From: Tubulanus polymorphus | Taxonomy: Eukaryota > Animalia > Nemertea | DNA length: 64,000 nucleotides | Reading direction: 5' to 3' | NCBI RefSeq assembly: GCF_964204645.1 | Contig: NC_134032.1 | Location: forward strand, 4,550,175 to 4,614,174 | Shown here: piece by piece, positions 1-64,000 of the stretch | How positions within the stretch are numbered: position 1 is the first letter of the stretch | Layout of the letters: the number at the start of each line of letters is the position of its first letter | Made by a program: the position numbers and the translations under genes | Notes under the pieces: model-generated | Database searches by the model: none | Seen by the model: the letters and a program-made list of their open reading frames with translations, nothing else | Told to the model about the DNA's origin: nothing

Positions 1-133
1 GTTCAAGGGGGCAGGGGGCCTGCGCGCCATAGGGGGGGCGAGGCCGAGGGGAAAGCAAAGCGGGCACAAAAAAAAACACACGCACACTCTCTGAAGAAAA
101 GGAGAGAGAGGCAGGGCACAGGGGCGCCTTGGC

Positions 134-931
134 TTAGACGCAGCAGCAACGGCAGCGCTCGATGCATTTGTCGAGGGCGCTCCTGGCATTTAAGATAGAA
201 GTCTCGCCTTCGTAGGCGCCCATCAGTTCATTGCAAATGTCGGACCAGGCCACTGCGCAGACCTGAATGGGATTTAGATCGCATGCGCGCATTTTGGCGA
301 TCTCTTGGTCCGGCAAGCCGAGCAGGTGGGCGCGCACTGCCCTAATGGCGGTGTCCCAATAGTCTAGCTCCATAGAGACCTGCTTAGTCTCTTCGATGGT
401 CGAAGGGTCAGCCTCTGCTAATGTGCGCTTGATTCTGCGGGTGGCAATGATGGTGTCCATGATGCCGCGATGGGGCCCTTCGCAGCTGGGGGTCAGGTCA
501 TCGTCATCGCTGTTGTGGCACTCATAGTAGGTGGGGTCCCCTCTTATCAGCTCTTTTGAGCGGGTGCCCATCAGGTCGAATTCTGATGATGATATGTGCC
601 TAAGGGCGCAGAGGGCTTGCATTTTTTTTGTGGTGTCATTCCTTGGGTCTTCATAGGCTTGCATGTAGAACTTGATGTATGTAAAGGCAATCAGAGCGCG
701 GCCCAAGAGCTCTGCCCACATTCCTTCTAGGGGCAAATGCCTCCTGTCGTCTAGGTCGTCGAGGCATTTTAGCATATTTTTCATATATTGATCTATGTTT
801 TGGTTGATCAGGGAGCCTATACCATGGGCGCTGCCACAGAGGTCAAAGAGGCCCACAAATACATGAATCGAGACCATGGATACCTTAATGGTCAGGTCAA
901 TCTCGCTTTCCCATTTGCTTGCGACATTCAT
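134..931 (-). CDS. hypothetical protein (left variable region)
   Basis: ORF of ~265 aa from ATG 931 with an AT-rich upstream region and a downstream poly(T); no motif recognised. Confidence 0.7.
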   Translation of the reverse strand: MNVASKWESEIDLTIKVSMVSIHVFVGLFDLCGSAHGIGSLINQNIDQYMKNMLKCLDDLDDRRHLPLEGMWAELLGRALIAFTYIKFYMQAYEDPRNDTTKKMQALCALRHISSSEFDLMGTRSKELIRGDPTYYECHNSDDDDLTPSCEGPHRGIMDTIIATRRIKRTLAEADPSTIEETKQVSMELDYWDTAIRAVRAHLLGLPDQEIAKMRACDLNPIQVCAVAWSDICNELMGAYEGETSILNARSALDKCIERCRCCCV

Positions 932-1040
932 CTTTATTGTAAAAGTCAATACCTAAAATAATCACTGATTTGCGCTTTCTTGCGGCCCTTGCGAAAAAAA
1001 AAGCTCAGGGGGCTGAGTGACTAGTGTACAAGGCAGTGGG

Positions 1041-1751
1041 CTATGGGCCGCCCCACCGGGCAGGGCTGGGGGCCAAAAGAAGCGGCGATGCAGGGGGCGG
1101 CCATAGGCGGCTGACATCTGTGGGCAGGTGCGCCTCTGCCGCAGGGGGTTCTCTATATCTGATTTGGGCGAGGGCAAAGTGTGGGGGCACTGAAAGGGCA
1201 TGTGGAGATGGGCACATGAATATAGAGGGGCCCTGCGCGGCAGAGGAGCGAGCGCTAAGGCAGAGAGAGTCGCATAAGGAGCTAGTATCGGCATCAGAGG
1301 CATTATCATATAGAATGCAAAAGCCCTTCCAAGGAGGGCCCTCGTCTTCGGTGCGCGGGTGCAGCCTTTCGCCCAAGAGGCGCGACATCTGCTTGAGGGC
1401 CGATCGAGAGCGCGAGAGGTAGATGGCATTTGTAATAATTAGCAAAATGTGCATATCTGGATTAAAGGTGCTGAGAAATAGTTTTAGGGGTGTTGCTTTC
1501 ATGTCGATGAGGCATACATATTCATCTTTTAGGCCAAAGAGCATGGATATATTGTCTATCTCTGGGCGGTGTAGGACAGGGTCTTGACCATGCAGCAGCA
1601 CATGGATATGCGCCCTGTCTTTGCCATCTTTGTAGTCGGTGGCGATTTCGTGCCAGCGCTGCCAATAGTGGGTGAGCTGCGGGAGCCAGCAAAAGAGGCG
1701 AAGGTCTGAGCTGGGCTTGTGGCTAAATGCAAAACCATGATCGAAAGGCAT
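1041..1751 (-). CDS. paralog family A protein
   Basis: Shares AHIHVLLH/AHVQAHTH and PWKGFCI/PWQGWCI with 4942..5475. Confidence 0.7.
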   Translation of the reverse strand: MPFDHGFAFSHKPSSDLRLFCWLPQLTHYWQRWHEIATDYKDGKDRAHIHVLLHGQDPVLHRPEIDNISMLFGLKDEYVCLIDMKATPLKLFLSTFNPDMHILLIITNAIYLSRSRSALKQMSRLLGERLHPRTEDEGPPWKGFCILYDNASDADTSSLCDSLCLSARSSAAQGPSIFMCPSPHALSVPPHFALAQIRYREPPAAEAHLPTDVSRLWPPPASPLLLAPSPARWGGP

Positions 1752-1892
1752 GTCGAAATAATAAGGACTTAACTTCTACAAAGGAGGTAAAATGTGCATT
1801 GCACTGCGCCCGGCTAGCCTTTTTTGTCAGGGCCCCCCCCCCTTTTCTTTTTTGGGGCGAAAAAAAAAACACAACAGTAAGGGGAGGGCCCC

Positions 1893-2174
1893 CTAAACGT
1901 CGTGGAAGCCTTCTAAGAAGTCGTCTATGCTCTTTAAGATCCTATGTGGATCGTCTGCGAAGATTTGGGGGGTGAGATGAGGATCGATCTGTTGGCGAAT
2001 GTACGTGCCGATTGGGCCATCTGAGAAGGGGTGCTCCTTTATCTGCGCGAAGGTGCGCTGAATCAGAAAGAAATATAAAGAGGCGGTTCGTGGCCAGTCA
2101 GGGTCTTGGAGGTGCTGCATGGAAAAGGAGTCCATGCATGCTAGGAGGTTCATATAGCCCTGATAGTGTGCCAT
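1893..2174 (-). CDS. small hypothetical protein
   Basis: 93-aa ORF with TAAATG start context, followed by poly(T). Confidence 0.55.
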   Translation of the reverse strand: MAHYQGYMNLLACMDSFSMQHLQDPDWPRTASLYFFLIQRTFAQIKEHPFSDGPIGTYIRQQIDPHLTPQIFADDPHRILKSIDDFLEGFHDV

Positions 2175-2195
2175 TTATTCATAGGAGATCAGGTC

Positions 2196-2885
2196 TTAAG
2201 CTATGGATACTTCCATTGTATTGCCATTGCCGAGTTGCACGCATTGGCAGTCGTGAAGTTGGACTCTTTGTATCTTGCCACCAAAATCTAAATCGACCTC
2301 GCCTGTGATTTTTTTCTTTGGTAGTGGAGAAGGGTCAAAAGGCTCTATAGTCTTAGAATCTGGGCAGGGAGCTTGTTTGTTGATGGGCTTTGGGTCGTTT
2401 GTGGCTGGCGCCCTTTGACCGAGTTTGCCCATCACTTGCTTCTGGAAGCACTGAAGGGGCTTTACATACTGAACCTTGCTGGGATGAGCACGGAAGGGGA
2501 GTTTGGTTTTTTGGATCTTCTGTGGGGGCTTTTCAGTGAAGTCATTGTCGGAGTCTGAAGAGCTGTCTACCGAAACGGCAGGCCCAAACGGGGGCGGGCT
2601 CCTGCTTATAGTTTCTTGTACGGGTATGGACAGAGGGGCTTCGTCTTTTCTCGGGGGCGGTTGGAGGGCTGGGATAGCGGTCTTTGAGCGTGGGGGGCTC
2701 TTCGACAGATTATTCAAGGGCATTGGGCGGCCTTGGTATCCAATGAAATTTATGTTATTGGTTTGCCTATTATCGGATAAGGGCGGCGCTCGGCCTTCGG
2801 CGCCCACGACTTTCACAAGAGGCAAGATATTCCATTTGGCAGCCATCGTCAAGATATACAATCTGGTTTCTATACAGAGATGCAT
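2196..2885 (-). CDS. RHIM-containing protein, putative necroptosis/innate signalling modulator
   Basis: Pro/Lys-rich disordered body; C-terminal VQLHDCQCVQLGNGNTMEV matches the RHIM consensus (I/V)Q(I/L/V)GxxNx(M/L). Confidence 0.75.
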   Translation of the reverse strand: MHLCIETRLYILTMAAKWNILPLVKVVGAEGRAPPLSDNRQTNNINFIGYQGRPMPLNNLSKSPPRSKTAIPALQPPPRKDEAPLSIPVQETISRSPPPFGPAVSVDSSSDSDNDFTEKPPQKIQKTKLPFRAHPSKVQYVKPLQCFQKQVMGKLGQRAPATNDPKPINKQAPCPDSKTIEPFDPSPLPKKKITGEVDLDFGGKIQRVQLHDCQCVQLGNGNTMEVSIA

Positions 2886-2967
2886 AAAAATTCAATCAAC
2901 GCCATCGATCGGTGTCCTCCCTAATCGATAAAAAAAAAGAAAGGGGATAGAAAATTCTTGTGTTGAT

Positions 2968-3693
2968 TTAGGCAGCGATGGCAGGACGGTGCGGAATTCG
3001 TAGCTCGTGCAAATACCTCAGCAGATCATTTATGATTTGCGCCTCTCTTAGCCACAGGACAGCCCTGTCTGTAGTGGCAAACCACATCCAGAAATCTTCA
3101 AATTTGTGATGGCATCCTTGCATCAGGCTCCACTCGCAGCCCTCTAGATCTGTGACCATTCCTTCCATGTCTCTGTATGGATACATCTGCTGATAGGTTT
3201 GGATCCATGCTGAGTAGGGCCTAATGTAATTTGGGATTTTGAAGACTTTTCGAGCTTTCATGAGTTTAATGGGCCACTTTCTCAGGGAGTTCTGCTTGAG
3301 GAGTCTTAGGCGCCGGGTAAATTCACTGCGCCTTAGGGGGTATCCAATCAGTCTCCAGCATCTGTATTGAATTGAGAGGTGTTCCCAATGCAATCCGGCG
3401 ATAAATACTGTCAGGAGGTCCTGATACGTTTTTTCTCGGGCCCCTCTTGGGTAGTAGGGATTTTGTAGGCGCCTAAAGTGTTTCTGGCACCATGTCTTTA
3501 TCTCAGACCCATCCGAGATTAATGAATGAAGTTTAATGCTCAGGTCTATTTCTTTTTCTATGCTGAGCGCTCTTAAGGGCATGCACTCGCAGAGGTCTTC
3601 TAATTTCTGTATGAAATTCTTTAGGATATTTGCTATGTCGGCATTATGAACTAAAGGCATTTGAAATTCCTTTAGAGATGTCTTTGCCTCCAT
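2968..3693 (-). CDS. paralog family B protein
   Basis: LQNPYYPR..YQDLLT..IPNYIRPYSAW..YP..WLREAQI aligns with 4066..4802. Confidence 0.75.
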   Translation of the reverse strand: MEAKTSLKEFQMPLVHNADIANILKNFIQKLEDLCECMPLRALSIEKEIDLSIKLHSLISDGSEIKTWCQKHFRRLQNPYYPRGAREKTYQDLLTVFIAGLHWEHLSIQYRCWRLIGYPLRRSEFTRRLRLLKQNSLRKWPIKLMKARKVFKIPNYIRPYSAWIQTYQQMYPYRDMEGMVTDLEGCEWSLMQGCHHKFEDFWMWFATTDRAVLWLREAQIINDLLRYLHELRIPHRPAIAA

Positions 3694-3925
3694 TTGGGCA
3701 GGGATCTTGCTTTTTGGCTATATTAAGCGTCGGCAGAGTGGGGTCAGTCTTCTTGCTTTTTAGGGGCCTTGCCGTCGGAGTCTGGCCATTGCCTTTTGAT
3801 AAGCGGTTTAAGAGCGCTGCGTGACCCTCTTGGCGGATGACGAGAAGGTTGTTATTCTGCACCTCGGCTGCAAAGGCTGGCGCGCGCCTCTCAGGATCTG
3901 AGATTGGGATATTCGCCCCAAACAT
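3644..3925 (-). CDS. short paralog of the RHIM protein, lacking the RHIM
   Basis: ERRAPA..NNNLL..LLNRLSK..KQDPCP versus EGRAPP..NNINF..PLNNLSK..KQAPCP. Confidence 0.55.
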   Translation of the reverse strand: MFGANIPISDPERRAPAFAAEVQNNNLLVIRQEGHAALLNRLSKGNGQTPTARPLKSKKTDPTLPTLNIAKKQDPCPNGGKDISKGISNAFSS

Positions 3926-4065
3926 AAATTCGATAAGATGCAAAGTACGTAAAATCTTTTTTACATGCAGGGGCTCTAAAACCTAAATAGGATCTTGATC
4001 TATGGCGCCTATTTGATGGTGTCTAAAAAAAAGAAGAAGAAGAAGAAAAGGCCCCTGCGCCCTCT

Positions 4066-4802
4066 TCATGCAGGCCCGATATAGTGAGTGGACAGGGAGA
4101 TCCTATGCAATTCTTTTAAGAGCTCATTTAGGATTTGAGCTTCTGCGAGCCATTGAATCGCATTGCCAGTATAGGGAAACTGCGTGGGAGCGTGATTACA
4201 CTGCCTTTTGCATTCTATCATTAGATTGTCCTCGCAGATTTCTTGCTCTAAAATTACCCATGTGAGTTCTTTGAAGGGGTAGATACTTTGATACTGCCGA
4301 AGCCATTCCTCGTGGGGCTCGGCGTATCGTGGAATGATTAAGGATTTTTCGCTTTTGCTCTCTTCGCTGGCGTCCATGGGTTGGGGGATCCAGTCCTTCT
4401 CGCAGGCTTCTTTCATCCCGTTCAGGGCCTCAGAGAAAATCTTGCGACGGAATCTGCAACCATATCTTTGCCAGCTGATGTAATGATAATACATGCGCCT
4501 CATGCGCGCTGCAATGGATAGTAGTGTCAGGAGCTCTTTATACACCTTTGCTCTGCGGTCCCTTGGATATGACGGAGATTGCAGCTCCTGAAAGGTACTT
4601 TTGATCCGTTCCAATACCTTAAATCCATATTGGATTAGCACATATATGTTTTTTTAGTACTCTCGTCAGTTTGCGGCGCCGTTGTCGGCAGGGTACTGCA
4701 GAGGGTTTCTGTTTTCTGGACGATGGTCTGGATCACAGTTGTTAGGGTGACATCAGGCATTAAAGGATCTGACTCGGCCTCTCGAAAGTGAGCTTCCTCC
4801 AT
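4066..4802 (-). pseudogene. paralog family B protein, frameshifted at an A7 run
   Basis: MEEAHFRE..VQKTETLC (from 4802) matches the paralog N-terminus in a different frame from 4066..4641; one extra A at 4649-4655 joins them. Confidence 0.65.
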
Positions 4803-4941
4803 CTGTATTCACGGCTGGCTTGCGCACCACTATTTTATATATACAAGGAGCCCTGCCTAAAAGATCAATCTAAAGCAAAGGGCGCAGGGAGGGGCAATAG
4901 GCGCAAAAAAATAAACAAAAGAACGCAAGAGGGAGTGGCGC

Positions 4942-5475
4942 CTAGCATGGCTCAAGGGGGTCAGGCTCTGTTTGCATTTCGCGGGCCGCTGCGCTACAAG
5001 ACTCTGGCAGGCATCCACAAATGGTTTTGTTGGCGCCCCTTCGCGTGATTTTATAATATTTAAAGCGCTCATGAAAGATCTTGGGCAAAATCCAGATAGC
5101 GGGGAAAATAGAAATGATGATGCACCATCCCTGCCAGGGCTGATTGACTATAGGGTGCGCAGAGGGGGGCAGTGTGTCGCTATAAGGGAGCGCTTGCAGC
5201 AAGGCATCAGCCACAGCATTGCTATAGATCGTCGACGCGTGCGCCTTTGAGACTTTAGTCATGAGCAGCACGTCATTCAGGAGCGGATGGAAGTCATTTG
5301 AATAAGGGTGGGTGTGGGCCTGCACATGCGCGATATCGCCAATGCTGTCTTTTAAGGCTGCGAGGGCCTCTTGCGTTTCGGAGATGGCCATATCGGGAAA
5401 AGAAGTCTGAATGTAAAGGTGCTCTTTAGAAGTGCGGGCGGTGTCCATCACAAGAGTATAGCAGGCTCTCTCCAT
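4942..5475 (-). CDS. paralog family A protein
   Basis: Similar to 1041..1751. Confidence 0.65.
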   Translation of the reverse strand: MERACYTLVMDTARTSKEHLYIQTSFPDMAISETQEALAALKDSIGDIAHVQAHTHPYSNDFHPLLNDVLLMTKVSKAHASTIYSNAVADALLQALPYSDTLPPSAHPIVNQPWQGWCIIISIFPAIWILPKIFHERFKYYKITRRGANKTICGCLPESCSAAAREMQTEPDPLEPC

Positions 5476-5664
5476 GATTGGGGCTAGTCCGGGCTCCTGC
5501 TATAATGCGAGGAAAATATAAAATAAGCGCTGGCAAGCGGCAGGCAGCGCAGATGTCTATGCTCTTTTTTTTTCGGGCGCCTAGGTTCAAGGCCCTCTCT
5601 AAAAAAAAAATCATGTGGCGAGAGGGCGCCTGCGAAATGCAAAGGATTGGAAAGAAGGCAGCGA

Positions 5665-6396
5665 CTAACAGGTTAGAAATGTTTTCTCAGGGGCGCCTGC
5701 AGGGGCCATGGCATCTTCTTTTGGGGCGTTGGGGGAACTAGATGCGACCCACTGCTCTAGGCGGAGATTGGTGGCAGTGTGGTCGTCCAGGGCCTGCTGA
5801 TCTTTTTTCATGCGCGAAACGAGTTCTTCATACGCTGAGTCAGTCTGTGATGGGGCCAGACTCTCAGAGCTAGGATAGAAATTGCCTAGTGTAAATTTGC
5901 GGGGCATTTCGGGATGCTTTAAGACGCACACATTATCGTATAAGCCGGGATAGCGCTCTTGTAGTTGAAGGCAGATGTTGGAAATGATAGTGGCCTGCCC
6001 GCGATTGTAAACTTGGCCGATCTCTGTCACCTCCAAGGGCACTTCCAATTCTTCGATAACGGGCAGAACGCTATGAGAAAATTGGTCAGCAGCGATATAG
6101 TCCTCGAGCTCGGACACGTAGCCTCTCAGATCTTGGGTGGCTAGAGTCATGACTCTCTTGGGATGAGTGACCATGATATCTGTCAGCAGGACTATCTTTT
6201 GGGCGGTTTTATTCATTTGGGTGCGGACGGCCAGCGAGTGGCGGGCGAGCTCTCTATGGATGGACTCGCATTCATTTTTGCTATTGGTGTTGGTTAGGAT
6301 GTTGTGTTTGATCTGAAGAATTAATCCTATGATATCTGCGCGGATGCGCTCGGGGGCGTCCATACCGGTCTCAAGAAAATTGGAGGGGCTAAGCAT
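5665..6396 (-). CDS. hypothetical protein
   Basis: Long helical ORF flanked by poly(T) tracts. Confidence 0.65.
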   Translation of the reverse strand: MLSPSNFLETGMDAPERIRADIIGLILQIKHNILTNTNSKNECESIHRELARHSLAVRTQMNKTAQKIVLLTDIMVTHPKRVMTLATQDLRGYVSELEDYIAADQFSHSVLPVIEELEVPLEVTEIGQVYNRGQATIISNICLQLQERYPGLYDNVCVLKHPEMPRKFTLGNFYPSSESLAPSQTDSAYEELVSRMKKDQQALDDHTATNLRLEQWVASSSPNAPKEDAMAPAGAPEKTFLTC

Positions 6397-6469
6397 CGGG
6401 CGTTTGTGAAATAATCTACATGGCAAAGAAACTAAAAAAAAATATTAATAAAATGGCGCGCTAGCCTGC

Positions 6470-6829
6470 TTAATGTGTGTGGACCCAGACCTTGATGATA
6501 GTGAGCCAGACCCGGGCCGTATTTACGAGGTCTTTGCATTCCTGCTTATGTTCTTTGTCCGAGAGCGCATCTGAAAGCTCAGGGGCAGGGGGCTCGCTCA
6601 ACTTCACATAGGCAGTGCCTATCTTCAAAATCTCTGATAAAAAGCCTTGGTACTCTGGGGGCGTCTCCTCATAAATACCTCGGCAGATGTCTATTAAATC
6701 TGGGGGCAGCGGCGAAGACTTGACCACTGCCTTTAGCAATGTGCGGAAGGGCTCCAGTTTTTCTTTGCTCTCCTCGGCCGTCATTGTCCCCTCTAACATA
6801 ATAAAAAAAGGTAAGCGCGCGATCCGCAC
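6470..6829 (-). CDS. hypothetical protein (start uncertain, probably 6799 or 6784)
   Basis: ORF in the co-oriented array. Confidence 0.55.
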   Translation of the reverse strand: MRIARLPFFIMLEGTMTAEESKEKLEPFRTLLKAVVKSSPLPPDLIDICRGIYEETPPEYQGFLSEILKIGTAYVKLSEPPAPELSDALSDKEHKQECKDLVNTARVWLTIIKVWVHTH

Positions 6830-6948
6830 GCAAATCAGGGTGACTAGTATCGATGACTCAGCGTATTATACAGGGCCCCTGCTTATAAAGAGCAGGCCCA
6901 AAAGCCTCTTTGTCATCGTTGAGAGCGACCAAAAAGAGTCTTAATGCG

Positions 6949-7497
6949 CTAAATAGAGCGGGTCTCGCGCGTATAGTCGGGGGAGGGTTCTAAGGGCGGT
7001 TCTGCGCAATAGGGGCAGTAGCATTCGTCGTCGCCCCATTCCAACTCGCATTCGGCAAAGCTAAGGGTCTCTTCGGCCTGGCGGTGGAAATCAGAGAGGG
7101 AGCGCACGATGTTCAATAGGGGCATGGTGGTGCAAGCCTGAATTAGCATGTTGTACATAATGGTTAGCTGAATAGAGTGGATACTGCTGGCTAGTTGAAG
7201 GAAGCCCGACTCAGACGGCAGCTGCTTGGCAAATGCGATGTCGGGCGAGGTACAATAGTAAAACGCGGGTATAACATCATCCCAACGATAGTAAGAATGC
7301 TCAGGAAACAGCAAAGTGGTCTCATGGGATGGCTGAAAAAGGGGGTACCCGTCAGGCATTATGACATCCAGGACTTCTTCGGACATTTGGGAGCGATAGA
7401 TACAGCATGAGATGGCAGCTTCTGTGGCAAGCATCACACGGCGCATAGCTTCCCTGAAGTCATAGCGCGTCTGCAGATTTTTGTGCGATTGGTCCAT
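6949..7497 (-). CDS. hypothetical protein with C-terminal CxCxxC
   Basis: ORF containing ECYCPYC. Confidence 0.6.
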   Translation of the reverse strand: MDQSHKNLQTRYDFREAMRRVMLATEAAISCCIYRSQMSEEVLDVIMPDGYPLFQPSHETTLLFPEHSYYRWDDVIPAFYYCTSPDIAFAKQLPSESGFLQLASSIHSIQLTIMYNMLIQACTTMPLLNIVRSLSDFHRQAEETLSFAECELEWGDDECYCPYCAEPPLEPSPDYTRETRSI

Positions 7498-7700
7498 GAT
7501 CAAGAGAGGAGGTGCCTGAAATATTATGAGAGGCGCTAATTAACCCATAGTAAGGGCATTTGCTAAAAATCAAAATAATTTTTATAAAAGGGGCAATCGG
7601 CGCCCAAAGGCTCATGTCCTAGGGACTGCCTAAGGCCATGATTCAGTGGAGGGCATGGTGCCATCTTACAAAAAAAAAAATAAGCAGCGCTTTTTTATAT

Positions 7701-8369
7701 TTAGACAGATTCAGGGATGATGTGGAAATATGCATAGTTGCGGCGGCGCAAGACGAGCTCGGCCTTCTTGCGGATCACTTGAAGATGTTTTTGAATGAGC
7801 AGAAAATGGGCTTGAAAGTGTTCATGAGTCAGGGGGTTTTGTACAGAGATGTCCATCCAAGCTTTCATCAGTGTAATCCAATGATCCGACAGGCTCCCGA
7901 GGCCGAGATCGATTAGTAATGGCATGATCTGCTGAGTGAGATTCAAAGAAGATCGTAAGTGCCCCATCATAGGATTATAAGAGATGGCGTCTGCTTCTAA
8001 TATGACCTTTCCTTCTAATTGCGCGAGGGCTAAGCGCATCAGATGAAAAGGATGTGGAGCATCCAGGCATGCGTGGCATTGGTTTTGGATTGTGTCCACA
8101 AGTAAGTTCAGGTAGTCATGCGTTGGGCCGCCGTAGGACGCAGCGCTGCGAAAAATTGCCTTTTCTGGATCCATGAGTAAAATGGAAGGGTCATGCGGCG
8201 GGCAAAACTCAATGTGGGCCATTGCCTCTCCTATTTCTAGATCGACTATTAGATCAGGCACCATAGAAGGCAAGTCACTCACAATGGCGGCGCAGTCCAT
8301 AGGGCCGAGATTTGCCAAATCGCCAAGCATGTGGGCTGCCAGATACGGCCGTAATTCTGATTGAGACAT
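7701..8369 (-). CDS. hypothetical protein
   Basis: ORF from AAAATG (MSQSEL), with poly(T) downstream. Confidence 0.65.
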   Translation of the reverse strand: MSQSELRPYLAAHMLGDLANLGPMDCAAIVSDLPSMVPDLIVDLEIGEAMAHIEFCPPHDPSILLMDPEKAIFRSAASYGGPTHDYLNLLVDTIQNQCHACLDAPHPFHLMRLALAQLEGKVILEADAISYNPMMGHLRSSLNLTQQIMPLLIDLGLGSLSDHWITLMKAWMDISVQNPLTHEHFQAHFLLIQKHLQVIRKKAELVLRRRNYAYFHIIPESV

Positions 8370-8727
8370 TTTTAGTTCTCTAACAGCACGACACCACTGC
8401 AAGGGATTCTTAAGATTTGCATGAAACGCACTCAAAAGGAGGAGGCAAGGGCAGGGCCGAAAACGAGGTCAAAAGCCCCCTGCCCCTTTTGGTTGCTTTT
8501 TTTTTAGAACTGTTCTCGGCGCAGGGATGGGATAATAGCCGCGATGTCTTGTCTTTTGGGGCTAACCGCTGCCTAGGCGTTAGATCGGCCTTGGTGAAAT
8601 GTGTGCGCGCGCACGCGTAAAAAAAAATACATTTGGCAAAAAACCCTAATACTCTTCTTTGTATAATCTTTGCGAATAGGCAGGCGCAAAATGGAGGGGG
8701 GGGCACTGTGCGCTCGAGAGGACTTCT

Positions 8728-9180
8728 TTAGCAATTGGCTTGGGCCATGTCGTCGTAAAAACGCACAATATGGTCCATTCCGGGCGTGATAATCAGGTGG
8801 CGAGGTGGGTTTTTCATGGCAATGACCTTTGGAAGTTGGTGCAGCGAGAACAGAATTTGGGGCAGGCATTGGCGCACCATCTGGTGAGTACCTTCGTGGC
8901 CGATCATTTGGGGTATGGCTTTAAAGAGGCTGTGGAAATCCTGATAAAGATCGCCGCTCCAGCTCTGATCTAGGGTCGGGGCAGTGAGCAAAGTGCTCAA
9001 AGGCTCTAAGATGCGCGGGTATTCGTGCTCGATAAGATATGACATGAAGAGGCAGTCTCCGACTAACATTGGTGGCCTATCAGACATGACAAGCATCCGC
9101 GAAACATAGTTGCCCCACCTTTGTACGGCCGAGGCCATGGTATATTCAAGGTGGTCCAGCTCTTTGGTCGCGTCGTCCAT
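8728..9180 (-). CDS. hypothetical protein
   Basis: 150-aa ORF in the co-oriented array. Confidence 0.6.
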   Translation of the reverse strand: MDDATKELDHLEYTMASAVQRWGNYVSRMLVMSDRPPMLVGDCLFMSYLIEHEYPRILEPLSTLLTAPTLDQSWSGDLYQDFHSLFKAIPQMIGHEGTHQMVRQCLPQILFSLHQLPKVIAMKNPPRHLIITPGMDHIVRFYDDMAQANC

Positions 9181-9258
9181 AGTGGGTCAGTAAGTCAATA
9201 CTATAAAGGGCGGCGATAAAAAAAAAGAATCGTGTAGGGCAGGCAGGTGGGCAGTGCG

Positions 9259-10110
9259 CTATTGCGCCCGCTCCTGCTCTAAAGTGGCCATAGAAAGGCT
9301 ATCAGTTGGATAGGCCTGATAGATGAAGGCGCTGACGTTTTTTTCGATTCGCGCAGTCAATCCTGGGATTAAAGGGTGCAAGTGGCCTAGGCGCATGGCT
9401 GCGTGGACCTCGCGCACGTCGCGCATGATGGGCCCTTGTCGGATCGTGTAAGATAGTTTGTTGGCAGTGCGCATTATGAGATAGAGAAGGAAAATCAGGG
9501 AGCCTTCCTGCTCTTGGATCCAGTCTGTGAAGGAAGTGGGGCAGCTCCAGGCGGCATAGATGTTAAAAGTGGAGGAAGCAAAACATTTACGGCAGTTGGT
9601 CTCGATTGCGTATTTCCAGGCGGCTATGAGGTACCTCAGGCGCATTATATGGTACGAGATATGGACCGTATAAAATCGAGCTAGCTGCAGATGGTAAAGA
9701 GGAGACAGTTCCATCCTTTCCTCAGTGGACCCGGCGACAGAACTATACGCTAGCCGATAAAACTTGCAGAGCTCGTCGTTCAGCTTTGTAATGAGGCGCT
9801 CTATATCTAGATCGGATTGAGGATTTTGGCGCATTTGGCGAAAGTGGATAAAGGCCTGGCGGATTTGGGCGCTCTGCTCAAGGAGGTGGGGTTTGCCGCC
9901 TGCTTCTTTGTTTAAGAGGCGCAGGAGGATTTTCTCGTGGTCTATGGCAATGGCGTTTAGGGTCTGGGGAGTTGGGAGCGCGCCCTGGGCCTCGATGGGG
10001 AGGACCCACTTGGCATGGTCTTTGTCGTAGAACACGCAGTGCAGGTCATTGAGGAGCATGTTCCATGTGGATAAATTTGCACAGATCTGAGTCCAGATGC
10101 CATTCATCAT
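9259..10110 (-). CDS. hypothetical protein
   Basis: Long helical ORF, first ATG at 10110. Confidence 0.65.
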   Translation of the reverse strand: MMNGIWTQICANLSTWNMLLNDLHCVFYDKDHAKWVLPIEAQGALPTPQTLNAIAIDHEKILLRLLNKEAGGKPHLLEQSAQIRQAFIHFRQMRQNPQSDLDIERLITKLNDELCKFYRLAYSSVAGSTEERMELSPLYHLQLARFYTVHISYHIMRLRYLIAAWKYAIETNCRKCFASSTFNIYAAWSCPTSFTDWIQEQEGSLIFLLYLIMRTANKLSYTIRQGPIMRDVREVHAAMRLGHLHPLIPGLTARIEKNVSAFIYQAYPTDSLSMATLEQERAQ

Positions 10111-10184
10111 GCGTGGGTGGCTGACTATTATTCTCAAATTCTGTTCTCGCTTGGGGCCCAAATCTCAATCGATGAAAAAAAAAA

Positions 10185-10703
10185 TTAGTCGGCCGCCGAG
10201 GGAAACAAAATGCGCGGCGTGATAGGGGGCAGGTCGCCTTTGAGGTACTCTGGTTTTCTTTTTTTCGGCGCGCCTTGGCAGGCAGAGCGCCTTACAGTCT
10301 GGAGTGCTTCTAAATGCCGCCTCCAAATTTCCAAGTTGACTACAAGTCGATGAATTGCAGCCTTAATACTTGGACATTTGGGGGTCTTTACTCTTGACTT
10401 GAAAGCTTCTTCTAGCAGGGAAAAGGCAGAGAGGATTAAAGGGGTGTAAGGATCAGAGTGAGACGGTGGTAGAGTAGCCTTGTAGCATGCGATTTTATCC
10501 ATGAGGTCATTAATCGCGACAAGCCGGGCGTATACGCATTGCGCTTCGACGTTTAGGTTGGTGTCAAACATGGCGCTGCGAATGACCTCCTCGATATGTT
10601 CAGTGCGCGGCAGTAGAGCGTTTATGGAGTGCAGGAGCGTCTGCGCCATGCGGGCGACTTTGTACATGTCAGCAATAGACGGGGGAGTGCGTAAATTAGG
10701 CAT
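10185..10703 (-). CDS. hypothetical protein with NLS-like PKKRK
   Basis: 172-aa ORF; the stop runs directly into poly(T). Confidence 0.65.
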   Translation of the reverse strand: MPNLRTPPSIADMYKVARMAQTLLHSINALLPRTEHIEEVIRSAMFDTNLNVEAQCVYARLVAINDLMDKIACYKATLPPSHSDPYTPLILSAFSLLEEAFKSRVKTPKCPSIKAAIHRLVVNLEIWRRHLEALQTVRRSACQGAPKKRKPEYLKGDLPPITPRILFPSAAD

Positions 10704-10769
10704 GTCTAGTTTTCATATCGGGTCATTATAAAAAAATGACTAAAAGGGAGTGCTGCGCGGCCTGCGCCT

Positions 10770-11756
10770 TTATATGACAGAGAATGTATTGCAGCTGATT
10801 TTAATGCAAAATATGAACTCATAAGAATACTTGAATGAAGGCGTGGCTTTTCGTTTTGCGCTCGAGGGCGTCATTTTGCTGGGCAGGGTTTGTACAACCA
10901 AGATGTTGCCCTGCGCATCATATGAGTGTGTGAGGAAAGAATCATTAATGCTGTCAGGAATCACCGACCGCAATAAAATGCCTAGGTATTTGGCGTCTAT
11001 TTGTATTTTCATTTTGGGTTTGCTGGGTCCTTGAGGGTGTAAGATGTCTCCTGCGAAGAAATCTTTGTCGTCGCCTATGATGGCCAGGTACTTATCATAA
11101 TAGATCACCCGCACTGTGCCCTTTTTGGGGCGCTTGTTCCTGTGAATGTTAATGGGCTCAGAGCCGTGCTTCAGGCGCAAAACAAAGGGGGGAAGGGGCG
11201 AGGGCACTTGCTGAAAGGGGAGCTGCGCCCAGGCAGTGATCTTGTTGATGATGCTGGTCGGGACTGTGACGCAGCTGATGCCCTGGGAGTGCGAGATCTC
11301 GCTGCTGCCTTGGACCAGCGCGCCAGGGAGGCCAGTTTCAGACTCTGCCCACAAAAATTGGCCTAGATTGCCGGGGTAGTATTTTGTTGTATTTTTGAGG
11401 TGGATCATGGGGATTGACTTCGTATTTGTGCCTTTATTAAAGGTGCGCCTTATGACGCCTTGGCCGGTGCCGTCATTGATGTCGAGCATGACTTCTGTGA
11501 GGTCGGGCTGAGGGGCAGATACACAGCCCTTGTCTGAATAGGTATAATGATTCAGATCGGGATGGAAGTGCGTGTTTTCGCGGTGGCTGGTCATGTAAAG
11601 TTGCCAGCCCACTGGGTGTACTCCAGGGCCTGACTCTGCAAAGCCAGTGAGCAGCACTGACTTGTCAGATATGTGTAAGAAATGCACCAAAGGGCATAAT
11701 TTCATCTGGTTAGGGGCCTCGATTAGGACTCGAAACTCCTTTTCATATGTTTGCAT
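10770..11756 (-). CDS. possible PCNA-like sliding clamp/processivity factor
   Basis: Beta-rich 328 aa; the C-terminal IQIDAKYL..ILVVQT..YEFIFCIK pattern resembles the clamp C-terminus; weak. Confidence 0.3.
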   Translation of the reverse strand: MQTYEKEFRVLIEAPNQMKLCPLVHFLHISDKSVLLTGFAESGPGVHPVGWQLYMTSHRENTHFHPDLNHYTYSDKGCVSAPQPDLTEVMLDINDGTGQGVIRRTFNKGTNTKSIPMIHLKNTTKYYPGNLGQFLWAESETGLPGALVQGSSEISHSQGISCVTVPTSIINKITAWAQLPFQQVPSPLPPFVLRLKHGSEPINIHRNKRPKKGTVRVIYYDKYLAIIGDDKDFFAGDILHPQGPSKPKMKIQIDAKYLGILLRSVIPDSINDSFLTHSYDAQGNILVVQTLPSKMTPSSAKRKATPSFKYSYEFIFCIKISCNTFSVI

Positions 11757-11872
11757 CTCAAACTGATACCAGCAATAAAGAAATGATAAACTGAATTATT
11801 GAGGGCGCCGGATGGGCCATAATATGATTAATAATTTATAGATTTTCTTGCTTACATACATTAGACAGAAAC

Positions 11873-12118
11873 ATGCCAAAACACCCGTCATCCAAAACTA
11901 AACCAGAAATGGCGTCACACCCGACAACCACAGAGATTAGTCTAATAAATCAGGGACTTTCGGCCACCCAAGAGACTGAGCCCACTGACTCGCACACCGC
12001 TGCCGGTCAGACCAAGATGTATGAGCCCCCGATCGATTTTACCTACCCAAACAAGCAGGACTTGTTCGCGGACTGGCAAAATGACTTTCTGGACATAGAC
12101 ACTAGATCTCAAATCTAA
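11873..12118 (+). CDS. small acidic hypothetical protein
   Basis: 81-aa ORF after an AT-rich promoter-like stretch. Confidence 0.45.
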   Translation: MPKHPSSKTKPEMASHPTTTEISLINQGLSATQETEPTDSHTAAGQTKMYEPPIDFTYPNKQDLFADWQNDFLDIDTRSQI

Positions 12119-12406
12119 CTCGCACAGTTTCAGCTATGATATTTAAGTCCTTTATGACATTTATCCAAGTATCGTATATCCATGCCGCACTTATGCAAAG
12201 AGAGTATATTTAACAAGATAGTTATCTATAAACGTGAGATTAGTCATTGTATGTTGCGCATAATTAGCATTGTTTCTCGAGGCGACCCCTTGTCTGTAAT
12301 ATCTTTCACATATCATTGCTCTGAATCTCTAAGGTGAGTCTAGCTAGTCATGAGACAGTCCTCCTCCTTCCTTTTATCTTTTTTTTTTGTTTCTCTTCTT
12401 TTTGGT

Positions 12407-12555
12407 GGTCAGGCCCCTGCGTTGATCAGGACCCTGCGTTGATCAGGACCCTGCGTTGATCAGGACCCTGCGTTGATCAGGACCCTGCGTTGATCAGGAC
12501 CCTGCGTTGATCAGGACCCTGCGTTGATCAGGACCCTGCGTTGGTCAGGCCCCTG
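12407..12555. repeat. 17-bp tandem repeat (GATCAGGACCCTGCGTT), 7 perfect copies plus 2 variant flanks
   Basis: Units start at 12424, 12441, 12458, 12475, 12492, 12509 and 12526; GGTCAGGCCCCTG variants at 12407 and 12543. Confidence 0.97.
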
Positions 12556-12613
12556 ATCTCGAGGGTGCTTGAATAAAAAAAAAATATGGGATGAAAGGGT
12601 GCGAAAATCGAAT

Positions 12614-13909
12614 TTACAGCAAATAATTGGGCGAGGGAGATTCATGAAATGAGTTGATGTCTCCTCCGCCTCTCGCTCGGAGCTGCATAATGAGGGGATT
12701 TGTAGAGAGATTACTAGGCTTTGCATGGCTCAGGGCCTCAAGCTGCTCTGGATGATGGAGCCCATACATGATTCGCTCGTAACCTTCTTCGTCGCTTTGG
12801 GCCCTTTCTACGCAAAATTCTACAGCGCGGCTCGAATGGGTATATGATTGCAGGACTGAGTCGCAGAGCATAGGCACATAGATGGGTGCGAGGAACTCTA
12901 TGTACAGTTCTTTCACGATGCGAATCGCCTCTAGGGCCTCTTTGTCTCCGCCGAGCGCGGCGCACCACTCATAGATGCCCTGCACAAATTTGTTGGTGCC
13001 GGCATGCAAGGTTTCGTCGCGCAGGATTTCAGTATTGCCCTTGATGAGCGCCGAGAGCCCTACATAAGCTGGGGAATTGTCCTCTTGGGGCAGGGGCATG
13101 GCATGGATGTCGCGCACCAGATCTTCGAGCGATCCGATTTTAAGAGTGGGCAGGCGCTCCATGACATACTGGTATTGGTTGACGGGGTATAGATAGTCGC
13201 CCATTTGAAATATCATCGCGATCATGAATGGGATGAAGAGGTGCTCGATCGCCTCGGCAAACGCTAGATTTAAATATTTGTGCGGAATGCTGCCTACGCC
13301 GAATTGCTCAGTGATTTGAGCGGCGTGGCTGACTAGGGTGCGGTATGCCGCCTGGCGCGCCGGCAGCATCGTGTGCGCGCAGGCCTTATAGTCGTAGTTG
13401 GGATCAAAGCCCAAGAGCGGCCGCACCAGATCGCGAAAGGCACTAAGGCGCTGATCGCTGTCTTTTTTCCAGCGCAGGGAGATTTGTAGATTCTCTGCAT
13501 CGCTTTCCTTAGTGGGGTCTAGGCGCAGTGCTGCCAAATTAATATAGTAGAGGCTGTACGTGCGCTTGTGGACATTTTCATTGGCCATCTTGTGCGCCAC
13601 AAAGTCGCTGTAATTCTGACCTAAATAGCTGCAGCCAAAGAGCTCTTCTGTGTTTTCGGCCACGATAAAGTCCATCATGATCAGGCTGTACATAAGATCC
13701 ATGAGGGCCTGCGGGGCCTTGCGGTGGGCCAAGATGAGCTGTATCAGGACATTGCCCTTTGGATACGTAATCGTATTGGGGGCCCAAGAGGTGTTGCAGA
13801 TGCGCAAATAGAGCCTGTGGGTTATTTTTTTTATTTCGTCGGCCGAGGTTAGGCCCTGAAAGAGCTCCCCAATTAACTGATCTGTGTTAGTAATCTGATC
13901 GGCCGCCAT
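12614..13909 (-). CDS. ribonucleotide reductase small (R2/beta) subunit, divergent
   Basis: Diiron ligands and radical Tyr: MDFIVAEN, ENVHKRTYS, AIEHLF, RDETLH. Confidence 0.85.
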   Translation of the reverse strand: MAADQITNTDQLIGELFQGLTSADEIKKITHRLYLRICNTSWAPNTITYPKGNVLIQLILAHRKAPQALMDLMYSLIMMDFIVAENTEELFGCSYLGQNYSDFVAHKMANENVHKRTYSLYYINLAALRLDPTKESDAENLQISLRWKKDSDQRLSAFRDLVRPLLGFDPNYDYKACAHTMLPARQAAYRTLVSHAAQITEQFGVGSIPHKYLNLAFAEAIEHLFIPFMIAMIFQMGDYLYPVNQYQYVMERLPTLKIGSLEDLVRDIHAMPLPQEDNSPAYVGLSALIKGNTEILRDETLHAGTNKFVQGIYEWCAALGGDKEALEAIRIVKELYIEFLAPIYVPMLCDSVLQSYTHSSRAVEFCVERAQSDEEGYERIMYGLHHPEQLEALSHAKPSNLSTNPLIMQLRARGGGDINSFHESPSPNYLL

Positions 13910-14816
13910 GGAAAAGTTGGATCAGCATATGACAAAGCTATTTAGCAGCATGTTAACTGGAAAGATATCAAATATCCAGATCATGAGCATCAACCTCGAC
14001 AACCTCATTCAGTCTTCAGAGAATATTAAGCACATGTGCACCAGCATTTGTCACTACGCCACATATGTCTTTAATACCTTGTTCCGCACTGGCAATGACT
14101 TTTTTGCCTCAGTAATGAATATGTTTAAGATATGCATTTTGGAGATGGTGCGGGGCCTGAACACCATGATCGGGGTGGTCAAGGAGTGGAACGCAACTAT
14201 CCACACATACAGCTCTCTATCCAGCAAGGCCATTCCAATCAATGCAGCGAAGGCCCTGTCTAAGCAGTATTTGTCAGTTTTGCAGCACCCTGCGATGCGC
14301 TCGGTGTTTTGGATGTCTACCTATGCCGCGCGGCCCCAAGATGCAGCTGCGGTCGAGTCGATGAACGCCTTTATTGAGCGATTTTCTGCGATTTATATCC
14401 CATGGGGTGTGCCTGCCGAGAATGCCCTCTCGTCGCCTGAGAGCAATTTGTATGGCGTGATGCCCCGCCCTGACAGCCAGGCCTTTGTTACCTTTTTGTG
14501 CGACTTGGCTGGGCAGGCCGATGACATAAGCTCCACGATGCTGTCAGGTATTTTGCAAATGGTGACGCTGCGGTCTGTGATGGAGCCAAAGGGGCGCAAC
14601 CGCGGGGTCGAGGCATTCCACAAAATTATGCATATCTTGGATAACACAGATTCGTACCTGATTATGATAATTTTGCTACATCCCCAGGCCATTACGCGCA
14701 TTTCAACCTGGTACAAACAATACAACATGATTGTGGCGTACACGCAGGACAACAAAGACGATGTGAATATGGGCTGCGCCTATGCCCAGCAAATCTATGG
14801 CAGCGGTGGCTGGTGA
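13908..14816 (+). CDS. hypothetical protein; start interlocked with the R2 start
   Basis: 302-aa ORF followed by a poly(T) run. Confidence 0.75.
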   Translation: MEKLDQHMTKLFSSMLTGKISNIQIMSINLDNLIQSSENIKHMCTSICHYATYVFNTLFRTGNDFFASVMNMFKICILEMVRGLNTMIGVVKEWNATIHTYSSLSSKAIPINAAKALSKQYLSVLQHPAMRSVFWMSTYAARPQDAAAVESMNAFIERFSAIYIPWGVPAENALSSPESNLYGVMPRPDSQAFVTFLCDLAGQADDISSTMLSGILQMVTLRSVMEPKGRNRGVEAFHKIMHILDNTDSYLIMIILLHPQAITRISTWYKQYNMIVAYTQDNKDDVNMGCAYAQQIYGSGGW

Positions 14817-14910
14817 TATGATTTTTTTTTTAGAAATCGGCACAAAAATAGCTTGTCTATGTTCTTCTCTTTAAATAGTGCCAATCATTTGCAAAAACCG
14901 CAGCATCGAC

Positions 14911-15993
14911 ATGAATAATAACTATCTGGAATCACCTCCGTCCCCGCTTGACGAGGAGCAAGGTATCGAGCTCCTCAGCATAGACCGTACAGATGCCCCA
15001 AGCGCGCGGCGAACGCCAAGGATCACCAAAGATCCGCCCTATATAACGCAGGTCGAGTTTCAGGACCTTCGGGCAGAGATCGCGGTCATGAAAGAGTCTG
15101 TGTATCTGCGCCTGCCCCTGGTAACGAGGCTAATCGTATTCAGCCTGATAGTCTCGACGCTGGTGTTTGTTACGGTCATTGCCTTTAGCATCTACCACGG
15201 ACGCGCAGGCCACTTTGAATTTGACCAGAACGATTTGGAGTCCTTGGACAACGGCTTGGAGTCCATAGGCGTGTGGCGCCGCCGCTTAGACTTTGTCGAC
15301 ACTGCTGACAAGTTAATTGAGGGCCGACTCAAGGCTCTAGGCAGGAAAGTGACCCATAACCACAACACCGCGTATGAAGAAGACCAGGCCATTCGCCTGG
15401 TTATAGACTACAAAGTCGAACGGTTCATGGAGAAAGTGATCCAAAAAGACCAGACACTTTCTGACAAGCTAAGCCAGAAAATCATTCGCATTGACAATAA
15501 CGCGCGTGAGAGAGAGTATGCCTTGAAAACTGCCCTAAACACGAAAATCGCCCAGGTCGCGAATGAATCGAGCACAAGAGACGCCGCCTTTAAATCTGAG
15601 CTAACTGCATATAATCAGACATTGGCATCAGCCGCCAAAAAAGCCCCCACTCCTGCGCTCCCAGCCCAAAGGAACAACATAGTGAAAGAGGACAAAGTCA
15701 AAGCGCCGCAGGTCCCTGAGCTAAATGACATAGAGCCAGACCAGAGCGCAGAAGAGCCCTTCGAGAAGTTCGCAGAGACCAGCGGCCTCATCAATCTGAC
15801 GACCGCGAAGATAGAGCCAGAAACCCCCCTGCCCAATGCTGATGGGGCAGGTGCTCCTCGCAAAGAGGCAGCAGAAGATGATGCAATCCCGACTAAAAGG
15901 CCAAGTCCGTCCAAAGAAGAGCCTACAGAAGAGAGCATTCCCCGTGACGATGAAGTGGTGCTAGATGACTTTGAAGGATCAGGCGCTGAGTAG
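14911..15993 (+). CDS. type II membrane protein with coiled-coil stalk and acidic tail
   Basis: TM LIVFSLIVSTLVFVTVIAFSIY, heptads and N-glycosylation sequons. Confidence 0.75.
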   Translation: MNNNYLESPPSPLDEEQGIELLSIDRTDAPSARRTPRITKDPPYITQVEFQDLRAEIAVMKESVYLRLPLVTRLIVFSLIVSTLVFVTVIAFSIYHGRAGHFEFDQNDLESLDNGLESIGVWRRRLDFVDTADKLIEGRLKALGRKVTHNHNTAYEEDQAIRLVIDYKVERFMEKVIQKDQTLSDKLSQKIIRIDNNAREREYALKTALNTKIAQVANESSTRDAAFKSELTAYNQTLASAAKKAPTPALPAQRNNIVKEDKVKAPQVPELNDIEPDQSAEEPFEKFAETSGLINLTTAKIEPETPLPNADGAGAPRKEAAEDDAIPTKRPSPSKEEPTEESIPRDDEVVLDDFEGSGAE

Positions 15994-16150
15994 CTTGAAA
16001 CGAAATGATCAGTGCTTCCGCCCTATATCTGCTTGCAATGAAAATATACTGATGGTGCTGCTTATTTTATATACTAGTTAAGGGCATGCGTCCATGCATG
16101 CTTATTCTATTTTTTTTTTAGATATATATAGTTGTATAAATTAAGTAATA

Positions 16151-16660
16151 ATGATTTTCAAGTATCTGCTGAACAAGTCTGCCAAGGGCCTTGATGAAAC
16201 AGTGGGCGCGCCTGCGCGGAAAGATCTCTCGCAGGTAGCCGGCGTAAGTGACAAGGATGTAGAGGCCGCTGGGCTGCCCAAAGGGGCTGTAGTGGTCCCC
16301 AGCAAACAAAAGGACCCTGCAGCGCCGCCACGACGCCTAGGGTGCGCGCCTGAACTTGTCCTCGTGCTCTTATTTATGATCTTGTCGGGCCTTATGGCAT
16401 ATCAGGTCTTTTCTAAGCAGCCCCCTGCCTCGACCGGCTGTGTGTGCTTTGCGGTTAGTACTGCGGGGGACCCTGCGCCAACTAACTATACCTGCATGAA
16501 GTTTTTCCCATGCCCCAATTTTGAGGGCTTTAGTGTCAGATTGGACAAGGGCAGGGAGTTGCCCACGGGGCTGTGCCTGGGCGACATATCCAAGGAAGCT
16601 TGCCTGAGGGGCGAAGAGGGCTACTTGCCGCAGGTGTACCAAAGGCCAAGAGTGCTGTAG
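16151..16660 (+). CDS. type II membrane protein with Cys-rich ectodomain
   Basis: TM LVLVLLFMILSGLMAY; 6 Cys downstream. Confidence 0.7.
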   Translation: MIFKYLLNKSAKGLDETVGAPARKDLSQVAGVSDKDVEAAGLPKGAVVVPSKQKDPAAPPRRLGCAPELVLVLLFMILSGLMAYQVFSKQPPASTGCVCFAVSTAGDPAPTNYTCMKFFPCPNFEGFSVRLDKGRELPTGLCLGDISKEACLRGEEGYLPQVYQRPRVL

Positions 16661-16794
16661 ATTTGGATTATTTTTTTTTTTGCCTTGTTTGCGGGAGTGC
16701 GAAAAAAAAAAAACATTAAAGACAAGCCGTATAAGGGCTTATAAAAGATTTTGGGCGGTTTGGAAGTGTTTGGAAGACAAGCGTGCATAAGAGC

Positions 16795-17250
16795 CTACAA
16801 GGTCTTCAGCCTTTTCAGCAGTGTTTTGAAGAAAGCCACTGTGCGCTCTTTTAGGGACGAGTCGAAAGAGATGACTTTGCTTTTGCGCCGCACTTTGTGC
16901 AGGATCCTATGGGTGAGACAATCATAGTCAATTACAGTGCTATTCACTTTGCCGCTGCACTTGGCAAATCTCGGGTTAGGAATGCTGCTGTTGGTGGCAT
17001 TCCTGTCCCTTAAGCGCCGAAGGATCACGGCCGGCTCCTTCATGTGGCAGGTCCGCATAGTCAGGGTCAGGCACAAAGAGGCCCCTGCCAAGAGGATCGC
17101 GGTTGCAATCCCTGCAGAAATGGCGACCCAGACCCAGTTTCGAATGGTTGGAGGTCGTGTGACTACCCCCATAGTGAATTCAGATAAACTTCTTGGATGA
17201 TATCGGCCGGTCATGGGTGCAGGCTTTCTAAAAATCATATATGACAGCAT
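16795..17250 (-). CDS. type II membrane protein
   Basis: TM WVWVAISAGIATAILLAGASLCL; NAT, NSS and NST sequons. Confidence 0.65.
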   Translation of the reverse strand: MLSYMIFRKPAPMTGRYHPRSLSEFTMGVVTRPPTIRNWVWVAISAGIATAILLAGASLCLTLTMRTCHMKEPAVILRRLRDRNATNSSIPNPRFAKCSGKVNSTVIDYDCLTHRILHKVRRKSKVISFDSSLKERTVAFFKTLLKRLKTL

Positions 17251-17285
17251 TCCTTAAAAAAATAAAGAGATATTAAACAATGCCA

Positions 17286-17990
17286 TTATGAAGAACTTGA
17301 ACAATTGTGCGGGGCTTTGCGATAATGGCGCATGACCCTTTTGATGATGCGTCTAATTTGGCGGTAGGCGACCTGATGGGCCTGGGCCCGCGCCATTGTG
17401 AGCAGGGTACTGCACTTGACCTCTTGGGTGATGCATTGGAGGCCGTTGATAGGTCCTGCGCTGGGCGGCCGCTCAACGAAGAGCCCGCTTGCGCAGATAA
17501 TCGCGCAGATTCCAAGGGCAAACACTGCTAAGATTGCGATCAGGGGCATGATCATGCCAGTGTGGCACTGGGGCCGCTGCCGGCGGGGCTTTTTGGCGCG
17601 AGGGGCCGAGCGTTTATAGCAGTCCTGATATTCTACGGCTGGGTTTGGCGCGAATGGGCCCCAAGGGACATAGCAGTCATTTGTGCGCACGGTGGGGGTG
17701 CTTTTGATTTCAGAGTAAATGCCGGTGTCTGGCGGGGGGTGCCTAATGAGCTGTGGGGGCCGGGTAGAAGTGGCCATAAAGATAGAAGAGTCCCTGCTTA
17801 GAGGGCGCACTGTGGGCGGTGGACTGCGAGGCGCAGATGAGGCAGTAGAAGTAGATAAGCAGGGCCGTCTGCTTGGTGAGGTCGCTGTGGGAGACAAGGG
17901 TGGGATAGGCGACACAGGGGGCTTTGGCGGGATGGTAGGCATCCTTGGTTTTAAGTTGTTCAGGGCGTCGATGCTGATATAAGTAGTCAT
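17286..17990 (-). CDS. membrane protein with Pro/Ser-rich cytoplasmic region and Tyr motifs
   Basis: PPKPP, IYSEI, TM MIMPLIAILAVFALGICAIIC. Confidence 0.7.
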   Translation of the reverse strand: MTTYISIDALNNLKPRMPTIPPKPPVSPIPPLSPTATSPSRRPCLSTSTASSAPRSPPPTVRPLSRDSSIFMATSTRPPQLIRHPPPDTGIYSEIKSTPTVRTNDCYVPWGPFAPNPAVEYQDCYKRSAPRAKKPRRQRPQCHTGMIMPLIAILAVFALGICAIICASGLFVERPPSAGPINGLQCITQEVKCSTLLTMARAQAHQVAYRQIRRIIKRVMRHYRKAPHNCSSSS

Positions 17991-18089
17991 TCTAGTACCT
18001 ATAAAAGAAACTCGGCCGCAAACATGAATCGGCTATAAAAAAAAATCAATGGTTAATAAAGCATAAATACGAGGAGGCGCTGCCTATGT

Positions 18090-19157
18090 TTATGGGCTGG
18101 CGCCGCAGAGAGTTGTCTGGAGTTTGCGCAGGCACGGGATGTAAAGATCCCACTGAGCCCTGGCCTCGTCGATCAGGGCCTGGAGTCTTAGCTCTGTGGC
18201 ATTGATCTCTTTACTGTTGTCTTTGACATTAATGATCAGTGCGTTGAATCCCTCGATGACATGGGCGGTCCTGTTGCTGTATTCCGCGAGGGTCGGGGCA
18301 TATAGCTTGGTGATTAGGGTTTTGGTGCGATTGGTAGCGGCCGCGAGAGAGTACTGGGTCATTTTGTCTAGAACTATCCGCTCGAGGTAAGGGGTTTTTG
18401 TGCGGATGGCTGCGTCTACTTTGAGGATGGCGAGGGCAGAGTAGTTTGTGGATGCCACGGCGTCTGCATGGGCCTCGGCGATTTGCTTCTCGTTGGCAGC
18501 TGTCATGCGATCTATCTGAGTGCGCAGATCTATAAGGCTCTCGGCAGCGGCGCTCGCAGACACTTCTTTGATTTCGGCCGTGTATGCATCAACATAATCT
18601 TTGACCTTGTCGAGCAGTTCTTCTAGGCGATTGGCGGCATAAAGCTCGCCCTCTTTGCGCAGGGTCTTTGTTTGGTTGGCTGCATAAGCTGCGAGGTGCT
18701 GAATGGTGCTCGTGCGCTTTTTGTGAATGAAGCGGCTGAGGCGGTTCTTCAACTTAATTTCGAGGTCGTCTGCGATATATCCGCTGAGCTGCACTCGGAG
18801 GGGATTGGTTGGCTCTAAGAGGCCTTTGAATTTCTGGGTGATTTGTCTTTCCAAGGCAGCGAGTTTGTTAGCGTGGAGCTGCTGCATTTCTGTGCGCAGG
18901 GTATTATTGTTCTTGGCAAGCTCTTCCAGAAGGCGCTCCCAGAGTTCAGGGGTCAGCTTGTCCAGGGGTGCATCGAAGGACTGAAGAGGGGCTGATAGGG
19001 CCATGTCGCGAGGGGCGCATTGGCGGCAGACCACGCTGGGATCGCCGTTTCTGCTCAAAGCAAGGATAGAGAGCACGCAGGCGATGCCGGCTAAAGCAGG
19101 GCCGAAGAGACCGCTGATGCAGATGTCTGTGCATTTACTCAATCGGGTGGAAGCCAT
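18090..19157 (-). CDS. N-terminally anchored long coiled-coil glycoprotein
   Basis: TM near the N-terminus, extended heptads, multiple NxS/T. Confidence 0.75.
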   Translation of the reverse strand: MASTRLSKCTDICISGLFGPALAGIACVLSILALSRNGDPSVVCRQCAPRDMALSAPLQSFDAPLDKLTPELWERLLEELAKNNNTLRTEMQQLHANKLAALERQITQKFKGLLEPTNPLRVQLSGYIADDLEIKLKNRLSRFIHKKRTSTIQHLAAYAANQTKTLRKEGELYAANRLEELLDKVKDYVDAYTAEIKEVSASAAAESLIDLRTQIDRMTAANEKQIAEAHADAVASTNYSALAILKVDAAIRTKTPYLERIVLDKMTQYSLAAATNRTKTLITKLYAPTLAEYSNRTAHVIEGFNALIINVKDNSKEINATELRLQALIDEARAQWDLYIPCLRKLQTTLCGASP

Positions 19158-19290
19158 GATGACTGGAATTTTGCCAATTCTATTTTATAGGCAACCAATC
19201 AAAAAAAAAATCAATTTGAGCCCCCTGCGCGCCCACAGATTATTCCCTAAATTCAGGTAGATGGGCATTGCGCGATAGTCGTGGATGCCT

Positions 19291-19752
19291 CTAAGGGCGA
19301 GTGCTGCGCCGAGAAAGGGAGCGGTTGCTCCTCGTGCGCTGGCCCTTTGAAATCAGGACGCCTGACTCGCCATCGATCCGTATTTCATTAACGACCTCAT
19401 CGCGCTGCTTTTTTTCCTCCTGGTGCCCTGACGTCTGCTTTGTCTTCCACTCATAATGAACATGATTCACCATGTTGCGCTTCCTATCATTTATGGCATC
19501 AGCCACACTGCCAGGCAGCGCGCTTGGGGCGGAGTCCTGACTAGTAGGAGAGATTTGCCTCAAGAGCGCGAAGACTTCCTCATTAGAGTCTATGGCCATG
19601 CGCAGCTTATGCGAGATCGAGTAAGTCTGAGTCATCACTACGATATTAATGACAGTCATGACCAAGCAGAAGAAAGCAAAGCCGCCGCTCACGAAAGAGG
19701 CATTGCGGGCTTGATTGCTCGCAGAGCGCCCAAAATTGGTCTCTCTAAGCAT
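19291..19752 (-). CDS. type II membrane protein
   Basis: TM FAFFCLVMTVINIVVM. Confidence 0.65.
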   Translation of the reverse strand: MLRETNFGRSASNQARNASFVSGGFAFFCLVMTVINIVVMTQTYSISHKLRMAIDSNEEVFALLRQISPTSQDSAPSALPGSVADAINDRKRNMVNHVHYEWKTKQTSGHQEEKKQRDEVVNEIRIDGESGVLISKGQRTRSNRSLSRRSTRP

Positions 19753-19928
19753 GGCTGGTTCGTGGCTAGGCTAGTAATATAAGCAGAGCGTGCCCTTTTT
19801 TTTAAATCCCTGTCAAATTTGTAGGTTGATTCTAAAAAAAAGATTATATACATGGGGGGGGGATACAGGGGTCAGACCCCGCACACATAGCGTCCACTCA
19901 TACCATTCACATATATATATATAGATTG

Positions 19929-20207
19929 CATTCATCACATTCATTCAGATTTACATTCAGCACATTCATTCAGATTTACATTCATCACATTCATTCAGAT
20001 TTACATTCATCACATTCATTCAGATTTACATTCATCACATTCATTCAGATTTACATTCAGCACATTCATTCAGATTTACATTCGGCACATTCATTCAGAT
20101 TTACATTCAGCACATTCATTCAGATTTACATTCAGCACATTCATTCAGATTTACATTCGGCACATTCATTCAGATTTACATTCAGCACATTCATTCAGAT
20201 TTACATT
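19929..20207. repeat. 25-bp tandem repeat CACATTCATTCAGATTTACATTC(AG/AT/GG) x11
   Basis: Units every 25 nt from 19936 to 20186. Confidence 0.97.
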
Positions 20208-20280
20208 GACAGATATTTATATACAGATTCCATTCAGCACATGCACACCCAGGACCCTGCCACACGCACTCGCATGCCAC

Positions 20281-20630
20281 GCCTCTAGCCGGCTCCCACC
20301 TCTGGCCACATCTAAGATTGGGGGCTCATCAAGCATCGTTGCGCCAACGATCCCGCCACAGTAGTCGCTCTTAAGTTACCAGCACCAAGGCTCCCTGCAC
20401 ATTTATCGCTCAATGAGCCATAATTGTCCAAGGACCCCGTTAGGTGCACTTCATCCAAGCCAAAGCTTAACGGATGAGGGGCAACCCGCCTTCAGAGAAT
20501 CAGGTCTTTTGCAGGAGCATCCTGCGCAGGACCTTGATATTCTCATCATTAGGCTGTTAGAGCTTTCTTGTCGCGGGCATTTGCTTTCTCCCAATCTCAG
20601 ATGTAGACAGCTGTAGGAGCCGGCTGAGGT
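20281..20630 (-). ncRNA. candidate structured RNA (long closing stem, internal hairpins, box C/D kink-turn)
   Basis: ~40-bp imperfect inverted repeat 20281-20324/20589-20630; nested helices; GCCT-A-ATGATGA-GAAT...ATTC-T-CTGA-AGGC on the minus strand at 20554-20488. Confidence 0.55.
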
Positions 20631-20635
20631 ACCAC

Positions 20636-20745
20636 GCGCGCATTCACACGCATTTACGCACACATTCACACGCACTCACATACACATTCGCGCACATTTA
20701 CGCACACATTCGCGCGCACTTACACACACACTCATACATATCTAC
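20636..20745. repeat. degenerate CA-rich microsatellite (CACACATT-like)
   Basis: Seen directly in the sequence. Confidence 0.8.
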
Positions 20746-21064
20746 ACCTCCGCAAGGGAGGAACAACATGAATTTATTTACAGAAAGATACACTAATTGA
20801 CCTCATAGGGAGATCGGAAATGACAACAGATATAGATTTTTTTTCGCCACCAAAGCGCGGTGACTGGTTTTTTTGGTTTTGGATTAAATGCAGATTACAA
20901 TACAATACATACATTCCTGTGCTCGTCGCCACGGCAGCGGCAAGCCCCTTTTGCTTCCTCGAAGCCCCTGACAGCTGTCAGGTGTTCACTGTCCTCCGCA
21001 TGCGCCCTTGCGCGGAAACATTGTTTGGATGCACCCGCTTCTCCGGGGTCGCGTCCTTGCGGGC

Positions 21065-23890
21065 CTAATGCCTCCTGCCTCGCCCGCCTTCCATGGCACT
21101 CCTGGCCTCCCTCTGGGCCCTAGCCTCAAGCACCTTCAGGGTCTGCTCCAGAGTGAGCGCACTGCTCCCCAACGGGGATAGTGGTTTCCTCGCCAGACTG
21201 GCATCGGCGGCTGGCGGCTGCCGCGTACTCACAAACGGGTCCCTGCGATGAAGCGAGGGGTTCATGCTATGCATTGAGAATCTAGGGCCCAAGGAAGGGG
21301 GCCCTACATTCCTACGCATAGTCATAGTAACCTCTTGCTGCACTTGAGACACGTTACTTCCGTCAGCGCTCTGCTGCACAGTAGTAACCTCTCTAGTCCG
21401 CTGACTCGTTTGTGAAAACGCGGGCGACGCTGGCCTCCTCTCTCTCTGCCTCTGCTCCATCTCTGGAGCCCAAGTCCTGCACAGTTTGCGATGAGCAATC
21501 TCCACATCAGCCACAGACACCCCAACCCTTTCCGCACTATCCACTCGCAGAGCGAGGATTTGCGAACTCTCATCGGTAAAGGCTTGGACCACGTGCACCA
21601 TTGCACGCAGAAAAGCCTCCAGCCGCCGATTTGCATCGGCCGGACTATTTGTAGATGCCCCTTGCGGCTGCACATACAAATCGTCATACGGGCAGGGCTT
21701 GCGCCTCGTCTCATATCTTGCCTCTTCCTCATCGTCTTCATCCATTCGTCTCTCCACGACACTACTGCCTGGCCGGGCGTAGACATCCATGTCTGGCTGC
21801 CTGCTGGGCCCTGAAAAGCCATCAAACGTGATCCTCTGTCTTACTGGTATGTTCTGAGACTGGGCATTGCTGCCCTGCCTCGTCGATACTACCTCTCTAC
21901 CAAGAAGGTTTTGAGGCATGCCCCAATGCTCTTGGGACATAGAGTAAGACTGAGGGCCAACGATTGTTTCTCTATCAACCTTGGGCGGTGCATATCTGTC
22001 GATACTGGCGCCCTGCTGAGAGAGCTGTCTTTTCAGGGTCTCTCCCTCTTCCACAAGGAGATTCATCCTCTTCTCAAGCTGAGCCCTATTTTTATACTCT
22101 TCATTGAGGGCCATGGCAGCGTCCCGACAGTCAGTCACTGCCTCTTGCAAGCTCTGCTCTCTCTTAGACAACAGCTCTCGCAGCTCTCCGATGTATGTCT
22201 CCATCTTCGCTCTCTCCTCCTGCATCTCCATCCTCAGAGCACCAAGCTGATGCTCTTGCGAGCTCATACAGCCTTGCAGGCGCTCGTTCGCTTTGCAGCT
22301 CTCCACAAGCTCACCATGGCTGGCGATGAGCTCATACTCGACCATTTCGGCTTTCTTTTTCAAGGTATTAATGTAATCATCTTTGCGTGCACCCTCCTGA
22401 ACCAGGCAGCTGCCCTCGCTCCTCAGATCCATTATTACCTTTTCCAAGTCAGCCGCCACCTGCTTCCCAGCTTGGACCTGACGAATCAGATCCTCCTTCT
22501 CTGCCTGGGCGCTAGCCGCATTGGCCTGCTCCCGTTGCAGTTCCTTCTGGAGCCATTCAGCCTCGTCCATGAACTTTTTCTTCTCCCCTAAGAGAGTCTC
22601 TACTTCTGTCACCATCGTCACGACATCCGTAATGCCGTCGACTCTGTGAAAGGGGTGGAGTTTCTCCAGCTGTTGAGAAAAGCTCACTAAGAGGCAATCT
22701 TGCCCCTGAATGAATTTCTCGACCTCTGGAGAGAGATACTCAACACCGTCCACAGGCACTTCACCCCCTTCCTGCGAGTCCTCTGTCTGCAGCACTGCCC
22801 CAAATGCGCCCGTCTGCCCATTGGCATCAGAGGCATTCTGCACCGATCCAGTTCCGTTCGGATCTACTGGAGGGACGACCACGGTCACAACCGTATCATC
22901 CTTGTCACTGACTGCCCCAGTTCCGTTCGGATCTACTGGAGGGACGACCACGGCCGGAACCGTATCACCCTTGTCACTGACTGCCCCAGTTCCGTTCGGA
23001 TCGACTGGAGGGACGACCACGGCCGGAACCGTATCATCCTTGTCACTGACTGTCCCAGTTCCGTTAGGATCTGTTTGGTCAGCGACCACGCGCTGCAGCG
23101 AGTCATCGCCATCACTATCACCGACACCAGCGTTCACAGATGTTTGCACATCTGCTTGGCCACCATCACTGACAGCGCCACCGACATTAGCGTTCGCAGA
23201 CATTTTCACATCTGCTTGGCTACCATCACTGACAGCGCCCTGAACAGGGCCACCATCACTACCTCCGCCCTGAACAGGGCCACCACCGACATTAGCGTTC
23301 GCAGACATTTTCACATCTGCTTGGCTACCATCACTGACAGCGCCCTGAACAGGGCCACCATCACTACCTCCGCCCTGAACAGGGCCACCACCGACATTAG
23401 CGTTCACAAATGTTTGCACACTTGCTTGGCTAAGGTCATCGCCCTGAACAGGGCCACCACCGACATTGGCGTCCAGAGCTGTTTCCACATCTCCTTGACC
23501 AAGGTCCTCACCCCCGACCCCAGTAAGGGACGGGAGATACTTGTTCCATCTTCCCATCCCAGTGGTCCAGGTCTGAAGGTTTACCAGGCTCTCGCCCTGA
23601 AACTGCAGACTGGGATCAGGCTGGGCAGTGCTACTCGGATAGTTCGTCATCGGCAGGACATTGCTAGTGTCTGCGGCTGGGTTACCAACCACAGGCACTT
23701 GCCCGGTCCCACCAAAGAAGAAGGGAGTATCACCGACAAAGCCAGATGACAACACGGGGTTGTCCGGTTCAAACAGGTTCAAAGCGTTGAATGCCTGAAC
23801 AGGGAGGTCTGCCCCATCCGAAGATGGTGTAGTACTCGATAGATTTGCGTGCGACATATTGACAAAATTTTGGCGATATGCAAGAAACAT
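21065..23890 (-). CDS. 941-aa protein with N-terminal tandem repeats, central coiled coil and disordered C-terminus
   Basis: ANVGGGPVQG and VVVPPVDPNGTG(A/T)VSDK repeats; long central heptad region. Confidence 0.8.
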   Translation of the reverse strand: MFLAYRQNFVNMSHANLSSTTPSSDGADLPVQAFNALNLFEPDNPVLSSGFVGDTPFFFGGTGQVPVVGNPAADTSNVLPMTNYPSSTAQPDPSLQFQGESLVNLQTWTTGMGRWNKYLPSLTGVGGEDLGQGDVETALDANVGGGPVQGDDLSQASVQTFVNANVGGGPVQGGGSDGGPVQGAVSDGSQADVKMSANANVGGGPVQGGGSDGGPVQGAVSDGSQADVKMSANANVGGAVSDGGQADVQTSVNAGVGDSDGDDSLQRVVADQTDPNGTGTVSDKDDTVPAVVVPPVDPNGTGAVSDKGDTVPAVVVPPVDPNGTGAVSDKDDTVVTVVVPPVDPNGTGSVQNASDANGQTGAFGAVLQTEDSQEGGEVPVDGVEYLSPEVEKFIQGQDCLLVSFSQQLEKLHPFHRVDGITDVVTMVTEVETLLGEKKKFMDEAEWLQKELQREQANAASAQAEKEDLIRQVQAGKQVAADLEKVIMDLRSEGSCLVQEGARKDDYINTLKKKAEMVEYELIASHGELVESCKANERLQGCMSSQEHQLGALRMEMQEERAKMETYIGELRELLSKREQSLQEAVTDCRDAAMALNEEYKNRAQLEKRMNLLVEEGETLKRQLSQQGASIDRYAPPKVDRETIVGPQSYSMSQEHWGMPQNLLGREVVSTRQGSNAQSQNIPVRQRITFDGFSGPSRQPDMDVYARPGSSVVERRMDEDDEEEARYETRRKPCPYDDLYVQPQGASTNSPADANRRLEAFLRAMVHVVQAFTDESSQILALRVDSAERVGVSVADVEIAHRKLCRTWAPEMEQRQRERRPASPAFSQTSQRTREVTTVQQSADGSNVSQVQQEVTMTMRRNVGPPSLGPRFSMHSMNPSLHRRDPFVSTRQPPAADASLARKPLSPLGSSALTLEQTLKVLEARAQREARSAMEGGRGRRH
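22847..23470. repeat. coding tandem repeats (60-bp units and nested longer units)
   Basis: CCAGTTCCGTTCGGATC recurs at 60-nt spacing; CCCTGAACAGGGCCACCA recurs repeatedly. Confidence 0.9.
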
Positions 23891-23994
23891 AAGAATCTAT
23901 GGGAGTGCAGCAGAAATATCCAAATTTTGCATAGATTTGGCGCCTCCGCAGATTATCTACATTAGAGAAAAAAAGAAAGGGGCGTGGTTTGCAG

Positions 23995-24930
23995 CTATGA
24001 CCCATACAGCCCTGATATCAATTTATGGGTAGGAGCGCTCCCCACTCCGCCAAGCGCACTATACTGCTGCCTTCTTAAATGGCGCGCTATGATAGGCGCC
24101 ACGTCTGAGGACGACAACAATTGTCCTGCTAGTCCATGGCCAGTAGACTGATTGGGCGCATATAGGTCACTTTTGTGAAGAGGCAGCATGGCCTGCAGCT
24201 GCGTGCATATGGTTTTCAATGAATACCGATCCACGACGCAAGAGTTGAGCAGCGGCTCCATGAATTCCATCAGCTGATCTATACTATAGACGCGCCCAAT
24301 GCTCAGGGCGCCCAAGATCTCGCGGAGGGCGGCGCGCAGTCCAATCAGGTCATTGTCCGAAGTCAGCGAATCTTTAATCAGGTTGGACATCTCTTTGGCG
24401 CCAAACGAACTTAGCACAGATGTGGGCGACGAGAGGAGGCTCGCAGCATTAGGATTGGGCATGCCTGGAATGTTAAGCGCGAATTCGAGGAGGCCCTGCA
24501 GGGACGCAAAGGGCACAGTGGCGCGCTTGTGCTCGCGGCGGTCTTTGGGCTTTTGGCATTCGGCGCACGGGGGGCCAAGGATGATCGGGATCTCTGCTTG
24601 GTATAAAAAGGGCCCATGGGCATCTGGCCCCAATGCCTGCTCAGGCACGATCAGCTCAAAATTGTTGTAGCGCTGATTAAACACAGGGCGAAGCGCAGAG
24701 TTGCTAATGTCGATGTATCCCTCGCTTAAGTGATCGATGTCCATTGACGAATTTTTATTTGGAGCCTGCACCACGATGGCATTGATATCTATTTTGGCAG
24801 GGACCCATGCAGGATGATGATAGGGCATGCGCAGGCACACGGCATTGATGCTGCATCCATGTGCATTGCGGCGCGATTTGTTATAGTGCTTGCGAGGGAG
24901 CGATCCCAGCACTTCTTTAATAATTTCCAT
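23995..24930 (-). CDS. hypothetical protein
   Basis: 311-aa ORF with CAEC; upstream TTTTATATAAATCC-ATG. Confidence 0.7.
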   Translation of the reverse strand: MEIIKEVLGSLPRKHYNKSRRNAHGCSINAVCLRMPYHHPAWVPAKIDINAIVVQAPNKNSSMDIDHLSEGYIDISNSALRPVFNQRYNNFELIVPEQALGPDAHGPFLYQAEIPIILGPPCAECQKPKDRREHKRATVPFASLQGLLEFALNIPGMPNPNAASLLSSPTSVLSSFGAKEMSNLIKDSLTSDNDLIGLRAALREILGALSIGRVYSIDQLMEFMEPLLNSCVVDRYSLKTICTQLQAMLPLHKSDLYAPNQSTGHGLAGQLLSSSDVAPIIARHLRRQQYSALGGVGSAPTHKLISGLYGS

Positions 24931-25705
24931 GGATTTATATAAAATGCAGGAGTGCTATTATTCTTCGACTCTCGCTTTAAAACATGATACGCTATTTGTG
25001 GACCTGGCCTCTTTTAGCTTCTTGCGCTGCGCGACCGCACCTAAATTAGAGAGGAAGATCAGCTCTATGACTACATCTACTGTGGGATACCAGTATAAAG
25101 TGTGCGGCGCCCTCATTGACTACTCGATGGGCATTTGGATCACAGAGCCCCTGAGCGACCCTATTCCGTTCCACACCAGCCTTAAATACCTCAAGTCGTC
25201 GGCTTCTTTTTTAGACATCCCTGTTAGCGCTTTCCACTATGCAGATATGAAACAGAAGCCGCCCTATTATGCCCAGGTGGCCCTTGTTCAAAATCAGGGG
25301 CTCTCATGCACCATTTTGCCTACTATCCCTGGCGTCATTGGCCCCCTGCGCTGCACGAATGCCATGACGGTGGAGTGGCCCTTAGACTGGCCTTATGCAG
25401 AAGATACCGACACGATCGCCAAGGCCTATATTCCAGAAATGGCATACCTGAGCGGCGCGGCCGACACAATACCCCCCAAGCTGTCATGCTATATTGTGTG
25501 CGATTCGTTTTATCGGGTCGACTCTGATGAATGCTCGCTGTTCGAGCCCCAGGTAATTCGCGAGTTCATGAACCTATCCCATCGAGTGGCCATGCGCAAA
25601 AAAAAAGATATAAAGCTCCTGCCGCCCCCTGACGATCAGCGCAAATATATAACCACCCCAGGAGGAGTTCTGCAAGTGCGCAGAGACAAGTCATTCCTGT
25701 CATAG
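24929..25705 (+). CDS. hypothetical protein (very tentative RPB7/D339L-like)
   Basis: First ATG at 24929 is interlocked with the opposite start; the function guess is weak. Confidence 0.55.
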   Translation: MDLYKMQECYYSSTLALKHDTLFVDLASFSFLRCATAPKLERKISSMTTSTVGYQYKVCGALIDYSMGIWITEPLSDPIPFHTSLKYLKSSASFLDIPVSAFHYADMKQKPPYYAQVALVQNQGLSCTILPTIPGVIGPLRCTNAMTVEWPLDWPYAEDTDTIAKAYIPEMAYLSGAADTIPPKLSCYIVCDSFYRVDSDECSLFEPQVIREFMNLSHRVAMRKKKDIKLLPPPDDQRKYITTPGGVLQVRRDKSFLS

Positions 25706-25734
25706 GCGCCTGCCATTCCCTCTCCCCTCCCCCT

Positions 25735-25754
25735 TTTTTTTTTTAAAAAAAAAA
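25735..25754. terminator. T10-A10 bidirectional poly(T) terminator between convergent genes
   Basis: TTTTTTTTTTAAAAAAAAAA between the stops at 25705 (+) and 25769 (-); ASFV terminates at poly(T). Confidence 0.7.
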
Positions 25755-25768
25755 GAAAACAAAGTAAC

Positions 25769-26089
25769 TTACAATATAAACGCCGCGGGCAGCTTCTCAA
25801 AAGAGATTGGATTATGAGTTAGGGGCAGGTTCTGATATAGCAATTTGCCCTTGTAGACTTTAAGGGGCACTAGCAGCGAGAATTCGAGCTTGTTTTGGTC
25901 GAGTTCGCGTTGCGCAATGTCAGCGATTTCTTCATTGTCCCGAAAGGGGCATTTGGGCTCTGCGCCCATATTTAATTCATTGGCGCGGCGGTTGACAGCG
26001 CTGGCGCGCATAGAGCTATTGATTATATGGTTATGATAAGGCAACTTCCCATGGGATTTGCTTGTTTTTTTCCACTCCCATGCTGCCAT
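25769..26089 (-). CDS. rpb6: RNA polymerase subunit RPB6 homolog
   Basis: INSSMRASAVNRRANELNMGA..DIAQRELDQNKL resembles [32 protein letters not shown]. Confidence 0.7.
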   Translation of the reverse strand: MAAWEWKKTSKSHGKLPYHNHIINSSMRASAVNRRANELNMGAEPKCPFRDNEEIADIAQRELDQNKLEFSLLVPLKVYKGKLLYQNLPLTHNPISFEKLPAAFIL

Positions 26090-26690
26090 TTTTGGGCACG
26101 GTCGCTAATGAAACACACTGAATGATAAGCATGACAACTAAAACGACGACAATCGCAGCAATGGTGTAGCTCACGGGCGCGGCATCAGGCCCTGATGTTT
26201 CTTTAAATTGGATATCTGCGCGATCGGGCGAATAGATTAGCGTATCGTTTGGCGGATATTCTAGATTGGCGCCCACAATAGATGTGTTAATAATGTCGAC
26301 TTCTGAATCGATGCCATGGACGCTCCCGAGTGATATATGCAAATTTTTGGGGATCAGGTCGATCATGCTCTGAGTGCGGCATCCGTGGGCAATGCAAACT
26401 GGATCTGTCACGAGGGGGCAAGGCTTTTTAGATTCGATGCAAGAGAGCAGGCCCAGGTCCCGCGCAGTGTGGCCTACCAGATTTTCACAATTAGGGTTTT
26501 CTAGGTAGGCATCTGCCCGCCTGGACAGGGTATGCAGTGCATCGCGAAACGGCTCTCTCACCACTAACTGGCCGCTCGCTGCGACCATGGTGACCCACTT
26601 TGAGAGGGAAGTGCTTGGGCATGACAGGTCCTCGACCGTAGAGGGTCCCTTAGAAAGCTCAGGGGCTGGCTGCGAAGGAGGCGCCATCAT
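26031..26690 (-). CDS. entry-fusion membrane protein, E199L/A16-G9-J5-like
   Basis: Cys-rich SCIESKKPCPLVTDPVC, C-terminal TM, adjacent to the E248R-like gene. Confidence 0.55.
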   Translation of the reverse strand: MMAPPSQPAPELSKGPSTVEDLSCPSTSLSKWVTMVAASGQLVVREPFRDALHTLSRRADAYLENPNCENLVGHTARDLGLLSCIESKKPCPLVTDPVCIAHGCRTQSMIDLIPKNLHISLGSVHGIDSEVDIINTSIVGANLEYPPNDTLIYSPDRADIQFKETSGPDAAPVSYTIAAIVVVLVVMLIIQCVSLATVPKNGSMGVEKNKQIPWEVALS

Positions 26691-26708
26691 AAAGAGTCTC
26701 TGCTATTA

Positions 26709-27530
26709 CTAAAAAAAAATGATCTTTGGCCCTATGTCTGCGATGGCGTCCTCCGCAGGCTTGGGCAGCGCAGAGCCCATGCCCACAACCTCAGGCCCTT
26801 CAAAGACTAGCGGCTGAGACGAGGCCGAGGCGCCCGGTTTAGAGGCATGAATGGCCAGCGGTATCAGAGTGACTAAAAGCATGGCCACGACGCCGATGAC
26901 AATGGCGATCACAATCGTAGTTGTAGACACTCCTGCGATTAGGCTCTTTGCTGTATCAGAGATGTTGTCGCCCAGGCCTGACGACTTGGAGGCATCTTTA
27001 TTGTACTCTGAAATCTGGGTCGACTTTTTGTTGAGGGCCTGATCCATTTCATCGCGCAGGGTCTCTAGCCGGCTGTTTAAATGGGAGGTAATCGTGGTCT
27101 CTACAATGGTGACATTATGGGCATTGGTGAGCTGAATGCGCGCTTTGCTGACAGCCTCCTGATTGATATTGAGCACTTTGGTGATCAGGTCTGTCTTCTC
27201 AATGGTGGAGTTGATTGTGTTTTGTATTTTTTTGACGTCTACGCTCAGGCCCTGTCCGCTGACGGATTTGGCAATGTCTTCTACATGCTGGTTCAGCGCG
27301 TTTTCAATCTCTTGCTTGTTGCTCATCATCTTAGTGATGGCCTGGGCGCGCGCATCTAATGTAGAGCTGATCTTAGTTTTAGCAATTAATACATTGTCTA
27401 CATCTTTTAAAGCAATTTCACTAACACTGCGGTGGCTTTGCGATAAATTAGTTGTGCTATTCAATACTTGCTTTTGCGTAAATTTTAATATCTTAGTAGC
27501 AACACTGACTTTTGCACTTGCTTGACCCAT
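26709..27530 (-). CDS. myristoylated membrane protein, E248R/vaccinia L1-like
   Basis: MGQAS myristoylation start, S/T/N/Q-rich body, C-terminal TM. Confidence 0.75.
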   Translation of the reverse strand: MGQASAKVSVATKILKFTQKQVLNSTTNLSQSHRSVSEIALKDVDNVLIAKTKISSTLDARAQAITKMMSNKQEIENALNQHVEDIAKSVSGQGLSVDVKKIQNTINSTIEKTDLITKVLNINQEAVSKARIQLTNAHNVTIVETTITSHLNSRLETLRDEMDQALNKKSTQISEYNKDASKSSGLGDNISDTAKSLIAGVSTTTIVIAIVIGVVAMLLVTLIPLAIHASKPGASASSQPLVFEGPEVVGMGSALPKPAEDAIADIGPKIIFF

Positions 27531-28509
27531 GGCCGAATGCGCTATACATGGGATTGCTAGTAACAGCGCTGCGTTACCTCTAACAGAGAAAAAATACTTA
27601 AAGGACCTTGAGGCCCTGTACAATGCCGAGATCAATGTAAGGGCAGCGCTTCCCGATGATACCGTCTATAAAGAAAGCACTCAATGGAGGAAACAGGAGC
27701 GCGCCTACTTCTCCCACACATCAAATCCCAATCGCACGGCCTACAAGCTCAGCCCAGTGCTCTATGCCGCGCCCAGCCCAGCTACCCTTTTGGCGCTCGG
27801 AGAGGCGCCTGGGTCCTTTGGGCGCTTTTATCTAAAGGAGGACGACCACAACAGGGTCCTGAACACCACATACCAGAGGCTCGATGAGTGCCTTAAGTAT
27901 CAGCAGATCAAAGATTGGGATACGTTCCTGAGTAATAACCCAAATCGCGTGCTCGATGTCACAAGCCCCCAATGCGCAAGCGATCTGCTAAACAAAAAGT
28001 GTGTTGCTAGCATAATAGACAATGCGATCGAGGCGCACGATGAGGTTGATGCGGCACCGCTGATTTTGTCTTGCGACATCGGCACGGGCGAGTGGAGCAC
28101 CGATCCTGAAGTCATGTCCTTTGGGCAAAAGGCCCTGATCAATTGCGTGATGCATCCGCGTTTTGGGCGCTTTTCTGCAGCCATTTTCAAAATTCAGTAT
28201 CCGATCTTGGAGGGGCATTACTTTGTCGATTTTGTACATCATGTTTCGGCCTATGTCAAGGATGCTTACAGCATGGAGACAGTGACCTTTAAATCTGCTT
28301 TCTCTTTTGCGCTCAATCAAGAACTCTATATCCTTATGAAATCGCCAAGAGATGACCATGAGATCTATACATTTAATCCTATGCATCTTGACCCCAGTGA
28401 CTCGCTGATGACGGCCTTTAATAAGATAATAGAGGCCTGGGACGGCGTGCGCCAAAGGGTGAAGGATGCCAAGGCAGCCACGCGAAAGGCAGGCACGGCA
28501 TATAAATAG
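27529..28509 (+). CDS. FtsJ-like cap 2'-O-methyltransferase (EP424R-like)
   Basis: AYKL, LGEAPGSF, SCDIG, IFKI and NQELY give the K-D-K-E tetrad. Confidence 0.85.
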   Translation: MAECAIHGIASNSAALPLTEKKYLKDLEALYNAEINVRAALPDDTVYKESTQWRKQERAYFSHTSNPNRTAYKLSPVLYAAPSPATLLALGEAPGSFGRFYLKEDDHNRVLNTTYQRLDECLKYQQIKDWDTFLSNNPNRVLDVTSPQCASDLLNKKCVASIIDNAIEAHDEVDAAPLILSCDIGTGEWSTDPEVMSFGQKALINCVMHPRFGRFSAAIFKIQYPILEGHYFVDFVHHVSAYVKDAYSMETVTFKSAFSFALNQELYILMKSPRDDHEIYTFNPMHLDPSDSLMTAFNKIIEAWDGVRQRVKDAKAATRKAGTAYK

Positions 28510-28528
28510 CAATTTACTAAAAGGCCCT

Positions 28529-28768
28529 ATGTATGTAGATAAGATATTTAGGATGCAGCTCTTTCAAAGAATGCTGGTCGTGGCCCTGATCTTTTGTGTT
28601 GGCATCCTTGCCACTATGGGACTCGTAGAGATCTCTCACTACTTCATGGAGCTGCTCCTTGCAGGAGAAACAATGTTTTGGGCCACTGTTCCGCATTCAC
28701 ACTTTAAAGAGCCGCATAATAATGCATCGCGCTTGGCGCAGGGCCTTGTAAATCGTAGTAGGGCTTGA
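28529..28768 (+). CDS. small membrane protein
   Basis: TM MLVVALIFCVGILATMGL; upstream TATAAATA. Confidence 0.55.
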   Translation: MYVDKIFRMQLFQRMLVVALIFCVGILATMGLVEISHYFMELLLAGETMFWATVPHSHFKEPHNNASRLAQGLVNRSRA

Positions 28769-28881
28769 ATCGTCTTACCCCTTTTTTTTGCGCAGGGGCG
28801 CGCGCTATTGAAAAGCAAAAGACCCCCGTAGAGCGCAGGGAGGCAAAATATATAGTACTTAGAAGGAGCAGGCCCTGCACA

Positions 28882-29104
28882 ATGAAACGGCAAACCTGGA
28901 TTTTGGTCTTTGGGATTGCCCTTTTGGACCCTGTCAAGCAGCGCCCCTCTGCCTTTATGCGCAGGAGAGAGCATGCCCCGTCCTGACTGGAGGTATAAGG
29001 GCATGGCCCGCTCAGTAGCCTCGCGCCCCCGGTCTTTTCATGGCTGGTTGCGGGCAACACCAGTAATTTGGTTCTCGTACGCGGTCCCAAAGGGCAGGCC
29101 CTGA
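28882..29104 (+). pseudogene. possible small secreted protein split by a +1 frameshift
   Basis: MKRQTWILVFGIAL plus WTLSSSAP in the next frame gives a clean signal peptide. Confidence 0.35.
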
Positions 29105-29195
29105 CAGGCGCATAAAGGCGGCGGTGCTCTTTTTGGCGCGCAAGGGCGTTCATTATTTTTTTATAGTAATCGCCGCTTATAGATCTTTTGTAATC

Positions 29196-29420
29196 ATGCC
29201 TTCAACACATTCCGCGATGGCGCGCGCTGCGATTCTCTGCGTCTTTATGGTGACCATGAGCGTCGTTATTGTCATGCTGGCCTGGGCTGTTTATGGCCTG
29301 GTTAGGCGCTCGCAGGAGCACACAGCGCTCGAGCACGCAAAGCGCTCTCTGTGGCATCTCATTCCTCGTGCAGGGCAGGAGCATGCGCTGTCCCACAATC
29401 TGCCGCCGCTGGGAATGTAA
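29196..29420 (+). CDS. small membrane protein
   Basis: TM AILCVFMVTMSVVIVMLAWAVY. Confidence 0.6.
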   Translation: MPSTHSAMARAAILCVFMVTMSVVIVMLAWAVYGLVRRSQEHTALEHAKRSLWHLIPRAGQEHALSHNLPPLGM

Positions 29421-29565
29421 GCGCCCCCCCCATCCCACCTTGCCCATTATAGGTCCATGCCCTGATCTCTTATATCTTTGCCTTTGTGCCGCATGAGGCG
29501 CCATCGGCCCCTTTAGCTGATCTGTTTTTTTTTTTTTTTTAAATAGGCAAGAGCAGGCGCTGCTA

Positions 29566-31926
29566 TCACTGGCCGATTTCGCGAATCAGGTGATAAACGA
29601 CAATGTAGTCGGCGCATTTAATGTCTGTGGCTTTGTCGCTCGACTGTATATAGCTAGATAAAGGCTCGTCGGACAGAATCTTGAAGCCTTGGCGCGAAAA
29701 CAGTTCAGTAAATTCTTCGACGAGCATCAGGGGCTCTGTCTCTTCGGTGCCATGGCCGAATTCGGTTTCGATAGAGACATGCGTTCCATTGATGAGTGAA
29801 AGGAACTTAACCAGACCCAAATCAAGGGCCTCCCCGTCATGCAGGATCTTGGCGATTTTGCTGTAGTTGTAAGAAATGATCAGGCAGTGGGCGCCCACTT
29901 CTATTATGTGGCTGAGGACGCTGAACATGATGTCTGCCTTGGCCGGCTCGAAGCAGTAGTGAAAGGCAAAGACTGAGATCATTGTGTTAAAGGTCTTGCC
30001 ATTCAGGTTTGTGACCATGCGATCCATGGATTCGGGCGATGTAAAGTCGCCGTGGAATAGGCAGAGTTTGTCAAACAATTGCTCTGCTTCAATGCTGCGG
30101 CCCTCGCACATGCGAATCAGGCCGTCGCCGAGGTCGAAGCGGGAGGAGTCCAGATTCAAATAGCTGAGGATGCGATCAGAGGACGACAAGATCGATTTAA
30201 AATAGCCGAGCTTGCCCCCTCCTACGTCGAAGATTTCCATGCCGGCGCGATCAGACAGAAACTGCTCAATGGCGCGATAGCAGAGTTGGCTAATATTGCG
30301 GCGTATGGGCGAGGAGGCCACCTGCCCGCTAAAAGACTGCTCTCGAAAGGACTCTGTTTTGCCAAAGATGTCGGGCCACGAGATCAGGGCCACCCCCACA
30401 TACGATGCCATGCAGGCGCGCAAGCTGTTTGGGTAGGGCTTTTCGGGGCGATCCCTGATGGCCGTCAGGAGGAGGCCGCGCTCGGTGTCTTCCAGAGTAA
30501 ACTCATAGATTTGCCCCTCCTTGAGATCGCCGATGTTGCTCTTAATGATGACTGGGCTGTTGATCTGCGACTTTGTGATTAAGTGAGAGGTTATGCAGGC
30601 CATGCTGTCTGAGACTTTGCTCGTCGCGTATGCCAGGCCATGCTGATAGAGCAAATCGATGCTATTGAGCTCAGGGGGCTTGTCCTTTAAAATGGTGTGC
30701 TTCAGGTACGGCTGGGGCTCTTTGCCATATGTCAGGATAGTGATGATTGTGCCATCCCGCGGCAGATCACTGCTTTCGCCCCATGCCACGCATTCTTTAT
30801 AATCGGGAAAATATCTTTTTTTGCTTAAGACGATGTTGGGCGACATGCTATGATAGTCTTCTGAGATATCGGCCTCGATGGCATTTTGGACGCTAATGGT
30901 GTTAATAGCATGCGCAGGGAGGATTGCAAAGACATGAAATCGGTAGGGGGGCTGGGCGCCGCTCACTACCTGCGTCGTGGGCAGGATCAGCTCTCCATGC
31001 AAGACTTGCGTGCAGCTGCCCAGCACTTTCAAAATCGCATCAGTCTTTGGCGCGCTCAAGTTCAGGCGCATGCGCGCAACGTCGCTGGGCCCTAAGATGA
31101 GGCTCTCCGAGAATAGATAGATGCCTGCGCGTTACACGATCACCATGGACTTGTGAGCGATGCTGGGAAACATGTAGGCATCGATGCCATCGACCTTTGT
31201 AGAAAACAGGATCTTGTGCTCCATGGACTGGATGTTGCGCCAATGTCGCGGCTCGATCGTCTTTGGCTTTACTTTTCCGAGGGCAGTGGATATCTTCTTT
31301 ATGTCTGGAAAGCGCTTGGAGGCGATGATGGCGCCTATTGCCTTTTGCATGCCCTCCTGAAATTGCATATAGGCATTTGGGGCAAATGCAAAGGGAAAAT
31401 AGCCAAAGAGGTGGTCGGGGTTGTCAGGGGCCAGTTCCATCTCGATGGCAGCCACGCAATAAATGGCCTTGCGCGGATTTCGCATTGAGCGCAGTTCCCA
31501 GAATTTCTTGTCAGGGGCCTGCACATCGATGTCGAGTTTGCCCTTGGCGATATTGATCTTCATGGTGTACTCTTCTGCATAAGTAATCTGAGGCAGCTGG
31601 CGAGGAATGATGACGCGATACACCACTGAGATGTCGCCTGAGATGTCTTTTGTGTTGCAGGGAATGGTTTCTTCAGTGGAGTGGTGATATCGGCATTCTC
31701 CGCAGCCATACAAAATGGTCTCTTTGCGCGTTTTAAGGTAAGAAATCGGCAGGGCGGACAAATCCAAAAAGCGATAGACGCGGCGCTGCTTCTTAGCGGG
31801 CATATAAATCCCAATCTCATAAAAATAGGTAGTGATTGCATCCTTTTCGGATAAAAAATATTCTTCTAGTTGCATGAAAGTGCCAAGTGAAACGGGCACG
31901 GATAGCTCATACTCTTCTCTACTCAT
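29566..31926 (-). CDS. mRNA capping enzyme (triphosphatase-guanylyltransferase-N7 MTase), interrupted by one in-frame TAA at 31132-31134
   Basis: EYEL and IEMEL (TPase); KVDG, LHGE, DGTI, NSIDL, RPEKPYPN (GTase/OB); DVGGGKLG, FAFHYCF (MTase); both ORFs are in the same frame. Confidence 0.88.
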
Positions 31927-33262
31927 TATGAAGAAGAATGCTGGGATACTTTATGTATGGATGGCGCAGGGATCCAGTTGGGGTAAAGCCGTGGTGCTCA
32001 ATAGTTACAGACCGAAAGATATCAGGGATTGTCTTTGTCTCTGTTAAAATGGCTATTAAGTGTAAAATGTGCTCAGCAGTGCCTGCGACTTTGGCGCGCA
32101 CCATATTATGGACCCCCTCTGCCTCGCATATCAAAATTACGCCCTTTTTATCGGCAGAGATCTCAAACTCGGAGGCCACGCCTTTGGTTTGGAATGTGAA
32201 TTTATGCTTATAAATGGGCCGCATGTTATTCAGGCTCCACTGCTTATCCCACAGTACAATGCCCTCGATGCTCGACATATCATGGCGCTGATTAATCTTT
32301 TCTGTGATGTCCTCCAGCGATGAAAGATCGATCTTAATGGCAGTCTTGAGATTTGGATATGAGCGCACGTCGAATGCCTTTATCAGTTTAAGCATTTCCT
32401 CATAAGTCCTATTGGGCTCTGCTGGGGATACAAAGTTAAACCACCCAAAGTTGATGCAGTCGTAGTGTTTGGAGAAGAGGCTGCTACAAATACGACTTGG
32501 CTGGACGCCTTCTTGGAACGCTTCGAACTCAAGAATGATAGGAGTACCTGTGCAGACAGCCGCGAATTCCATGATAGGCACAAGCTGCGGGGGGCAAGGC
32601 AGCTCCAAACCTCTGCGAGTATAGCACTTGGCTTCCAGTGTCTGAGTGTCTTGCTTTATCCGCTCAACTACACACACAAGGCGCAGGCCATCCCATTTGA
32701 TCTCGCCGATATATTTGCTCAGGTCTAGGTTTGGGGCATTTTCGAGCTTATAGGGTGAGCAAGGGTAGTACTGATGGAGGGCGCCCTCGTGCCAATAGCT
32801 AATCACGCGCATGCGGTTTAGGAGCGATGTGCCCATAGTGCGGAGAATGGCGTGAATGGTCGTGGGGTGATGCCCTGGGTGGTCTACGATTGAGGGCCCA
32901 AAGAGCTGCGCTGATGTAGTAGTCAAATTCAGAATAAGGGAATAATTAATAATCGTGTAGCTGCCTCTGATCCTTGTGCCTGGAGCGAAAGTCAGGTCGA
33001 TGCTGCAATAATTCACATGATAAAAGCAGATTTCATTGCCTGTTTTGCGCGCAGCGGTCGCCGGACCAATGAGCACGGCCCATTTGCACTCACTGACCTC
33101 GTGGCCTTTGGGCAAAATCGCATCCGAAAAAAGGGCGCTTTGGGCAGGATCGATGATGCTTAGCATTTGCGCGATATCGGAGGCGATCTGATAAGCGCCA
33201 CTCATCCGCTTAAAAAAATGAATAGGCATCTCGTTGACTTTGCTCGATTTAACATGCTCCAT
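31919..33262 (-). CDS. ATP-dependent DNA ligase
   Basis: EIKWDGLR, YTRRG, EGIVL, YKHK, HGFTPTGSLRHP. Confidence 0.9.
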   Translation of the reverse strand: MEHVKSSKVNEMPIHFFKRMSGAYQIASDIAQMLSIIDPAQSALFSDAILPKGHEVSECKWAVLIGPATAARKTGNEICFYHVNYCSIDLTFAPGTRIRGSYTIINYSLILNLTTTSAQLFGPSIVDHPGHHPTTIHAILRTMGTSLLNRMRVISYWHEGALHQYYPCSPYKLENAPNLDLSKYIGEIKWDGLRLVCVVERIKQDTQTLEAKCYTRRGLELPCPPQLVPIMEFAAVCTGTPIILEFEAFQEGVQPSRICSSLFSKHYDCINFGWFNFVSPAEPNRTYEEMLKLIKAFDVRSYPNLKTAIKIDLSSLEDITEKINQRHDMSSIEGIVLWDKQWSLNNMRPIYKHKFTFQTKGVASEFEISADKKGVILICEAEGVHNMVRAKVAGTAEHILHLIAILTETKTIPDIFRSVTIEHHGFTPTGSLRHPYIKYPSILLHNE

Positions 33263-33965
33263 CGCAGATAGCTCTGTGACTAGAAGATTCTAATAAAATA
33301 GACATAATAAGATTAAATTTTGTATCAGAGAGGGTCAGGGGGAAGCATTTAATAAATATCAAAATCTCTTTGTCCAGCACGCACGGGAACATGCCTAAAT
33401 CGCACAGCAATTTAATCAAAGTGAAGACGCCAGGGATATTAAAGCTCAGGGCCTGATAATGCAAAAGAAGCGAGCAGCCGCTCAGGTAGATATTGCGCAA
33501 AATGCCGATGCGCTCCTTGGTCAGATAAAACATGCGATTGTACATACAAGAGAAGTAGAGGAGATTGGCGCCATAGTCCTTGATGTGTAAATCGGCGAAT
33601 TCTTTTTTTAGAAGCGCATGGGGATCAGAATGGTGGCACTGCAGAATGGCCCGGCAGCGGGCTTCTATGTTGTCGCGCTTGCCTGGCAAAGACATCAGGA
33701 GTTCCATGTATTTGGCGGTCTCAATTTCTTCTTCAAATTTCATTTCATAAGTCGTGGTGGTGATGTTCCCCCCTCTGTGCCTATAATTGTTCCTGCGCGA
33801 AAACTGCTGATCGCGCTGACAATACGGGGAGGTATACATCGGTGGGTGGCCTAGCATAATTAGTTGCCTATCCAAAATCATGGCATCAGTGATCGAGTTC
33901 CCTTTGGCCTGCGTTTCAAAAAATTGATAAATCCCGATAGGGCTCTCAAAAATTTTATTCTCCAT
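33249..33965 (-). CDS. possible late transcription factor VLTF3-like
   Basis: C-terminal FTLIKLLCDLG..CFPLTLSD..IC pattern resembles VLTF3; weak. Confidence 0.35.
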   Translation of the reverse strand: MENKIFESPIGIYQFFETQAKGNSITDAMILDRQLIMLGHPPMYTSPYCQRDQQFSRRNNYRHRGGNITTTTYEMKFEEEIETAKYMELLMSLPGKRDNIEARCRAILQCHHSDPHALLKKEFADLHIKDYGANLLYFSCMYNRMFYLTKERIGILRNIYLSGCSLLLHYQALSFNIPGVFTLIKLLCDLGMFPCVLDKEILIFIKCFPLTLSDTKFNLIMSILLESSSHRAICDGAC

Positions 33966-33975
33966 AGTGATCAAG

Positions 33976-34890
33976 ATGTCTACTTCTAAAGAAATCGCTA
34001 CACAAATTTTGAAGAAGTGCCCAGTCCCTCTTACCCCCAAAATAATCGATGAATATTCAAACAATGCCCAAATAAAAGATAAGGTCTTAGACATAGACCT
34101 GCGCAGCCTTTGCGCTCTTTACCCAGAGATCCGAACAGATGCGGTATGGTGCAAGTGGATGGATGATGTCCAAGAGTTCTTGCTTCCTGAATGCGCGCAC
34201 ATTGATTCAGAAACAGGCAATGTGACATTCGAGTCGACTAGGGCGATGGGCGACCTGTGCGCGAGCCTGCAGCGCTCCCTAGAGAAGTCAGCGACCTTTC
34301 AACCCATTTGCGCAGATGCCATTTCCCACAATTCGGCGCATGAAAACGCCTGCCTAAGCGAGTTGCTCGCAGAACCCGAGGGCGAAACACCCGCCAAGCT
34401 CGCAGCCGGCCTCCATCAACTGGATGGGCATCTCATGGGCCTGACCACGGAGCTGCTTTCCCATAGCGCCGACAAAACGCAGGCAGCACTCCCCGCTCTG
34501 CCGCTTCCACTGGCGCCCTCGCCCCCGACCTCTCAGGCCGCCTCTAAAGAAACCCCTGCGGCGCCCCCATTTGGAGTCTTTGCCTTTTCGCGCGGCGATG
34601 CTTCAGAGTATTCTCCCTTTTTGCTGGCCATGGTCAAGGTGATCGGCGCGCGCTGCCGGGCCTCTGTTCTCGACAACAGCATAAGCAAATCGAGCGCCAA
34701 TGTCTTCTTGAGCATGCTGATGTCATATGCAGAAATCGAAATCAGCGACGGCACCAACGCCGATATCAATGATACTTACAACCTCTTTGCGCCCGAAGAA
34801 GAGGCCCCCGACGCCAGCCTAAGCATGAAGACAACAAAGGGGTCTGCACCATCACCAAGGGCCCAAAGCGCCCCAAGCCCCCAGTGCTAG
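33976..34890 (+). CDS. hypothetical protein (possibly the N-part of a frameshifted ~900-aa gene)
   Basis: ORF; overlaps an open alternative frame leading into the next ORF. Confidence 0.65.
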   Translation: MSTSKEIATQILKKCPVPLTPKIIDEYSNNAQIKDKVLDIDLRSLCALYPEIRTDAVWCKWMDDVQEFLLPECAHIDSETGNVTFESTRAMGDLCASLQRSLEKSATFQPICADAISHNSAHENACLSELLAEPEGETPAKLAAGLHQLDGHLMGLTTELLSHSADKTQAALPALPLPLAPSPPTSQAASKETPAAPPFGVFAFSRGDASEYSPFLLAMVKVIGARCRASVLDNSISKSSANVFLSMLMSYAEIEISDGTNADINDTYNLFAPEEEAPDASLSMKTTKGSAPSPRAQSAPSPQC

Positions 34891-36683
34891 TCAAGACAGG
34901 GATGTCGTTAGAAAAGGAGACCCTGGCTACTCTTAGGGCCGTGGCCATTAAGACGCGTCGCACTAGCCCTATGATGATACAATACTTTGGCGAATATAGC
35001 GCAGATGAGGAAGTCCCTGCTGCGCTTTTAAAGGGCGACTATGAAGTCTTAAAGATAGAACAGGGATGTAGCATGGCCCTGCCCATGTATTTGCCCCCTG
35101 TGCTCGTGGCCGGGCGGCTGCCCACTTTGGGCGATTATCAGCGGGGGCAGATCATTCAAGAGATCCTGTCCGAGGCAGTGCGTCTGCTCGAGACCTTTGT
35201 AGATAACGCCATTTCGAATGTGGTGGTAATTGCGCGGCTTCCTCAGGCGCTGAGCATGATCTGCAGCGAAATGTACACAAAGGTGGAAGCAGAGATGAGG
35301 GGGCGCGAGCAGTCTCCTTATTTGCAATCAATCCTCAGCGACTATTATCGCACTGTGTCTGCTTTGTCATTGCGCCGAATTCGCGCTGTGTTTGCCTCGT
35401 GTGCTGCCTTAAGTATAGAAAACACGGAAATGGCCCTTACGATGAAGATCTCTTATGAGTGGCTGTGCGGTACGGCGGTCGGGCTGGTCTTTAGTAAGAA
35501 ATCTTACCAAAGGGAAATGGGCGTGCAGCCTCATGAGCTCATCACAGAGCGCGACTTAGGCGAGTTTATGGCTTTCTTGGGGCTGTATACAAAAGAGGAA
35601 GCCAGGCGCCGCTCTATCTTTGAGTGTAATCACCTGATGCCGTCGCACAAAAGCAGCTGTTCGATGCTCACTTATACCAAGGCCCTAGAAGAGTGGGCAG
35701 CGCGCTCTGTGTGCAGCCGCTTTGGAGACCAATACCTGGAAAGGGCGATCAAGAATGTCGGCGACCCCGAAAAGCGCCTTTTGGCCATTAAGTGTTATAA
35801 TGAGATTATGCACTTAGTGTCAGGCGACGCCACCAGCCGCATTATCTCTTCTGATCGCGTAATCAATGAAATGCGCCATCTGCCCATCGACGTCACAAAT
35901 CGCACAGAGATCAATGCATTTATCATCGTCTTGCAAAAAATAAAAGAAGACATCGCGATGAAGACTACAAAACTGGTGGGCTGCCAGGATCATAGAAGCA
36001 TGGATTTGCATATGCAAGAGATGTCCTCAATGATATTAAGCACCATTAACAAGGCCTGCACCGAAGAAATGCCAAATTACTTCTTTGAGTCAGCCTCGAC
36101 ATTTGAGTTCTTTTTGCGCTTTGTGCTGGAGCGCAGCGATCCCTTTAAGGCGCGCGCGGGCCAGAGCTCCCAAAAGTCATTTGCGGTGTTTATGTCAGCG
36201 CTGGTGCAAAAAGAGCTCATGGCTATGATAATGCATGCCTTTTTGCCGCACAAACATTCTACAAAGATTACGCACATGCTCACAAAGATCATATTGCTGA
36301 GCTATCTGTCAGAGGAGCCCACCTCGCTGGTAGAATACATAGAAGCAGGAATCTACAAATACGTGATTACGCATAGCACCTCGTTGCGCGCCTTTTTGCC
36401 CCCCTCTGCCCAAGAAAAAGAAAAAGAGAAGAGGGCGGCTACCGAGGGGCATGGCCTTCAGCAGCGCGTTGAGGACGATTCCATGCGCATTTCGGCGTTT
36501 GTAGAGGAGCTCGTGGGGCATACGCTGCTGCTCGAAGATGAAATCCAAAACACAAATGCTATGAACCACCTGCTCAATCGCGTCAAGGCGGGCGGCTACA
36601 CTCATGCCCCCAAAGAATCTGCGCAGGGCCCTGCCCAAACTGAGCCCTCGCCAGCGCAGCAGAGTCCGCATGGGGGCCTGTGA
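34884..36683 (+). CDS. hypothetical helical protein (possibly the C-part)
   Basis: 599-aa ORF; its frame is open from 34773. Confidence 0.75.
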   Translation: MLVKTGMSLEKETLATLRAVAIKTRRTSPMMIQYFGEYSADEEVPAALLKGDYEVLKIEQGCSMALPMYLPPVLVAGRLPTLGDYQRGQIIQEILSEAVRLLETFVDNAISNVVVIARLPQALSMICSEMYTKVEAEMRGREQSPYLQSILSDYYRTVSALSLRRIRAVFASCAALSIENTEMALTMKISYEWLCGTAVGLVFSKKSYQREMGVQPHELITERDLGEFMAFLGLYTKEEARRRSIFECNHLMPSHKSSCSMLTYTKALEEWAARSVCSRFGDQYLERAIKNVGDPEKRLLAIKCYNEIMHLVSGDATSRIISSDRVINEMRHLPIDVTNRTEINAFIIVLQKIKEDIAMKTTKLVGCQDHRSMDLHMQEMSSMILSTINKACTEEMPNYFFESASTFEFFLRFVLERSDPFKARAGQSSQKSFAVFMSALVQKELMAMIMHAFLPHKHSTKITHMLTKIILLSYLSEEPTSLVEYIEAGIYKYVITHSTSLRAFLPPSAQEKEKEKRAATEGHGLQQRVEDDSMRISAFVEELVGHTLLLEDEIQNTNAMNHLLNRVKAGGYTHAPKESAQGPAQTEPSPAQQSPHGGL

Positions 36684-36779
36684 TTTGCGCGCAAAGGCAA
36701 AAAAAAAATAATCTAAAAGCGCGCAAAGGCGCCTAGTACAGATCTTTTTTTTTTTGCCGACAAAAAAAGGAGGGGGCCC

Positions 36780-37713
36780 TTATGCCGGCGCCTGAGGACG
36801 CGCGGCCATGCGGGCTCGCATCTCTTGGCCGCCCGCTAAGACCTCAGTCAGCGCAGTGTGCAGGCGCCTTTTAAGCAAGGGGTTGCTTTTGTATTGGTAG
36901 CAAATGCCATTCGAGATGAGGCCCCTGACGGTCAGGTTGGCCTCAGGAGGGGCAGAGTCTGTATCAGTTCGATTGGGGCCGGTGCCGACCTCTTTGCCTA
37001 AAAAGGCCTTTTGCGCCTTTCTAATGTAGTCGCGCCCGCACTCGGTCAAATACAGGACTGGCTCGCCGATTAGTTTGAAGCCCTTGTGCATGTGGGTGAA
37101 CTGCTCGGAGTTTGTCGCTAGATAAAAAATCAGAGTAAAAATACATGACAAATTCGGCGATGATTTTGCTGGGGCTGTTTAGGTTTTTGTATGTCTCCAC
37201 AGAGCGCGAGAGGTAGACGACATGGAGCTCCTGATAGAAACAATAGGAAAACTTAATGAACATCATAGAAAACTCCATTTGGCAGATATAGGCAAATGGG
37301 ATGCGCCTAGGCGAGCTGGACAGGGGGCGCATGGGGGTTTTGTATTCGACCATGACCATGTTTCGATTATAATCAATGCAGACGCCATCGGGCGAAAAAT
37401 GCACATGGTCCCCGCCTTTGTAAATGCCCACTTCATGGAGCCTTGTGCAGAGGATGCGCTCGGCGATTTCTTGGTGCAGGGGCTCGAACACAGTGCCATG
37501 GGACATTGGATAGTTGGAGCGCGGCGCTGGCCAGCTTTGGCCCGCAATGCGTTTTATCATGTCTTCTTTAGTGTATGTGCGATGCTTGTTTAGGAGGGCG
37601 GCTGATGTAGAGGCTCCAATTGAAAACTTGCGCAGGTTGTGCCACTCGGCGGATCTCTGCTCACACGTCAAAAATTTATTACATAGATAGGCCTCTGCTT
37701 GTTTAGCATTCAT
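36780..37713 (-). CDS. YqaJ-like lambda exonuclease/recombinase (D345L-like), apparently frameshifted near 37124-37129
   Basis: QRSAEWHNLR, IGAS, HGTVFEP, FSPDG, VEYKTP, YICQM; the C-terminal part lies in the +1 frame. Confidence 0.85.
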
Positions 37714-38455
37714 GATGTATCAGTACAGGTACTCAGTGGAGGTCCATCTAGCTGCTTATATGGTGCCGCTGTCCTCGATAGGGCATACAGTGATAGAGGG
37801 AATCATGCAGCAGATCGACGATAATATGGAGTTGTTGGAATCTACGGGCGTGCTCGATCAGGGCGCTATTCACGATCCTGTGAAATTTGATATTTTTATC
37901 AGCTTCACAATGCTACAATTCGCTATAAAACATTTACTCACTTTTGGGGGCACTATCCCTATGCCCTACGATGACATGATAGCAGTAGCCGTGGGGAACG
38001 TGCAGAACTCCTGCGATGGAAAGGGGACTCCGCCCCTAATACTTTTATATCTAAAAATGATGTGCAATCTCAAAGCAAGGCTAGGGCGCCACCACCTGCG
38101 CTTTTCTTTCAACAACTGGCACAGGCCAGGGACAGACTATCTCGCCGAATATAAAGAGATGCCTGCGCTGATCGCGCTCATTTTGAAGTCCCAATTAGTT
38201 TGCAACATCGTCCTATTATATTCGCCAGCCCAAGGGAGAATTGCACTGGATCTGCTGTCTAATGAGGAAATGTACATCAATGAAGCTATGCGGGGCATCG
38301 CCATCTTTTTGTTACATCAGAATATAGAAGCTGGGCGATTTCCGCAGAGGCTGCAGGAGGCTTCTTTGGCTAATGTGAAGCACTGGCCGCGGCACCTCAT
38401 AAATGAAAAATGGGCCTATCTTCAAGGGGTCTTTCACATCATGCCCTTTGCGTAA
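37712..38455 (+). CDS. hypothetical protein, possibly TBP-like (B263R-like)
   Basis: LKMMCNLKARL and QGRIAL resemble TBP-fold strands; weak. Confidence 0.35.
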   Translation: MMYQYRYSVEVHLAAYMVPLSSIGHTVIEGIMQQIDDNMELLESTGVLDQGAIHDPVKFDIFISFTMLQFAIKHLLTFGGTIPMPYDDMIAVAVGNVQNSCDGKGTPPLILLYLKMMCNLKARLGRHHLRFSFNNWHRPGTDYLAEYKEMPALIALILKSQLVCNIVLLYSPAQGRIALDLLSNEEMYINEAMRGIAIFLLHQNIEAGRFPQRLQEASLANVKHWPRHLINEKWAYLQGVFHIMPFA

Positions 38456-38515
38456 ATTGCTCTTTATGCCCAGCGCCGCGCAAAGAAAAAAAAACATACT
38501 ATCTTTTTTTTGCAC

Positions 38516-40624
38516 TCAGAGCTCGCCCTCAGAGTCGTCGCCATACTCTCCTGCCGTATCGTCTATATGCTCGGCCTCGGCGGCAGGATCGCTTTCTCTT
38601 TCTAGGTCCGGTGCGCCCATTTCTGAGTTGCCGCTCTCCATGTCATCTTCGATTATGTCGAGGGCGCTGTCATCCTCCTCTGTTTGCTTGAAAAAGTCAT
38701 TAGAGTCTGTCAGCTTAATCTCTGTGATGTGAAAGTACTCGACATGATTCAGCAACGTATGCCTAATGGCGCCTGAGTCAGGGCTGCTAAGGCGCAGAGA
38801 GGCCGCGATCTTTACTAAATCTAGCAGCGCATCGATCATGGAGGTCGCGCAGTTTTCGTGAAGCATGCCCGGATTGATGCTGCTCCCGTCGCAGATTCTA
38901 TCCATAAATGCTTTGGTTACTTTGTATTTCTCAAAGAGCGCGCCGGGCACCTGATATTTATAGATGATCGTGCGGATGAAAATAGCAATCTTTTGGCAAA
39001 TGCGAATGGCAGCCGCTGGCTTTTTCTTATAGTTTTGGAAGTATTCTGGATTCATATAAATGTTGCAGAATTTCAGGAAGTGGCTGTTGCTGGGCTTGAT
39101 CTTCATCGGCTCATACAATGTATTTGTCTCTTTGCTCTTGATGGCAGGGATGACATTGTCAATCTGGTGATAGAACACCTGCACAGTCAGATTGTTTTTT
39201 TTCATTTCGGTGTGCGCCTCCTGAAAGGACTTATGTAGAGAAAAGCCGCACTGCTCGCACTCGTCGCCCACAAAGCGATGCTGCAGGCCGCTGATACAGA
39301 AGTTCTTATTAATTTCGATGTATTCCCAGACCCTTTGATATGTCTCCTCATCGATGCCCTGCGCCTCAGCGGTCGCGCGCGGCTTGTGGCACTGCATGCA
39401 TTGGCCCTCATAAAAAATGTGCACATGACCATCAGGGTCTATTATGGGCTTGAGCTGCTGAAACTCAGGGGTGTCTGTATCATGGAGGTTAAAGGGCAAA
39501 ATATTAATGGCCAGGTAGTTCATCATGGCGCAAATGGGGGTCCTGCGCGAAATCTTTTCATACTTGCTGTCAAAGGCCGCGGGCTTCTGCTTTGAGACCA
39601 TAGACAAAATGTGCAGCAGGTAGTTTAGGTAGCGCTTGGCGTGGCGCTGCTCAGGGAGGATTTCTTGCTCAATGATGGCCAGGGTCTCTCTGATCACATC
39701 GGCCTCTGTGCCAAGGAGGTCCACGATAAATTCTTCTTTGGCGATGCGGGAGTAGATCTCTTTAATGGCGCCGGGCATGTCCTCAGACTCGATTTTCAGA
39801 AAGCGCAGGCCGTTCTCCATGTTATAGTAGCAATGAAAGTAGACAAGCAGGGCCATCGAATATTTCATAATGTGGCGCACAATCGTAGAATAAAAGGCTG
39901 CCTGCGACGGGATTACGACCATCCAGCGCGACAGCACTAAGTCGATTATAGGTTCTCGCGCCATCGTGTGTATTGTCATGCCTTTAAAGATCGCTTCATT
40001 GATGAGCATCACCAAATAGGTCAGGGGCAAGTGAATCCGCGCGCGCATTTTTTCGAGATTGTCGTAGCCCTCGTAGTTAATAATGAGAGTGTTTAGAATG
40101 GTGCCCTCTTTATTTGGCGGAGAAACATCAAAGAGCGCATCACAATGTAAGCACCGCAGCTGCGTGTCCTTATCGGATATCAGAATGTATTGAAACTCAT
40201 CGTAAAATGTTTCGGGCCCATAGCCGGGCGGCTTGTCTGACAGCTCAATAAGGGCGGCCGTGTGCGCGCAGCCGATGCTCTCTTTGCAAACAGTGCAGTA
40301 GCTATCGCCCTCCTTAGCGATAATGAGGCCAGGCGGCACCGACGAAAATAGGGCATGCTGCGAAATGATCTCTTCGACGATTTTAAAATGGGGGCAGCGC
40401 TCGGATGCAATAGATTCCTGCGTCATTTCCGCCGAGGCGGTCTCAAGGCAGGGGCTTTCCATCTCTTGTACTAAATCAGCTAAAGATAAATTTCTGTGCA
40501 TGTAGACTTCTTCTTTAATGCTATTTGCGTTTCGGATCTGCTCTTCTGGAAAGGCCAATTTGGCATTTTGGTGTTTGTAGACATTGGATATTCGCGCGCG
40601 GGACTTAGGTTTTAAGTCTGCCAT
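38516..40624 (-). CDS. multi-zinc-finger protein with acidic tail (possibly M1249L-like)
   Basis: CPH, CTVC, CAH, CLHC, HxH..CMQC, C..H..CEQC; D/E-rich C-terminus. Confidence 0.5.
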   Translation of the reverse strand: MADLKPKSRARISNVYKHQNAKLAFPEEQIRNANSIKEEVYMHRNLSLADLVQEMESPCLETASAEMTQESIASERCPHFKIVEEIISQHALFSSVPPGLIIAKEGDSYCTVCKESIGCAHTAALIELSDKPPGYGPETFYDEFQYILISDKDTQLRCLHCDALFDVSPPNKEGTILNTLIINYEGYDNLEKMRARIHLPLTYLVMLINEAIFKGMTIHTMAREPIIDLVLSRWMVVIPSQAAFYSTIVRHIMKYSMALLVYFHCYYNMENGLRFLKIESEDMPGAIKEIYSRIAKEEFIVDLLGTEADVIRETLAIIEQEILPEQRHAKRYLNYLLHILSMVSKQKPAAFDSKYEKISRRTPICAMMNYLAINILPFNLHDTDTPEFQQLKPIIDPDGHVHIFYEGQCMQCHKPRATAEAQGIDEETYQRVWEYIEINKNFCISGLQHRFVGDECEQCGFSLHKSFQEAHTEMKKNNLTVQVFYHQIDNVIPAIKSKETNTLYEPMKIKPSNSHFLKFCNIYMNPEYFQNYKKKPAAAIRICQKIAIFIRTIIYKYQVPGALFEKYKVTKAFMDRICDGSSINPGMLHENCATSMIDALLDLVKIAASLRLSSPDSGAIRHTLLNHVEYFHITEIKLTDSNDFFKQTEEDDSALDIIEDDMESGNSEMGAPDLERESDPAAEAEHIDDTAGEYGDDSEGEL

Positions 40625-40673
40625 GTTTTTCTTTTATTTAGTAGGGCCACTGTAACAAAGGGCAGAATCTAAA

Positions 40674-41102
40674 ATGTCGCAGCACCACATCATTCATCCT
40701 TATGGGACGGCGCAGTTCACTATGGAGGGCGCCGAGTACCACCGAAGGCTGAAGAAAATCAACGCTTTTTGCAATGTCCTCACGACACTAGTACCGCAAA
40801 CGCCCAACTCAGTGTATATAATGACTAAAACAAGCAAAGCGGTTCGGGAGCTCCCTGACAACTCTAAGGTCTCGATGTATCAGGATATCTTGGGGTCTCC
40901 CGAATTTAATCATATTCGATGGCAGCCCCTTAAGACCAAGATGGATTCAGACTTTGTGCTACTTCAGGCCATCTCACTCTTAAACCGCATGGGCTATGGA
41001 GACATAATGGCACATTTTACTCATCCATCGCAGCTCAATCCTTTTGAGAGTATGAACAGGGCCATTGCCACTCAAGGATTATTTCAAATTTTATCCCAAT
41101 AG
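40674..41102 (+). CDS. hypothetical protein
   Basis: 142-aa ORF with TAAAATG start. Confidence 0.65.
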   Translation: MSQHHIIHPYGTAQFTMEGAEYHRRLKKINAFCNVLTTLVPQTPNSVYIMTKTSKAVRELPDNSKVSMYQDILGSPEFNHIRWQPLKTKMDSDFVLLQAISLLNRMGYGDIMAHFTHPSQLNPFESMNRAIATQGLFQILSQ

Positions 41103-41104
41103 AG

Positions 41105-42052
41105 ATGAATGTCTATCAAGCAAAGGCTGGCCAGTTGGTCGGGGCTATGGGGGGCGATCGTAGCATTAATGATCATCATGACTCTAAGGACATCCCCACT
41201 CATGTGGAAATGTACCATAACCCCAATGCCCACTTTTTGTATGATACGTCTGACTTAAAAAAAATGGGCATCTTTATCTCGCAAAATCGCAAAACGCACC
41301 CAGAGCAGAAAGAGCTCCTGCGCGAAACGCCGCAAGAAGAAACGATGCAGCAGTGCTCTACTGGCCATTTTCAGCGCCAGACGGATGGGCCAATTGGCAT
41401 AGAGGGCAGTATGATTAAAGATGAGCAGCTCTTGCCTACCATCGTGCCCTATGAAGGCATGCCCACTAGCCTGCCCACCATGAATGCATATTATAAACAA
41501 ATCCCTCAGCAGCTCAGTAGCCACCCCTATTTTCAGTTTTCCGCCGGCGACGCCAACTCTGCTTCCAATGCGCGGTGGGAAAGGCAGCCCCCCAATGCCC
41601 CAGGGGTCCATCCGAGCGCGCCTGCCATGGCCCATGAAAACTATCTCACGAACCCCGGCCTGACGCCTCATTTTGGCGACTACAAAACGCAGAGCTCGAA
41701 CCCGCATGCGCCTGAGCGCCCAATGGGCCTGCACGGCATAGACACTCAGCAGGCACAAAACAATCCTTCGCTAGTTGTTCCAATGCAGCAGGCGCATGCG
41801 CCACTTATTCGCTCCTCTAATCAATACCCGACTCGAGATGCCTCTACTATCGACCATCGTCAGGGGGTGCATGGGCCCCTGCGCGCAATGGGTATAGAGC
41901 ACCCTCTGCCTCAGGTCGGAGGGATGGTGCCCATGTCATATGCGCGTGACACAGCCGAAACCCAAGGGCAGCGCCTGCCTCAGTTGTCTCATGCGCTTCC
42001 ACATATTCCTGCTTCTTGCTTATTTAGCCGAGATATGATGACCATTTATTAA
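41105..42052 (+). CDS. Q/P/H-rich protein (N-terminus tentatively B438L/p49-like)
   Basis: YQAKAGQL..SDLKKMGIFISQNRK; low-complexity remainder. Confidence 0.45.
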   Translation: MNVYQAKAGQLVGAMGGDRSINDHHDSKDIPTHVEMYHNPNAHFLYDTSDLKKMGIFISQNRKTHPEQKELLRETPQEETMQQCSTGHFQRQTDGPIGIEGSMIKDEQLLPTIVPYEGMPTSLPTMNAYYKQIPQQLSSHPYFQFSAGDANSASNARWERQPPNAPGVHPSAPAMAHENYLTNPGLTPHFGDYKTQSSNPHAPERPMGLHGIDTQQAQNNPSLVVPMQQAHAPLIRSSNQYPTRDASTIDHRQGVHGPLRAMGIEHPLPQVGGMVPMSYARDTAETQGQRLPQLSHALPHIPASCLFSRDMMTIY

Positions 42053-42334
42053 GGCCAGCCTGCAGACATGTCCTTCTTTTTTTTTTTGCCCATGTGCCCA
42101 GATCAGCAAAAGAGGTGTTTGCGAGCGCGCATGTCGCACTGATTCGCAAAGGGGGTGTTTAAGGTTTTTTGATTCAAGGCATTTCTGCGCTTTGCGAGGC
42201 AGGGGCCTTTTATCCCCTTTTTTTTCCCCTTTGGGCGCCGATAAAAAAAAGGGGTGGGGAGAAGGCGCTGCCCCATGGCGAGAAAAAAAAGGATCTATGG
42301 GGGCACATGCCTCCCTGTCTGCGCGATTAATCGC

Positions 42335-43483
42335 CTATGAATGGAAGGTATATTTTCCAGCTAAGAAGAAATTCCATCCAACGTTTACTAAGACAGAATT
42401 CATCGAGGCGTTTTTCACTAAGATGTCACTCATCCCATGATGGTAGAGCAGGAAGTTGTCTGGGCTCGCCATCTCAAGCAGGGGGCGATACGCATCCATG
42501 GCTGTCTGTACAAAGGATTCGAGCGTCAGAAACATGGGTACGCCTACGAATGCCAGGTAGGAAAAGGGGCTAGAGGTCCTTTTCTTATGTAAAATAGCGC
42601 ACACTCGCTGAGAATTTTTGATCAGGCCAGGATGTGGTGTGAACCACTCAGCTGGAATGGCAAGCATCTCTACTTTGTTCCCGAGCGACACAAGTGCCTC
42701 TGTGTCCTCAGGCACATTAGGATTGATGAGTTGAAATTCTGGTGGCTGCATCAGGCTCATAGGTGATTTGACGATAGCCGTCAGGCCATTGTCTCTTTCT
42801 AAGGGCCTCAGCACGGCGTCTCTAAAGTTGGCTGCGTTAGTCTGAGGGACGGCCCCAAGAGTGACTTCAGGCGTCGCAGGCCTTGATGCTTGCGCTTGCG
42901 CTTGGCCCATGTGGGGCTGAGATTGCGGGCGCTGCTGTTCAGGCTGGGCCATGGTGGTCTGGGGCTGCTGCTGCTGCTGCTGCTGTTGCTGCTGCTCTGG
43001 GTACACGGCGCTTGTCATGATGCTTTGGGTATTTTGCCCTGAAGGGACCGTAGCAAAGGGGGTGGTATGGTACATCATTTGCGGATCTGTTTGCCCTTGC
43101 GGATGGACCTGCGATTGGTACGCAGAGCGGTTTATGGCCGTGGGGTCCACTGACATGCCTGCATAGGGCGCCGGAAGTCCAGGCTTCTCGAGGCTTACGC
43201 TTTGCATTTTGTGCAATAGCTGCAGAGGCGCCTCAGTGCCTTGGGTGTAATACGACATCTTCGACTGCGTGACGACAGGGGCTTCTTGGGGCGCCTGCGA
43301 CTGCAGAGGGGAGCTTTGGTGGAGGACTAGGCTTTGCGGCAAGTCACCCATCCCGGTCATCGAGTGCGACTCGGGCATAGTGGTGGCCATTCCTTGCATG
43401 CCGGGCTGCAGCCCTTGTTGCTGAGCGCTCAGTTGAAAGGTGCTGGCCATGGTGTTGCGAAACGGCTGATCTGGAAAAGACAT
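42335..43483 (-). CDS. polyQ/low-complexity protein with a folded C-terminal domain
   Basis: PolyQ tract; Q/P/M/S-rich N-terminus. Confidence 0.75.
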   Translation of the reverse strand: MSFPDQPFRNTMASTFQLSAQQQGLQPGMQGMATTMPESHSMTGMGDLPQSLVLHQSSPLQSQAPQEAPVVTQSKMSYYTQGTEAPLQLLHKMQSVSLEKPGLPAPYAGMSVDPTAINRSAYQSQVHPQGQTDPQMMYHTTPFATVPSGQNTQSIMTSAVYPEQQQQQQQQQQPQTTMAQPEQQRPQSQPHMGQAQAQASRPATPEVTLGAVPQTNAANFRDAVLRPLERDNGLTAIVKSPMSLMQPPEFQLINPNVPEDTEALVSLGNKVEMLAIPAEWFTPHPGLIKNSQRVCAILHKKRTSSPFSYLAFVGVPMFLTLESFVQTAMDAYRPLLEMASPDNFLLYHHGMSDILVKNASMNSVLVNVGWNFFLAGKYTFHS

Positions 43484-43553
43484 ACTACTATAAATCTTAT
43501 AATAGGGCGTTCTTATTCAAACTGTTTAATTCTGTATATTAGGATATTCAAAC

Positions 43554-44003
43554 ATGTCTAGGACGACAAAGCTGGGGGCGCCAGCCTGCCGCGAAGTCTT
43601 TAGGTACAGCGGCTATGGAAACAAAATCTTGCTCCCAGAGCTCCATCAGTATCCCTCGCCATCCGTGCCCCTCGGGGAAGCGCCCCAGCCCCAGAGCCCT
43701 GATGTCTATCTAGAAAGCGGGGGCTTGATTCTGTTTCTGCCGCCTGAAGAAGGGCACCTGTGGCAAAAGCAGCTGGCAGGGGCCTGGCAACATATAGACG
43801 CCCTTACAATCGTCGATAGCAAAGTAATAGGCTACATCGCGTTTGTCTTGGAGTCCGCCTACCGAAATCGCTTTTACTATAAGCTAATGATGCCGTATGT
43901 GATCCCCTGCAAGCAGCCCATCTCGCCCGAGGTCAGCTTGCATTTGGCGCTGCCTTCCCATTCGGAGCTGATTATGGCATATGTCTATTTGCATGTTCGA
44001 TAA
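43554..44003 (+). CDS. hypothetical protein
   Basis: 149-aa ORF after an AT-rich divergent spacer. Confidence 0.6.
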   Translation: MSRTTKLGAPACREVFRYSGYGNKILLPELHQYPSPSVPLGEAPQPQSPDVYLESGGLILFLPPEEGHLWQKQLAGAWQHIDALTIVDSKVIGYIAFVLESAYRNRFYYKLMMPYVIPCKQPISPEVSLHLALPSHSELIMAYVYLHVR

Positions 44004-44086
44004 ATGCGCCTTTGGTGGGCAGCGGTGGCCGCCTCTGCCATTTTATAATTGGCTGCATTTTTTCCTTTCTAGACAGCACCTTCACC

Positions 44087-47000
44087 ATGGAAGAAGATAC
44101 CAGCAATTTCATCAAGGAGGCCCTGAGCCTATATAAAAACCCAAAGATTCATGATTCGCCCCTGCTCGACTACAATCACAACACCACTATTCAGGACTTT
44201 GTCGAGCTCCTTTGGCAAAATCCGCATGTCTCGTCTAATTTGCTCATTGTGGGCCTGCCTGGCAGCGGGAAGACCAGAGTCTCTCTAAATTTGGCGGTCT
44301 CCTTTTTGGTAAAGATGCTGCACATTGATTTTACGCGCAACAAGCATATCATGTTTGTCTCTTACAATACCCCTGTCATCTTTAAAGAGTTCTATGTCAA
44401 CACCCGCTACAAATTTGTCACATCAGAAGAAGACTTTGATCTCAACTCGATTGTCCATCGGGTAGGATACAAAAAGCTCGCCATGAGTGTGTTTCCAAAC
44501 CTGACAGACGGCCAAGAAAACAAATACTTTGAAAACCAGACAGGCTGGACCCCTGAGCTAGATGCCCTGCGGCTCGATAACAAAATCACTGTGAATTACA
44601 ATTTTATCGATACCCTGAAGGACTACTTTGTGATCATCATGGACGAAATGCATGAAATGCACTCGAATGGGCTGCTCAACACAAATGGCATCACTGCGGC
44701 TTTTATTAAATTCATATGCCCCTCTGTGCGCATGATTTTTGTCAGCGCTACGCCCATCACCACGCAGCCCAAAGAAATCATTTGCCTTTACAACCTGATT
44801 TGCAACAAGGCCCTTCAGCACAATGATTTTTTCTTGCAGCGCAACAAAAACATTTCTATCCTCGAGCCCGCGATTAAGTACATTGAAGACATTGGCCACA
44901 GCACCGTCGTCCTCAATCCCCCCGATTCGGGACCCTGACATTATCTATGAGGGCGAACAAATCCCGCAGCTCGCCCAGGCAGGCATCCATATGAATTATA
45001 TATCGTGCCCCCTGACAAAATCGCAAGAGCACTTTTGGCAAATCTATGCCGGCAACAAGAACTATCAAAAAATTGCAGAGATGTGCGCCATCCCCCTCAG
45101 CCCTACTAAGCTCGCTACCGTGCCGACCAATCCTACCCGGCAGCTCCGCGCGCTTTTGCCCACGCTTGAGAGCTGCTTTAAGGCCTCATCCATTTTGGCC
45201 AAGCTGCATGATCTGCTAATTGTAAAAGGCCTCTTGTACCACCCTGGCAATATTGTGCTCTACATGCTGCTGCAGATTTTTCCAGGCAGCTGCCTCATCA
45301 CGCACTATCTAGATTTGGTGGGCTTCCAAGAATACAATCGGCGCCCCTATATGGCGAGCACTCTCTGCATGCTGTGCAAGGGCCCTCACTCATCGACGCA
45401 GCACAAGCAGGTGATTCCTACATACGCCTGCATGAACAGTTTTGTGCAGCCTAACACCCTCACAGAAACAATAGAGACTTTCAACTCAGACGATAACGAT
45501 GAGGGTCACAAGATTGCAGTGATCTGCGGCACAAACACCATTTCTGTATCTATGACATTTAACAACACGACAAAGATGTTCATTTTGCGCATGCCGCCCT
45601 CCTTTTCGATCCTGCGCCAATTGGCGGGCCGCATCTTTCGCCCGGCCGTGATCAGGAGCTCCAAGATCGAGCAGTGCATCCACATCTTCAACATGATTGT
45701 GACCTCTGCCCACCCAAACATTCCTATGACTCTCGACATTGAGCAGAAGCTGGGCAAGCACCTGAACTGGATTTCTATACGCGAAATCATGAAGATCATC
45801 TGCTCCAATTCGATGTCTGCGCACCACATCGATCTTAAGTTCCAGCAGGCCAAGTACATCGACGCGCCCCGGCTTTTCAAGCCGCGCAATCCCATTTCAA
45901 GCGCGGCGCAAATCCATGATTACCTGCTCTGCCCGCAGTCGTACTATGAGACCACGGCCGAATATGAAATTCGCGAATACCGCAGCGAGATCTTAGAGCA
46001 AAAGCGCGTAGAGATCGCCTGCGAAGTCATCAAGCTCATGCTAAAAGTGCATGGCGCAATCACTATCGAGATGCTCATGAAGGCAGTCGAGGGCAATAAG
46101 TCAGTGTCCCTATATGCCATAAAGGCCCTTGAGCGGCGCCATTTCTTGATTGCGGCCGCCCTGATGAATCACCTTAAGGATCGCATTTGCAGCCAGTCGA
46201 CGCAAGAGATCTTAGATGTGCACATGGCCCCTGAAGATGTCAATCTGTTTTCGGTGTTTACAAATCCTGCGCGACCCTGGATCGTAGATGAGCAGCAGCA
46301 CATTAAAGTCATCTGCCTCGGCGACAATGTGATTTACCTCTCAAACATAGATGAGCCCCACCACAATGATTATGTGATTCAGAATGTCAACACAGCGCCC
46401 TATTTTAATACGGTGGGCATCGTCCTGAGCAAATTGGAGATGAGCATTATGTCCATATGGACCTCCCTGATAGAGAGCATAGATCAGCTCCCACCAGACT
46501 CTTTTGATCTAGAGCTTTTCTTGCATTGCCTCAGCCCCATGGCCCTCGACTCGATTTTGATCAGCATTGGAAGCGGCGGCGCGATACCAGAGGGGCCCCA
46601 GGCAGAGATGTTCATAGAGCTCCTGCTGAACCTGCGCATCATCATTAGCAAAAAAGAGGCGACTGAGCACATGGGCGACATTTTCAGTGTGCCTTATCCG
46701 ATTGGCTATTATCAGGGCAGCTATCATTATATCCAAAACAGCGAGCCCGTCGCCGTGGAGTCAGCCTTCTCTTATTACAAAAGCAATGAGCCCGCAGAAG
46801 ACGCCCGCTTACGCCTGGTCTCGGCGCGCAACAAATTCACCATAGTGCTACAAACAGATTCCATTCGCGACCACAATGACATGCGCTGCTATCAAAAGGG
46901 CATCAGTATCATGAACATTAATCTAGACAAGCTTGTGCAGCGGCTCGAGTCATGCGGGGGCAAGCTCTGCCAGCATTTGTTGGCGAATCTGGGCGGCATT

Positions 47001-47117
47001 AGTGCGATGCCCTCAATTAAGACATGGATCTGCTATGAATTTTTGGAAGCGCATAGAAAAAATCCCAAAAAGGGATACATCGCGCTCATGACAAACAGAA
47101 ATGTCATTGGCGTCTGA
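44087..47117 (+). CDS. SF2 helicase/early transcription factor subunit (D1133L/D6-like), +1 frameshift at ~44918-44938
   Basis: GLPGSGKT, MDEMH and SATP in ORF1; QLAGRIFR in ORF2. Confidence 0.85.
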
Positions 47118-47163
47118 TTCTCCTCTTTATGGCTTTTTTTTTTGTTGGCCGCGCCCCCGACGG

Positions 47164-47925
47164 CTACATCTGCGCGGGCGACTGACAGGCCTGAATGTAG
47201 GGACTCCAATCAATAGGCTCATGGCGCTTATAAAAGGCGCTTAACTGCGAAGAGCCAGCACCCAGCGCTGCCATTCCAGCCATCGACAGCATTCCTATAA
47301 AGGGGCTGATCTCCGTGGGCAAACAACGAACAGCATTTTGCACGATGGGCGATATGCTCGCATTAAATATGGACGTAGGCACATAATGATATGGGATCTC
47401 CGGCATGGCCTCCATACTATGGTGAAACAGATCCAGCCCCTTGTTGACCATGGGAGGCACCTGCTCCTCATTCAGGCGCTGCCGGACTACATAATACAGG
47501 TAAGTCTCTACACTTTTGTCGTGCGGGCGCGCCAGTGCATCTTTGACCTGCTCCACAGTCCGGCGCGATAGGGTGTCTGGATATGTCTCTAAAATGTTTA
47601 GAGAGGACTGCAACAGGTGTTCAGAGCCTGCCCCTTTGACCTCAAACATGCTTTTTGCGTCTTCTAGTGTGAGCATGGGCTGCGGCTGCGCCATGGGCGC
47701 CATCGTTGTATTAATTGTGGCCTCAGGCATCATCGGCGCTACATGGGGCGGTGCCGGCGGCGCGACAGGGGCCAAAAGGGGTGCGCCCATCTCTGGGCCC
47801 ATAGGGACTGTTTGTATGGGGAGCGCATTCTCGCTAGAGTGCTCGGGGAGCATCGATGCAGGGTCCTGCGACACCTGGCGCAACATGTCGCTCAGGCTCA
47901 TTGAGGCCATATTGTTAAAAGCCAT
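47164..47925 (-). CDS. hypothetical protein, M/P/A-rich N-terminus
   Basis: 253-aa ORF. Confidence 0.7.
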   Translation of the reverse strand: MAFNNMASMSLSDMLRQVSQDPASMLPEHSSENALPIQTVPMGPEMGAPLLAPVAPPAPPHVAPMMPEATINTTMAPMAQPQPMLTLEDAKSMFEVKGAGSEHLLQSSLNILETYPDTLSRRTVEQVKDALARPHDKSVETYLYYVVRQRLNEEQVPPMVNKGLDLFHHSMEAMPEIPYHYVPTSIFNASISPIVQNAVRCLPTEISPFIGMLSMAGMAALGAGSSQLSAFYKRHEPIDWSPYIQACQSPAQM

Positions 47926-48031
47926 AATGCGCCTGTTGTGGAAAGGTTTGAATTCTAGCCAGCAAAGATTTTACTTTTATGGACTCGACCTGCGTTAAAC
48001 CATAGCAGTGTATTTTATTTAGAAATAAAAT

Positions 48032-49819
48032 ATGTGGCCTGGTCTTCCGAGCCACTATTCGAATCAGCTAAATCTAAGAAACGCCCATCCTATTCCTATT
48101 TTTGGCCAGCCATCTCATATCAATTTTACGTCTATGATTCCCCCAGGCGCTTTGGGGAGCACGCACATGAGAGCTGCCGGGCATAATCCTATGATCCCAA
48201 ATTACATGCCACTGAGGCCGCAAGGAACAATGCCTTATAACATGGGCGCGCCCTTTATGGGAATGCCGCAAGGGCCCACAATGACGCCTGCCCTAGGGCT
48301 GTCAGGACTAGCAGGGGGGCAACAAACAATGAATATGCCTATGCAGCAAGGGCCGCAAGGGCCGCAAGGGGGAATGGGCCTTAATAGCATGCTGGGGTTT
48401 CCGCCTCTTATGAATGGCCCAAGAGCGCAGCAGCAGCCTTCTATGATAGGGCCCCATCCGCTGTCTATGCCTCAGCAGGCGCCTCCCCAAATGGGCATGA
48501 ATCAGGCGCCTCCCCAAATGGGCATGAATCAATCAGGGCCAATGGCTCCTCCCCAAATGGGCATGAATCAATCAGGGCCAATGGCTCCTCCCCAAATGGG
48601 CATGAATCAATCAGGGCCAATGGCTCCTCCCCAAATGGGCATGAATCAATCAGGGCCAATGGCTCCTCCCCAAATGGAAATGAATCAGGCGCGCCCGCAA
48701 ATGGGAATGAATCAGGCGCCCCCGCAAATGGGAATGAATCAGGCGCCCCCGCAAATGGGAATGACTCCGCAGTTGTATCAGCATCTATCTGCCGCACAAC
48801 TGCCGCAATTAGAGCCGTCGCAACAAATGAATGGAAATGCTGGATTTGGTTTCTCGATGCCGCCGCCTTCAATGGGTGGGCCAGGGTCCATGCAAATCCC
48901 AATGAATCCTCAGCAGCAACAGCAACAGCAACCACCGCAGCAACAGCAGCAGCCATTGGGCATTCCACCGCCGGGCTCCTATCCGTTCTATGCTCCATCG
49001 GCGCCACCCCTTGATCGGCGCGTGCATTTTGGAGAGGACAGAGAGCACCTGATAGACACGCGCATGCCTGCCAATTATCGGCGCAGCTATCAAGAATCAG
49101 AGGCACCACCCCAAAGGTCTCAGTACAATCGCGCATCCGGTTTTGGCAAGAGAGGCAACCCCCCTGAGAAGCCGTATGATTGGAGGATGGAAGTGATATC
49201 GGGATCCGAAGATGCTGAAGAGCAAGAGCAGTTTTTAGACAAGCTGGCCCGTAGCGCCATTCAAATAAAAAAAGAAAAAGCAGAAGATGAGTATGGCCCC
49301 CAAATGCCGCCCTACAAGGGTGGGCGCTCTCAGGATAACAGACAGGGGGCGCAACAGCAGGGGCACTCCTCATCTGTTTATAACAAAACCAGGAAGCTGC
49401 TCAGTATGGCACCGCCTAGCAGCCAGTCTTTGATAGGCATGATGACGCCGATGGCCCAGCCCCAGCAGCAACAAGCGATGGCATTGGCCCAGCCCCAGCA
49501 GCAACAAGCGATGTCGATGGCCCAGCCCCAGCAGCAACAAGCGCCGATGGCGATGATGCCGCCAATGAGCCAGCCTCAGCAGCAGGTGCCGATGTCGATG
49601 GGCATGCAACAAACGCAGGCGCCTGCTGTGCGCATGGTCCCTGCGCAGTCGCCAATGTCACTGCAGCCCTCTTATGACCAAAGTATGTGGAGCACTGCTA
49701 CGCCGCAGCAAAGCTATGAAGTGAGCCACCCCATGCCCTCAACTGCCCAAATGCCTATGGGCGCTGCATCGTCAATGGGCATGCTCGAATCGGTGAAGCA
49801 AAGCAGGCCCATTGTTTAA
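48032..49819 (+). CDS. Q/M/P/G-rich intrinsically disordered protein with tandem repeats
   Basis: PPQMGMNQ(SGPMA) repeats, polyQ, AQPQQQQA repeats. Confidence 0.8.
   Translation: MWPGLPSHYSNQLNLRNAHPIPIFGQPSHINFTSMIPPGALGSTHMRAAGHNPMIPNYMPLRPQGTMPYNMGAPFMGMPQGPTMTPALGLSGLAGGQQTMNMPMQQGPQGPQGGMGLNSMLGFPPLMNGPRAQQQPSMIGPHPLSMPQQAPPQMGMNQAPPQMGMNQSGPMAPPQMGMNQSGPMAPPQMGMNQSGPMAPPQMGMNQSGPMAPPQMEMNQARPQMGMNQAPPQMGMNQAPPQMGMTPQLYQHLSAAQLPQLEPSQQMNGNAGFGFSMPPPSMGGPGSMQIPMNPQQQQQQQPPQQQQQPLGIPPPGSYPFYAPSAPPLDRRVHFGEDREHLIDTRMPANYRRSYQESEAPPQRSQYNRASGFGKRGNPPEKPYDWRMEVISGSEDAEEQEQFLDKLARSAIQIKKEKAEDEYGPQMPPYKGGRSQDNRQGAQQQGHSSSVYNKTRKLLSMAPPSSQSLIGMMTPMAQPQQQQAMALAQPQQQQAMSMAQPQQQQAPMAMMPPMSQPQQQVPMSMGMQQTQAPAVRMVPAQSPMSLQPSYDQSMWSTATPQQSYEVSHPMPSTAQMPMGAASSMGMLESVKQSRPIV
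48474..48765 (+). repeat. coding repeats of 39-bp and 27-bp units
   Basis: CCTCCCCAAATGGGCATGAATCA recurs. Confidence 0.9.
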
Positions 49820-49954
49820 ATGCAAAGGGGCGCGTGGGCGCGCTAGTATCCGATATTAGATCTTATTTTTTTTTTGTGGGCCGCTGCTGTGTGCGAAGTC
49901 GCAGGGATCTGCAAAAAAAAATATATACTATCACAAAGCGCACCCTGGATTGAC

Positions 49955-51304
49955 TTATTTGTTATTTTTTTTTTTAAATAATTTTGGGGGCCCCATTAGC
50001 ATTGGACCTGCAGCTCCATATGGCGCCGTCATACCTGGCTGCTGTTGCGGGTAGCCGCTGTAAGTGGGGGGAAATGCGCTGTACCCGGATTGCTGCATAT
50101 AGGGAGAGGTGCCATAGCCCATTGGGTATCCCATGCCCGGATAGCTCGGCGCCTGCACGCTTATGTAGCTGCCCATGGGGTTGTATCCAGGGCTTTGCAT
50201 GCCTATATAGCTGTTCATTGGGTTGTATCCAGGGCTTTGCATGCCCATATAGGTGCCCATTGCGTTATATCCAGGGCTTTGCATGCCAATATAGTTGTTC
50301 ATTGGATTCGACACCATGGAGCCATATGAGCCTGGCTGCATGTAACCGGGAAAGGCACCCTGCTGCGGATATCCACTAAAGCCTGGCTGCTGCTGTGGGG
50401 GAAATTGTCCTGTTAAGGCTGGTGTATTCATGTTTGCGTGAGGATCTTTCGCTTTCTGTAACTCGTTGAGGTGAGATGTGTATGTTTCTATTAGTGCATG
50501 ATTAGGAATCGAAAACTGTTGCGACATTTTCAAATTTTCTGCAGCGTGGAAATGCGCAAATTCAGCACTTCTTGGAGAACAGATGACAGGGACGACTTTG
50601 GCTAAGAGAGAGTCAAATTGTTTGTCATAGTATTCCAGCATCCGCTTGATCGTGAAATAAGGGTGCAGCCGTAGAGTCTCGTCTAAAAAATCTATGCATT
50701 TTTGCACCATAGCAGCCTGAAACCCCTGCCTTACTAGGTTTTGCCCCACCTGCACTAATTGATTAGAGAACTCTCCCGCCGGAAGCTCTGTGTTTGAGCT
50801 TAAATTGGGCATCAGCGGCAGCGTAAATACTAAATGGGCGCAAATCTCAATGATGTCTGCATTCGTTTTGATCGCCGTTTCTCGAATGGTTTCATCTAAA
50901 AACACGCCAGGCAGATACTGGTCTAATGCTAATAAAGATGAAAACGCCACAATTTTTTTCATAATATTGGGCATCAACGATAGCGGATCTCCCAAGCAGG
51001 CCTGGATTGTGAGAGTGGGTCGGCGATGTATGTACGCCACAATCTTTTGCACAGCAGTGAGGTAATTGCTGCCCTTGCCCACTCCATGGCAAGAGTCTGT
51101 GATCAGATCTGAAAATTTTGTGAGCAGATAGTTTGTGACCTGGCCGATGCCCTTGGACGAGGGGCACAAATTGTTTTCATCTACGGCATGTCGAAGTAGG
51201 GTAAAACTTTTGGTTGCTATATGCCGGAATACATAGCGGTCTATGTCCAGGGCATCGCAAGAATCGACAAAAAGTGACCCAGGTTTTAATTGTCCAAAAG
51301 ACAT
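49955..51304 (-). CDS. helical protein with Y/G/P/Q-rich tail containing 14-aa MQSPGY repeats
   Basis: Y(I/M)GMQSPGYNxM repeated three times (42-bp units). Confidence 0.75.
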   Translation of the reverse strand: MSFGQLKPGSLFVDSCDALDIDRYVFRHIATKSFTLLRHAVDENNLCPSSKGIGQVTNYLLTKFSDLITDSCHGVGKGSNYLTAVQKIVAYIHRRPTLTIQACLGDPLSLMPNIMKKIVAFSSLLALDQYLPGVFLDETIRETAIKTNADIIEICAHLVFTLPLMPNLSSNTELPAGEFSNQLVQVGQNLVRQGFQAAMVQKCIDFLDETLRLHPYFTIKRMLEYYDKQFDSLLAKVVPVICSPRSAEFAHFHAAENLKMSQQFSIPNHALIETYTSHLNELQKAKDPHANMNTPALTGQFPPQQQPGFSGYPQQGAFPGYMQPGSYGSMVSNPMNNYIGMQSPGYNAMGTYMGMQSPGYNPMNSYIGMQSPGYNPMGSYISVQAPSYPGMGYPMGYGTSPYMQQSGYSAFPPTYSGYPQQQPGMTAPYGAAGPMLMGPPKLFKKKNNK

Positions 51305-51362
51305 TTTAGTTGAATCACAGGCGCCAGTTTTCACTATAGCATTTGTGCTTTCAAACTTTCAA

Positions 51363-53075
51363 ATGTCCATCTCATCTTGCACTTCTTTGGCATGGCTGCA
51401 CAACAATTTTTACCAACTGGAGTCGCAGGAGGACATCGCCCACTGGAATCGCCCCTATATGGGGTTTATGTGCCCCGAACCCTACCTCCCCGATGATACA
51501 CTAAAGAGCTATCTAAGCAGAATTGGCAAGGGGCCCCTGCGAGTGGGCAGCAAGCCCCTTTACTATGCCCAGGTGCTTCTGCGCGATTCTGTCAAAATCC
51601 TTATCCAGGGCATTCACAGCCTCTTTATCATCAAGCCCGAAAAGATCAAAGCCTCAGCCTTTTCATTTCCCATGACGCTGTATGTCGACATCCCAAACAG
51701 TTACTCATCCCCGCCGCTGTATCAGGGCCCCATTATAGAAGTCCTGTATGATGGGCCGCTTGGGCATGGCACTGCTGTCTTTTATGGGTATGTGCAACAA
51801 TTTCACACCTTGTCTCTGTACAGCCCCAGGCAGTTTGCCAATTCGCTAGACTACTTAAGCCTCGAAGTCATGATTGAAATTATGATCTGGTATATGGGCC
51901 AAAACACATTTGTCGACCTAGACTGCAAGCAAGACAACTTCATATATACGCCGCAGGGGCCCATCTCAGTCGATATTGAATTTCTCGTCACATACGACTC
52001 CGACAAAGAACAAATTAATTGGCCCAAATTGTCAGAGGATTGCGAGTGCACCTCCTATGAGCTCTACACCCTCAAGCTCCTGCCCCTTTTGCGCCCCATG
52101 CTCGTGCAAACATCATCGCAACACTTATTATGGAAGAGCTACAAGCTATTCTCTTCATACTTCCTGATGGTCTCGCGCGCAGCCTACGCAGACCTCTCCC
52201 ATGTGGCCATGGGCCTGATCAAAAATCGCAGCGCGCAGGGACCCCTTCTCAATCTCATTGGCGCGCCCATGGACTTCGAGGTCGAAGAGGCAGGGCAGCT
52301 GCTCATCGTATTTATTCTGAACTACATGCCTATCTTGCCCATCATGAGCGAGGCGGTCATAGCATTTATGACAGATGATATGCCCCAATCGCCAATAAAG
52401 CCCGGCAGAGAGCACATCATTAGATACAAAAAGCAGGGGGAGTACATGCTGCTCCTTATGGCCAGTTTGATGGCCCCTGAGCCCCTCTATGAAGCGCGCC
52501 TAGATCAGGCAAGCGCCTTTATCTATGCAGACATTCGGCAGTGGGCGCAAGAGGAAGAAGGAAACAATGCGCCCAAAGAGCCGAGCAGCACCTCGCCGGC
52601 GCCATTGGCCCGCCCCGCTGGAATCTCAATCCTCCCAGAGGCCCTGATGCAGCCCGCAAAAAGTCCATTCAATCCAAGCCAGTTCGCATATGCGCAGCCC
52701 ATAGTGAGCCAATTTATGCGCTTCTTAAAAGGCGCGCTCGGAATCAGCGCTGGCACCATTTCTCGCAATGATCTGAAGTATCGATACAAAGCAGGCACAC
52801 CAAAGCTGTTTATGACCCATCTGCTAGAAAATCTAGTCAAGCGCCTGAGTTGCTCACCTGCCAATTTTGAGGAAAGGGTCAGCTTTTATAATCCATATGC
52901 TGTTCCTTTAGCTAAAAAAGGCGATCAGGTATTTTGCTTATTTTATAACTATATAGTCCTGCATGACGAAAAAAACTATAAATCTCCTCCTTGGGCATCT
53001 ATGATTCAGGTCTCTCAAAGTCCAGACGCCTGCCTTCGCGAATATATTAAAAGGATTCATCAGCGCCTTGAATGA
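51363..53075 (+). CDS. divergent protein kinase-like protein
   Basis: IGKG, VKI, catalytic loop DLDCKQDNF, VDIE. Confidence 0.6.
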   Translation: MSISSCTSLAWLHNNFYQLESQEDIAHWNRPYMGFMCPEPYLPDDTLKSYLSRIGKGPLRVGSKPLYYAQVLLRDSVKILIQGIHSLFIIKPEKIKASAFSFPMTLYVDIPNSYSSPPLYQGPIIEVLYDGPLGHGTAVFYGYVQQFHTLSLYSPRQFANSLDYLSLEVMIEIMIWYMGQNTFVDLDCKQDNFIYTPQGPISVDIEFLVTYDSDKEQINWPKLSEDCECTSYELYTLKLLPLLRPMLVQTSSQHLLWKSYKLFSSYFLMVSRAAYADLSHVAMGLIKNRSAQGPLLNLIGAPMDFEVEEAGQLLIVFILNYMPILPIMSEAVIAFMTDDMPQSPIKPGREHIIRYKKQGEYMLLLMASLMAPEPLYEARLDQASAFIYADIRQWAQEEEGNNAPKEPSSTSPAPLARPAGISILPEALMQPAKSPFNPSQFAYAQPIVSQFMRFLKGALGISAGTISRNDLKYRYKAGTPKLFMTHLLENLVKRLSCSPANFEERVSFYNPYAVPLAKKGDQVFCLFYNYIVLHDEKNYKSPPWASMIQVSQSPDACLREYIKRIHQRLE

Positions 53076-53260
53076 TGTCAGAGAACGGCAGCCAGGTCGC
53101 TGTGGGCGTCTTAATGATCTTTTGCATTCTTGCCGTCATTGTCGCCATCATCAAAATCGCCTATGACATCAACTTAAATGTGTTTGGCTATTCATTTGGG
53201 TTTCAAGATATGATACAAAACAGAAAGGCCGTGGGCGGGCTTATCGCCATTCCTGTTTAA
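53072..53260 (+). CDS. small membrane protein
   Basis: 62 aa, single TM, ATGA overlap with the kinase stop. Confidence 0.65.
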   Translation: MMSENGSQVAVGVLMIFCILAVIVAIIKIAYDINLNVFGYSFGFQDMIQNRKAVGGLIAIPV

Positions 53261-53356
53261 AGATGTATATTTTTTTTTGCTACCTGCGCAGGGCCCTGGG
53301 CGCCCCTCCCATTATGCCATAAAAAAAAGAATGGGCAATAAGATCGCAGCGGCCGC

Positions 53357-54580
53357 TCAAAGCGCGCTTTGGATTCGCACGATGTTCTCAGCCGCGGCTT
53401 GGAATGTAGAGAGCACCTGATCCCTTGGATCGTCGATGCTGATCGGGGCAGTATATAGCACATGCTGATTATACTGCAAGAACATCTTTTGCAGCTGAAA
53501 GAAATACGGATGATCAGTACTCTCAGGCGATGCTTCTTCCATTCCTGGGCCATATAGCAGCGTGCGAAAAAACTGATCATTGATATTTACAACCCCAGCG
53601 ACGGAATATGCCCGGGGGCTATATATTTCTTTCAAGTACAGCGGCGGCACCAGCAGCACAGGAGGGGCGCACCCAAGCTCCGGGCTTTGAGGATGGATGA
53701 GGCCCTGCGCATATTGATAAAAGTCCAAGAGCACTTGCGGGCAGGCCTTTAGCTTGCCGGCCTCTGCGGTAAAGTCCATGTGCTTCCATGCCTTTTCGCT
53801 ATATGGCGCCGACCACAGATGGGCCAAAATTTCATTGCCCCCTGAGTTGGGCGCTGTCTGCAAAAGATTGATCAACTTGCCAGCGGCGGCGCAGACGGGT
53901 GGGTAATATAAGATCATCTCGCCAAATTCAGAGGCCACTGATTTGCGATTTGCATTGGTGGGGACATATGGATAAAGAGCCAGCAAGATCGCGATGTAGT
54001 ATGAAATGGAATTGTGCACTAACTCCGCAGTATGGGCCACATCGCTATGAGCCGAGTCTCGCTGAATTAGGCAGCCCGACATGACATGATTGCAGCTGCG
54101 GGCCCAGTGCAGCGCCAATCGCAGGCGCTCTTCTCTCTGGCGATGGAGAAGCTCTGGTAGCACGAGCTTGGGGGGCTTGCTCACAATGGGCTGCGGGGCC
54201 TTTAAGGGCGCACTGCTAGTCGATGGCCTTGGGGGGCGTGGGCCGGCGGACGCTCGAGAGCGAGATGCAGTAGGAGTCAGGCGCTGCCCTTTGCAGGAAT
54301 GTGAAATTAAGGAATTGCTCTTTCGGCGAATAATAGGGGTTTGCAGGGCGACGCCGATGCTTGGTTGGGAGGCTGGGGGCGGCGCATAAGGCGAGGGGTC
54401 ATGGGCAGGCCTCCACACCTTTGAAGGCGCCTGAGAAAAGTCTATGGCACTCTGCTGCTCTGTTTCCGCGCTTAACGAGGCTGGCCAATCAGGCATGGAA
54501 TGTACATTGTCCTCTTGCTCTTGAAAGTTGGCAGACTGGGCTGGCACAAATGCGGGGGTGGCTTGTTTTCGGTGTACCAT
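53357..54580 (-). CDS. hypothetical protein, disordered N-terminus
   Basis: 407-aa ORF flanked by poly(T) tracts. Confidence 0.7.
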   Translation of the reverse strand: MVHRKQATPAFVPAQSANFQEQEDNVHSMPDWPASLSAETEQQSAIDFSQAPSKVWRPAHDPSPYAPPPASQPSIGVALQTPIIRRKSNSLISHSCKGQRLTPTASRSRASAGPRPPRPSTSSAPLKAPQPIVSKPPKLVLPELLHRQREERLRLALHWARSCNHVMSGCLIQRDSAHSDVAHTAELVHNSISYYIAILLALYPYVPTNANRKSVASEFGEMILYYPPVCAAAGKLINLLQTAPNSGGNEILAHLWSAPYSEKAWKHMDFTAEAGKLKACPQVLLDFYQYAQGLIHPQSPELGCAPPVLLVPPLYLKEIYSPRAYSVAGVVNINDQFFRTLLYGPGMEEASPESTDHPYFFQLQKMFLQYNQHVLYTAPISIDDPRDQVLSTFQAAAENIVRIQSAL

Positions 54581-54644
54581 GCTTTCTCAATAATGCCTGG
54601 CTTGTCTAAATTTGCAATAAAAAAAAAAGAAGAGGCGACTCGCA

Positions 54645-55337
54645 TTAAAACTTATATTTGGCAGAATCTTCGCACCGACTCAGGAGCCCTATAAACCGCA
54701 CTACAAATTTGGCCCTTAACTTTTGGGTTGACTGGACAATATTCACGCAGCGCACAGCCACGTTCGCCATAAATTCGCCCGCATAGGCGCCAATGTCTGC
54801 GGGATCTACCTGAAGAGGCGCCTTTAAAGGATCTATAGAATCTTCGATGGAGACATTTTTCCATTTGGATGGATCTTCTGCAAATTCTAGATTGTAAAAG
54901 ACGGCAGGGGCGTTCTGCAATTGGAGAAAGATCTCTGCTTCTCTGGTGCTGTGCTGCTTGACCAAAAAAGGGGTGAAGGCATATTTAATGAAAAAGGTTA
55001 AGGCGCCGAAAAACATATTTTGATGTGGCGATATGTTTAAAATGTGCATAAAGGGCCGACCGCTGCTGCCAAGGCGAATGGCTATATGAACATTTTCGTA
55101 CCTGCAGACGATTTCTGACTGCCTTTTAAAGGCGTCATAGATCTGAAGGCAAACGAAAGGCGTTTTAGGCACTGCATAACTGGTCGGCGTTATAGATATC
55201 ATTTGCTCGTGATGCAGCCCAAAGTCGAGCAGGGCGCGAAGATCTTCAGAGAAAGCCTCGTCATTTTTTGGGTGATAGGCGTTTTGGTTCCGAAACATCA
55301 CGAACTGGGCCTCCTTGTTCATATTCGCGAATGACAT
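54645..55337 (-). CDS. putative ssDNA-binding protein, CP312R-like
   Basis: Directly downstream of RPB10, as CP312R is of CP80R in ASFV; RYENVH, VDPADIG and NVAVRCVNI patterns. Confidence 0.45.
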   Translation of the reverse strand: MSFANMNKEAQFVMFRNQNAYHPKNDEAFSEDLRALLDFGLHHEQMISITPTSYAVPKTPFVCLQIYDAFKRQSEIVCRYENVHIAIRLGSSGRPFMHILNISPHQNMFFGALTFFIKYAFTPFLVKQHSTREAEIFLQLQNAPAVFYNLEFAEDPSKWKNVSIEDSIDPLKAPLQVDPADIGAYAGEFMANVAVRCVNIVQSTQKLRAKFVVRFIGLLSRCEDSAKYKF

Positions 55338-55575
55338 ATTGAGCGATAGATTTGGCAGCGATGTCAGTTTGGATGATACTAGGGGTACATCTCATATCTA
55401 TTTGGCACATAAACCCGATAGAAGTCAAATATTCAGTGCGGCAACATATGTTTAAAGACTTGGGCAGAATCTCCTCAGCAACGTCTTGCGTAGTCTTGCC
55501 TTTGATTTCATAAAGTTTCATGACCTTATCGCGATAAATCAGGTATTCGCCGCATGTGCAACATTGCATAATCAT
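55261..55575 (-). CDS. rpb10: RNA polymerase subunit RPB10 homolog
   Basis: CCTCGE..CCRTEYL zinc signature. Confidence 0.85.
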   Translation of the reverse strand: MIMQCCTCGEYLIYRDKVMKLYEIKGKTTQDVAEEILPKSLNICCRTEYLTSIGFMCQIDMRCTPSIIQTDIAAKSIAQYVIREYEQGGPVRDVSEPKRLSPKK

Positions 55576-55651
55576 CTTAATCAGCAATTACTAAATCATA
55601 TAAGCGCGCCAGTCCAGATTAGCCGAACCTGCGCATTGCTTGCTTTTTTTT

Positions 55652-57535
55652 TCACAAATGAAGGTCCACGCTGAGAGAGGGCCCGCCTTCGAAAAGGGCC
55701 TCAAAGATGGACTTGATGAGGAGCACTTTGTAGATTACGGCCAGGCCCTTACTTCTTACCGCCGTATGAAGGGGCAGCCGCCTCACTGAAAACCTGTTCT
55801 CTTGGTAGTGCCCGATGTTTTCAAGCTTGGTGCACACAGGCGAAACCATATCGAAGTCCTTTGCATTAGGGAATGTGTACGCGACGTGCTTTTGCGCTCC
55901 CTCGGTAGAACTCAAAAGGGCAGCGCCAAAGGGGATCCCACTAGTCTTGGTTAGAATCACAGGGCCCTCGAAGCCAAGGCGCGTGGTGAGGTTCCCTGCC
56001 CCATCGATGCGAGCCCAAGCAATGCCTGTATTGCTCATGTCTGTCAGGATCAAGGGCGCGGGACCCCCTGGGGCATTGACACAAATCGAAGAGCTGATGT
56101 TTCCTCGCAGGCCATAGCAAAAGCGCAGATTTGGAACGGCCGCGGGGTTTCCTATATACAGCTTCGTAATAGTCACTCGGGGCGCCAAGAAAATCGTAGT
56201 GCCATTCCTGATGGTGAAGATGTCAGGCGCAAATAGGGTCAGGGCCTGCGCCGACTGCGGGTTGGTGGCGCTAGCAATGGCGATTTCTGCGTCCACAAAG
56301 CTCGTGCCGTCCAAATAGATGTTGGGGTCTTTTATGACCGGCCTAGGGCGCCAGCACAAATGGGCATTCTGCCCCATGCTGCTGTAGTACACAGAATCAT
56401 CGGTCAGCATCGTCTTAAAGGGCTCTTTAGTGCCCGGCGCCATTATTTTAGCAAACATCCATCTCGTGAAATGGCTCTTGTCATGCGCAAGAGTAATCGA
56501 GGGCGCCTGAGTGGCATTTGCGCCCGGACTCCCCAATGTCTTCAAAAGGTCACGCAGGGACGTCTGGCCTGCCAAGAGCTCCTTTGAGTGCTGCGCTAAG
56601 TTCTTCTCAATGTCGCTTTGGATGATATTGCTAGTACTAAGGAGCGCGCGAATATCAGTCAGGGCCCCACACGATAAGGTGCCCGGCGCGTCCGTGGTCA
56701 TCGACTTAGTGCTATTGATCATGTGGCCATGGAGCTCTTCAACCCAATCATAGATCTGCTGCTCGAGGCTATGGTGCTGCGTGATTTTGTCGCTGACCGC
56801 CAGGATGCCCATGGTGATCATTTCGAGGGACTGGGTCGTATCATTGATCATGGCTGTGACCATGCGATGAAAGTGCGCCGGATTAGTGCCGTTCGCGCCA
56901 GTGGTGCAATTTTCGCCAGACAGCTGAATAAGCAGCTCGTGCATGACCAGCGCTTTGGTTTTAAGGGCCTTGAGGATTTGCATCTCTTCGCTCGCGCAGG
57001 TCTCATCGACAATGGGCGCCACTGTAGTCTCCATGACTGGGCCCCAGGGCTCTGGAGTGATTCCCATTAAGGCGCCGCAGGGCACATATCGGGGGCGCAC
57101 TGAATACGTAAACAGCACCCACAGCCGCGTGTTGGCCTGCACATTCGCCGTAAAGAAGCCATCCTTAAGGGCGTAATATGCCTCTTCGCGCGTCAGTGTA
57201 TATTCGCATGTATAGACCTTTGAGGTAGGGCTAGAGGCATAGGGGCCCTCGCCAAATCGAAAGCGGCAGGTGTCATAGATCGGCTTGCCCTGGGGGGTGG
57301 CTTGTATCTCAGTCCTGTACACTGTATAGTCTTGATTGTCTTCAAATTTCAAGGTCAGCGTGATCGCCTTGGTTGCGTGGGCGCTGCAATCAAAGATATT
57401 TGTCATGTTAGCCGCGTGGTTAAAAAGGATCCTGCGCGTAGAAATGCTGACAGAGGGGGCATGCCTCATTTTCGACTGATACAAGACGCCATGCATTAGC
57501 AGGGGGTACATGATATAGCCTAGTAAGATCGCCAT
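55652..57535 (-). CDS. putative secreted/surface glycoprotein
   Basis: Hydrophobic N-terminus, many NxS/T sequons, helical middle, beta-rich C-terminus. Confidence 0.6.
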   Translation of the reverse strand: MAILLGYIMYPLLMHGVLYQSKMRHAPSVSISTRRILFNHAANMTNIFDCSAHATKAITLTLKFEDNQDYTVYRTEIQATPQGKPIYDTCRFRFGEGPYASSPTSKVYTCEYTLTREEAYYALKDGFFTANVQANTRLWVLFTYSVRPRYVPCGALMGITPEPWGPVMETTVAPIVDETCASEEMQILKALKTKALVMHELLIQLSGENCTTGANGTNPAHFHRMVTAMINDTTQSLEMITMGILAVSDKITQHHSLEQQIYDWVEELHGHMINSTKSMTTDAPGTLSCGALTDIRALLSTSNIIQSDIEKNLAQHSKELLAGQTSLRDLLKTLGSPGANATQAPSITLAHDKSHFTRWMFAKIMAPGTKEPFKTMLTDDSVYYSSMGQNAHLCWRPRPVIKDPNIYLDGTSFVDAEIAIASATNPQSAQALTLFAPDIFTIRNGTTIFLAPRVTITKLYIGNPAAVPNLRFCYGLRGNISSSICVNAPGGPAPLILTDMSNTGIAWARIDGAGNLTTRLGFEGPVILTKTSGIPFGAALLSSTEGAQKHVAYTFPNAKDFDMVSPVCTKLENIGHYQENRFSVRRLPLHTAVRSKGLAVIYKVLLIKSIFEALFEGGPSLSVDLHL

Positions 57536-57599
57536 TGTGAATGGTCTCTACTATATAGCAAAAAAAAGTGCAGTTGTATATTTTAGTTCATATGCCAAG

Positions 57600-60500
57600 A
57601 TGACTCATTATCCGCACAAAATTCATTACATCAGCATGGGCCCTTCCACTGATTTTTCGCGCCTCTGCACTGCGAAGGTGCCCATCAATTCGCCTGTCGA
57701 GAATTTTTATTCGGTAAAAAATAATCAGGGGGTGTCTTCGCCCTTTATGGGCATTTCTAGCGGCGTCTCTAAATGCCTAACATGCCTTCAGAGCAATTAC
57801 AAACAGTGCCAAGGCCACATAGGCGTGGTCATCAACTCCCTGACATATATCAATCCTATTCTTTCGGATGCACTGACCACTTTGTCTACTCTGTCTTGCG
57901 GCAATTGCGGCCACATTGGGGCCTCAGTGACAAAAAAGGCCCAGCATCTAAAGAGCCGCTCCATCCATGAGATCACCTTGGCGCTCAAACTGATGAAAGC
58001 CACTACCTCGGCGCGCCAGCCCAAGACCTGCGAGAATTGTTTTATGCCCATGGTCCTGTATAAGCGGCGCCCCAATTGGCCGAGCTTGACGCAGACAGTC
58101 AAGGGCATCACTGGAGATATGATGTCGAGTGATTTGGATGCCCTGCGAAAAAAGCTCCAAAGCAACAAAAATTGGGAAAAGCTCTTTGGCCAGGATTCTT
58201 ATCAGCACTTGCTGGCCAGCATCTTTTCCAATATGATATTGATGGTGCCACCCTCAGATCTGCACACATACAAAAACATGAGCACCTCCATTCCGCAAAC
58301 ATGCATGTTAAAGGTGAATTACATTGCCCTGATCCGATTAAATAACCAATTTATGTCACCTACGCCCAATGACAAGGCCGCGATCCAGGACGAGCAAAGG
58401 ACACTAAATAAGCACTTCTACGATGTCTTGTCCATGATCTTTTCAAATAAGCAAGACCCCCCTCAGCGCGGCATGCAACACAAAAAGATAGGGCCGCAGC
58501 ACCTCTTAGACATTGGACAAAAAGATGGGCCCCTGCGCAAAAGCATGCTGGCCACGACCTCTGGCGCCTCAGGCCGCGAAGTAGCGTGCGCCAACTCTAA
58601 ACTCGGCTATAATGAAATTTCCATTTCGCAGTATGTCGCCAAATTAGTAAAGCGCGAATGCCATGTCAACCATGTAAACATCAATGCGATGAGGGCCCTC
58701 GACCGCACAAATGTGGATGGGTACCCGCGCCTGCACAAGATCTTCAGGCATGGCGTGTGGTATGATCGATCGCACCCTGACTTTGCCACCATAGACTTGG
58801 CTGTGGGCGACAAGATTCAGCGCGATACGATGAATGGAGACAACGTCACCGCATGGCGCCCGCCTACCCTCTTGCTCAGCAGCCACAACAATGCCAGCGT
58901 GGTCGTCCTGGACAACCCTGATAGCAAATCGGCAGGCGCAGAAGTCAATCCCACAACTATGTGCAATGCCCTGGTTGGCGACTTTGATGGCGATGCAATT
59001 TTCATTTGCTATGGGGCGCCCAGCACCGTGCACGGCGATGTCAAGATCCTGCTCGGCATGGACACGCGCTTACGAAACATTAAGAACTGCGACTTTGTGT
59101 TTTGCATCACTAACAATGCCATCACAGGATCGCTCCTCTGCACCTTAGACCCGCAGCCAATTAGCCCCGAGGCTATGCGCACCATCCTCGCCGACTTTTC
59201 CCTCGGGCCCGATGATCAGGCGCACTATTATCAGAAGTTCCTGACTACGCCGGGCACCACTGCGGATGCCATCTGCCTGTTTTTGCCAGAGAATTTGGAT
59301 TACGAGGGCAAGTGCCGCTTCGACGTCCCATGCGACTTTGTCGAGAACCCACTTCCTGACAAAATTGTGATCAAAAATGGTAGATATGTCAGCGGCGCCA
59401 TAACGCCCAGCATCATCGGCAAGGGCTCCACTAACACGATCTGGGATGTGCTGTATGCGTCGCATTCGTCAGGAGAGTGCATGAAGATTATTCACCGCTT
59501 TAGCCGCATGGCCGAGTGCGCCCTTTCCTACATTGGCTACACGAATGATTTTTGGTCAGTGGGGCCCAACAAAGAAATCGCCCAATCGGTGCGCCTAGAA
59601 GAAAGGGTCCTGCTTAAGAAATCGTCAAACCGCTGCAAAATCTTAGAAACCATTCAGTTCATGGATGAAGACACAGTGATGATCCCCTTTGTGAGCGAGG
59701 CCATGGCAGAGCTGACACCCGAAAAACACAAAGACATCATTTTGAATACTTATCCAGGCGGCACCAAGAACATGTCTCTCATGCTGATTGGCAGCGAGAA
59801 ACCCAAGTTTCCCCTTGTGGCGCAGGCCTGCGGCAATGGTGGGATGCTGTTTTTAAATGATAATCTCACGCGCATCCCTCGCAATCCGCGCCTCAATCCC
59901 TTTTCTAAAGACAACAGCACCGACATTCGCGACTATGGCTACATGCACCACACCTTTGCGAAGTCCATGCCGCTCAAGCAGATAGTTCTCCAATCAGCCG
60001 AGGCGCGCTTTGCCCTCATCGAGCGAAAGGTCGGAACGCAGGCGCCGGGCACCATCTCGCGCTATAAAAAAATAAACATGAGCCCCATTTGCAATCTGCC
60101 GTCGGGAATAATCATTGACACGCCCATTGACTCCCATCCGCGCATTATGAGCACCTGCTATGGCATGTCCGGAGGGCGCCCCGAGCTCATTCAGCTAATC
60201 AGCATCGATGACATCCTGCAGCGCCCGCCCGATCTGGTCGTGGGCCTGCTGCAAAGTAATGCGCCGGGCTCTGCGCAAGTGAGCGCGTATTTGATTCGGA
60301 TGTATGAAGAGTTCTTTGAGCACTGCTGCACCCAATTTAATCGCATGCACGACATGCCCTCAGAGACTAAGTATGGGCGCAATTTCGAGGTGCTGCTCAA
60401 CTTCTGGAATATTAAGTGGGACTTTGGCAAACTGCAGCCGCCGGGGCAGACCTCAGTAGACATTTATATGGGTTTCCTCCATGCACTGGCCTACATGCCC

Positions 60501-61760
60501 TTTGGCCTCGAGGCGCTCAAGGATGGCATGCCCCTGCCCCCTTACAGAAAAAATGCAATTGCCCCACTCTTTGTGTGCTTTTTGTCAGCGCTTCCGCTCG
60601 CAGTGGCCGAATGCGTAGAGCCCACCATTTTGAGCAGGCGCCTGAATGAGCTGTATGACCGCATCGCAGAGCGCCTTATTGCAGATTATTCTATGGTGGG
60701 GATGCTCAGCGCCTGCGCCCTCACCGAAGAAATGACACAGAATTCGCTCAATGCGCCCTCCACGAATAAGGGCGCCAAAGAAGAAATCGAGTACTTTAAG
60801 CGCATTATCGATACTGGTTTCCCTGCCGATAAATACGATACTGCCTTTTGTGAAATGGAGCAGATGGAGCAGAGCTATGCCGTCTATGTGTATACCACGC
60901 TAGGCCATTTAAATCCGCAGATCACTGTCTACATGGCGCTGCCTGAAGAGATTTTGGCCAATGACATCGTAGAAGAATTTGACAATATGATTTATGTTGT
61001 GTGCGACGTGCTGATTTCTACTATTCGCTCTTATGGGCTGTCGCCCATGCGATTTTTGCAATTGCTGCTCCTTAATAACAACAAGCGCATTGTCTTTATT
61101 GGCAGCGGCACACACAGTCTGCGCCTGCTGATTTACATTCCCTCAAACATTCCTTCCCGCAAAGAGATCGATAGTGGGCAGGCGCCCCTGGTCTACACCA
61201 TGATGCATCAATATATAGAAAAGGCCATCCAGAGCATCCACGTCTTTGGCGTCGAAGGGATTGCTAAAATTGAGCTCATCAGCTTCGAGCGGCTGAAGAT
61301 CGTAGACAATCAGATCGTGCGCCAAAAGGTCAAGGGGCTCAAGGTGCATAATAATGGGCTCAAGGCCCTGCTCTGCATCAAAAACATCGATATCTTTAAG
61401 GTCATCTATGAAAACCCCTCGGTTCATGAGCAGTACTTTGGCAAGATCAGCGCCATGAATACATTTGTGCACAATGCGCGCAATTTCTTTAAAGGGCAGA
61501 TCACTGCGCATGTATTTACGATTAGCGACTACTCATTCCGCAATGCCAAGTTTGTGCCGACCAATGAGTGGTTCGTGCAGAGCAACTTCCCAGAGCGCTT
61601 CCTCCAAAATGCGGCATTGTCGCGCCCCCAGCAAAAGATCATGTCTTCGGTCTTAAATGGCAATCGCGCCTATGTAGATGACCCCATTAGCTGCATGATA
61701 TTGGGCAGCAACATCCCATATGGGAGCTCTGCATACTGCATCGCCGACTATTTCTCATAA
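57600..61760 (+). CDS. rpb1: DNA-directed RNA polymerase largest subunit
   Basis: CLTC..CQGHIG clamp zinc site, RPPTL, GDFDGD, bridge helix GTQAPG, EEMTQNSLN, GSNIPYGS. Confidence 0.93.
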   Translation: MTHYPHKIHYISMGPSTDFSRLCTAKVPINSPVENFYSVKNNQGVSSPFMGISSGVSKCLTCLQSNYKQCQGHIGVVINSLTYINPILSDALTTLSTLSCGNCGHIGASVTKKAQHLKSRSIHEITLALKLMKATTSARQPKTCENCFMPMVLYKRRPNWPSLTQTVKGITGDMMSSDLDALRKKLQSNKNWEKLFGQDSYQHLLASIFSNMILMVPPSDLHTYKNMSTSIPQTCMLKVNYIALIRLNNQFMSPTPNDKAAIQDEQRTLNKHFYDVLSMIFSNKQDPPQRGMQHKKIGPQHLLDIGQKDGPLRKSMLATTSGASGREVACANSKLGYNEISISQYVAKLVKRECHVNHVNINAMRALDRTNVDGYPRLHKIFRHGVWYDRSHPDFATIDLAVGDKIQRDTMNGDNVTAWRPPTLLLSSHNNASVVVLDNPDSKSAGAEVNPTTMCNALVGDFDGDAIFICYGAPSTVHGDVKILLGMDTRLRNIKNCDFVFCITNNAITGSLLCTLDPQPISPEAMRTILADFSLGPDDQAHYYQKFLTTPGTTADAICLFLPENLDYEGKCRFDVPCDFVENPLPDKIVIKNGRYVSGAITPSIIGKGSTNTIWDVLYASHSSGECMKIIHRFSRMAECALSYIGYTNDFWSVGPNKEIAQSVRLEERVLLKKSSNRCKILETIQFMDEDTVMIPFVSEAMAELTPEKHKDIILNTYPGGTKNMSLMLIGSEKPKFPLVAQACGNGGMLFLNDNLTRIPRNPRLNPFSKDNSTDIRDYGYMHHTFAKSMPLKQIVLQSAEARFALIERKVGTQAPGTISRYKKINMSPICNLPSGIIIDTPIDSHPRIMSTCYGMSGGRPELIQLISIDDILQRPPDLVVGLLQSNAPGSAQVSAYLIRMYEEFFEHCCTQFNRMHDMPSETKYGRNFEVLLNFWNIKWDFGKLQPPGQTSVDIYMGFLHALAYMPFGLEALKDGMPLPPYRKNAIAPLFVCFLSALPLAVAECVEPTILSRRLNELYDRIAERLIADYSMVGMLSACALTEEMTQNSLNAPSTNKGAKEEIEYFKRIIDTGFPADKYDTAFCEMEQMEQSYAVYVYTTLGHLNPQITVYMALPEEILANDIVEEFDNMIYVVCDVLISTIRSYGLSPMRFLQLLLLNNNKRIVFIGSGTHSLRLLIYIPSNIPSRKEIDSGQAPLVYTMMHQYIEKAIQSIHVFGVEGIAKIELISFERLKIVDNQIVRQKVKGLKVHNNGLKALLCIKNIDIFKVIYENPSVHEQYFGKISAMNTFVHNARNFFKGQITAHVFTISDYSFRNAKFVPTNEWFVQSNFPERFLQNAALSRPQQKIMSSVLNGNRAYVDDPISCMILGSNIPYGSSAYCIADYFS

Positions 61761-62032
61761 GATCAGGCCCTCCTGCCCCCTCGCGCCTCGCGGCAACCAT
61801 ATTGTTTTTTTTTCACTCGCACGCGAAAACCCCTAAGCCGCCCCTTTGCGAATCTTTGTGAATGGCTGCGGGCGGCGGCGCAGAGAGCACAAGCAAGGGC
61901 CCCTGACGGATGCTTGGGAAGGGCACATTCTGCGCAGGACTGCCCTTTTAAACATAGTCTTAATCTGCGCTCATTGGCGAATTTGCTCGCGCGCGCCAAG
62001 AAAAAAAAAACATAATCAGGCACCCTAAGATA

Positions 62033-62380
62033 TTAATGCATCATGCTGTCCAGATCATTCTGGAGGTTTCGCGTGTGCAGGACTGATGTGTTTTGGTTAG
62101 ACCGGTGCCCTGCGTATGAATGCATGGCCACTCCTCTGTGCATGTTGGTGCTGTCGCGCTCGAGTGTCTCAATGTCCACAGAGGTGATCTGAGGAGGCGG
62201 ACTAAGGAGGTGATGGCTGTCTTGGGGCTGCCTTAGATTTTGCGGAGGCCTTTGAGATGGCGAATCAGTATAATTGTGGCGCATATAGCCCATCGCGAGG
62301 TTGGGCTTTCGGTTCAGGGCATCGAAATTGACCGGATGCTTCACAAACACATGCGTATTAGGAATTTCGGTAACTGACAT
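62033..62380 (-). CDS. hypothetical protein
   Basis: 115-aa ORF with poly(T) downstream. Confidence 0.55.
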   Translation of the reverse strand: MSVTEIPNTHVFVKHPVNFDALNRKPNLAMGYMRHNYTDSPSQRPPQNLRQPQDSHHLLSPPPQITSVDIETLERDSTNMHRGVAMHSYAGHRSNQNTSVLHTRNLQNDLDSMMH

Positions 62381-62621
62381 GATCGCCGTCTTCGTGCCGG
62401 ATCTTTCGGTTGTCGTGCCAATTTAGCTCGTTCTGCCCGTATGTAATTCGCGGCGCCAAATTTGCTTGGGCCAAATAGCGGGACTCGTTAGTTCTGATTT
62501 GTCGCAGGACCTCTGTCGGCTGATAGATCTTGTCAGGCTTGGACAGGTTATTGAGCTGAATGCGCTGTGGATGGTGGGCCTGTACCTTGTGCAAAATCTT
62601 ATAGATTTGGTCTCTATCCAT
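62358..62621 (-). CDS. hypothetical protein
   Basis: ORF from MDRDQ. Confidence 0.55.
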   Translation of the reverse strand: MDRDQIYKILHKVQAHHPQRIQLNNLSKPDKIYQPTEVLRQIRTNESRYLAQANLAPRITYGQNELNWHDNRKIRHEDGDHVSYRNS

Positions 62622-62714
62622 GCTTCCTATAGATAAAAAAAAATACAAATGAAAGGACACAGCAGGCCGCTCTTAGTCAAATGCATTTTAAAAGATGATA
62701 TGACCTGCCTTTTA

Positions 62715-63086
62715 TTATTTTGGCTTCCAGTACTCCATGGTGAACGCCTTACCTGATTTGACGAAGGCGTCGTGTTTGGCCTTGAGCCTCATGTATTCGC
62801 TCACAGCATACCCATTGGTGTCGACTCCAAGGACTACTCCTATGGGCGGCACCGGTATCATCCACTCGTGCTTGCCCCATGTGATTAGCTGGTCCATATA
62901 CCAATTGTAAAGGCCCCTGTTCATGTCCATGCTCGCGGCCGTGAACGGAGCGATTTGCGCCAGGGCCATTAAGGTATCTGTGGCAAAATTATAGGGCGGA
63001 CGCATCGCAGGATTAGGGGGCCCTCCAGGAAGGATCGAGGCCTTGGTCCCTGCTTCAGGCATAGAGCGCTCAGTATTTGCAGCCAT
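62715..63086 (-). CDS. hypothetical protein
   Basis: ORF from MAANT. Confidence 0.55.
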   Translation of the reverse strand: MAANTERSMPEAGTKASILPGGPPNPAMRPPYNFATDTLMALAQIAPFTAASMDMNRGLYNWYMDQLITWGKHEWMIPVPPIGVVLGVDTNGYAVSEYMRLKAKHDAFVKSGKAFTMEYWKPK

Positions 63087-63104
63087 CGCGGGTCGCAAAG
63101 AGTC

Positions 63105-64000
63105 CTATTCGATTAGTATCCTATCTGCTTCAAAGAATCTGACAGATGTCTCCCAGCTGTTTATATTCATGAGGGTCATCCTATATAAAGAAATATTTGT
63201 TAATAGTGGTATCTTTTTTAGAAAGTTGTCGACATCGTACTGCGCCACTATGGGCTTTGAGGCATGATAGTACTTTTTCGCATAAGTCGGCACTATTTTC
63301 ATGTGCGTCAGGATGCTCTCTTTGACGATCTTGCGAAGGGCGGCTGGTTTCATGGCCGACAGGGCCTTGAGCGCATAAATGTAATCAAACGAAAAGCGAG
63401 TATTTTGCAGGTAGTCTTCAAAGGAGTGCAAGTCAATGTGGGCCCTGAGGCTTTTGTAGTCTTTCTCATTTTTGAGCTTCGTCATGATGTTGGCGTTAAA
63501 GGTGTTTGTGTAATAATTGTTTAAGATCAGGTCCCTCATATCTTCATCTTTATACGCGACAGCCAGGCGTTTTACGCAGCAATTGAGATCAATGATGGCA
63601 AGGCGCCGTGCCTGATACTCCTTGAACAGGCGGTTGGCCTCTTCTTTGATTGGGTTGGCTGTCGTAAAGCTTTCTCGATAGATCTTGCGCAGGCCCAAGT
63701 AGGGCTCTGTGATTTTTTTTGTGGGCTTGAAGGGATAGTAGATGTCGCCATCGAAGCCGGTCATCAGTCCCTGACTGTTATGGTAGACCGCCTTTGGCCG
63801 CGCCATTTTTAAGATGCTGAAAATGTGCAATAGCGACTCGACGTCCATATAGTCGCTGTGGTGCGGCTCTTTATCAGTGATCTGGTTATAGCGCGTGTTG
63901 TAAGAGAATGGAATAGGAAAGAACATGCTATGCTTTCTGCCCGGCATCGTGATCAGGGCCCCATAAATGGAAGTGGGGTGGATGTTAAAGACCTTGTCGA
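63105..64000 (-). CDS. C-terminal part of a larger gene (tentatively VETF large subunit/G1340L-like)
   Basis: Frame is open to the window edge; IYGALI..FFPIPFSY pattern; weak family call. Confidence 0.45.
   Translation of the reverse strand, partial: DKVFNIHPTSIYGALITMPGRKHSMFFPIPFSYNTRYNQITDKEPHHSDYMDVESLLHIFSILKMARPKAVYHNSQGLMTGFDGDIYYPFKPTKKITEPYLGLRKIYRESFTTANPIKEEANRLFKEYQARRLAIIDLNCCVKRLAVAYKDEDMRDLILNNYYTNTFNANIMTKLKNEKDYKSLRAHIDLHSFEDYLQNTRFSFDYIYALKALSAMKPAALRKIVKESILTHMKIVPTYAKKYYHASKPIVAQYDVDNFLKKIPLLTNISLYRMTLMNINSWETSVRFFEADRILIE

Follow-up and report, generated by a model that had tools for sequence, protein, structure and literature searches.

Does a small gene of a viral genome encode a stand-alone RHIM aimed at host death signalling, and what host would such a protein imply? 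The question is raised by gene B, which lies on the minus strand of the window (the whole stretch of DNA analysed here, 64,000 nucleotides). The original prediction read its product as a stand-alone RHIM decoy acting against necroptosis or Imd-like signalling, in an asfarvirus-like virus of an animal.

Viral setting of the locus

57600..61760, plus strand: RNA polymerase largest subunit (RPB1), with a Pfam Rpb1 match; the marker for the asfarvirus-like placement

RPB1 is very divergent and retains the catalytic DFDGD; the residues preceding this motif differ from the usual ones. Its best match among solved structures is the ASFV enzyme 8q3b, at 75 bits and E 2e-20; Pol III scores 57 bits. The genome is likely that of a very divergent asfarvirus-like nucleocytovirus, as first proposed, a placement drawn mainly from RPB1 and not from a tree. 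An early-transcription-factor-type helicase is split over overlapping frames at 44087–44938 and 44823–47117 (window 44087–47117). It matches a VETFS chain with an E-value of 3.8e-4. A nuclease of the YqaJ type, together with weak matches to capping and Rpb6 families, agrees with a nucleocytovirus. Three other window genes returned nothing informative from the PDB, and sequence searches with RPB1, gene A or the YqaJ nuclease found no relatives. Runs of at least seven T lie within 100 nt after 37 of the 59 ORFs, and the window contains 77 of them altogether. Coding-strand poly-T terminators are an ASFV trait and are not specific to Asfuvirales.

Several further features of the window were recorded. 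A 273-aa protein (26709–27530) has a Met-Gly start and a C-terminal hydrophobic stretch. By eye it is similar to two myristoylated entry proteins, E248R of ASFV and L1 of vaccinia virus; a PDB search gave this likeness no support. A cluster of six ORFs (14911–19752), each with one hydrophobic stretch by eye and some with coiled coils, is likely to encode membrane proteins, for which no family was found. Tandem repeats occur at 12409–12555, 19929–20207, 20634–20734, 22848–23513 and 48476–48764. The arrays outside the main ORFs have units of 17 nt (8.6 copies), 25 nt (11.2 copies) and 22 nt (4.6 copies), and coding repeats lie within a 941-aa protein and a Gln/Met/Pro-rich 595-aa protein.

Four sequencing runs from one study (X1–X4) contain the sequence. 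None of the data sets listed with it is of RNA, which has no bearing on expression. A single contig of X1, a possible source sample, covers positions 1–5198 with no differences from the window. Runs X2–X4 have no cover over the RHIM-coding part of gene B, which proves nothing. Between 15952 and 19200, the window and the X1 contig differ by seven letters and two one-base gaps, several of them common to X2–X4, so that either the window does not come from X1 alone or small errors are present. At 19.9–20.6 kb, the X2 and X3 contigs omit 136 or 232 nt.

Gene B and its predicted product

2196..2885, minus strand: gene B, RHIM protein; 229 aa if read from the first ATG or, more probably, 216 aa with Met14 (2846) as the start
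2214..2264, minus strand: RHIM, residues 208–224; Pfam PF12721 on residues 210–224, and shuffles
2286..2318, minus strand: additional predicted beta-strand, residues 190–200, N-terminal to the RHIM; forms a hairpin with 205–217 in the monomer model
2610..2624, minus strand: PVQET, residues 88–92, a candidate TRAF1/2/3/5-binding site; sequence match and shuffles
2670..2798, minus strand: Asn-rich N-terminal segment, residues 30–72 of B; 40% identity in the paralogue B' (pairwise E 1e-5)

The frame of gene B is coding-like. It scores +0.18 bits per codon, compared with 0.26 ± 0.07 for 57 other ORFs of the window and −0.27 ± 0.15 for off-frames; the five other frames of gene B are all negative. 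Synonymous bias taken alone is weak (0.013 against 0.107). Initiation at Met14 (nt 2846), giving 216 aa, appears likelier than at the first ATG, because this position is roughly aligned with the start of B'.

The protein body is rich in Pro, Lys and Ser. In a single-sequence AlphaFold2 model (mean pLDDT 48), secondary structure is absent before about residue 190, and a beta-hairpin is formed by residues 190–200 and 205–217 at a pLDDT of about 75. The RHIM is thus predicted to sit within a disordered region; low pLDDT from a lone sequence is weak evidence for disorder, and the Pro-rich composition agrees with it. The strand at 190–200 could extend a cross-beta core. No folded domain, membrane anchor or oligomerising domain is predicted, and Pfam, PDB sequences and the model gave no ribonucleotide-reductase-like or capsid triplex domain. 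The product is predicted to be soluble. The stand-alone architecture originally proposed is borne out by this model. The C-terminal VQLG behind a disordered body was likewise recovered: reading frame, coordinates, codon use and the composition of the body all agree.

Homologues of gene B were sought widely. Among proteins of similar length, 80 candidates gave none at E ≤ 1e-3; among longer proteins, with the last 40 aa as query, one candidate gave none at E ≤ 10. Viral and metagenome contigs held no homologue, the ESM Atlas returned a blank result and PDB sequences gave nothing relevant. A search of 1.84 billion representatives yielded a lone match, to a 1916-aa repeat protein at residues 7–51, which was judged spurious. 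The only homologue found is the paralogue B' within the window.

The C-terminal RHIM

The RHIM core of RIPK3 is VQVG. In gene B the core tetrad is VQLG (residues 216–219, nt 2240–2229), preceded by an apolar strand, a trait of RHIMs, and followed by Asn-x-apolar. A tetrad of this kind is common: when the 59 window proteins were shuffled 3000 times, 67% of the sets contained one, and another lies in frame in ORF 49955–51304 of the window. The tetrad by itself is not significant, and the flanks carry the RHIM call. VQLG fits the consensus (V/I)Q(V/I/L/C)G given in PMC9444067. Asn-x-apolar on the C-terminal side of the core and unstructured flanks are described as RHIM features in PMC4262963. The tetrad is identical to that reported for TRIF, and upstream of it both proteins have apolar residues at −8 and −6, His at −5 and Gln at −2 (PMC9182532).

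The RHIM profile, PF12721, divides on how much of the protein is searched. The last 35 residues score 23.4 bits (E 4.1e-5) and the last 25 residues 22.9 bits, above the curated cut-off of 20, whereas the whole protein scores 19.4–19.5 bits (E 7.7e-4, residues 210–224), just below it. Gene B is the sole RHIM match among 57 window ORFs scanned with Pfam (14 at E ≤ 1, 43 at E ≤ 0.05), and PF12721 did not match any of the three further tetrads present in the six frames. Matches of similar E-value to unrelated families occur in the window, for example HamA at E 2.9e-4, and are probably spurious, so that the RHIM E-value alone is not decisive. Among 14 control prokaryote genomes, PF12721 exceeded its cut-off in none, with weak matches in seven in a loose first-pass search. 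An extended pattern (apolar-x-apolar, five residues, tetrad, two residues, Asn-x-apolar) occurred in seven of 3000 proteome shuffles and in three of 200,000 shuffles of the gene B protein; it was chosen after the sequence had been viewed, in part on the basis of PMC4262963. Profile and shuffles together support an RHIM-type motif at the C-terminus of gene B.

Comparison of the tail with RHIM fibril chains in the PDB gave no match by phmmer or Foldseek, the query being short and the model of low confidence, and the model of the entire protein gave only noise in Foldseek. No fungal amyloid family in Pfam was matched by gene B at E up to 10. The Asn-rich N-terminal segment was considered as a second RHIM or a HET-s-type motif and rejected, with no Pfam match in B or B'.

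A candidate TRAF-docking site

The disordered body contains PVQET, which the original prediction did not include. This pentapeptide is identical to the TRAF2/3 core of CD40, written out as PVQET in PMC6125299, and satisfies both Px(Q/E)E and PxQxT. It was noticed by eye. PxQET appears in 0.3% of 100,000 shuffles and in one of the 59 window proteins; the looser PxQxT appears in 9% of shuffles and in three of the 59. A TRAF6-type site is absent from the protein. As a sequence match of moderate weight, PVQET offers a lead towards the RHIM's own signalling network.

Proposed mechanism

We consider it slightly better than an even chance that gene B encodes a stand-alone RHIM decoy or adaptor with an inhibitory role, probably in an animal host. 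TRAF2 brings in cIAP ubiquitin ligases, and TRIF, like the product envisaged here, also binds TRAFs. The proposed steps are as follows. (i) The C-terminal RHIM would be likely to co-assemble into cross-beta fibrils with host RIPK1, RIPK3, TRIF or ZBP1-type proteins. (ii) Such co-assembly would block host death and NF-kB signalling. (iii) A fibril seeded or capped by the gene B product would carry no signal, like those of the herpesvirus decoys, because no kinase, TIR or death domain is attached. (iv) More tentatively, PVQET would recruit TRAF2/3, and by way of TRAF2 the cIAP ligases, to the captured proteins, and would thereby change their ubiquitination or titrate TRAFs off receptors. The product would then amount to a minimal imitation of a TRIF-like adaptor, in which the strategy of M45 (RHIM capture) is combined with one resembling that of LMP1 (a TRAF site). 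Necroptosis is reported to restrict ASFV (PMC11215146).

A bolder version of this proposal is put forward tentatively, and we hold it to be rather less probable than its negation. It would make gene B a TRIF mimic without domains, one that glues host RHIM kinases to ubiquitin-ligase complexes of TRAFs. No RHIM protein would have been known before from a nucleocytovirus, nor any viral protein dedicated to the part of a RHIM adaptor. The virus would belong to an undescribed animal-infecting asfarvirus-like lineage, in which an amyloid decoy arose independently outside the herpesviruses.

The same two motifs could also serve activation. Both would then be real, and the protein would nucleate RIPK1/TRAF complexes, leading to NF-kB-driven survival or inflammation, or to late lysis. 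LMP1 is reportedly, by the title of a cited paper, a decoy of CD40 for TRAF3, which would fit such a role. Promotion of survival by LMP1 through RIPK1 ubiquitination (PMC5833833) points the same way, as do the reported conservation of RHIM-dependent NF-kB activation across vertebrates and in a mollusc RIPK1 (PMC12119088) and the finding that isolated M45 RHIM peptides killed cells and gave no protection (PMC9444067). The established viral RHIMs are nonetheless described as inhibitors (PMC13506858), and gene B has no predicted membrane anchor or oligomerising domain. An activating role is judged unlikely.

A duplicated cassette

1893..2174, minus strand: 93-aa gene, 22 nt downstream of B; predicted four-helix bundle
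2968..3660, minus strand: gene A, 230–241 aa, upstream partner of B; no family found; a poly-T run then follows
3644..3925, minus strand: gene B', 93 aa, paralogue of B; its end overlaps the start of A
4066..4808, minus strand: gene A', paralogue of A at 31–32% identity; two frames, with a break near 4645

Gene B belongs to a two-gene cassette that is tandemly duplicated across window positions 2196–4808 as A+B and A'+B', a duplication absent from the original prediction. The break in the frame of A' near 4645 has identical letters in run X1. B' aligns in order with about 100 residues at the N-terminus of B and has neither PVQET nor the RHIM; the segment conserved between the two, residues 30–72, matches no Pfam family. 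The simplest reading of the alignment is that B' was truncated by the duplication, a direction that two copies cannot fix. Since B' looks like a truncated duplicate, its missing tail says little.

The cassette bears on whether the tail is a RHIM at all. It could be an ordinary hairpin that binds some viral or host partner, with the conserved job of the protein residing in the N-terminal segment common to B', which is the only part that B' keeps. The hairpin of the monomer model could serve another binding mode, the whole-protein PF12721 score lies under the cut-off, and rare patterns turn up by chance when very many windows are scanned. Against such a coincidence, one 216-aa protein contains two motifs of immune signalling that are independent of each other and that both seldom arise in shuffles (3/200,000 and 0.3%); the tail alone passes the PF12721 cut-off, and the truncated appearance of B' leaves its shortened form with little weight. 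We regard coincidence as improbable, by a shade more so than activation.

The gene downstream of B was also modelled. Its single-sequence prediction is a four-helix bundle (pLDDT 80, pTM 0.69), and its best structural match has Z 8.5 and an rmsd of 2.5 over 88 aligned residues, with Foldseek E > 1. A by-eye resemblance to a death-effector domain was set aside: only generic four-helix bundles matched, and neither a death fold nor MLKL was among the matches listed. Poly-T is absent within 100 nt after B, and the 93-aa gene has a run; B and this neighbour may share a terminator, and may be co-transcribed, because no poly-T run lies between them.

More broadly, window positions 134–13909 hold about 17 co-oriented minus-strand genes, most with a poly-T run after them. 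No convincing Pfam match was obtained for the genes scanned in this block. ASFV keeps host-interaction genes in regions of co-oriented orphan genes with tandem duplication, and the block looks like a variable host-interaction region of this sort.

Clues to the host

The step from a RHIM to an animal host, as originally drawn, holds only in part. A RHIM alone is no proof, given that RHIM-like PP motifs are reported from fungi and bacteria, that those of fungi cross-seed with human RHIMs (PMC12881547) and that an asfarvirus-related element is described in a fungal genome (PMC10640383). Relatives of asfarviruses are also reported in amoebae and abalone (PMC10146109). Other evidence in the window leans towards an animal. 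In one contig of run X4 (depth 2.3), 26 of 30 A residues between 18107 and 18259 read as G on the plus strand, antisense to a gene at 18090–19157. Of the X4 sites changed within 7000–26900, 30 of 32 are A>G. The contig does not have the neighbour bias of ADAR (5' G at 11 of 26 changed and three of eight unchanged sites), it is a single contig, and the kind of run that X4 represents is not known. ADAR hyper-editing has been reported for mollusc herpesviruses (PMC6651903). The contig hints weakly at ADAR-type editing of dsRNA and hence at transcription in an animal cell. Together with the CD40-type PVQET, it tilts the balance towards an animal host.

As to the pathway, necroptosis or Imd-like signalling had been suggested; the tetrad fits the RIPK/TRIF type better, the Imd consensus differing slightly (PMC4262963). 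Alternatively, the decoy could be directed at a non-vertebrate system, either the RHIM or cRHIM proteins of invertebrates (Imd, PGRP and those of molluscs or lancelets) or fungal PP motifs, and PVQET would then be fortuitous. This reading would draw on the wide occurrence of RHIMs in invertebrates (PMC4262963), on the cross-seeding of human RHIMs by fungal motifs (PMC12881547) and on the abalone, amoebal and fungal records of asfarvirus relatives (PMC10146109, PMC10640383), yet it is the least likely of the alternatives, since Pfam matches nothing but RHIM, the tetrad has the canonical form found in TRIF, and the exact CD40-type site suits an animal with TRAF2/3.

Comparison with known systems

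In the main texts of the openly available articles searched, no report of a RHIM protein from a nucleocytovirus or asfarvirus turned up, in keeping with the original statement that none was known in asfarviruses. A 2026 review lists ICP6, ICP10, ORF20 and M45 as the known viral RHIM proteins (PMC13506858). For coronavirus Nsp13, a RHIM has been suggested on the basis of its sequence and structure (PMC9247175). Herpesvirus RHIM competitors have been contrasted with the Z-alpha competitors of poxviruses and ASFV (PMC13610683). The ASFV proteins I73R, A179L, A224L and I329L come from the same broad virus group as gene B and target the same pathways; their folds are Z-alpha, Bcl-2, IAP or others, and no ASFV RHIM protein is named in the available parts of these sources (PMC13610683, PMC11215146).

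Among cellular proteins, the Drosophila inhibitor Pirk/Rudra is the nearest analogue in layout, having a C-terminal RHIM-like motif with which it is described as disrupting amyloid signalling (PMC4262963, PMC13506858). It differs from gene B in being cellular, of the cryptic-RHIM type and built with internal 18-residue repeats, which were not seen in gene B. TRIF (TICAM1) has the same VQLG and a similar upstream flank, and its RHIM too is placed in disordered sequence close to the C-terminus (PMC9182532). Unlike TRIF, gene B has neither a TIR domain nor the N-terminal helical domain. No homology was detected outside the motif, so that capture from TRIF and convergence are not distinguishable.

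LMP1 is a membrane protein without a RHIM, whereas the gene B product is predicted to be soluble and carries both motifs. PVQET likens gene B to the CD40 tail, in which the same letters form the TRAF2/3 core (PMC6125299). EBV LMP1 offers a viral parallel, as a TRAF binder reported to suppress necroptosis through RIPK1/3 ubiquitination (PMC5833833); for gene B, TRAF binding is a prediction.

If the proposal is true, gene B is the strongest pointer to the host of an asfarvirus-like lineage that is deeply divergent and has no relatives in the searched collections. It would also provide a minimal natural system in which to study whether a RHIM on its own is inhibitory or activating, and what is contributed by a TRAF site tethered to it.

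The herpesvirus decoys remain the closest functional comparison. The RHIMs of M45, ICP6 and ICP10 are N-terminal. Like MCMV M45, HSV-1 ICP6, HSV-2 ICP10 and VZV ORF20, gene B carries a RHIM whose tetrad has the canonical form (V/I)Q(V/I/L/C)G and which lies in a segment without predicted structure; the herpesvirus RHIMs have been put forward as traps that lock host RHIM proteins into amyloid unable to signal (PMC13506858, PMC7375649). Where these ride on ribonucleotide-reductase-like or capsid triplex proteins, gene B has no predicted folded domain; the RHIM of VZV ORF20 is described as N-terminal, and that of gene B is C-terminal. The TRAF-type site and the nucleocytoviral genome set gene B further apart, and no sequence similarity to herpesvirus RHIM proteins was found. 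Gene B may work like the herpesvirus RHIM decoys, yet it falls outside their families. What would be new is a RHIM in another virus group with a different layout, namely stand-alone, C-terminal and paired with a TRAF-type site; if this is true, the amyloid-decoy strategy has evolved convergently outside the herpesviruses.

Follow-up and report, generated by a model that had tools for sequence, protein, structure and literature searches.

NORAD, the described RNA closest to the locus reported here, is stated to carry 18 Pumilio sites, UGUANAUA or UGUANAUN (PMC6677556), and an account of its architecture describes them as spatially clustered by structure (PMC7617650). The herpesvirus HSUR RNAs also bind Pumilio, which is presented there as a cofactor whose activity is left unaltered (PMC13692250), and EBV is reported to encode a box C/D RNA, v-snoRNA1 (PMC13597479). 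Here we describe an element in a 64-kb stretch of DNA (the window, meaning the whole stretch analysed) where two kink-turn motifs and, in the flanks, 15 Pumilio-type matches point to a probable viral RNA sponge for host RNA-binding proteins (Table 1). That the minus strand carries a functional RNA element is, by our own estimate, quite probable.

Like NORAD, the candidate has many UGUANAUA/UGUANAUN sites in repeated units, and long-range pairing would join distant sites. It differs in being viral, with no expectation of kinship in sequence, in its length (~1 kb versus 5 kb), in having mostly 7/8 sites and in its predicted kink-turn core; to our knowledge, no central kink-turn core is known for NORAD. 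Among known systems, NORAD is the one that the element would most resemble in how it works. Like HSUR1 and HSUR2 of Herpesvirus saimiri, it would be a noncoding RNA of viral origin that has Pumilio elements and perhaps microRNA sites; the HSURs, however, are small Sm-class snRNAs for which Pumilio is a cofactor, whereas the candidate would treat Pumilio as prey, and the core lacks an Sm site of the pattern that we take to define one. Snu13/15.5K kink-turns are carried by the U3 3' domain and the U4 5' stem-loop. The core likewise has two kink-turns, one C/D-oriented and one B/C-oriented, the latter (kink-turn A) lying presumably as the U3 box B/C motif does, and kink-turn B has the GCC-AAU-GA...GA-GGC pattern of U4. 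Unlike in U3, the nesting is inverted and there is a 40-bp terminal stem, and Rfam gave no U3 or U4 match at E<=10. A virus-encoded box C/D motif is common to the candidate and EBV v-snoRNA1, but here it sits inside a larger fold with a paired interior, no guide to the rRNA pieces searched was found, and the virus probably has its own RNA polymerase. A kink-turn with AUGA...GA in the likely 3' UTR of the 941-aa gene also recalls SECIS elements, in which the spacing from AA to the closing GA is usually 18-27 nt. We rejected a SECIS because this spacing is 40 nt, the apical adenosines misfit and the upstream ORF stops at TAG, not UGA.

We read the window as belonging to a divergent, previously undescribed large DNA virus that would be pox/asfarvirus-like. 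It is packed with ORFs, the majority without any family match (Pfam etc.). RPB1 (1386 aa, 57600-61760) had as its top PDB match 8q3b, which we take to be the ASFV RNA polymerase (E 2e-20, ahead of Pol III); a helicase ORF matched VETFS weakly (E 4e-4), and profile searches gave weak Rpb6 and cap methyltransferase matches as well. Among Pokkesviricetes-like markers, a capsid gene was not identified in the window ORFs, most of which match no family. Six RPB1 relatives share 25-37% identity, a further search gave no nearer relative with a name, and comparison with the egovirus preprint, as far as the accessible text goes, gave no placement. L7Ae, PUF and RRM domains were not found with Pfam in 68 ORF queries, most of them matchless. 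A tract of at least seven T lies within 150 nt 3' of 36 of the 52 ORFs on the coding strand, and one of at least seven A after 15 of 51, in an ORF list that includes one probable shadow ORF. Because T tracts follow most ORFs and poly-T termination is reported for ASFV (PMC7163114), we infer that the T8 tract downstream of the core is the terminator type of this genome. TATAG stands upstream of 11 of 51 ORFs, versus 7 on the opposite strand, and a promoter consensus could not be derived.

Table 1. Features of the element and its surroundings (window coordinates)
Feature	Position	Strand	Basis and remarks
Structured core	20281..20630	-	multibranched, ~40-bp terminal stem; predicted MFE -177.1 kcal/mol, z -12.66; no Rfam match
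Kink-turn B, box C/D type	20488..20554	-	descriptor match, in MFE fold at 0.0 kcal cost
Kink-turn A	20322..20592	-	descriptor match; unbulged strand 20592-20582, bulged strand 20335-20322
25-nt tandem array, 3' arm	19926..20207	-	11 relaxed Pumilio sites UGUAAAUC, one per unit
Degenerate UG-rich array, 5' arm	20634..20746	-	opens with canonical Pumilio site UGUAGAUA at 20746-20739
Canonical Pumilio site UGUAAAUA	20775..20782	-	motif match
Canonical Pumilio site UGUAUAUA in linker	20218..20225	-	predicted mostly paired (0.28 unpaired)
Canonical Pumilio site UGUAUAUA	19845..19852	-	3 nt ahead of T tract
T8 tract, putative terminator	19834..19841	-	first T>=6 past 941-aa ORF stop, 1223 nt downstream
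Two A runs on minus (T8, T7 on plus)	20837..20874		promoter parts or antisense terminators
941-aa low-complexity/coiled-coil ORF	21065..23890	-	mRNA would read through element; no informative Atlas match
CCACGC direct repeat, possible target-site duplication	20277-20282 and 20632-20637		sequence match; low-complexity flanks

None of 100 shuffles folded as well as the core on either strand, the plus strand reaching -152.5 kcal/mol (z -8.85) against the lower minus-strand energy. The interior on its own still gave z -6.05 (minus) and -5.76 (plus), so the core is not one inverted repeat. The terminal stem, which the preliminary description had drawn as ~40 bp between 20281-20324 and 20589-20630, was recovered as 37 pairs in four segments (20629-20590 with 20282-20322, pair probability 1.0), and its three C.A mismatches on the plus strand do become G-U on the minus strand. 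All interior helices named in that description were found in place. On the minus strand the main helices had predicted pair probabilities of 0.87-1.0 and two short ones 0.69-0.74; AAGC/GCUU is paired in the plus fold and the interior-only minus fold, and is suboptimal in the full minus fold, at 1.2 kcal/mol over the minimum. In a 1009-nt fold, the core was unchanged and the terminal stem retained. In a 150-nt tile scan the core tiles ranked 5 and 13 of 1278, behind repeats of the neighbouring ORF, because its signal rests on long-range pairing. Across the window, local folding excess was greatest on the mRNA strand of repeat-coding parts of the 941-aa ORF (22601-23800 and 21201-21350, minus).

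Rfam searches of the window gave nothing at gathering score, and near the element there were 16 weak matches, the best of them far below the cut-off; the core appears to belong to no catalogued family. RNase P/MRP, SRP, tRNA/tmRNA and hammerhead were ruled out: neither Rfam nor ARAGORN gave a match, and the P4 pseudoknot and CUGANGA core were absent. The core has one loose CR-V-like pattern match, no CR-I and no loop-loop pseudoknot of at least 4 pairs. At the tip of the C/D hairpin, 20520-20531 is a perfect 12-nt palindrome that may permit RNA dimerisation or an alternative hairpin. The overlapping stretch 20531-20510 presumably resembles the U6 stem-loop, a likeness that we dropped given that Rfam had no U6 match and the stretch is this palindrome. 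The core had been said to have no credible ORF; a 67-codon ATG frame does occupy plus 20413-20616, and it gave no Pfam match at E<=1.

Our kink-turn descriptor (C stem of at least 4 pairs, 3-nt bulge, tandem GA, NC stem of at least 3) found two motifs on the minus strand of the core and none on the plus strand. Kink-turn B, the box C/D motif recognised from the start, proved real as a motif: it has a GCCU/AGGC C stem, an AAU bulge, tandem GA/AG, a U.U and a 6-bp NC stem, its strands (20554-20539 and 20500-20488) contain the RUGAUGA and CUGA boxes, and it caps a paired hairpin. Of two strict C/D candidates in the window, it is the only one with an extended stem II. Kink-turn A is newly found, having been missed in the preliminary description. 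It forms the junction between the terminal stem, at its inner end, and the interior, and has a 5-bp C stem, a GAU bulge, tandem GA/AG, a G.A and a 3-bp NC stem. Its C stem is present in the interior-only fold and absent from the MFE fold of the full core, where 4 bp of it cost 1.2 kcal, or 5.5 kcal if the whole motif is forced unpaired. Motif B is thus of the box C/D type and motif A of the standard type, with a bulge ending in U. Dinucleotide shuffles yielded two or more kink-turns in 0.14% of 5000 cases, and in 0 of 5000 once the bulge had to end in U; the rate was 0.26% among 20000 loop-only shuffles, and 1 of 364 window tiles had as many. Most known kink-turns are reported to carry C-G beside the bulge (PMC5579392), whereas both of these have U-A. 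Both predicted kink-turns would bind host L7Ae-family proteins.

A few wobble pairs had been taken to favour the plus strand. Helix-internal G-U pairs number 6 on minus and 4 on plus, which is not decisive either way. What largely removes the doubt about strand is that the second kink-turn, the 15 Pumilio-type sites and the putative terminator all lie on minus.

The core had also been described as bracketed by two CA-rich arrays. Both are present; rather than brackets, they probably belong to the RNA that includes the core, and may be its working part. The 3' array (19929-20207) has a period of 25 and 11.2 copies, and the 5' array (20634-20734) a period of 22. By itself the 3' arm is predicted to be weakly structured (-10.7 kcal/mol); its 4 RUGAUGA and 16 CUGA we can put down to no more than UGA richness. 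Of the window's 16 canonical UGUANAUA sites, counting both strands, four belong to the minus-strand flanks (20782, 20746, 20225 and 19852), with A, G, U and U at position 5. In the 591-nt flank, leaving out the core and the 25-nt array, four compare with 0.31 in shuffles and were reached in 1 of 20000 shuffles (0 of 10000 in a second run); other intergenic DNA predicts 0.10 for the flank. When all gapped 8-mers are allowed, some one of them attains 4 copies in 2.5% of 3000 shuffles. Fifteen of the window's 52 UGUANAUN sites are on minus 19852-20782 and zero on plus there. One strand therefore has many PREs, 4 canonical and 11 relaxed, above background. These 11 all derive from one amplified unit and match at 7 of 8 positions; permuting the 25-nt unit gives a relaxed site 1.8% of the time, and outside the array the relaxed pattern has P 0.017. 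Predicted unpaired probabilities for the Pumilio-type sites are 0.28-0.72 in the 1009-nt fold. Two canonical sites fall within TATATA tracts, which are possibly plus-strand promoter DNA.

The explanation that we prefer, tentatively and with slightly less than even confidence, is a viral RNA of ~1-1.2 kb, transcribed on its own or as a 3' extension of the 941-aa gene, that would use a kink-turn scaffold to act as a Pumilio decoy in the manner of NORAD. The viral polymerase would copy the minus strand from about 20830, or from the 941-aa gene, and halt at T8 (19841). The core is then predicted to fold, its terminal stem drawing the 5' and 3' arms together and clustering the sites. By analogy with kink-turn biochemistry, 15.5K/Snu13, eL30 or a relative would sit on both kinks and stiffen or protect the core. 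Multivalent binding could then sequester Pumilio, so that viral mRNA decay is eased or Pumilio-aided antiviral sensing blunted. A motive for such a decoy lies in reports that Pumilio promotes mRNA decay, PREs normally working in 3' UTRs (PMC11602169), and that it assists LGP2 sensing in human cells (PMC4207803). The preliminary description had proposed a viral noncoding RNA or an RNP scaffold or decoy; a structured minus-strand RNA is supported by folding, motif statistics and the failed guide test described below, whilst a decoy role would be plausible.

In its boldest form the element would be an abundant ~1-kb NORAD mimic, with an L7Ae-clamped double kink-turn core and arms that condense Pumilio and perhaps miR-181 or TDP-43; this we hold to be rather unlikely. 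Were it so, it would establish a class of viral decoy RNA not yet known and be the group's first structured ncRNA of its kind, a claim that we regard as equally doubtful. In the titles and opening parts of abstracts available to us, from a literature with few subscription journals, no such RNA was found for this virus group. The prevailing view is that large DNA viruses which encode their polymerase counter the host mainly by proteins. A decoy, if true, would add a noncoding arm to them, would be a rare viral use of the kink-turn beyond the guide snoRNA, and would offer a compact natural test of the NORAD principle that structure clusters binding sites.

From the stop of the 941-aa ORF (21065) to 19841, the minus strand has neither a T>=6 tract nor a credible ORF, so the element lies in a 1.2-kb read-through tail, in its own ~1-kb unit, or both. 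An independent unit would possibly begin near the A runs at 20874-20837, which may contain promoter parts for it or else terminate an antisense RNA from plus; TATAG at 19920 and T8 at 20837 bracket the region as a possible plus antisense unit. No long complementarity of the element to other viral genes was found, the longest being 12 nt. The alternative that survives best, though we judge it unlikely, is a cis-acting 3' UTR element, in which sites and core, as the tail of the 941-aa mRNA, would repress, time or localise that message. The missing T tract upstream of 19841 suits it, as do the absence of any TATAG-like minus-strand start 5' of the core and the report that PREs usually act in 3' UTRs (PMC11602169). 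If the element were only a 3' UTR, Pumilio would repress that mRNA rather than be decoyed. Against it, an ORF-less tail of 1223 nt is atypical where 36 of 52 ORFs have a T tract within 150 nt, the A runs resemble the A8 upstream of the adjacent 153-aa minus ORF, and the core is self-closed in the manner of a stand-alone RNA.

If the decoy reading is right in outline, its prey may still be misnamed. In the 25-nt array there are also 19 miR-181 seed matches and 33 copies of GAAUG, which makes the prey ambiguous, and the miR-181 and GAAUG motifs fit the arms about as well as Pumilio sites do. The arms would in that case sponge miR-181 (given a vertebrate host) or UG binders of the TDP-43/CELF type, the Pumilio matches being secondary, which strikes us as improbable. 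The 19 UGAAUGU and 8 UGAAUGUA correspond to the miR-181 7mer-m8 and 8mer as given in the source consulted (PMC11317165), a permuted unit carries a miR-181 match only 0.5% of the time, and a GUGUGAAUGAAU ligand occurs in the part of the TDP-43 literature available to us. Outside the array, GAAUG is enriched (7 vs 1.94, P 0.0015), a count inflated by the repetitive 5' array, whereas the miR-181 7mer-m8 appears there once (P 0.38), and many microRNA families could have matched. Either sponge requires an animal host, at which an RHIM-like motif in the window hints. This motif (PF12721, E 8e-4, barely below cut-off) occupies residues 210-224 at the C-terminus of a proline-rich ORF (2196-2885, minus) and would point to a cell-death modulator as well.

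A further reading is a DNA-level element: either an origin of replication that has iterons and a dyad, or a CA-rich tract into which a MITE-like element inserted, the fold being a by-product of inverted repeats. Tandem arrays, AT-rich TATATA tracts and dyads do cluster here, wobbles are near even between strands, the core folds as DNA too (-86.9 minus, -72.8 plus), and cumulative GC skew peaks near 20 kb; the skew, however, tracks gene content and runs flat past 24 kb. CCACGC on both sides of the core is why we keep a MITE origin under consideration. The direct repeat, 6 bp long, may be a target-site duplication, but there are 5 copies of CACGC in the flanking DNA, and the terminal repeat (83% complementary) stands out of register with CCACGC. 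The element is single copy in the 64 kb, and Pfam detected no transposase. Since the interior folds without the terminal repeat, and two kink-turns and the Pumilio sites are strand-specific RNA signals, we put little weight on a DNA-level element relative to the RNA decoy.

Very improbable is a viral box C/D guide snoRNA precursor, with 20549-20492 cut from a longer RNA as in EBV v-snoRNA1 (PMC13597479, as far as consulted): exact C and D boxes with a terminal stem, degenerate CUGC/AGGAUGC inner boxes and a weak Rfam similarity to snoZ161_228 (20.9 bits vs a cut-off of 45) speak for it, but the would-be guides pair with each other, which bears out the original remark that a paired interior makes this no typical guide snoRNA. 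In 18 non-host eukaryotic rRNA pieces from 13 of 52 loci, the longest duplex was 11 nt, not conserved and no longer than in shuffles (mean 8.6-8.9, maximum 11), and we found neither a free 10-21-nt rRNA guide ending beside D/D' nor an Rfam score above the cut-off. The 52 loci come from a search for a eukaryote-type 18S end motif, which turned up at least 52 stretches in genomes of prokaryotic species; the two that were scanned hold eukaryotic rRNA genes, i.e. contamination. One eukaryotic rDNA scan of IMG/VR was empty.

Homologues of the element were not found by blastn against phages or by DNA patterns in IMG/VR and JGI metagenomes. The 21 loci that the patterns returned (IMG/VR, JGI) were rejected as chance matches, none aligning beyond the pattern or having a 4-of-4 C stem, and protein-led IMG/VR locus searches with the 941-aa ORF, RPB1 and P0030 found nothing. 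Four sequencing runs containing the element were listed (X1-X4), from one study and two samples, with no RNA run among those listed. The X1 contig covers 20212-22800, is identical to the window there and may stem from the source of this DNA. X2 and X3 contigs, from one sample, skip 136 nt (20455-20590) across a 4-nt microhomology without GT-AG ends, one end of the skip being the inner end of the terminal stem. A polymerase jump over the structure is the probable cause, a natural deletion being the other candidate. Several chimeric loose ends in the X2/X3 sample map nowhere in the window, and X4 covers the unskipped form up to 20489; we therefore read the skip as a probable artefact and do not use it as evidence. 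In X4, all three listed differences (20431, 21849 and 21941) are A>G on plus at depth 4-4.5, which could reflect error or editing of an antisense RNA. That at 20431, in one contig (depth 4.3), would convert a U.G to C-G and may be an error.

Several features elsewhere in the window were noted in passing. Three neighbouring ORFs at 29566-33262 (minus), one with a weak cap methyltransferase match, one with a weak ligase-like nucleotidyltransferase match and the last unassigned, may be a split capping apparatus. Those at 2968-3693 and 4066-4503 (minus), in the left-hand same-strand gene run, are adjoining paralogues (32% identity over 130 aa). Three further long stretches lack a confident ORF (61761-63104, 28510-29565 and 11757-12613). 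The palindrome CAGGNNCCTG has 19 copies versus 1.3 expected, 9 of them in a 17-bp tandem array (12410-12555) and 10 dispersed, including one near the core at 20250-20259; it is likely a DNA-binding site of a viral protein.

What the first reader, a model, noticed from the sequence alone, without database searches (positions are those of the whole stretch)
27528..27531. Recurrent architecture: divergent genes whose start codons interlock on one CATG palindrome
Seen: at four loci (13907-13910, 24928-24931, 27528-27531, 37711-37714) a minus-strand ATG and a plus-strand ATG share the same CATG. The palindrome extends to CCATGG three times and TCATGA once, with no intergenic DNA. At this locus the minus start is pinned by the MGQAS myristoylation signal (E248R-like), and the plus gene is a complete K-D-K-E methyltransferase. 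That is 4 of about 11 divergent junctions in the window. Inference: this is unlikely to be chance. It implies either promoters and 5'UTRs embedded in the partner's coding sequence (complementary mRNA 5' ends, mutual exclusion or antisense coupling), or leaderless bidirectional initiation at a symmetric site.
Basis: partly seen in the sequence, partly recalled or inferred. Interest (0 to 1): 0.85.

Follow-up and report, generated by a model that had tools for sequence, protein, structure and literature searches.

The report
Giant-virus gene pairs sharing start codons
In a very divergent giant-virus sequence, four pairs of genes that point away from each other have no DNA between them and their first ATGs share the letters CATG, a layout not seen in other giant viruses checked; each gene's on-switch likely lies hidden in its partner's first codons.

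Summary
Four of 10 head-to-head junctions have both first ATGs in one CATG. The same gene caller finds 0 of 234 in other giant-virus DNA, and a mis-called-start null gives P of about 1e-3 or less. Both starts are well fixed at 27528. At the other three, one gene may use a nearby downstream Met, so 'no room for a promoter' is firmer than 'exactly -2'.

New evidence: the first ~20 codons of these genes, read antisense, resemble this virus's own upstream DNA, largely through synonymous codon choice (z 1.72 vs 0.15, p 5e-4). Best reading: interleaved promoters inside the partner's coding start, with CATG the likely end-point of spacer loss. It is the only overlap under 6 nt that keeps both ATGs. 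Leaderless initiation at the palindrome is unlikely; regulatory coupling is untested.

I had no RNA data and no DNA from close relatives. This scan has noted single CATG pairs before in yeast, fungi, an animal, a phage and E. coli; the recurrence within one virus is what is new.

The parts
27528..27531 (.). Shared CATG (within CCATGG) holding both first ATGs; both starts well fixed
   Evidence: next in-frame Met at aa 68 (minus) and aa 196 (plus)
26709..27530 (-). 273-aa ORF, likely E248R/L1R-like myristoylated membrane protein (MG N-terminus, C-terminal hydrophobic stretch); its first 20 codons likely hold the plus gene's promoter
   Evidence: Atlas look-alikes are NCLDV clusters of 260-281 aa at 0.88-0.89, one with 13% PF02442; recognition 1556 is low, so a lead only; synonymous-shuffle z 2.99
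27529..28509 (+). 326-aa ORF, likely cap 2'-O methyltransferase; K73-D183-K221-E265 assigned by eye from the recalled motif order
   Evidence: Atlas top hits are PF01358 / cap-MTase clusters at 0.88-0.90; positions; no Pfam, PDB or homolog hit; z 2.51
27543..27546 (-). TATA word 16 nt upstream of the minus ATG, inside the plus gene's codons 5-6; candidate late-type initiator
   Evidence: ASFV late initiator TA(+1)TA from PMC7163114 passages
13907..13910 (.). Shared CATG (CCATGG); plus ATG in GCCGCCATGG context; no TATA word within 80 nt upstream on either side
   Evidence: raw reads of a second study list no difference here
12614..13909 (-). 431-aa ORF of unknown function; next Met at aa 70
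   Evidence: coding score 57.5; weak PF00268 hit below its cut-off; no homologs
13908..14816 (+). 302-aa ORF of unknown function; alternative Met8
24928..24931 (.). Shared CATG (8-bp palindrome TCCATGGA); the least certain -2 case
24934..24943 (.). Palindromic TTTATATAAA; candidate initiator for the minus gene, and perhaps also for a plus start at Met6 (24944), which would make the true gap 13 nt
   Evidence: seen in the sequence
23995..24930 (-). 311-aa ORF of unknown function; next Met at aa 35
24929..25705 (+). 258-aa ORF of unknown function (253 aa from Met6)
37711..37714 (.). Shared CATG (TCATGA); the plus gene begins Met-Met, so the true offset is -2 or +1
37021..37713 (-). 230-aa YqaJ / lambda-exonuclease-like ORF; start fixed because the domain begins at aa 23 and the next Met is aa 52
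   Evidence: PF09588 E 8.3e-11, residues 23-151 match profile 1-145
37712..38455 (+). 247-aa ORF of unknown function; weakest coding score of the eight (-0.3)
33963..33978 (.). Fifth near-zero junction: likely true starts at 33965 (minus, Met44 of the longest ORF) and 33976 (plus), gap 10 nt; mild embedded-promoter signal
   Evidence: held-out z 1.44 and 1.34

Best explanation
Four divergent gene pairs of this giant virus have no spacer and their first ATGs share one CATG; each gene's short AT-rich promoter and 5' leader likely lie inside the partner's first ~20 codons, and CATG is likely the end-point of spacer loss. Shown: the geometry, its excess over controls, and the promoter-like, AT-shifted synonymous codons at these N-termini. 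Inferred: as in ASFV, the virus's own RNA polymerase starts 10-50 nt upstream of each ATG, that is, within the other gene. The two mRNAs would then have complementary 5' ends over roughly 20-70 nt including both AUGs, and each would be translated by ordinary cap-dependent scanning. Inferred origin: once promoter words exist in both coding starts, the spacer is dispensable. CAT and ATG share an AT, so deletion or slippage lands on CATG, the only overlap shorter than 6 nt that keeps both ATGs; it leaves both second codons free and cannot shrink further. The flanking C/G of CCATGG likely reflects each gene's +4 G translation context rather than a protein-binding site.
For: 4 of 10 junctions vs 0 of 234 in controls; artefact null P <= 1.1e-3. 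With two starts corrected, the gaps fall in two groups: -2, -2, -2, -2, 10 and 42, 49, 58, 64, 70, 106. Promoter-likeness of the 8 upstream zones has median 1.28, against -1.97 for the antisense of ordinary N-termini (p 5.6e-5) and 1.82 for ordinary upstream DNA (not different, p 0.25). p is 1.2e-6 to 0.021 in all 24 settings tried, and below 0.05 in 23 of 24 for the five zones whose host N-terminus is fixed. Synonymous-codon shuffle: mean z 1.72 vs 0.15, p 5e-4; z >=1.9 in 4 of 8 vs 5 of 50. GC3 of the first 20 codons is 0.43 vs 0.57 (p 0.010) and returns to 0.63 at codons 41-140. The signal is weaker on the sense strand (0.69 vs 0.11, p 0.095). TATA[AG] within 50 nt: 4 of 8 vs 6 of 52 matched controls, p 0.021. 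+4 G: 6 of 8 vs 14 of 52, p 0.013. ASFV has short AT-rich promoters and 5' UTRs of median 9-14 nt (PMC7163114 passages). This genome shows poly-T tracts after many stop codons.
Against: No transcript start or protein N-terminus has been observed. n is 4 junctions, and the promoter model is trained on upstream DNA, not mapped starts. A purine at -3 is rarer at these ATGs (3 of 8 vs 40 of 52, p 0.035). Two of 8 N-termini show no synonymous signal (24930-, z 0.23; 37712+, z 0.21), and the signal reappears at nt 156-186 (p 0.007), so it does not decay cleanly. Four of 7 motif tests gave p above 0.05 and none was corrected for multiple testing. Junction 13907 has no TATA word. Three plus genes have a close alternative Met. 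The deletion origin cannot be tested without relatives. The control loci are distant, RPB1-centred and mostly AT-richer.
Confidence: 0.6

Rival explanations
1. Partly a start-calling effect. The pairs are very close, but at up to three junctions the plus gene really starts at a downstream Met (13908 Met8, 24929 Met6, 37712 Met2). True gaps would then be 19, 13 and 1 nt with a short shared spacer, and only 27528 would be a true -2 overlap.
For: At 24928 a palindromic TTTATATAAA sits directly before Met6, which has A at -3, while the first ATG has T. At 37711 the second ATG has A at -3. The stretches before the alternative Mets have coding scores near 0, though they are very short. -2 is the commonest artefact offset in two of four nulls. 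ASFV ORFs have been re-annotated to downstream ATGs after CAGE (PMC7163114 and PMC8906413 passages).
Against: The artefact rate is only 2-5% per junction. 13908 has the best possible context, GCCGCCATGG. Even under this reading most promoter DNA must lie in coding sequence, and the fixed N-termini carry the signal (z 1.96, 2.99, 2.51, 2.63; one at 0.23).
Confidence: 0.2
2. The exact interlock is a selected regulatory switch. Polymerases bound to the two face-to-face promoters exclude each other, or the complementary 5' ends pair over both AUGs, so that partner genes are expressed at different stages.
For: All four CATG are 6-bp palindromes, against 119 of 436 CATG in the window (naive P 0.0055). 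At 27528 and 37711 one partner has TATA[AG] upstream and the other AAATTT, which could be two promoter classes (2 junctions, lead only). RNA duplexes regulate the human head-to-head pair INO80E/HIRIP3 (PMC11890862 abstract).
Against: Interference or pairing would not need exactly -2. The flanks differ (CC..GG, TC..GA) and are partly explained by the +4 G preference. The paired genes share no evident function. There are no expression data.
Confidence: 0.13
3. Leaderless bidirectional initiation: polymerase starts on the palindrome in both directions, so each mRNA begins at or next to its AUG.
For: ASFV has some 5' UTRs of zero length and adds slippage leaders (PMC7163114 passages). Upstream AT-rich elements would still lie in the partner gene, so part of the sequence signal fits.
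Against: ASFV initiators are TA(+1)NA or TA(+1)TA and the vaccinia late one is TAAAT; CCATGG matches none. Initiator-like TATA words lie 9-47 nt upstream. A G+C-rich palindrome is a poor start site (general knowledge).
Confidence: 0.05

Closest known systems
ASFV promoter architecture (Cackett et al. 2020, PMC7163114; passages read)
   Same: Short AT-rich promoters, TATA-type initiator, short 5' UTRs, poly-T terminators. The window's RPB1 has ASFV RPB1 as its best solved match (E 2e-20).
   Different: The two divergent junctions in the 24-kb ASFV stretch held have gaps of 65 and 30 nt (L008), and 0 of 59 junctions in the loci nearest the Asfarvirus-like query are -2. The rest of the ASFV genome was not examined.
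Poxvirus bidirectional promoters between divergent genes (PMC3185747; passages read)
   Same: Promoter elements of two divergent genes overlap, and some promoter elements lie in coding DNA.
   Different: There the elements overlap in non-coding DNA between the genes; here there is no such DNA.
Divergent (5'-5') overlapping genes of prokaryotes (PMC2174442, PMC2716372; passages read)
   Same: Opposite-strand genes overlapping at their starts.
   Different: They are the rarest overlap class: 331, against 1890 convergent and 12737 codirectional, in 58 species. Here they make up about 40% of one genome window's divergent junctions, all at one offset.
Head-to-head overlapping mRNAs in mammals, INO80E/HIRIP3 (PMC11890862; abstract read)
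   Same: Complementary 5' ends and possible duplex formation or transcriptional interference.
   Different: A nuclear Pol II single pair with experimentally shown duplexes; the abstract describes overlapping transcripts, not shared start codons. Nothing of the kind is shown here.

Membership tests
Divergent (head-to-head) overlapping gene pair | Two real protein genes on opposite strands | tested here: met
   All eight ORFs are 230-431 aa; seven have positive leave-one-out coding scores (8 to 57), and 37712+ scores -0.3. YqaJ domain hit.
Divergent (head-to-head) overlapping gene pair | The start codons actually used overlap | tested here: inconclusive
   Fixed by distant next Mets at 27528; open at the other three.
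Divergent (head-to-head) overlapping gene pair | mRNAs overlap at their 5' ends | not testable with these tools
   No RNA run was listed.
Interleaved (face-to-face) promoters embedded in coding DNA | Promoter-like sequence in the partner's coding start beyond what its amino acids require | tested here: met
   Synonymous-shuffle z 1.72 vs 0.15, p 5e-4; absent in 2 of 8.
Interleaved (face-to-face) promoters embedded in coding DNA | Transcription starts mapped inside the partner gene | not testable with these tools
   Needs CAGE or 5' RACE.
Poxvirus-type bidirectional promoter | Shared elements in a non-coding spacer | tested here: not met
   No spacer at -2. It could apply at 24928 if Met6 is the start, and at the gapped junctions.
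Asfuvirales | RPB1 groups with ASFV-like viruses | tested here: inconclusive
   Best solved match is ASFV, but a FastTree tree of 35 rows puts it in its own long-branch clade of 6, outside the group holding ASFV, with a long-branch warning and no outgroup.
Cap 2'-O methyltransferase (27529+) | K-D-K-E tetrad on a Rossmann fold | tested here: inconclusive
   Candidate residues are in the right order (by eye, recalled motifs) and Atlas hits agree at 0.88-0.90; the single-sequence model is uninformative, pLDDT 37.5.
E248R/L1R membrane protein (27530-) | N-myristoylation signal and L1R domain | tested here: inconclusive
   MG start seen (myristoylation pattern recalled); no Pfam L1R hit; Atlas lead only.

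The most novel reading that the evidence does not exclude
This undescribed giant-virus lineage uses a spacer-free, start-codon-interlocked pair as a standard building block. Both promoters are written in the partner's synonymous codons, and the interlock works as an either-or switch between partner genes, by polymerase exclusion or by pairing over both AUGs. It would be conserved across the clade.
Probability: 0.15. Interest if true: 0.8.

Novelty: new variant of a known kind. Interest (0 to 1): 0.52.

Why it matters
Head-to-head overlaps are the rarest gene overlap because both promoters must then sit in coding DNA. A viral window where about 40% of divergent pairs have reached the tightest possible overlap shows that giant-virus promoters are short and loose enough to be written in synonymous codons. 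It offers a natural series (four collapsed pairs, one nearly collapsed, six spaced) for asking whether such overlaps are neutral end-points of deletion or regulatory switches. It also warns annotators that -2 overlaps here are probably real.

Tried and rejected
Conservation in relatives could not be tested. Six related RPB1 proteins exist (25-35% identity), but scans for their DNA found nothing in viral, metagenome or genome contigs, nor in phage records. No whole genome is held for the window.

Homolog searches for 27529+, 13909- and 37713- found none. PDB sequence searches for four junction genes gave nothing significant. The E248R-like protein had no match in the one record searched; 4 of 5 handles were not held. 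The single-sequence fold was uninformative, so no fold search was run. The mixture-model tree did not finish; FastTree was used instead. No RNA holder was listed.

Rejected: assembly error; a general excess of CATG (436 seen, about 450 expected); a longer shared palindrome (lengths 6, 8, 6, 6).

Literature: searches listed no paper on recurrent shared-CATG starts in a virus. I judged most listings from titles and abstract starts only, the library holds only open-licence papers, and I read no supplements; ASFV start-site tables in supplements could hold comparable pairs. The virus overlap survey PMC7017920 (passages read) had no occurrence of 'divergent' or 'head'. Searches did not identify the virus.

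Full report
Setting. The window is a gene-dense, 50% GC stretch of a deeply divergent nucleocytoplasmic large DNA virus. Its RPB1 (57600-61760) has ASFV RPB1 as best solved match (E 2e-20) and six relatives at 25-35% identity among 1.84 billion representatives. In a FastTree tree of 35 rows, which included five of those six (the 559-aa fragment P0006 was left out), the window and these five form a long-branch clade whose place is unsure. Many genes are followed by poly-T tracts, and upstream regions are AT-rich, as in ASFV (PMC7163114, passages). No whole genome is held.

Observation. At 13907, 24928, 27528 and 37711 the first ATGs of a minus and a plus ORF share one CATG; the ORFs are 230-431 aa. 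Seven of the eight have positive leave-one-out coding scores, and 37712+ scores -0.3. An automatic longest-ORF caller gives 4 of 10 divergent junctions at -2 (4 of 13 at >=70 aa). The same caller gives 0 of 234 de-duplicated junctions in 84 giant-virus loci, 0 of 87 in those with GC >=0.40, and 0 of 59 in the 20 loci nearest the Asfarvirus-like query. It gives 0 at four size cut-offs in all 87 loci. These controls are distant and centred on RPB1. A null that places real window genes a true gap apart and then calls the longest ORF yields an apparent -2 in 2-5% of junctions, so P(>=4 of 10) is 3e-5 to 1.1e-3. Allowing any repeated offset, P is 2e-4 to 0.006 for gaps of 0-120 or 0-30, and 0.014-0.04 if all true gaps were 0-10. 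Contigs and, at 13907, raw reads of a second study list no difference at the junctions; the difference tables were cut, and X1 may be the window's source.

Are the starts real? At 27528 both are fixed. The minus gene starts MG with its next Met at 68; the plus gene has its next Met at 196, after two of the four candidate catalytic residues. 37713- is fixed by the YqaJ domain starting at aa 23, and 13909- and 24930- have next Mets at 70 and 35. Three plus genes are open: 13908 (Met8, although the first ATG is in GCCGCCATGG), 24929 (Met6, directly after a palindromic TTTATATAAA) and 37712 (Met-Met). G at +4 occurs in 6 of 8 against 14 of 52 ordinary starts (p 0.013), and in 4 of 5 with a pyrimidine at -3 against 2 of 12. 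A purine at -3 is rarer, 3 of 8 against 40 of 52 (p 0.035). So exactly -2 is firm at one junction and likely at one or two more; absence of room for promoters holds at all four.

Where are the promoters? I trained a Markov model on DNA upstream of ordinary genes and scored the zones upstream of the eight junction genes, which are the antisense of the partners' first 60 nt. Their median is 1.28, against -1.97 for the antisense of ordinary N-termini (p 5.6e-5) and 1.82 for ordinary upstream DNA. The result held in all 24 settings (p 1.2e-6 to 0.021), and in 23 of 24 for the five zones whose host N-terminus is fixed. The signal is strongest at nt 6-66, not significant at 66-156, and reappears unexplained at 156-186. 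Keeping the amino acids and redrawing synonymous codons gives mean z 1.72 against 0.15 (p 5e-4), with 24930- and 37712+ near zero. With two other starts corrected, z is >=1.9 in 4 of 8 against 5 of 50. The held-out gap-10 pair scores 1.44 and 1.34, and the sense strand shows less (p 0.095). GC3 falls to 0.43 in the first 20 codons (ordinary 0.57, p 0.010) and returns to 0.63. TATA[AG] lies within 50 nt upstream in 4 of 8 against 6 of 52 matched controls (p 0.021); four of seven motif tests were not significant and none was corrected. This is sequence evidence, with n of four junctions, that the DNA does two jobs.

Mechanism. With two starts corrected, the gaps are bimodal: -2, -2, -2, -2, 10 against 42, 49, 58, 64, 70, 106. 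I infer two states: promoters in a spacer, or promoters in the partner's codons with the spacer lost. By geometry, two ATGs on opposite strands can overlap only by 2 (CATG) or by 6 or more. The 2-nt overlap leaves both second codons free, arises by deletion across the AT shared by CAT and ATG, and cannot shrink further. CCATGG gives both genes +4 G, and an Ala second codon in one gene gives the partner a G at -3, as at 13907 and 27528. With ASFV-like leaders (median 9-14 nt, some longer) the mRNAs would be complementary over about 20-70 nt including both AUGs. Whether that regulates anything is untested. All four sites are 6-bp palindromes against 119 of 436 CATG, and at two junctions the partners carry different upstream words; these are the only hints of a switch. 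Leaderless initiation at the palindrome fits poorly, because CCATGG resembles no ASFV or vaccinia initiator and the candidate initiators lie 9-47 nt away.

Comparison. Divergent overlaps are known and are the rarest class in prokaryotes (PMC2174442, passages). Poxviruses have bidirectional promoters in spacers (PMC3185747, passages). Human INO80E/HIRIP3 forms regulatory duplexes (PMC11890862, abstract). Earlier notes of this scan report single CATG pairs in yeast, fungi, an animal, a phage and E. coli (unchecked by me). My searches listed no report of a recurrent shared-CATG layout in a virus; coverage is limited to open-licence papers and I read no supplements.

Verdict. The feature is real and well beyond chance. 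It works like interleaved promoters in a head-to-head overlap, and is a new variant of a known kind by its recurrence at one offset in one virus. Conservation in relatives and all transcript-level claims remain open. Interest 0.52.

Noticed in passing
window 12400-15400 and 20000-39900 (runs X1-X3, X5): Hints that this is an endogenous, multi-copy element. Contig depths in X1 step between about 8, 17, 21, 25, 35 and 44 (the tool warns that depth is not copy number); one contig runs on into unrelated DNA at 20004; some runs show single-base indels inside ORFs (12777, 30674, 32589); raw WGS reads of a second study cover 12400-15400 throughout; and relative P0003 lies on a 1.76-Mb contig.
   Followed up: partly
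window 35134-36959: A second, about 83% identical version of the 593-aa gene region is present in runs X1-X3, with opposite-strand joints at 34687/35134 and 35101/37223: a paralog or a related element.
   Followed up: no
window 44087-44938 and 44823-47117: A superfamily-2 helicase appears split over two overlapping frames (DEAD domain in the first, Helicase_C in the second).
   Followed up: no
window 2196-2885 (-): A weak RHIM motif hit at aa 210-224 (E 0.00077, just under Pfam's cut-off), in a long same-strand run of unknown genes at 134-11756.
   Followed up: no
window 57600-61760 (+): The RPB1 is very divergent; the catalytic motif reads VGDFDGD, and relatives read GGDMDGD, GGDVDGD and similar instead of the usual NADFDGD (recalled), marking an undescribed long-branch clade.
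   Followed up: partly
window 51304-51363, 57535-57600, 43483-43554: Spaced divergent junctions contain self-complementary TATA words (CTATAG, CTATATAG, TATA) that could serve both directions. The longest-ORF overlaps of -62 and -119 are probably mis-called starts (true gaps 58 and 10).
   Followed up: partly
window 11757-12613 and 19753-21064: Two long stretches without an ORF of 100 aa or more in an otherwise dense genome.
   Followed up: no
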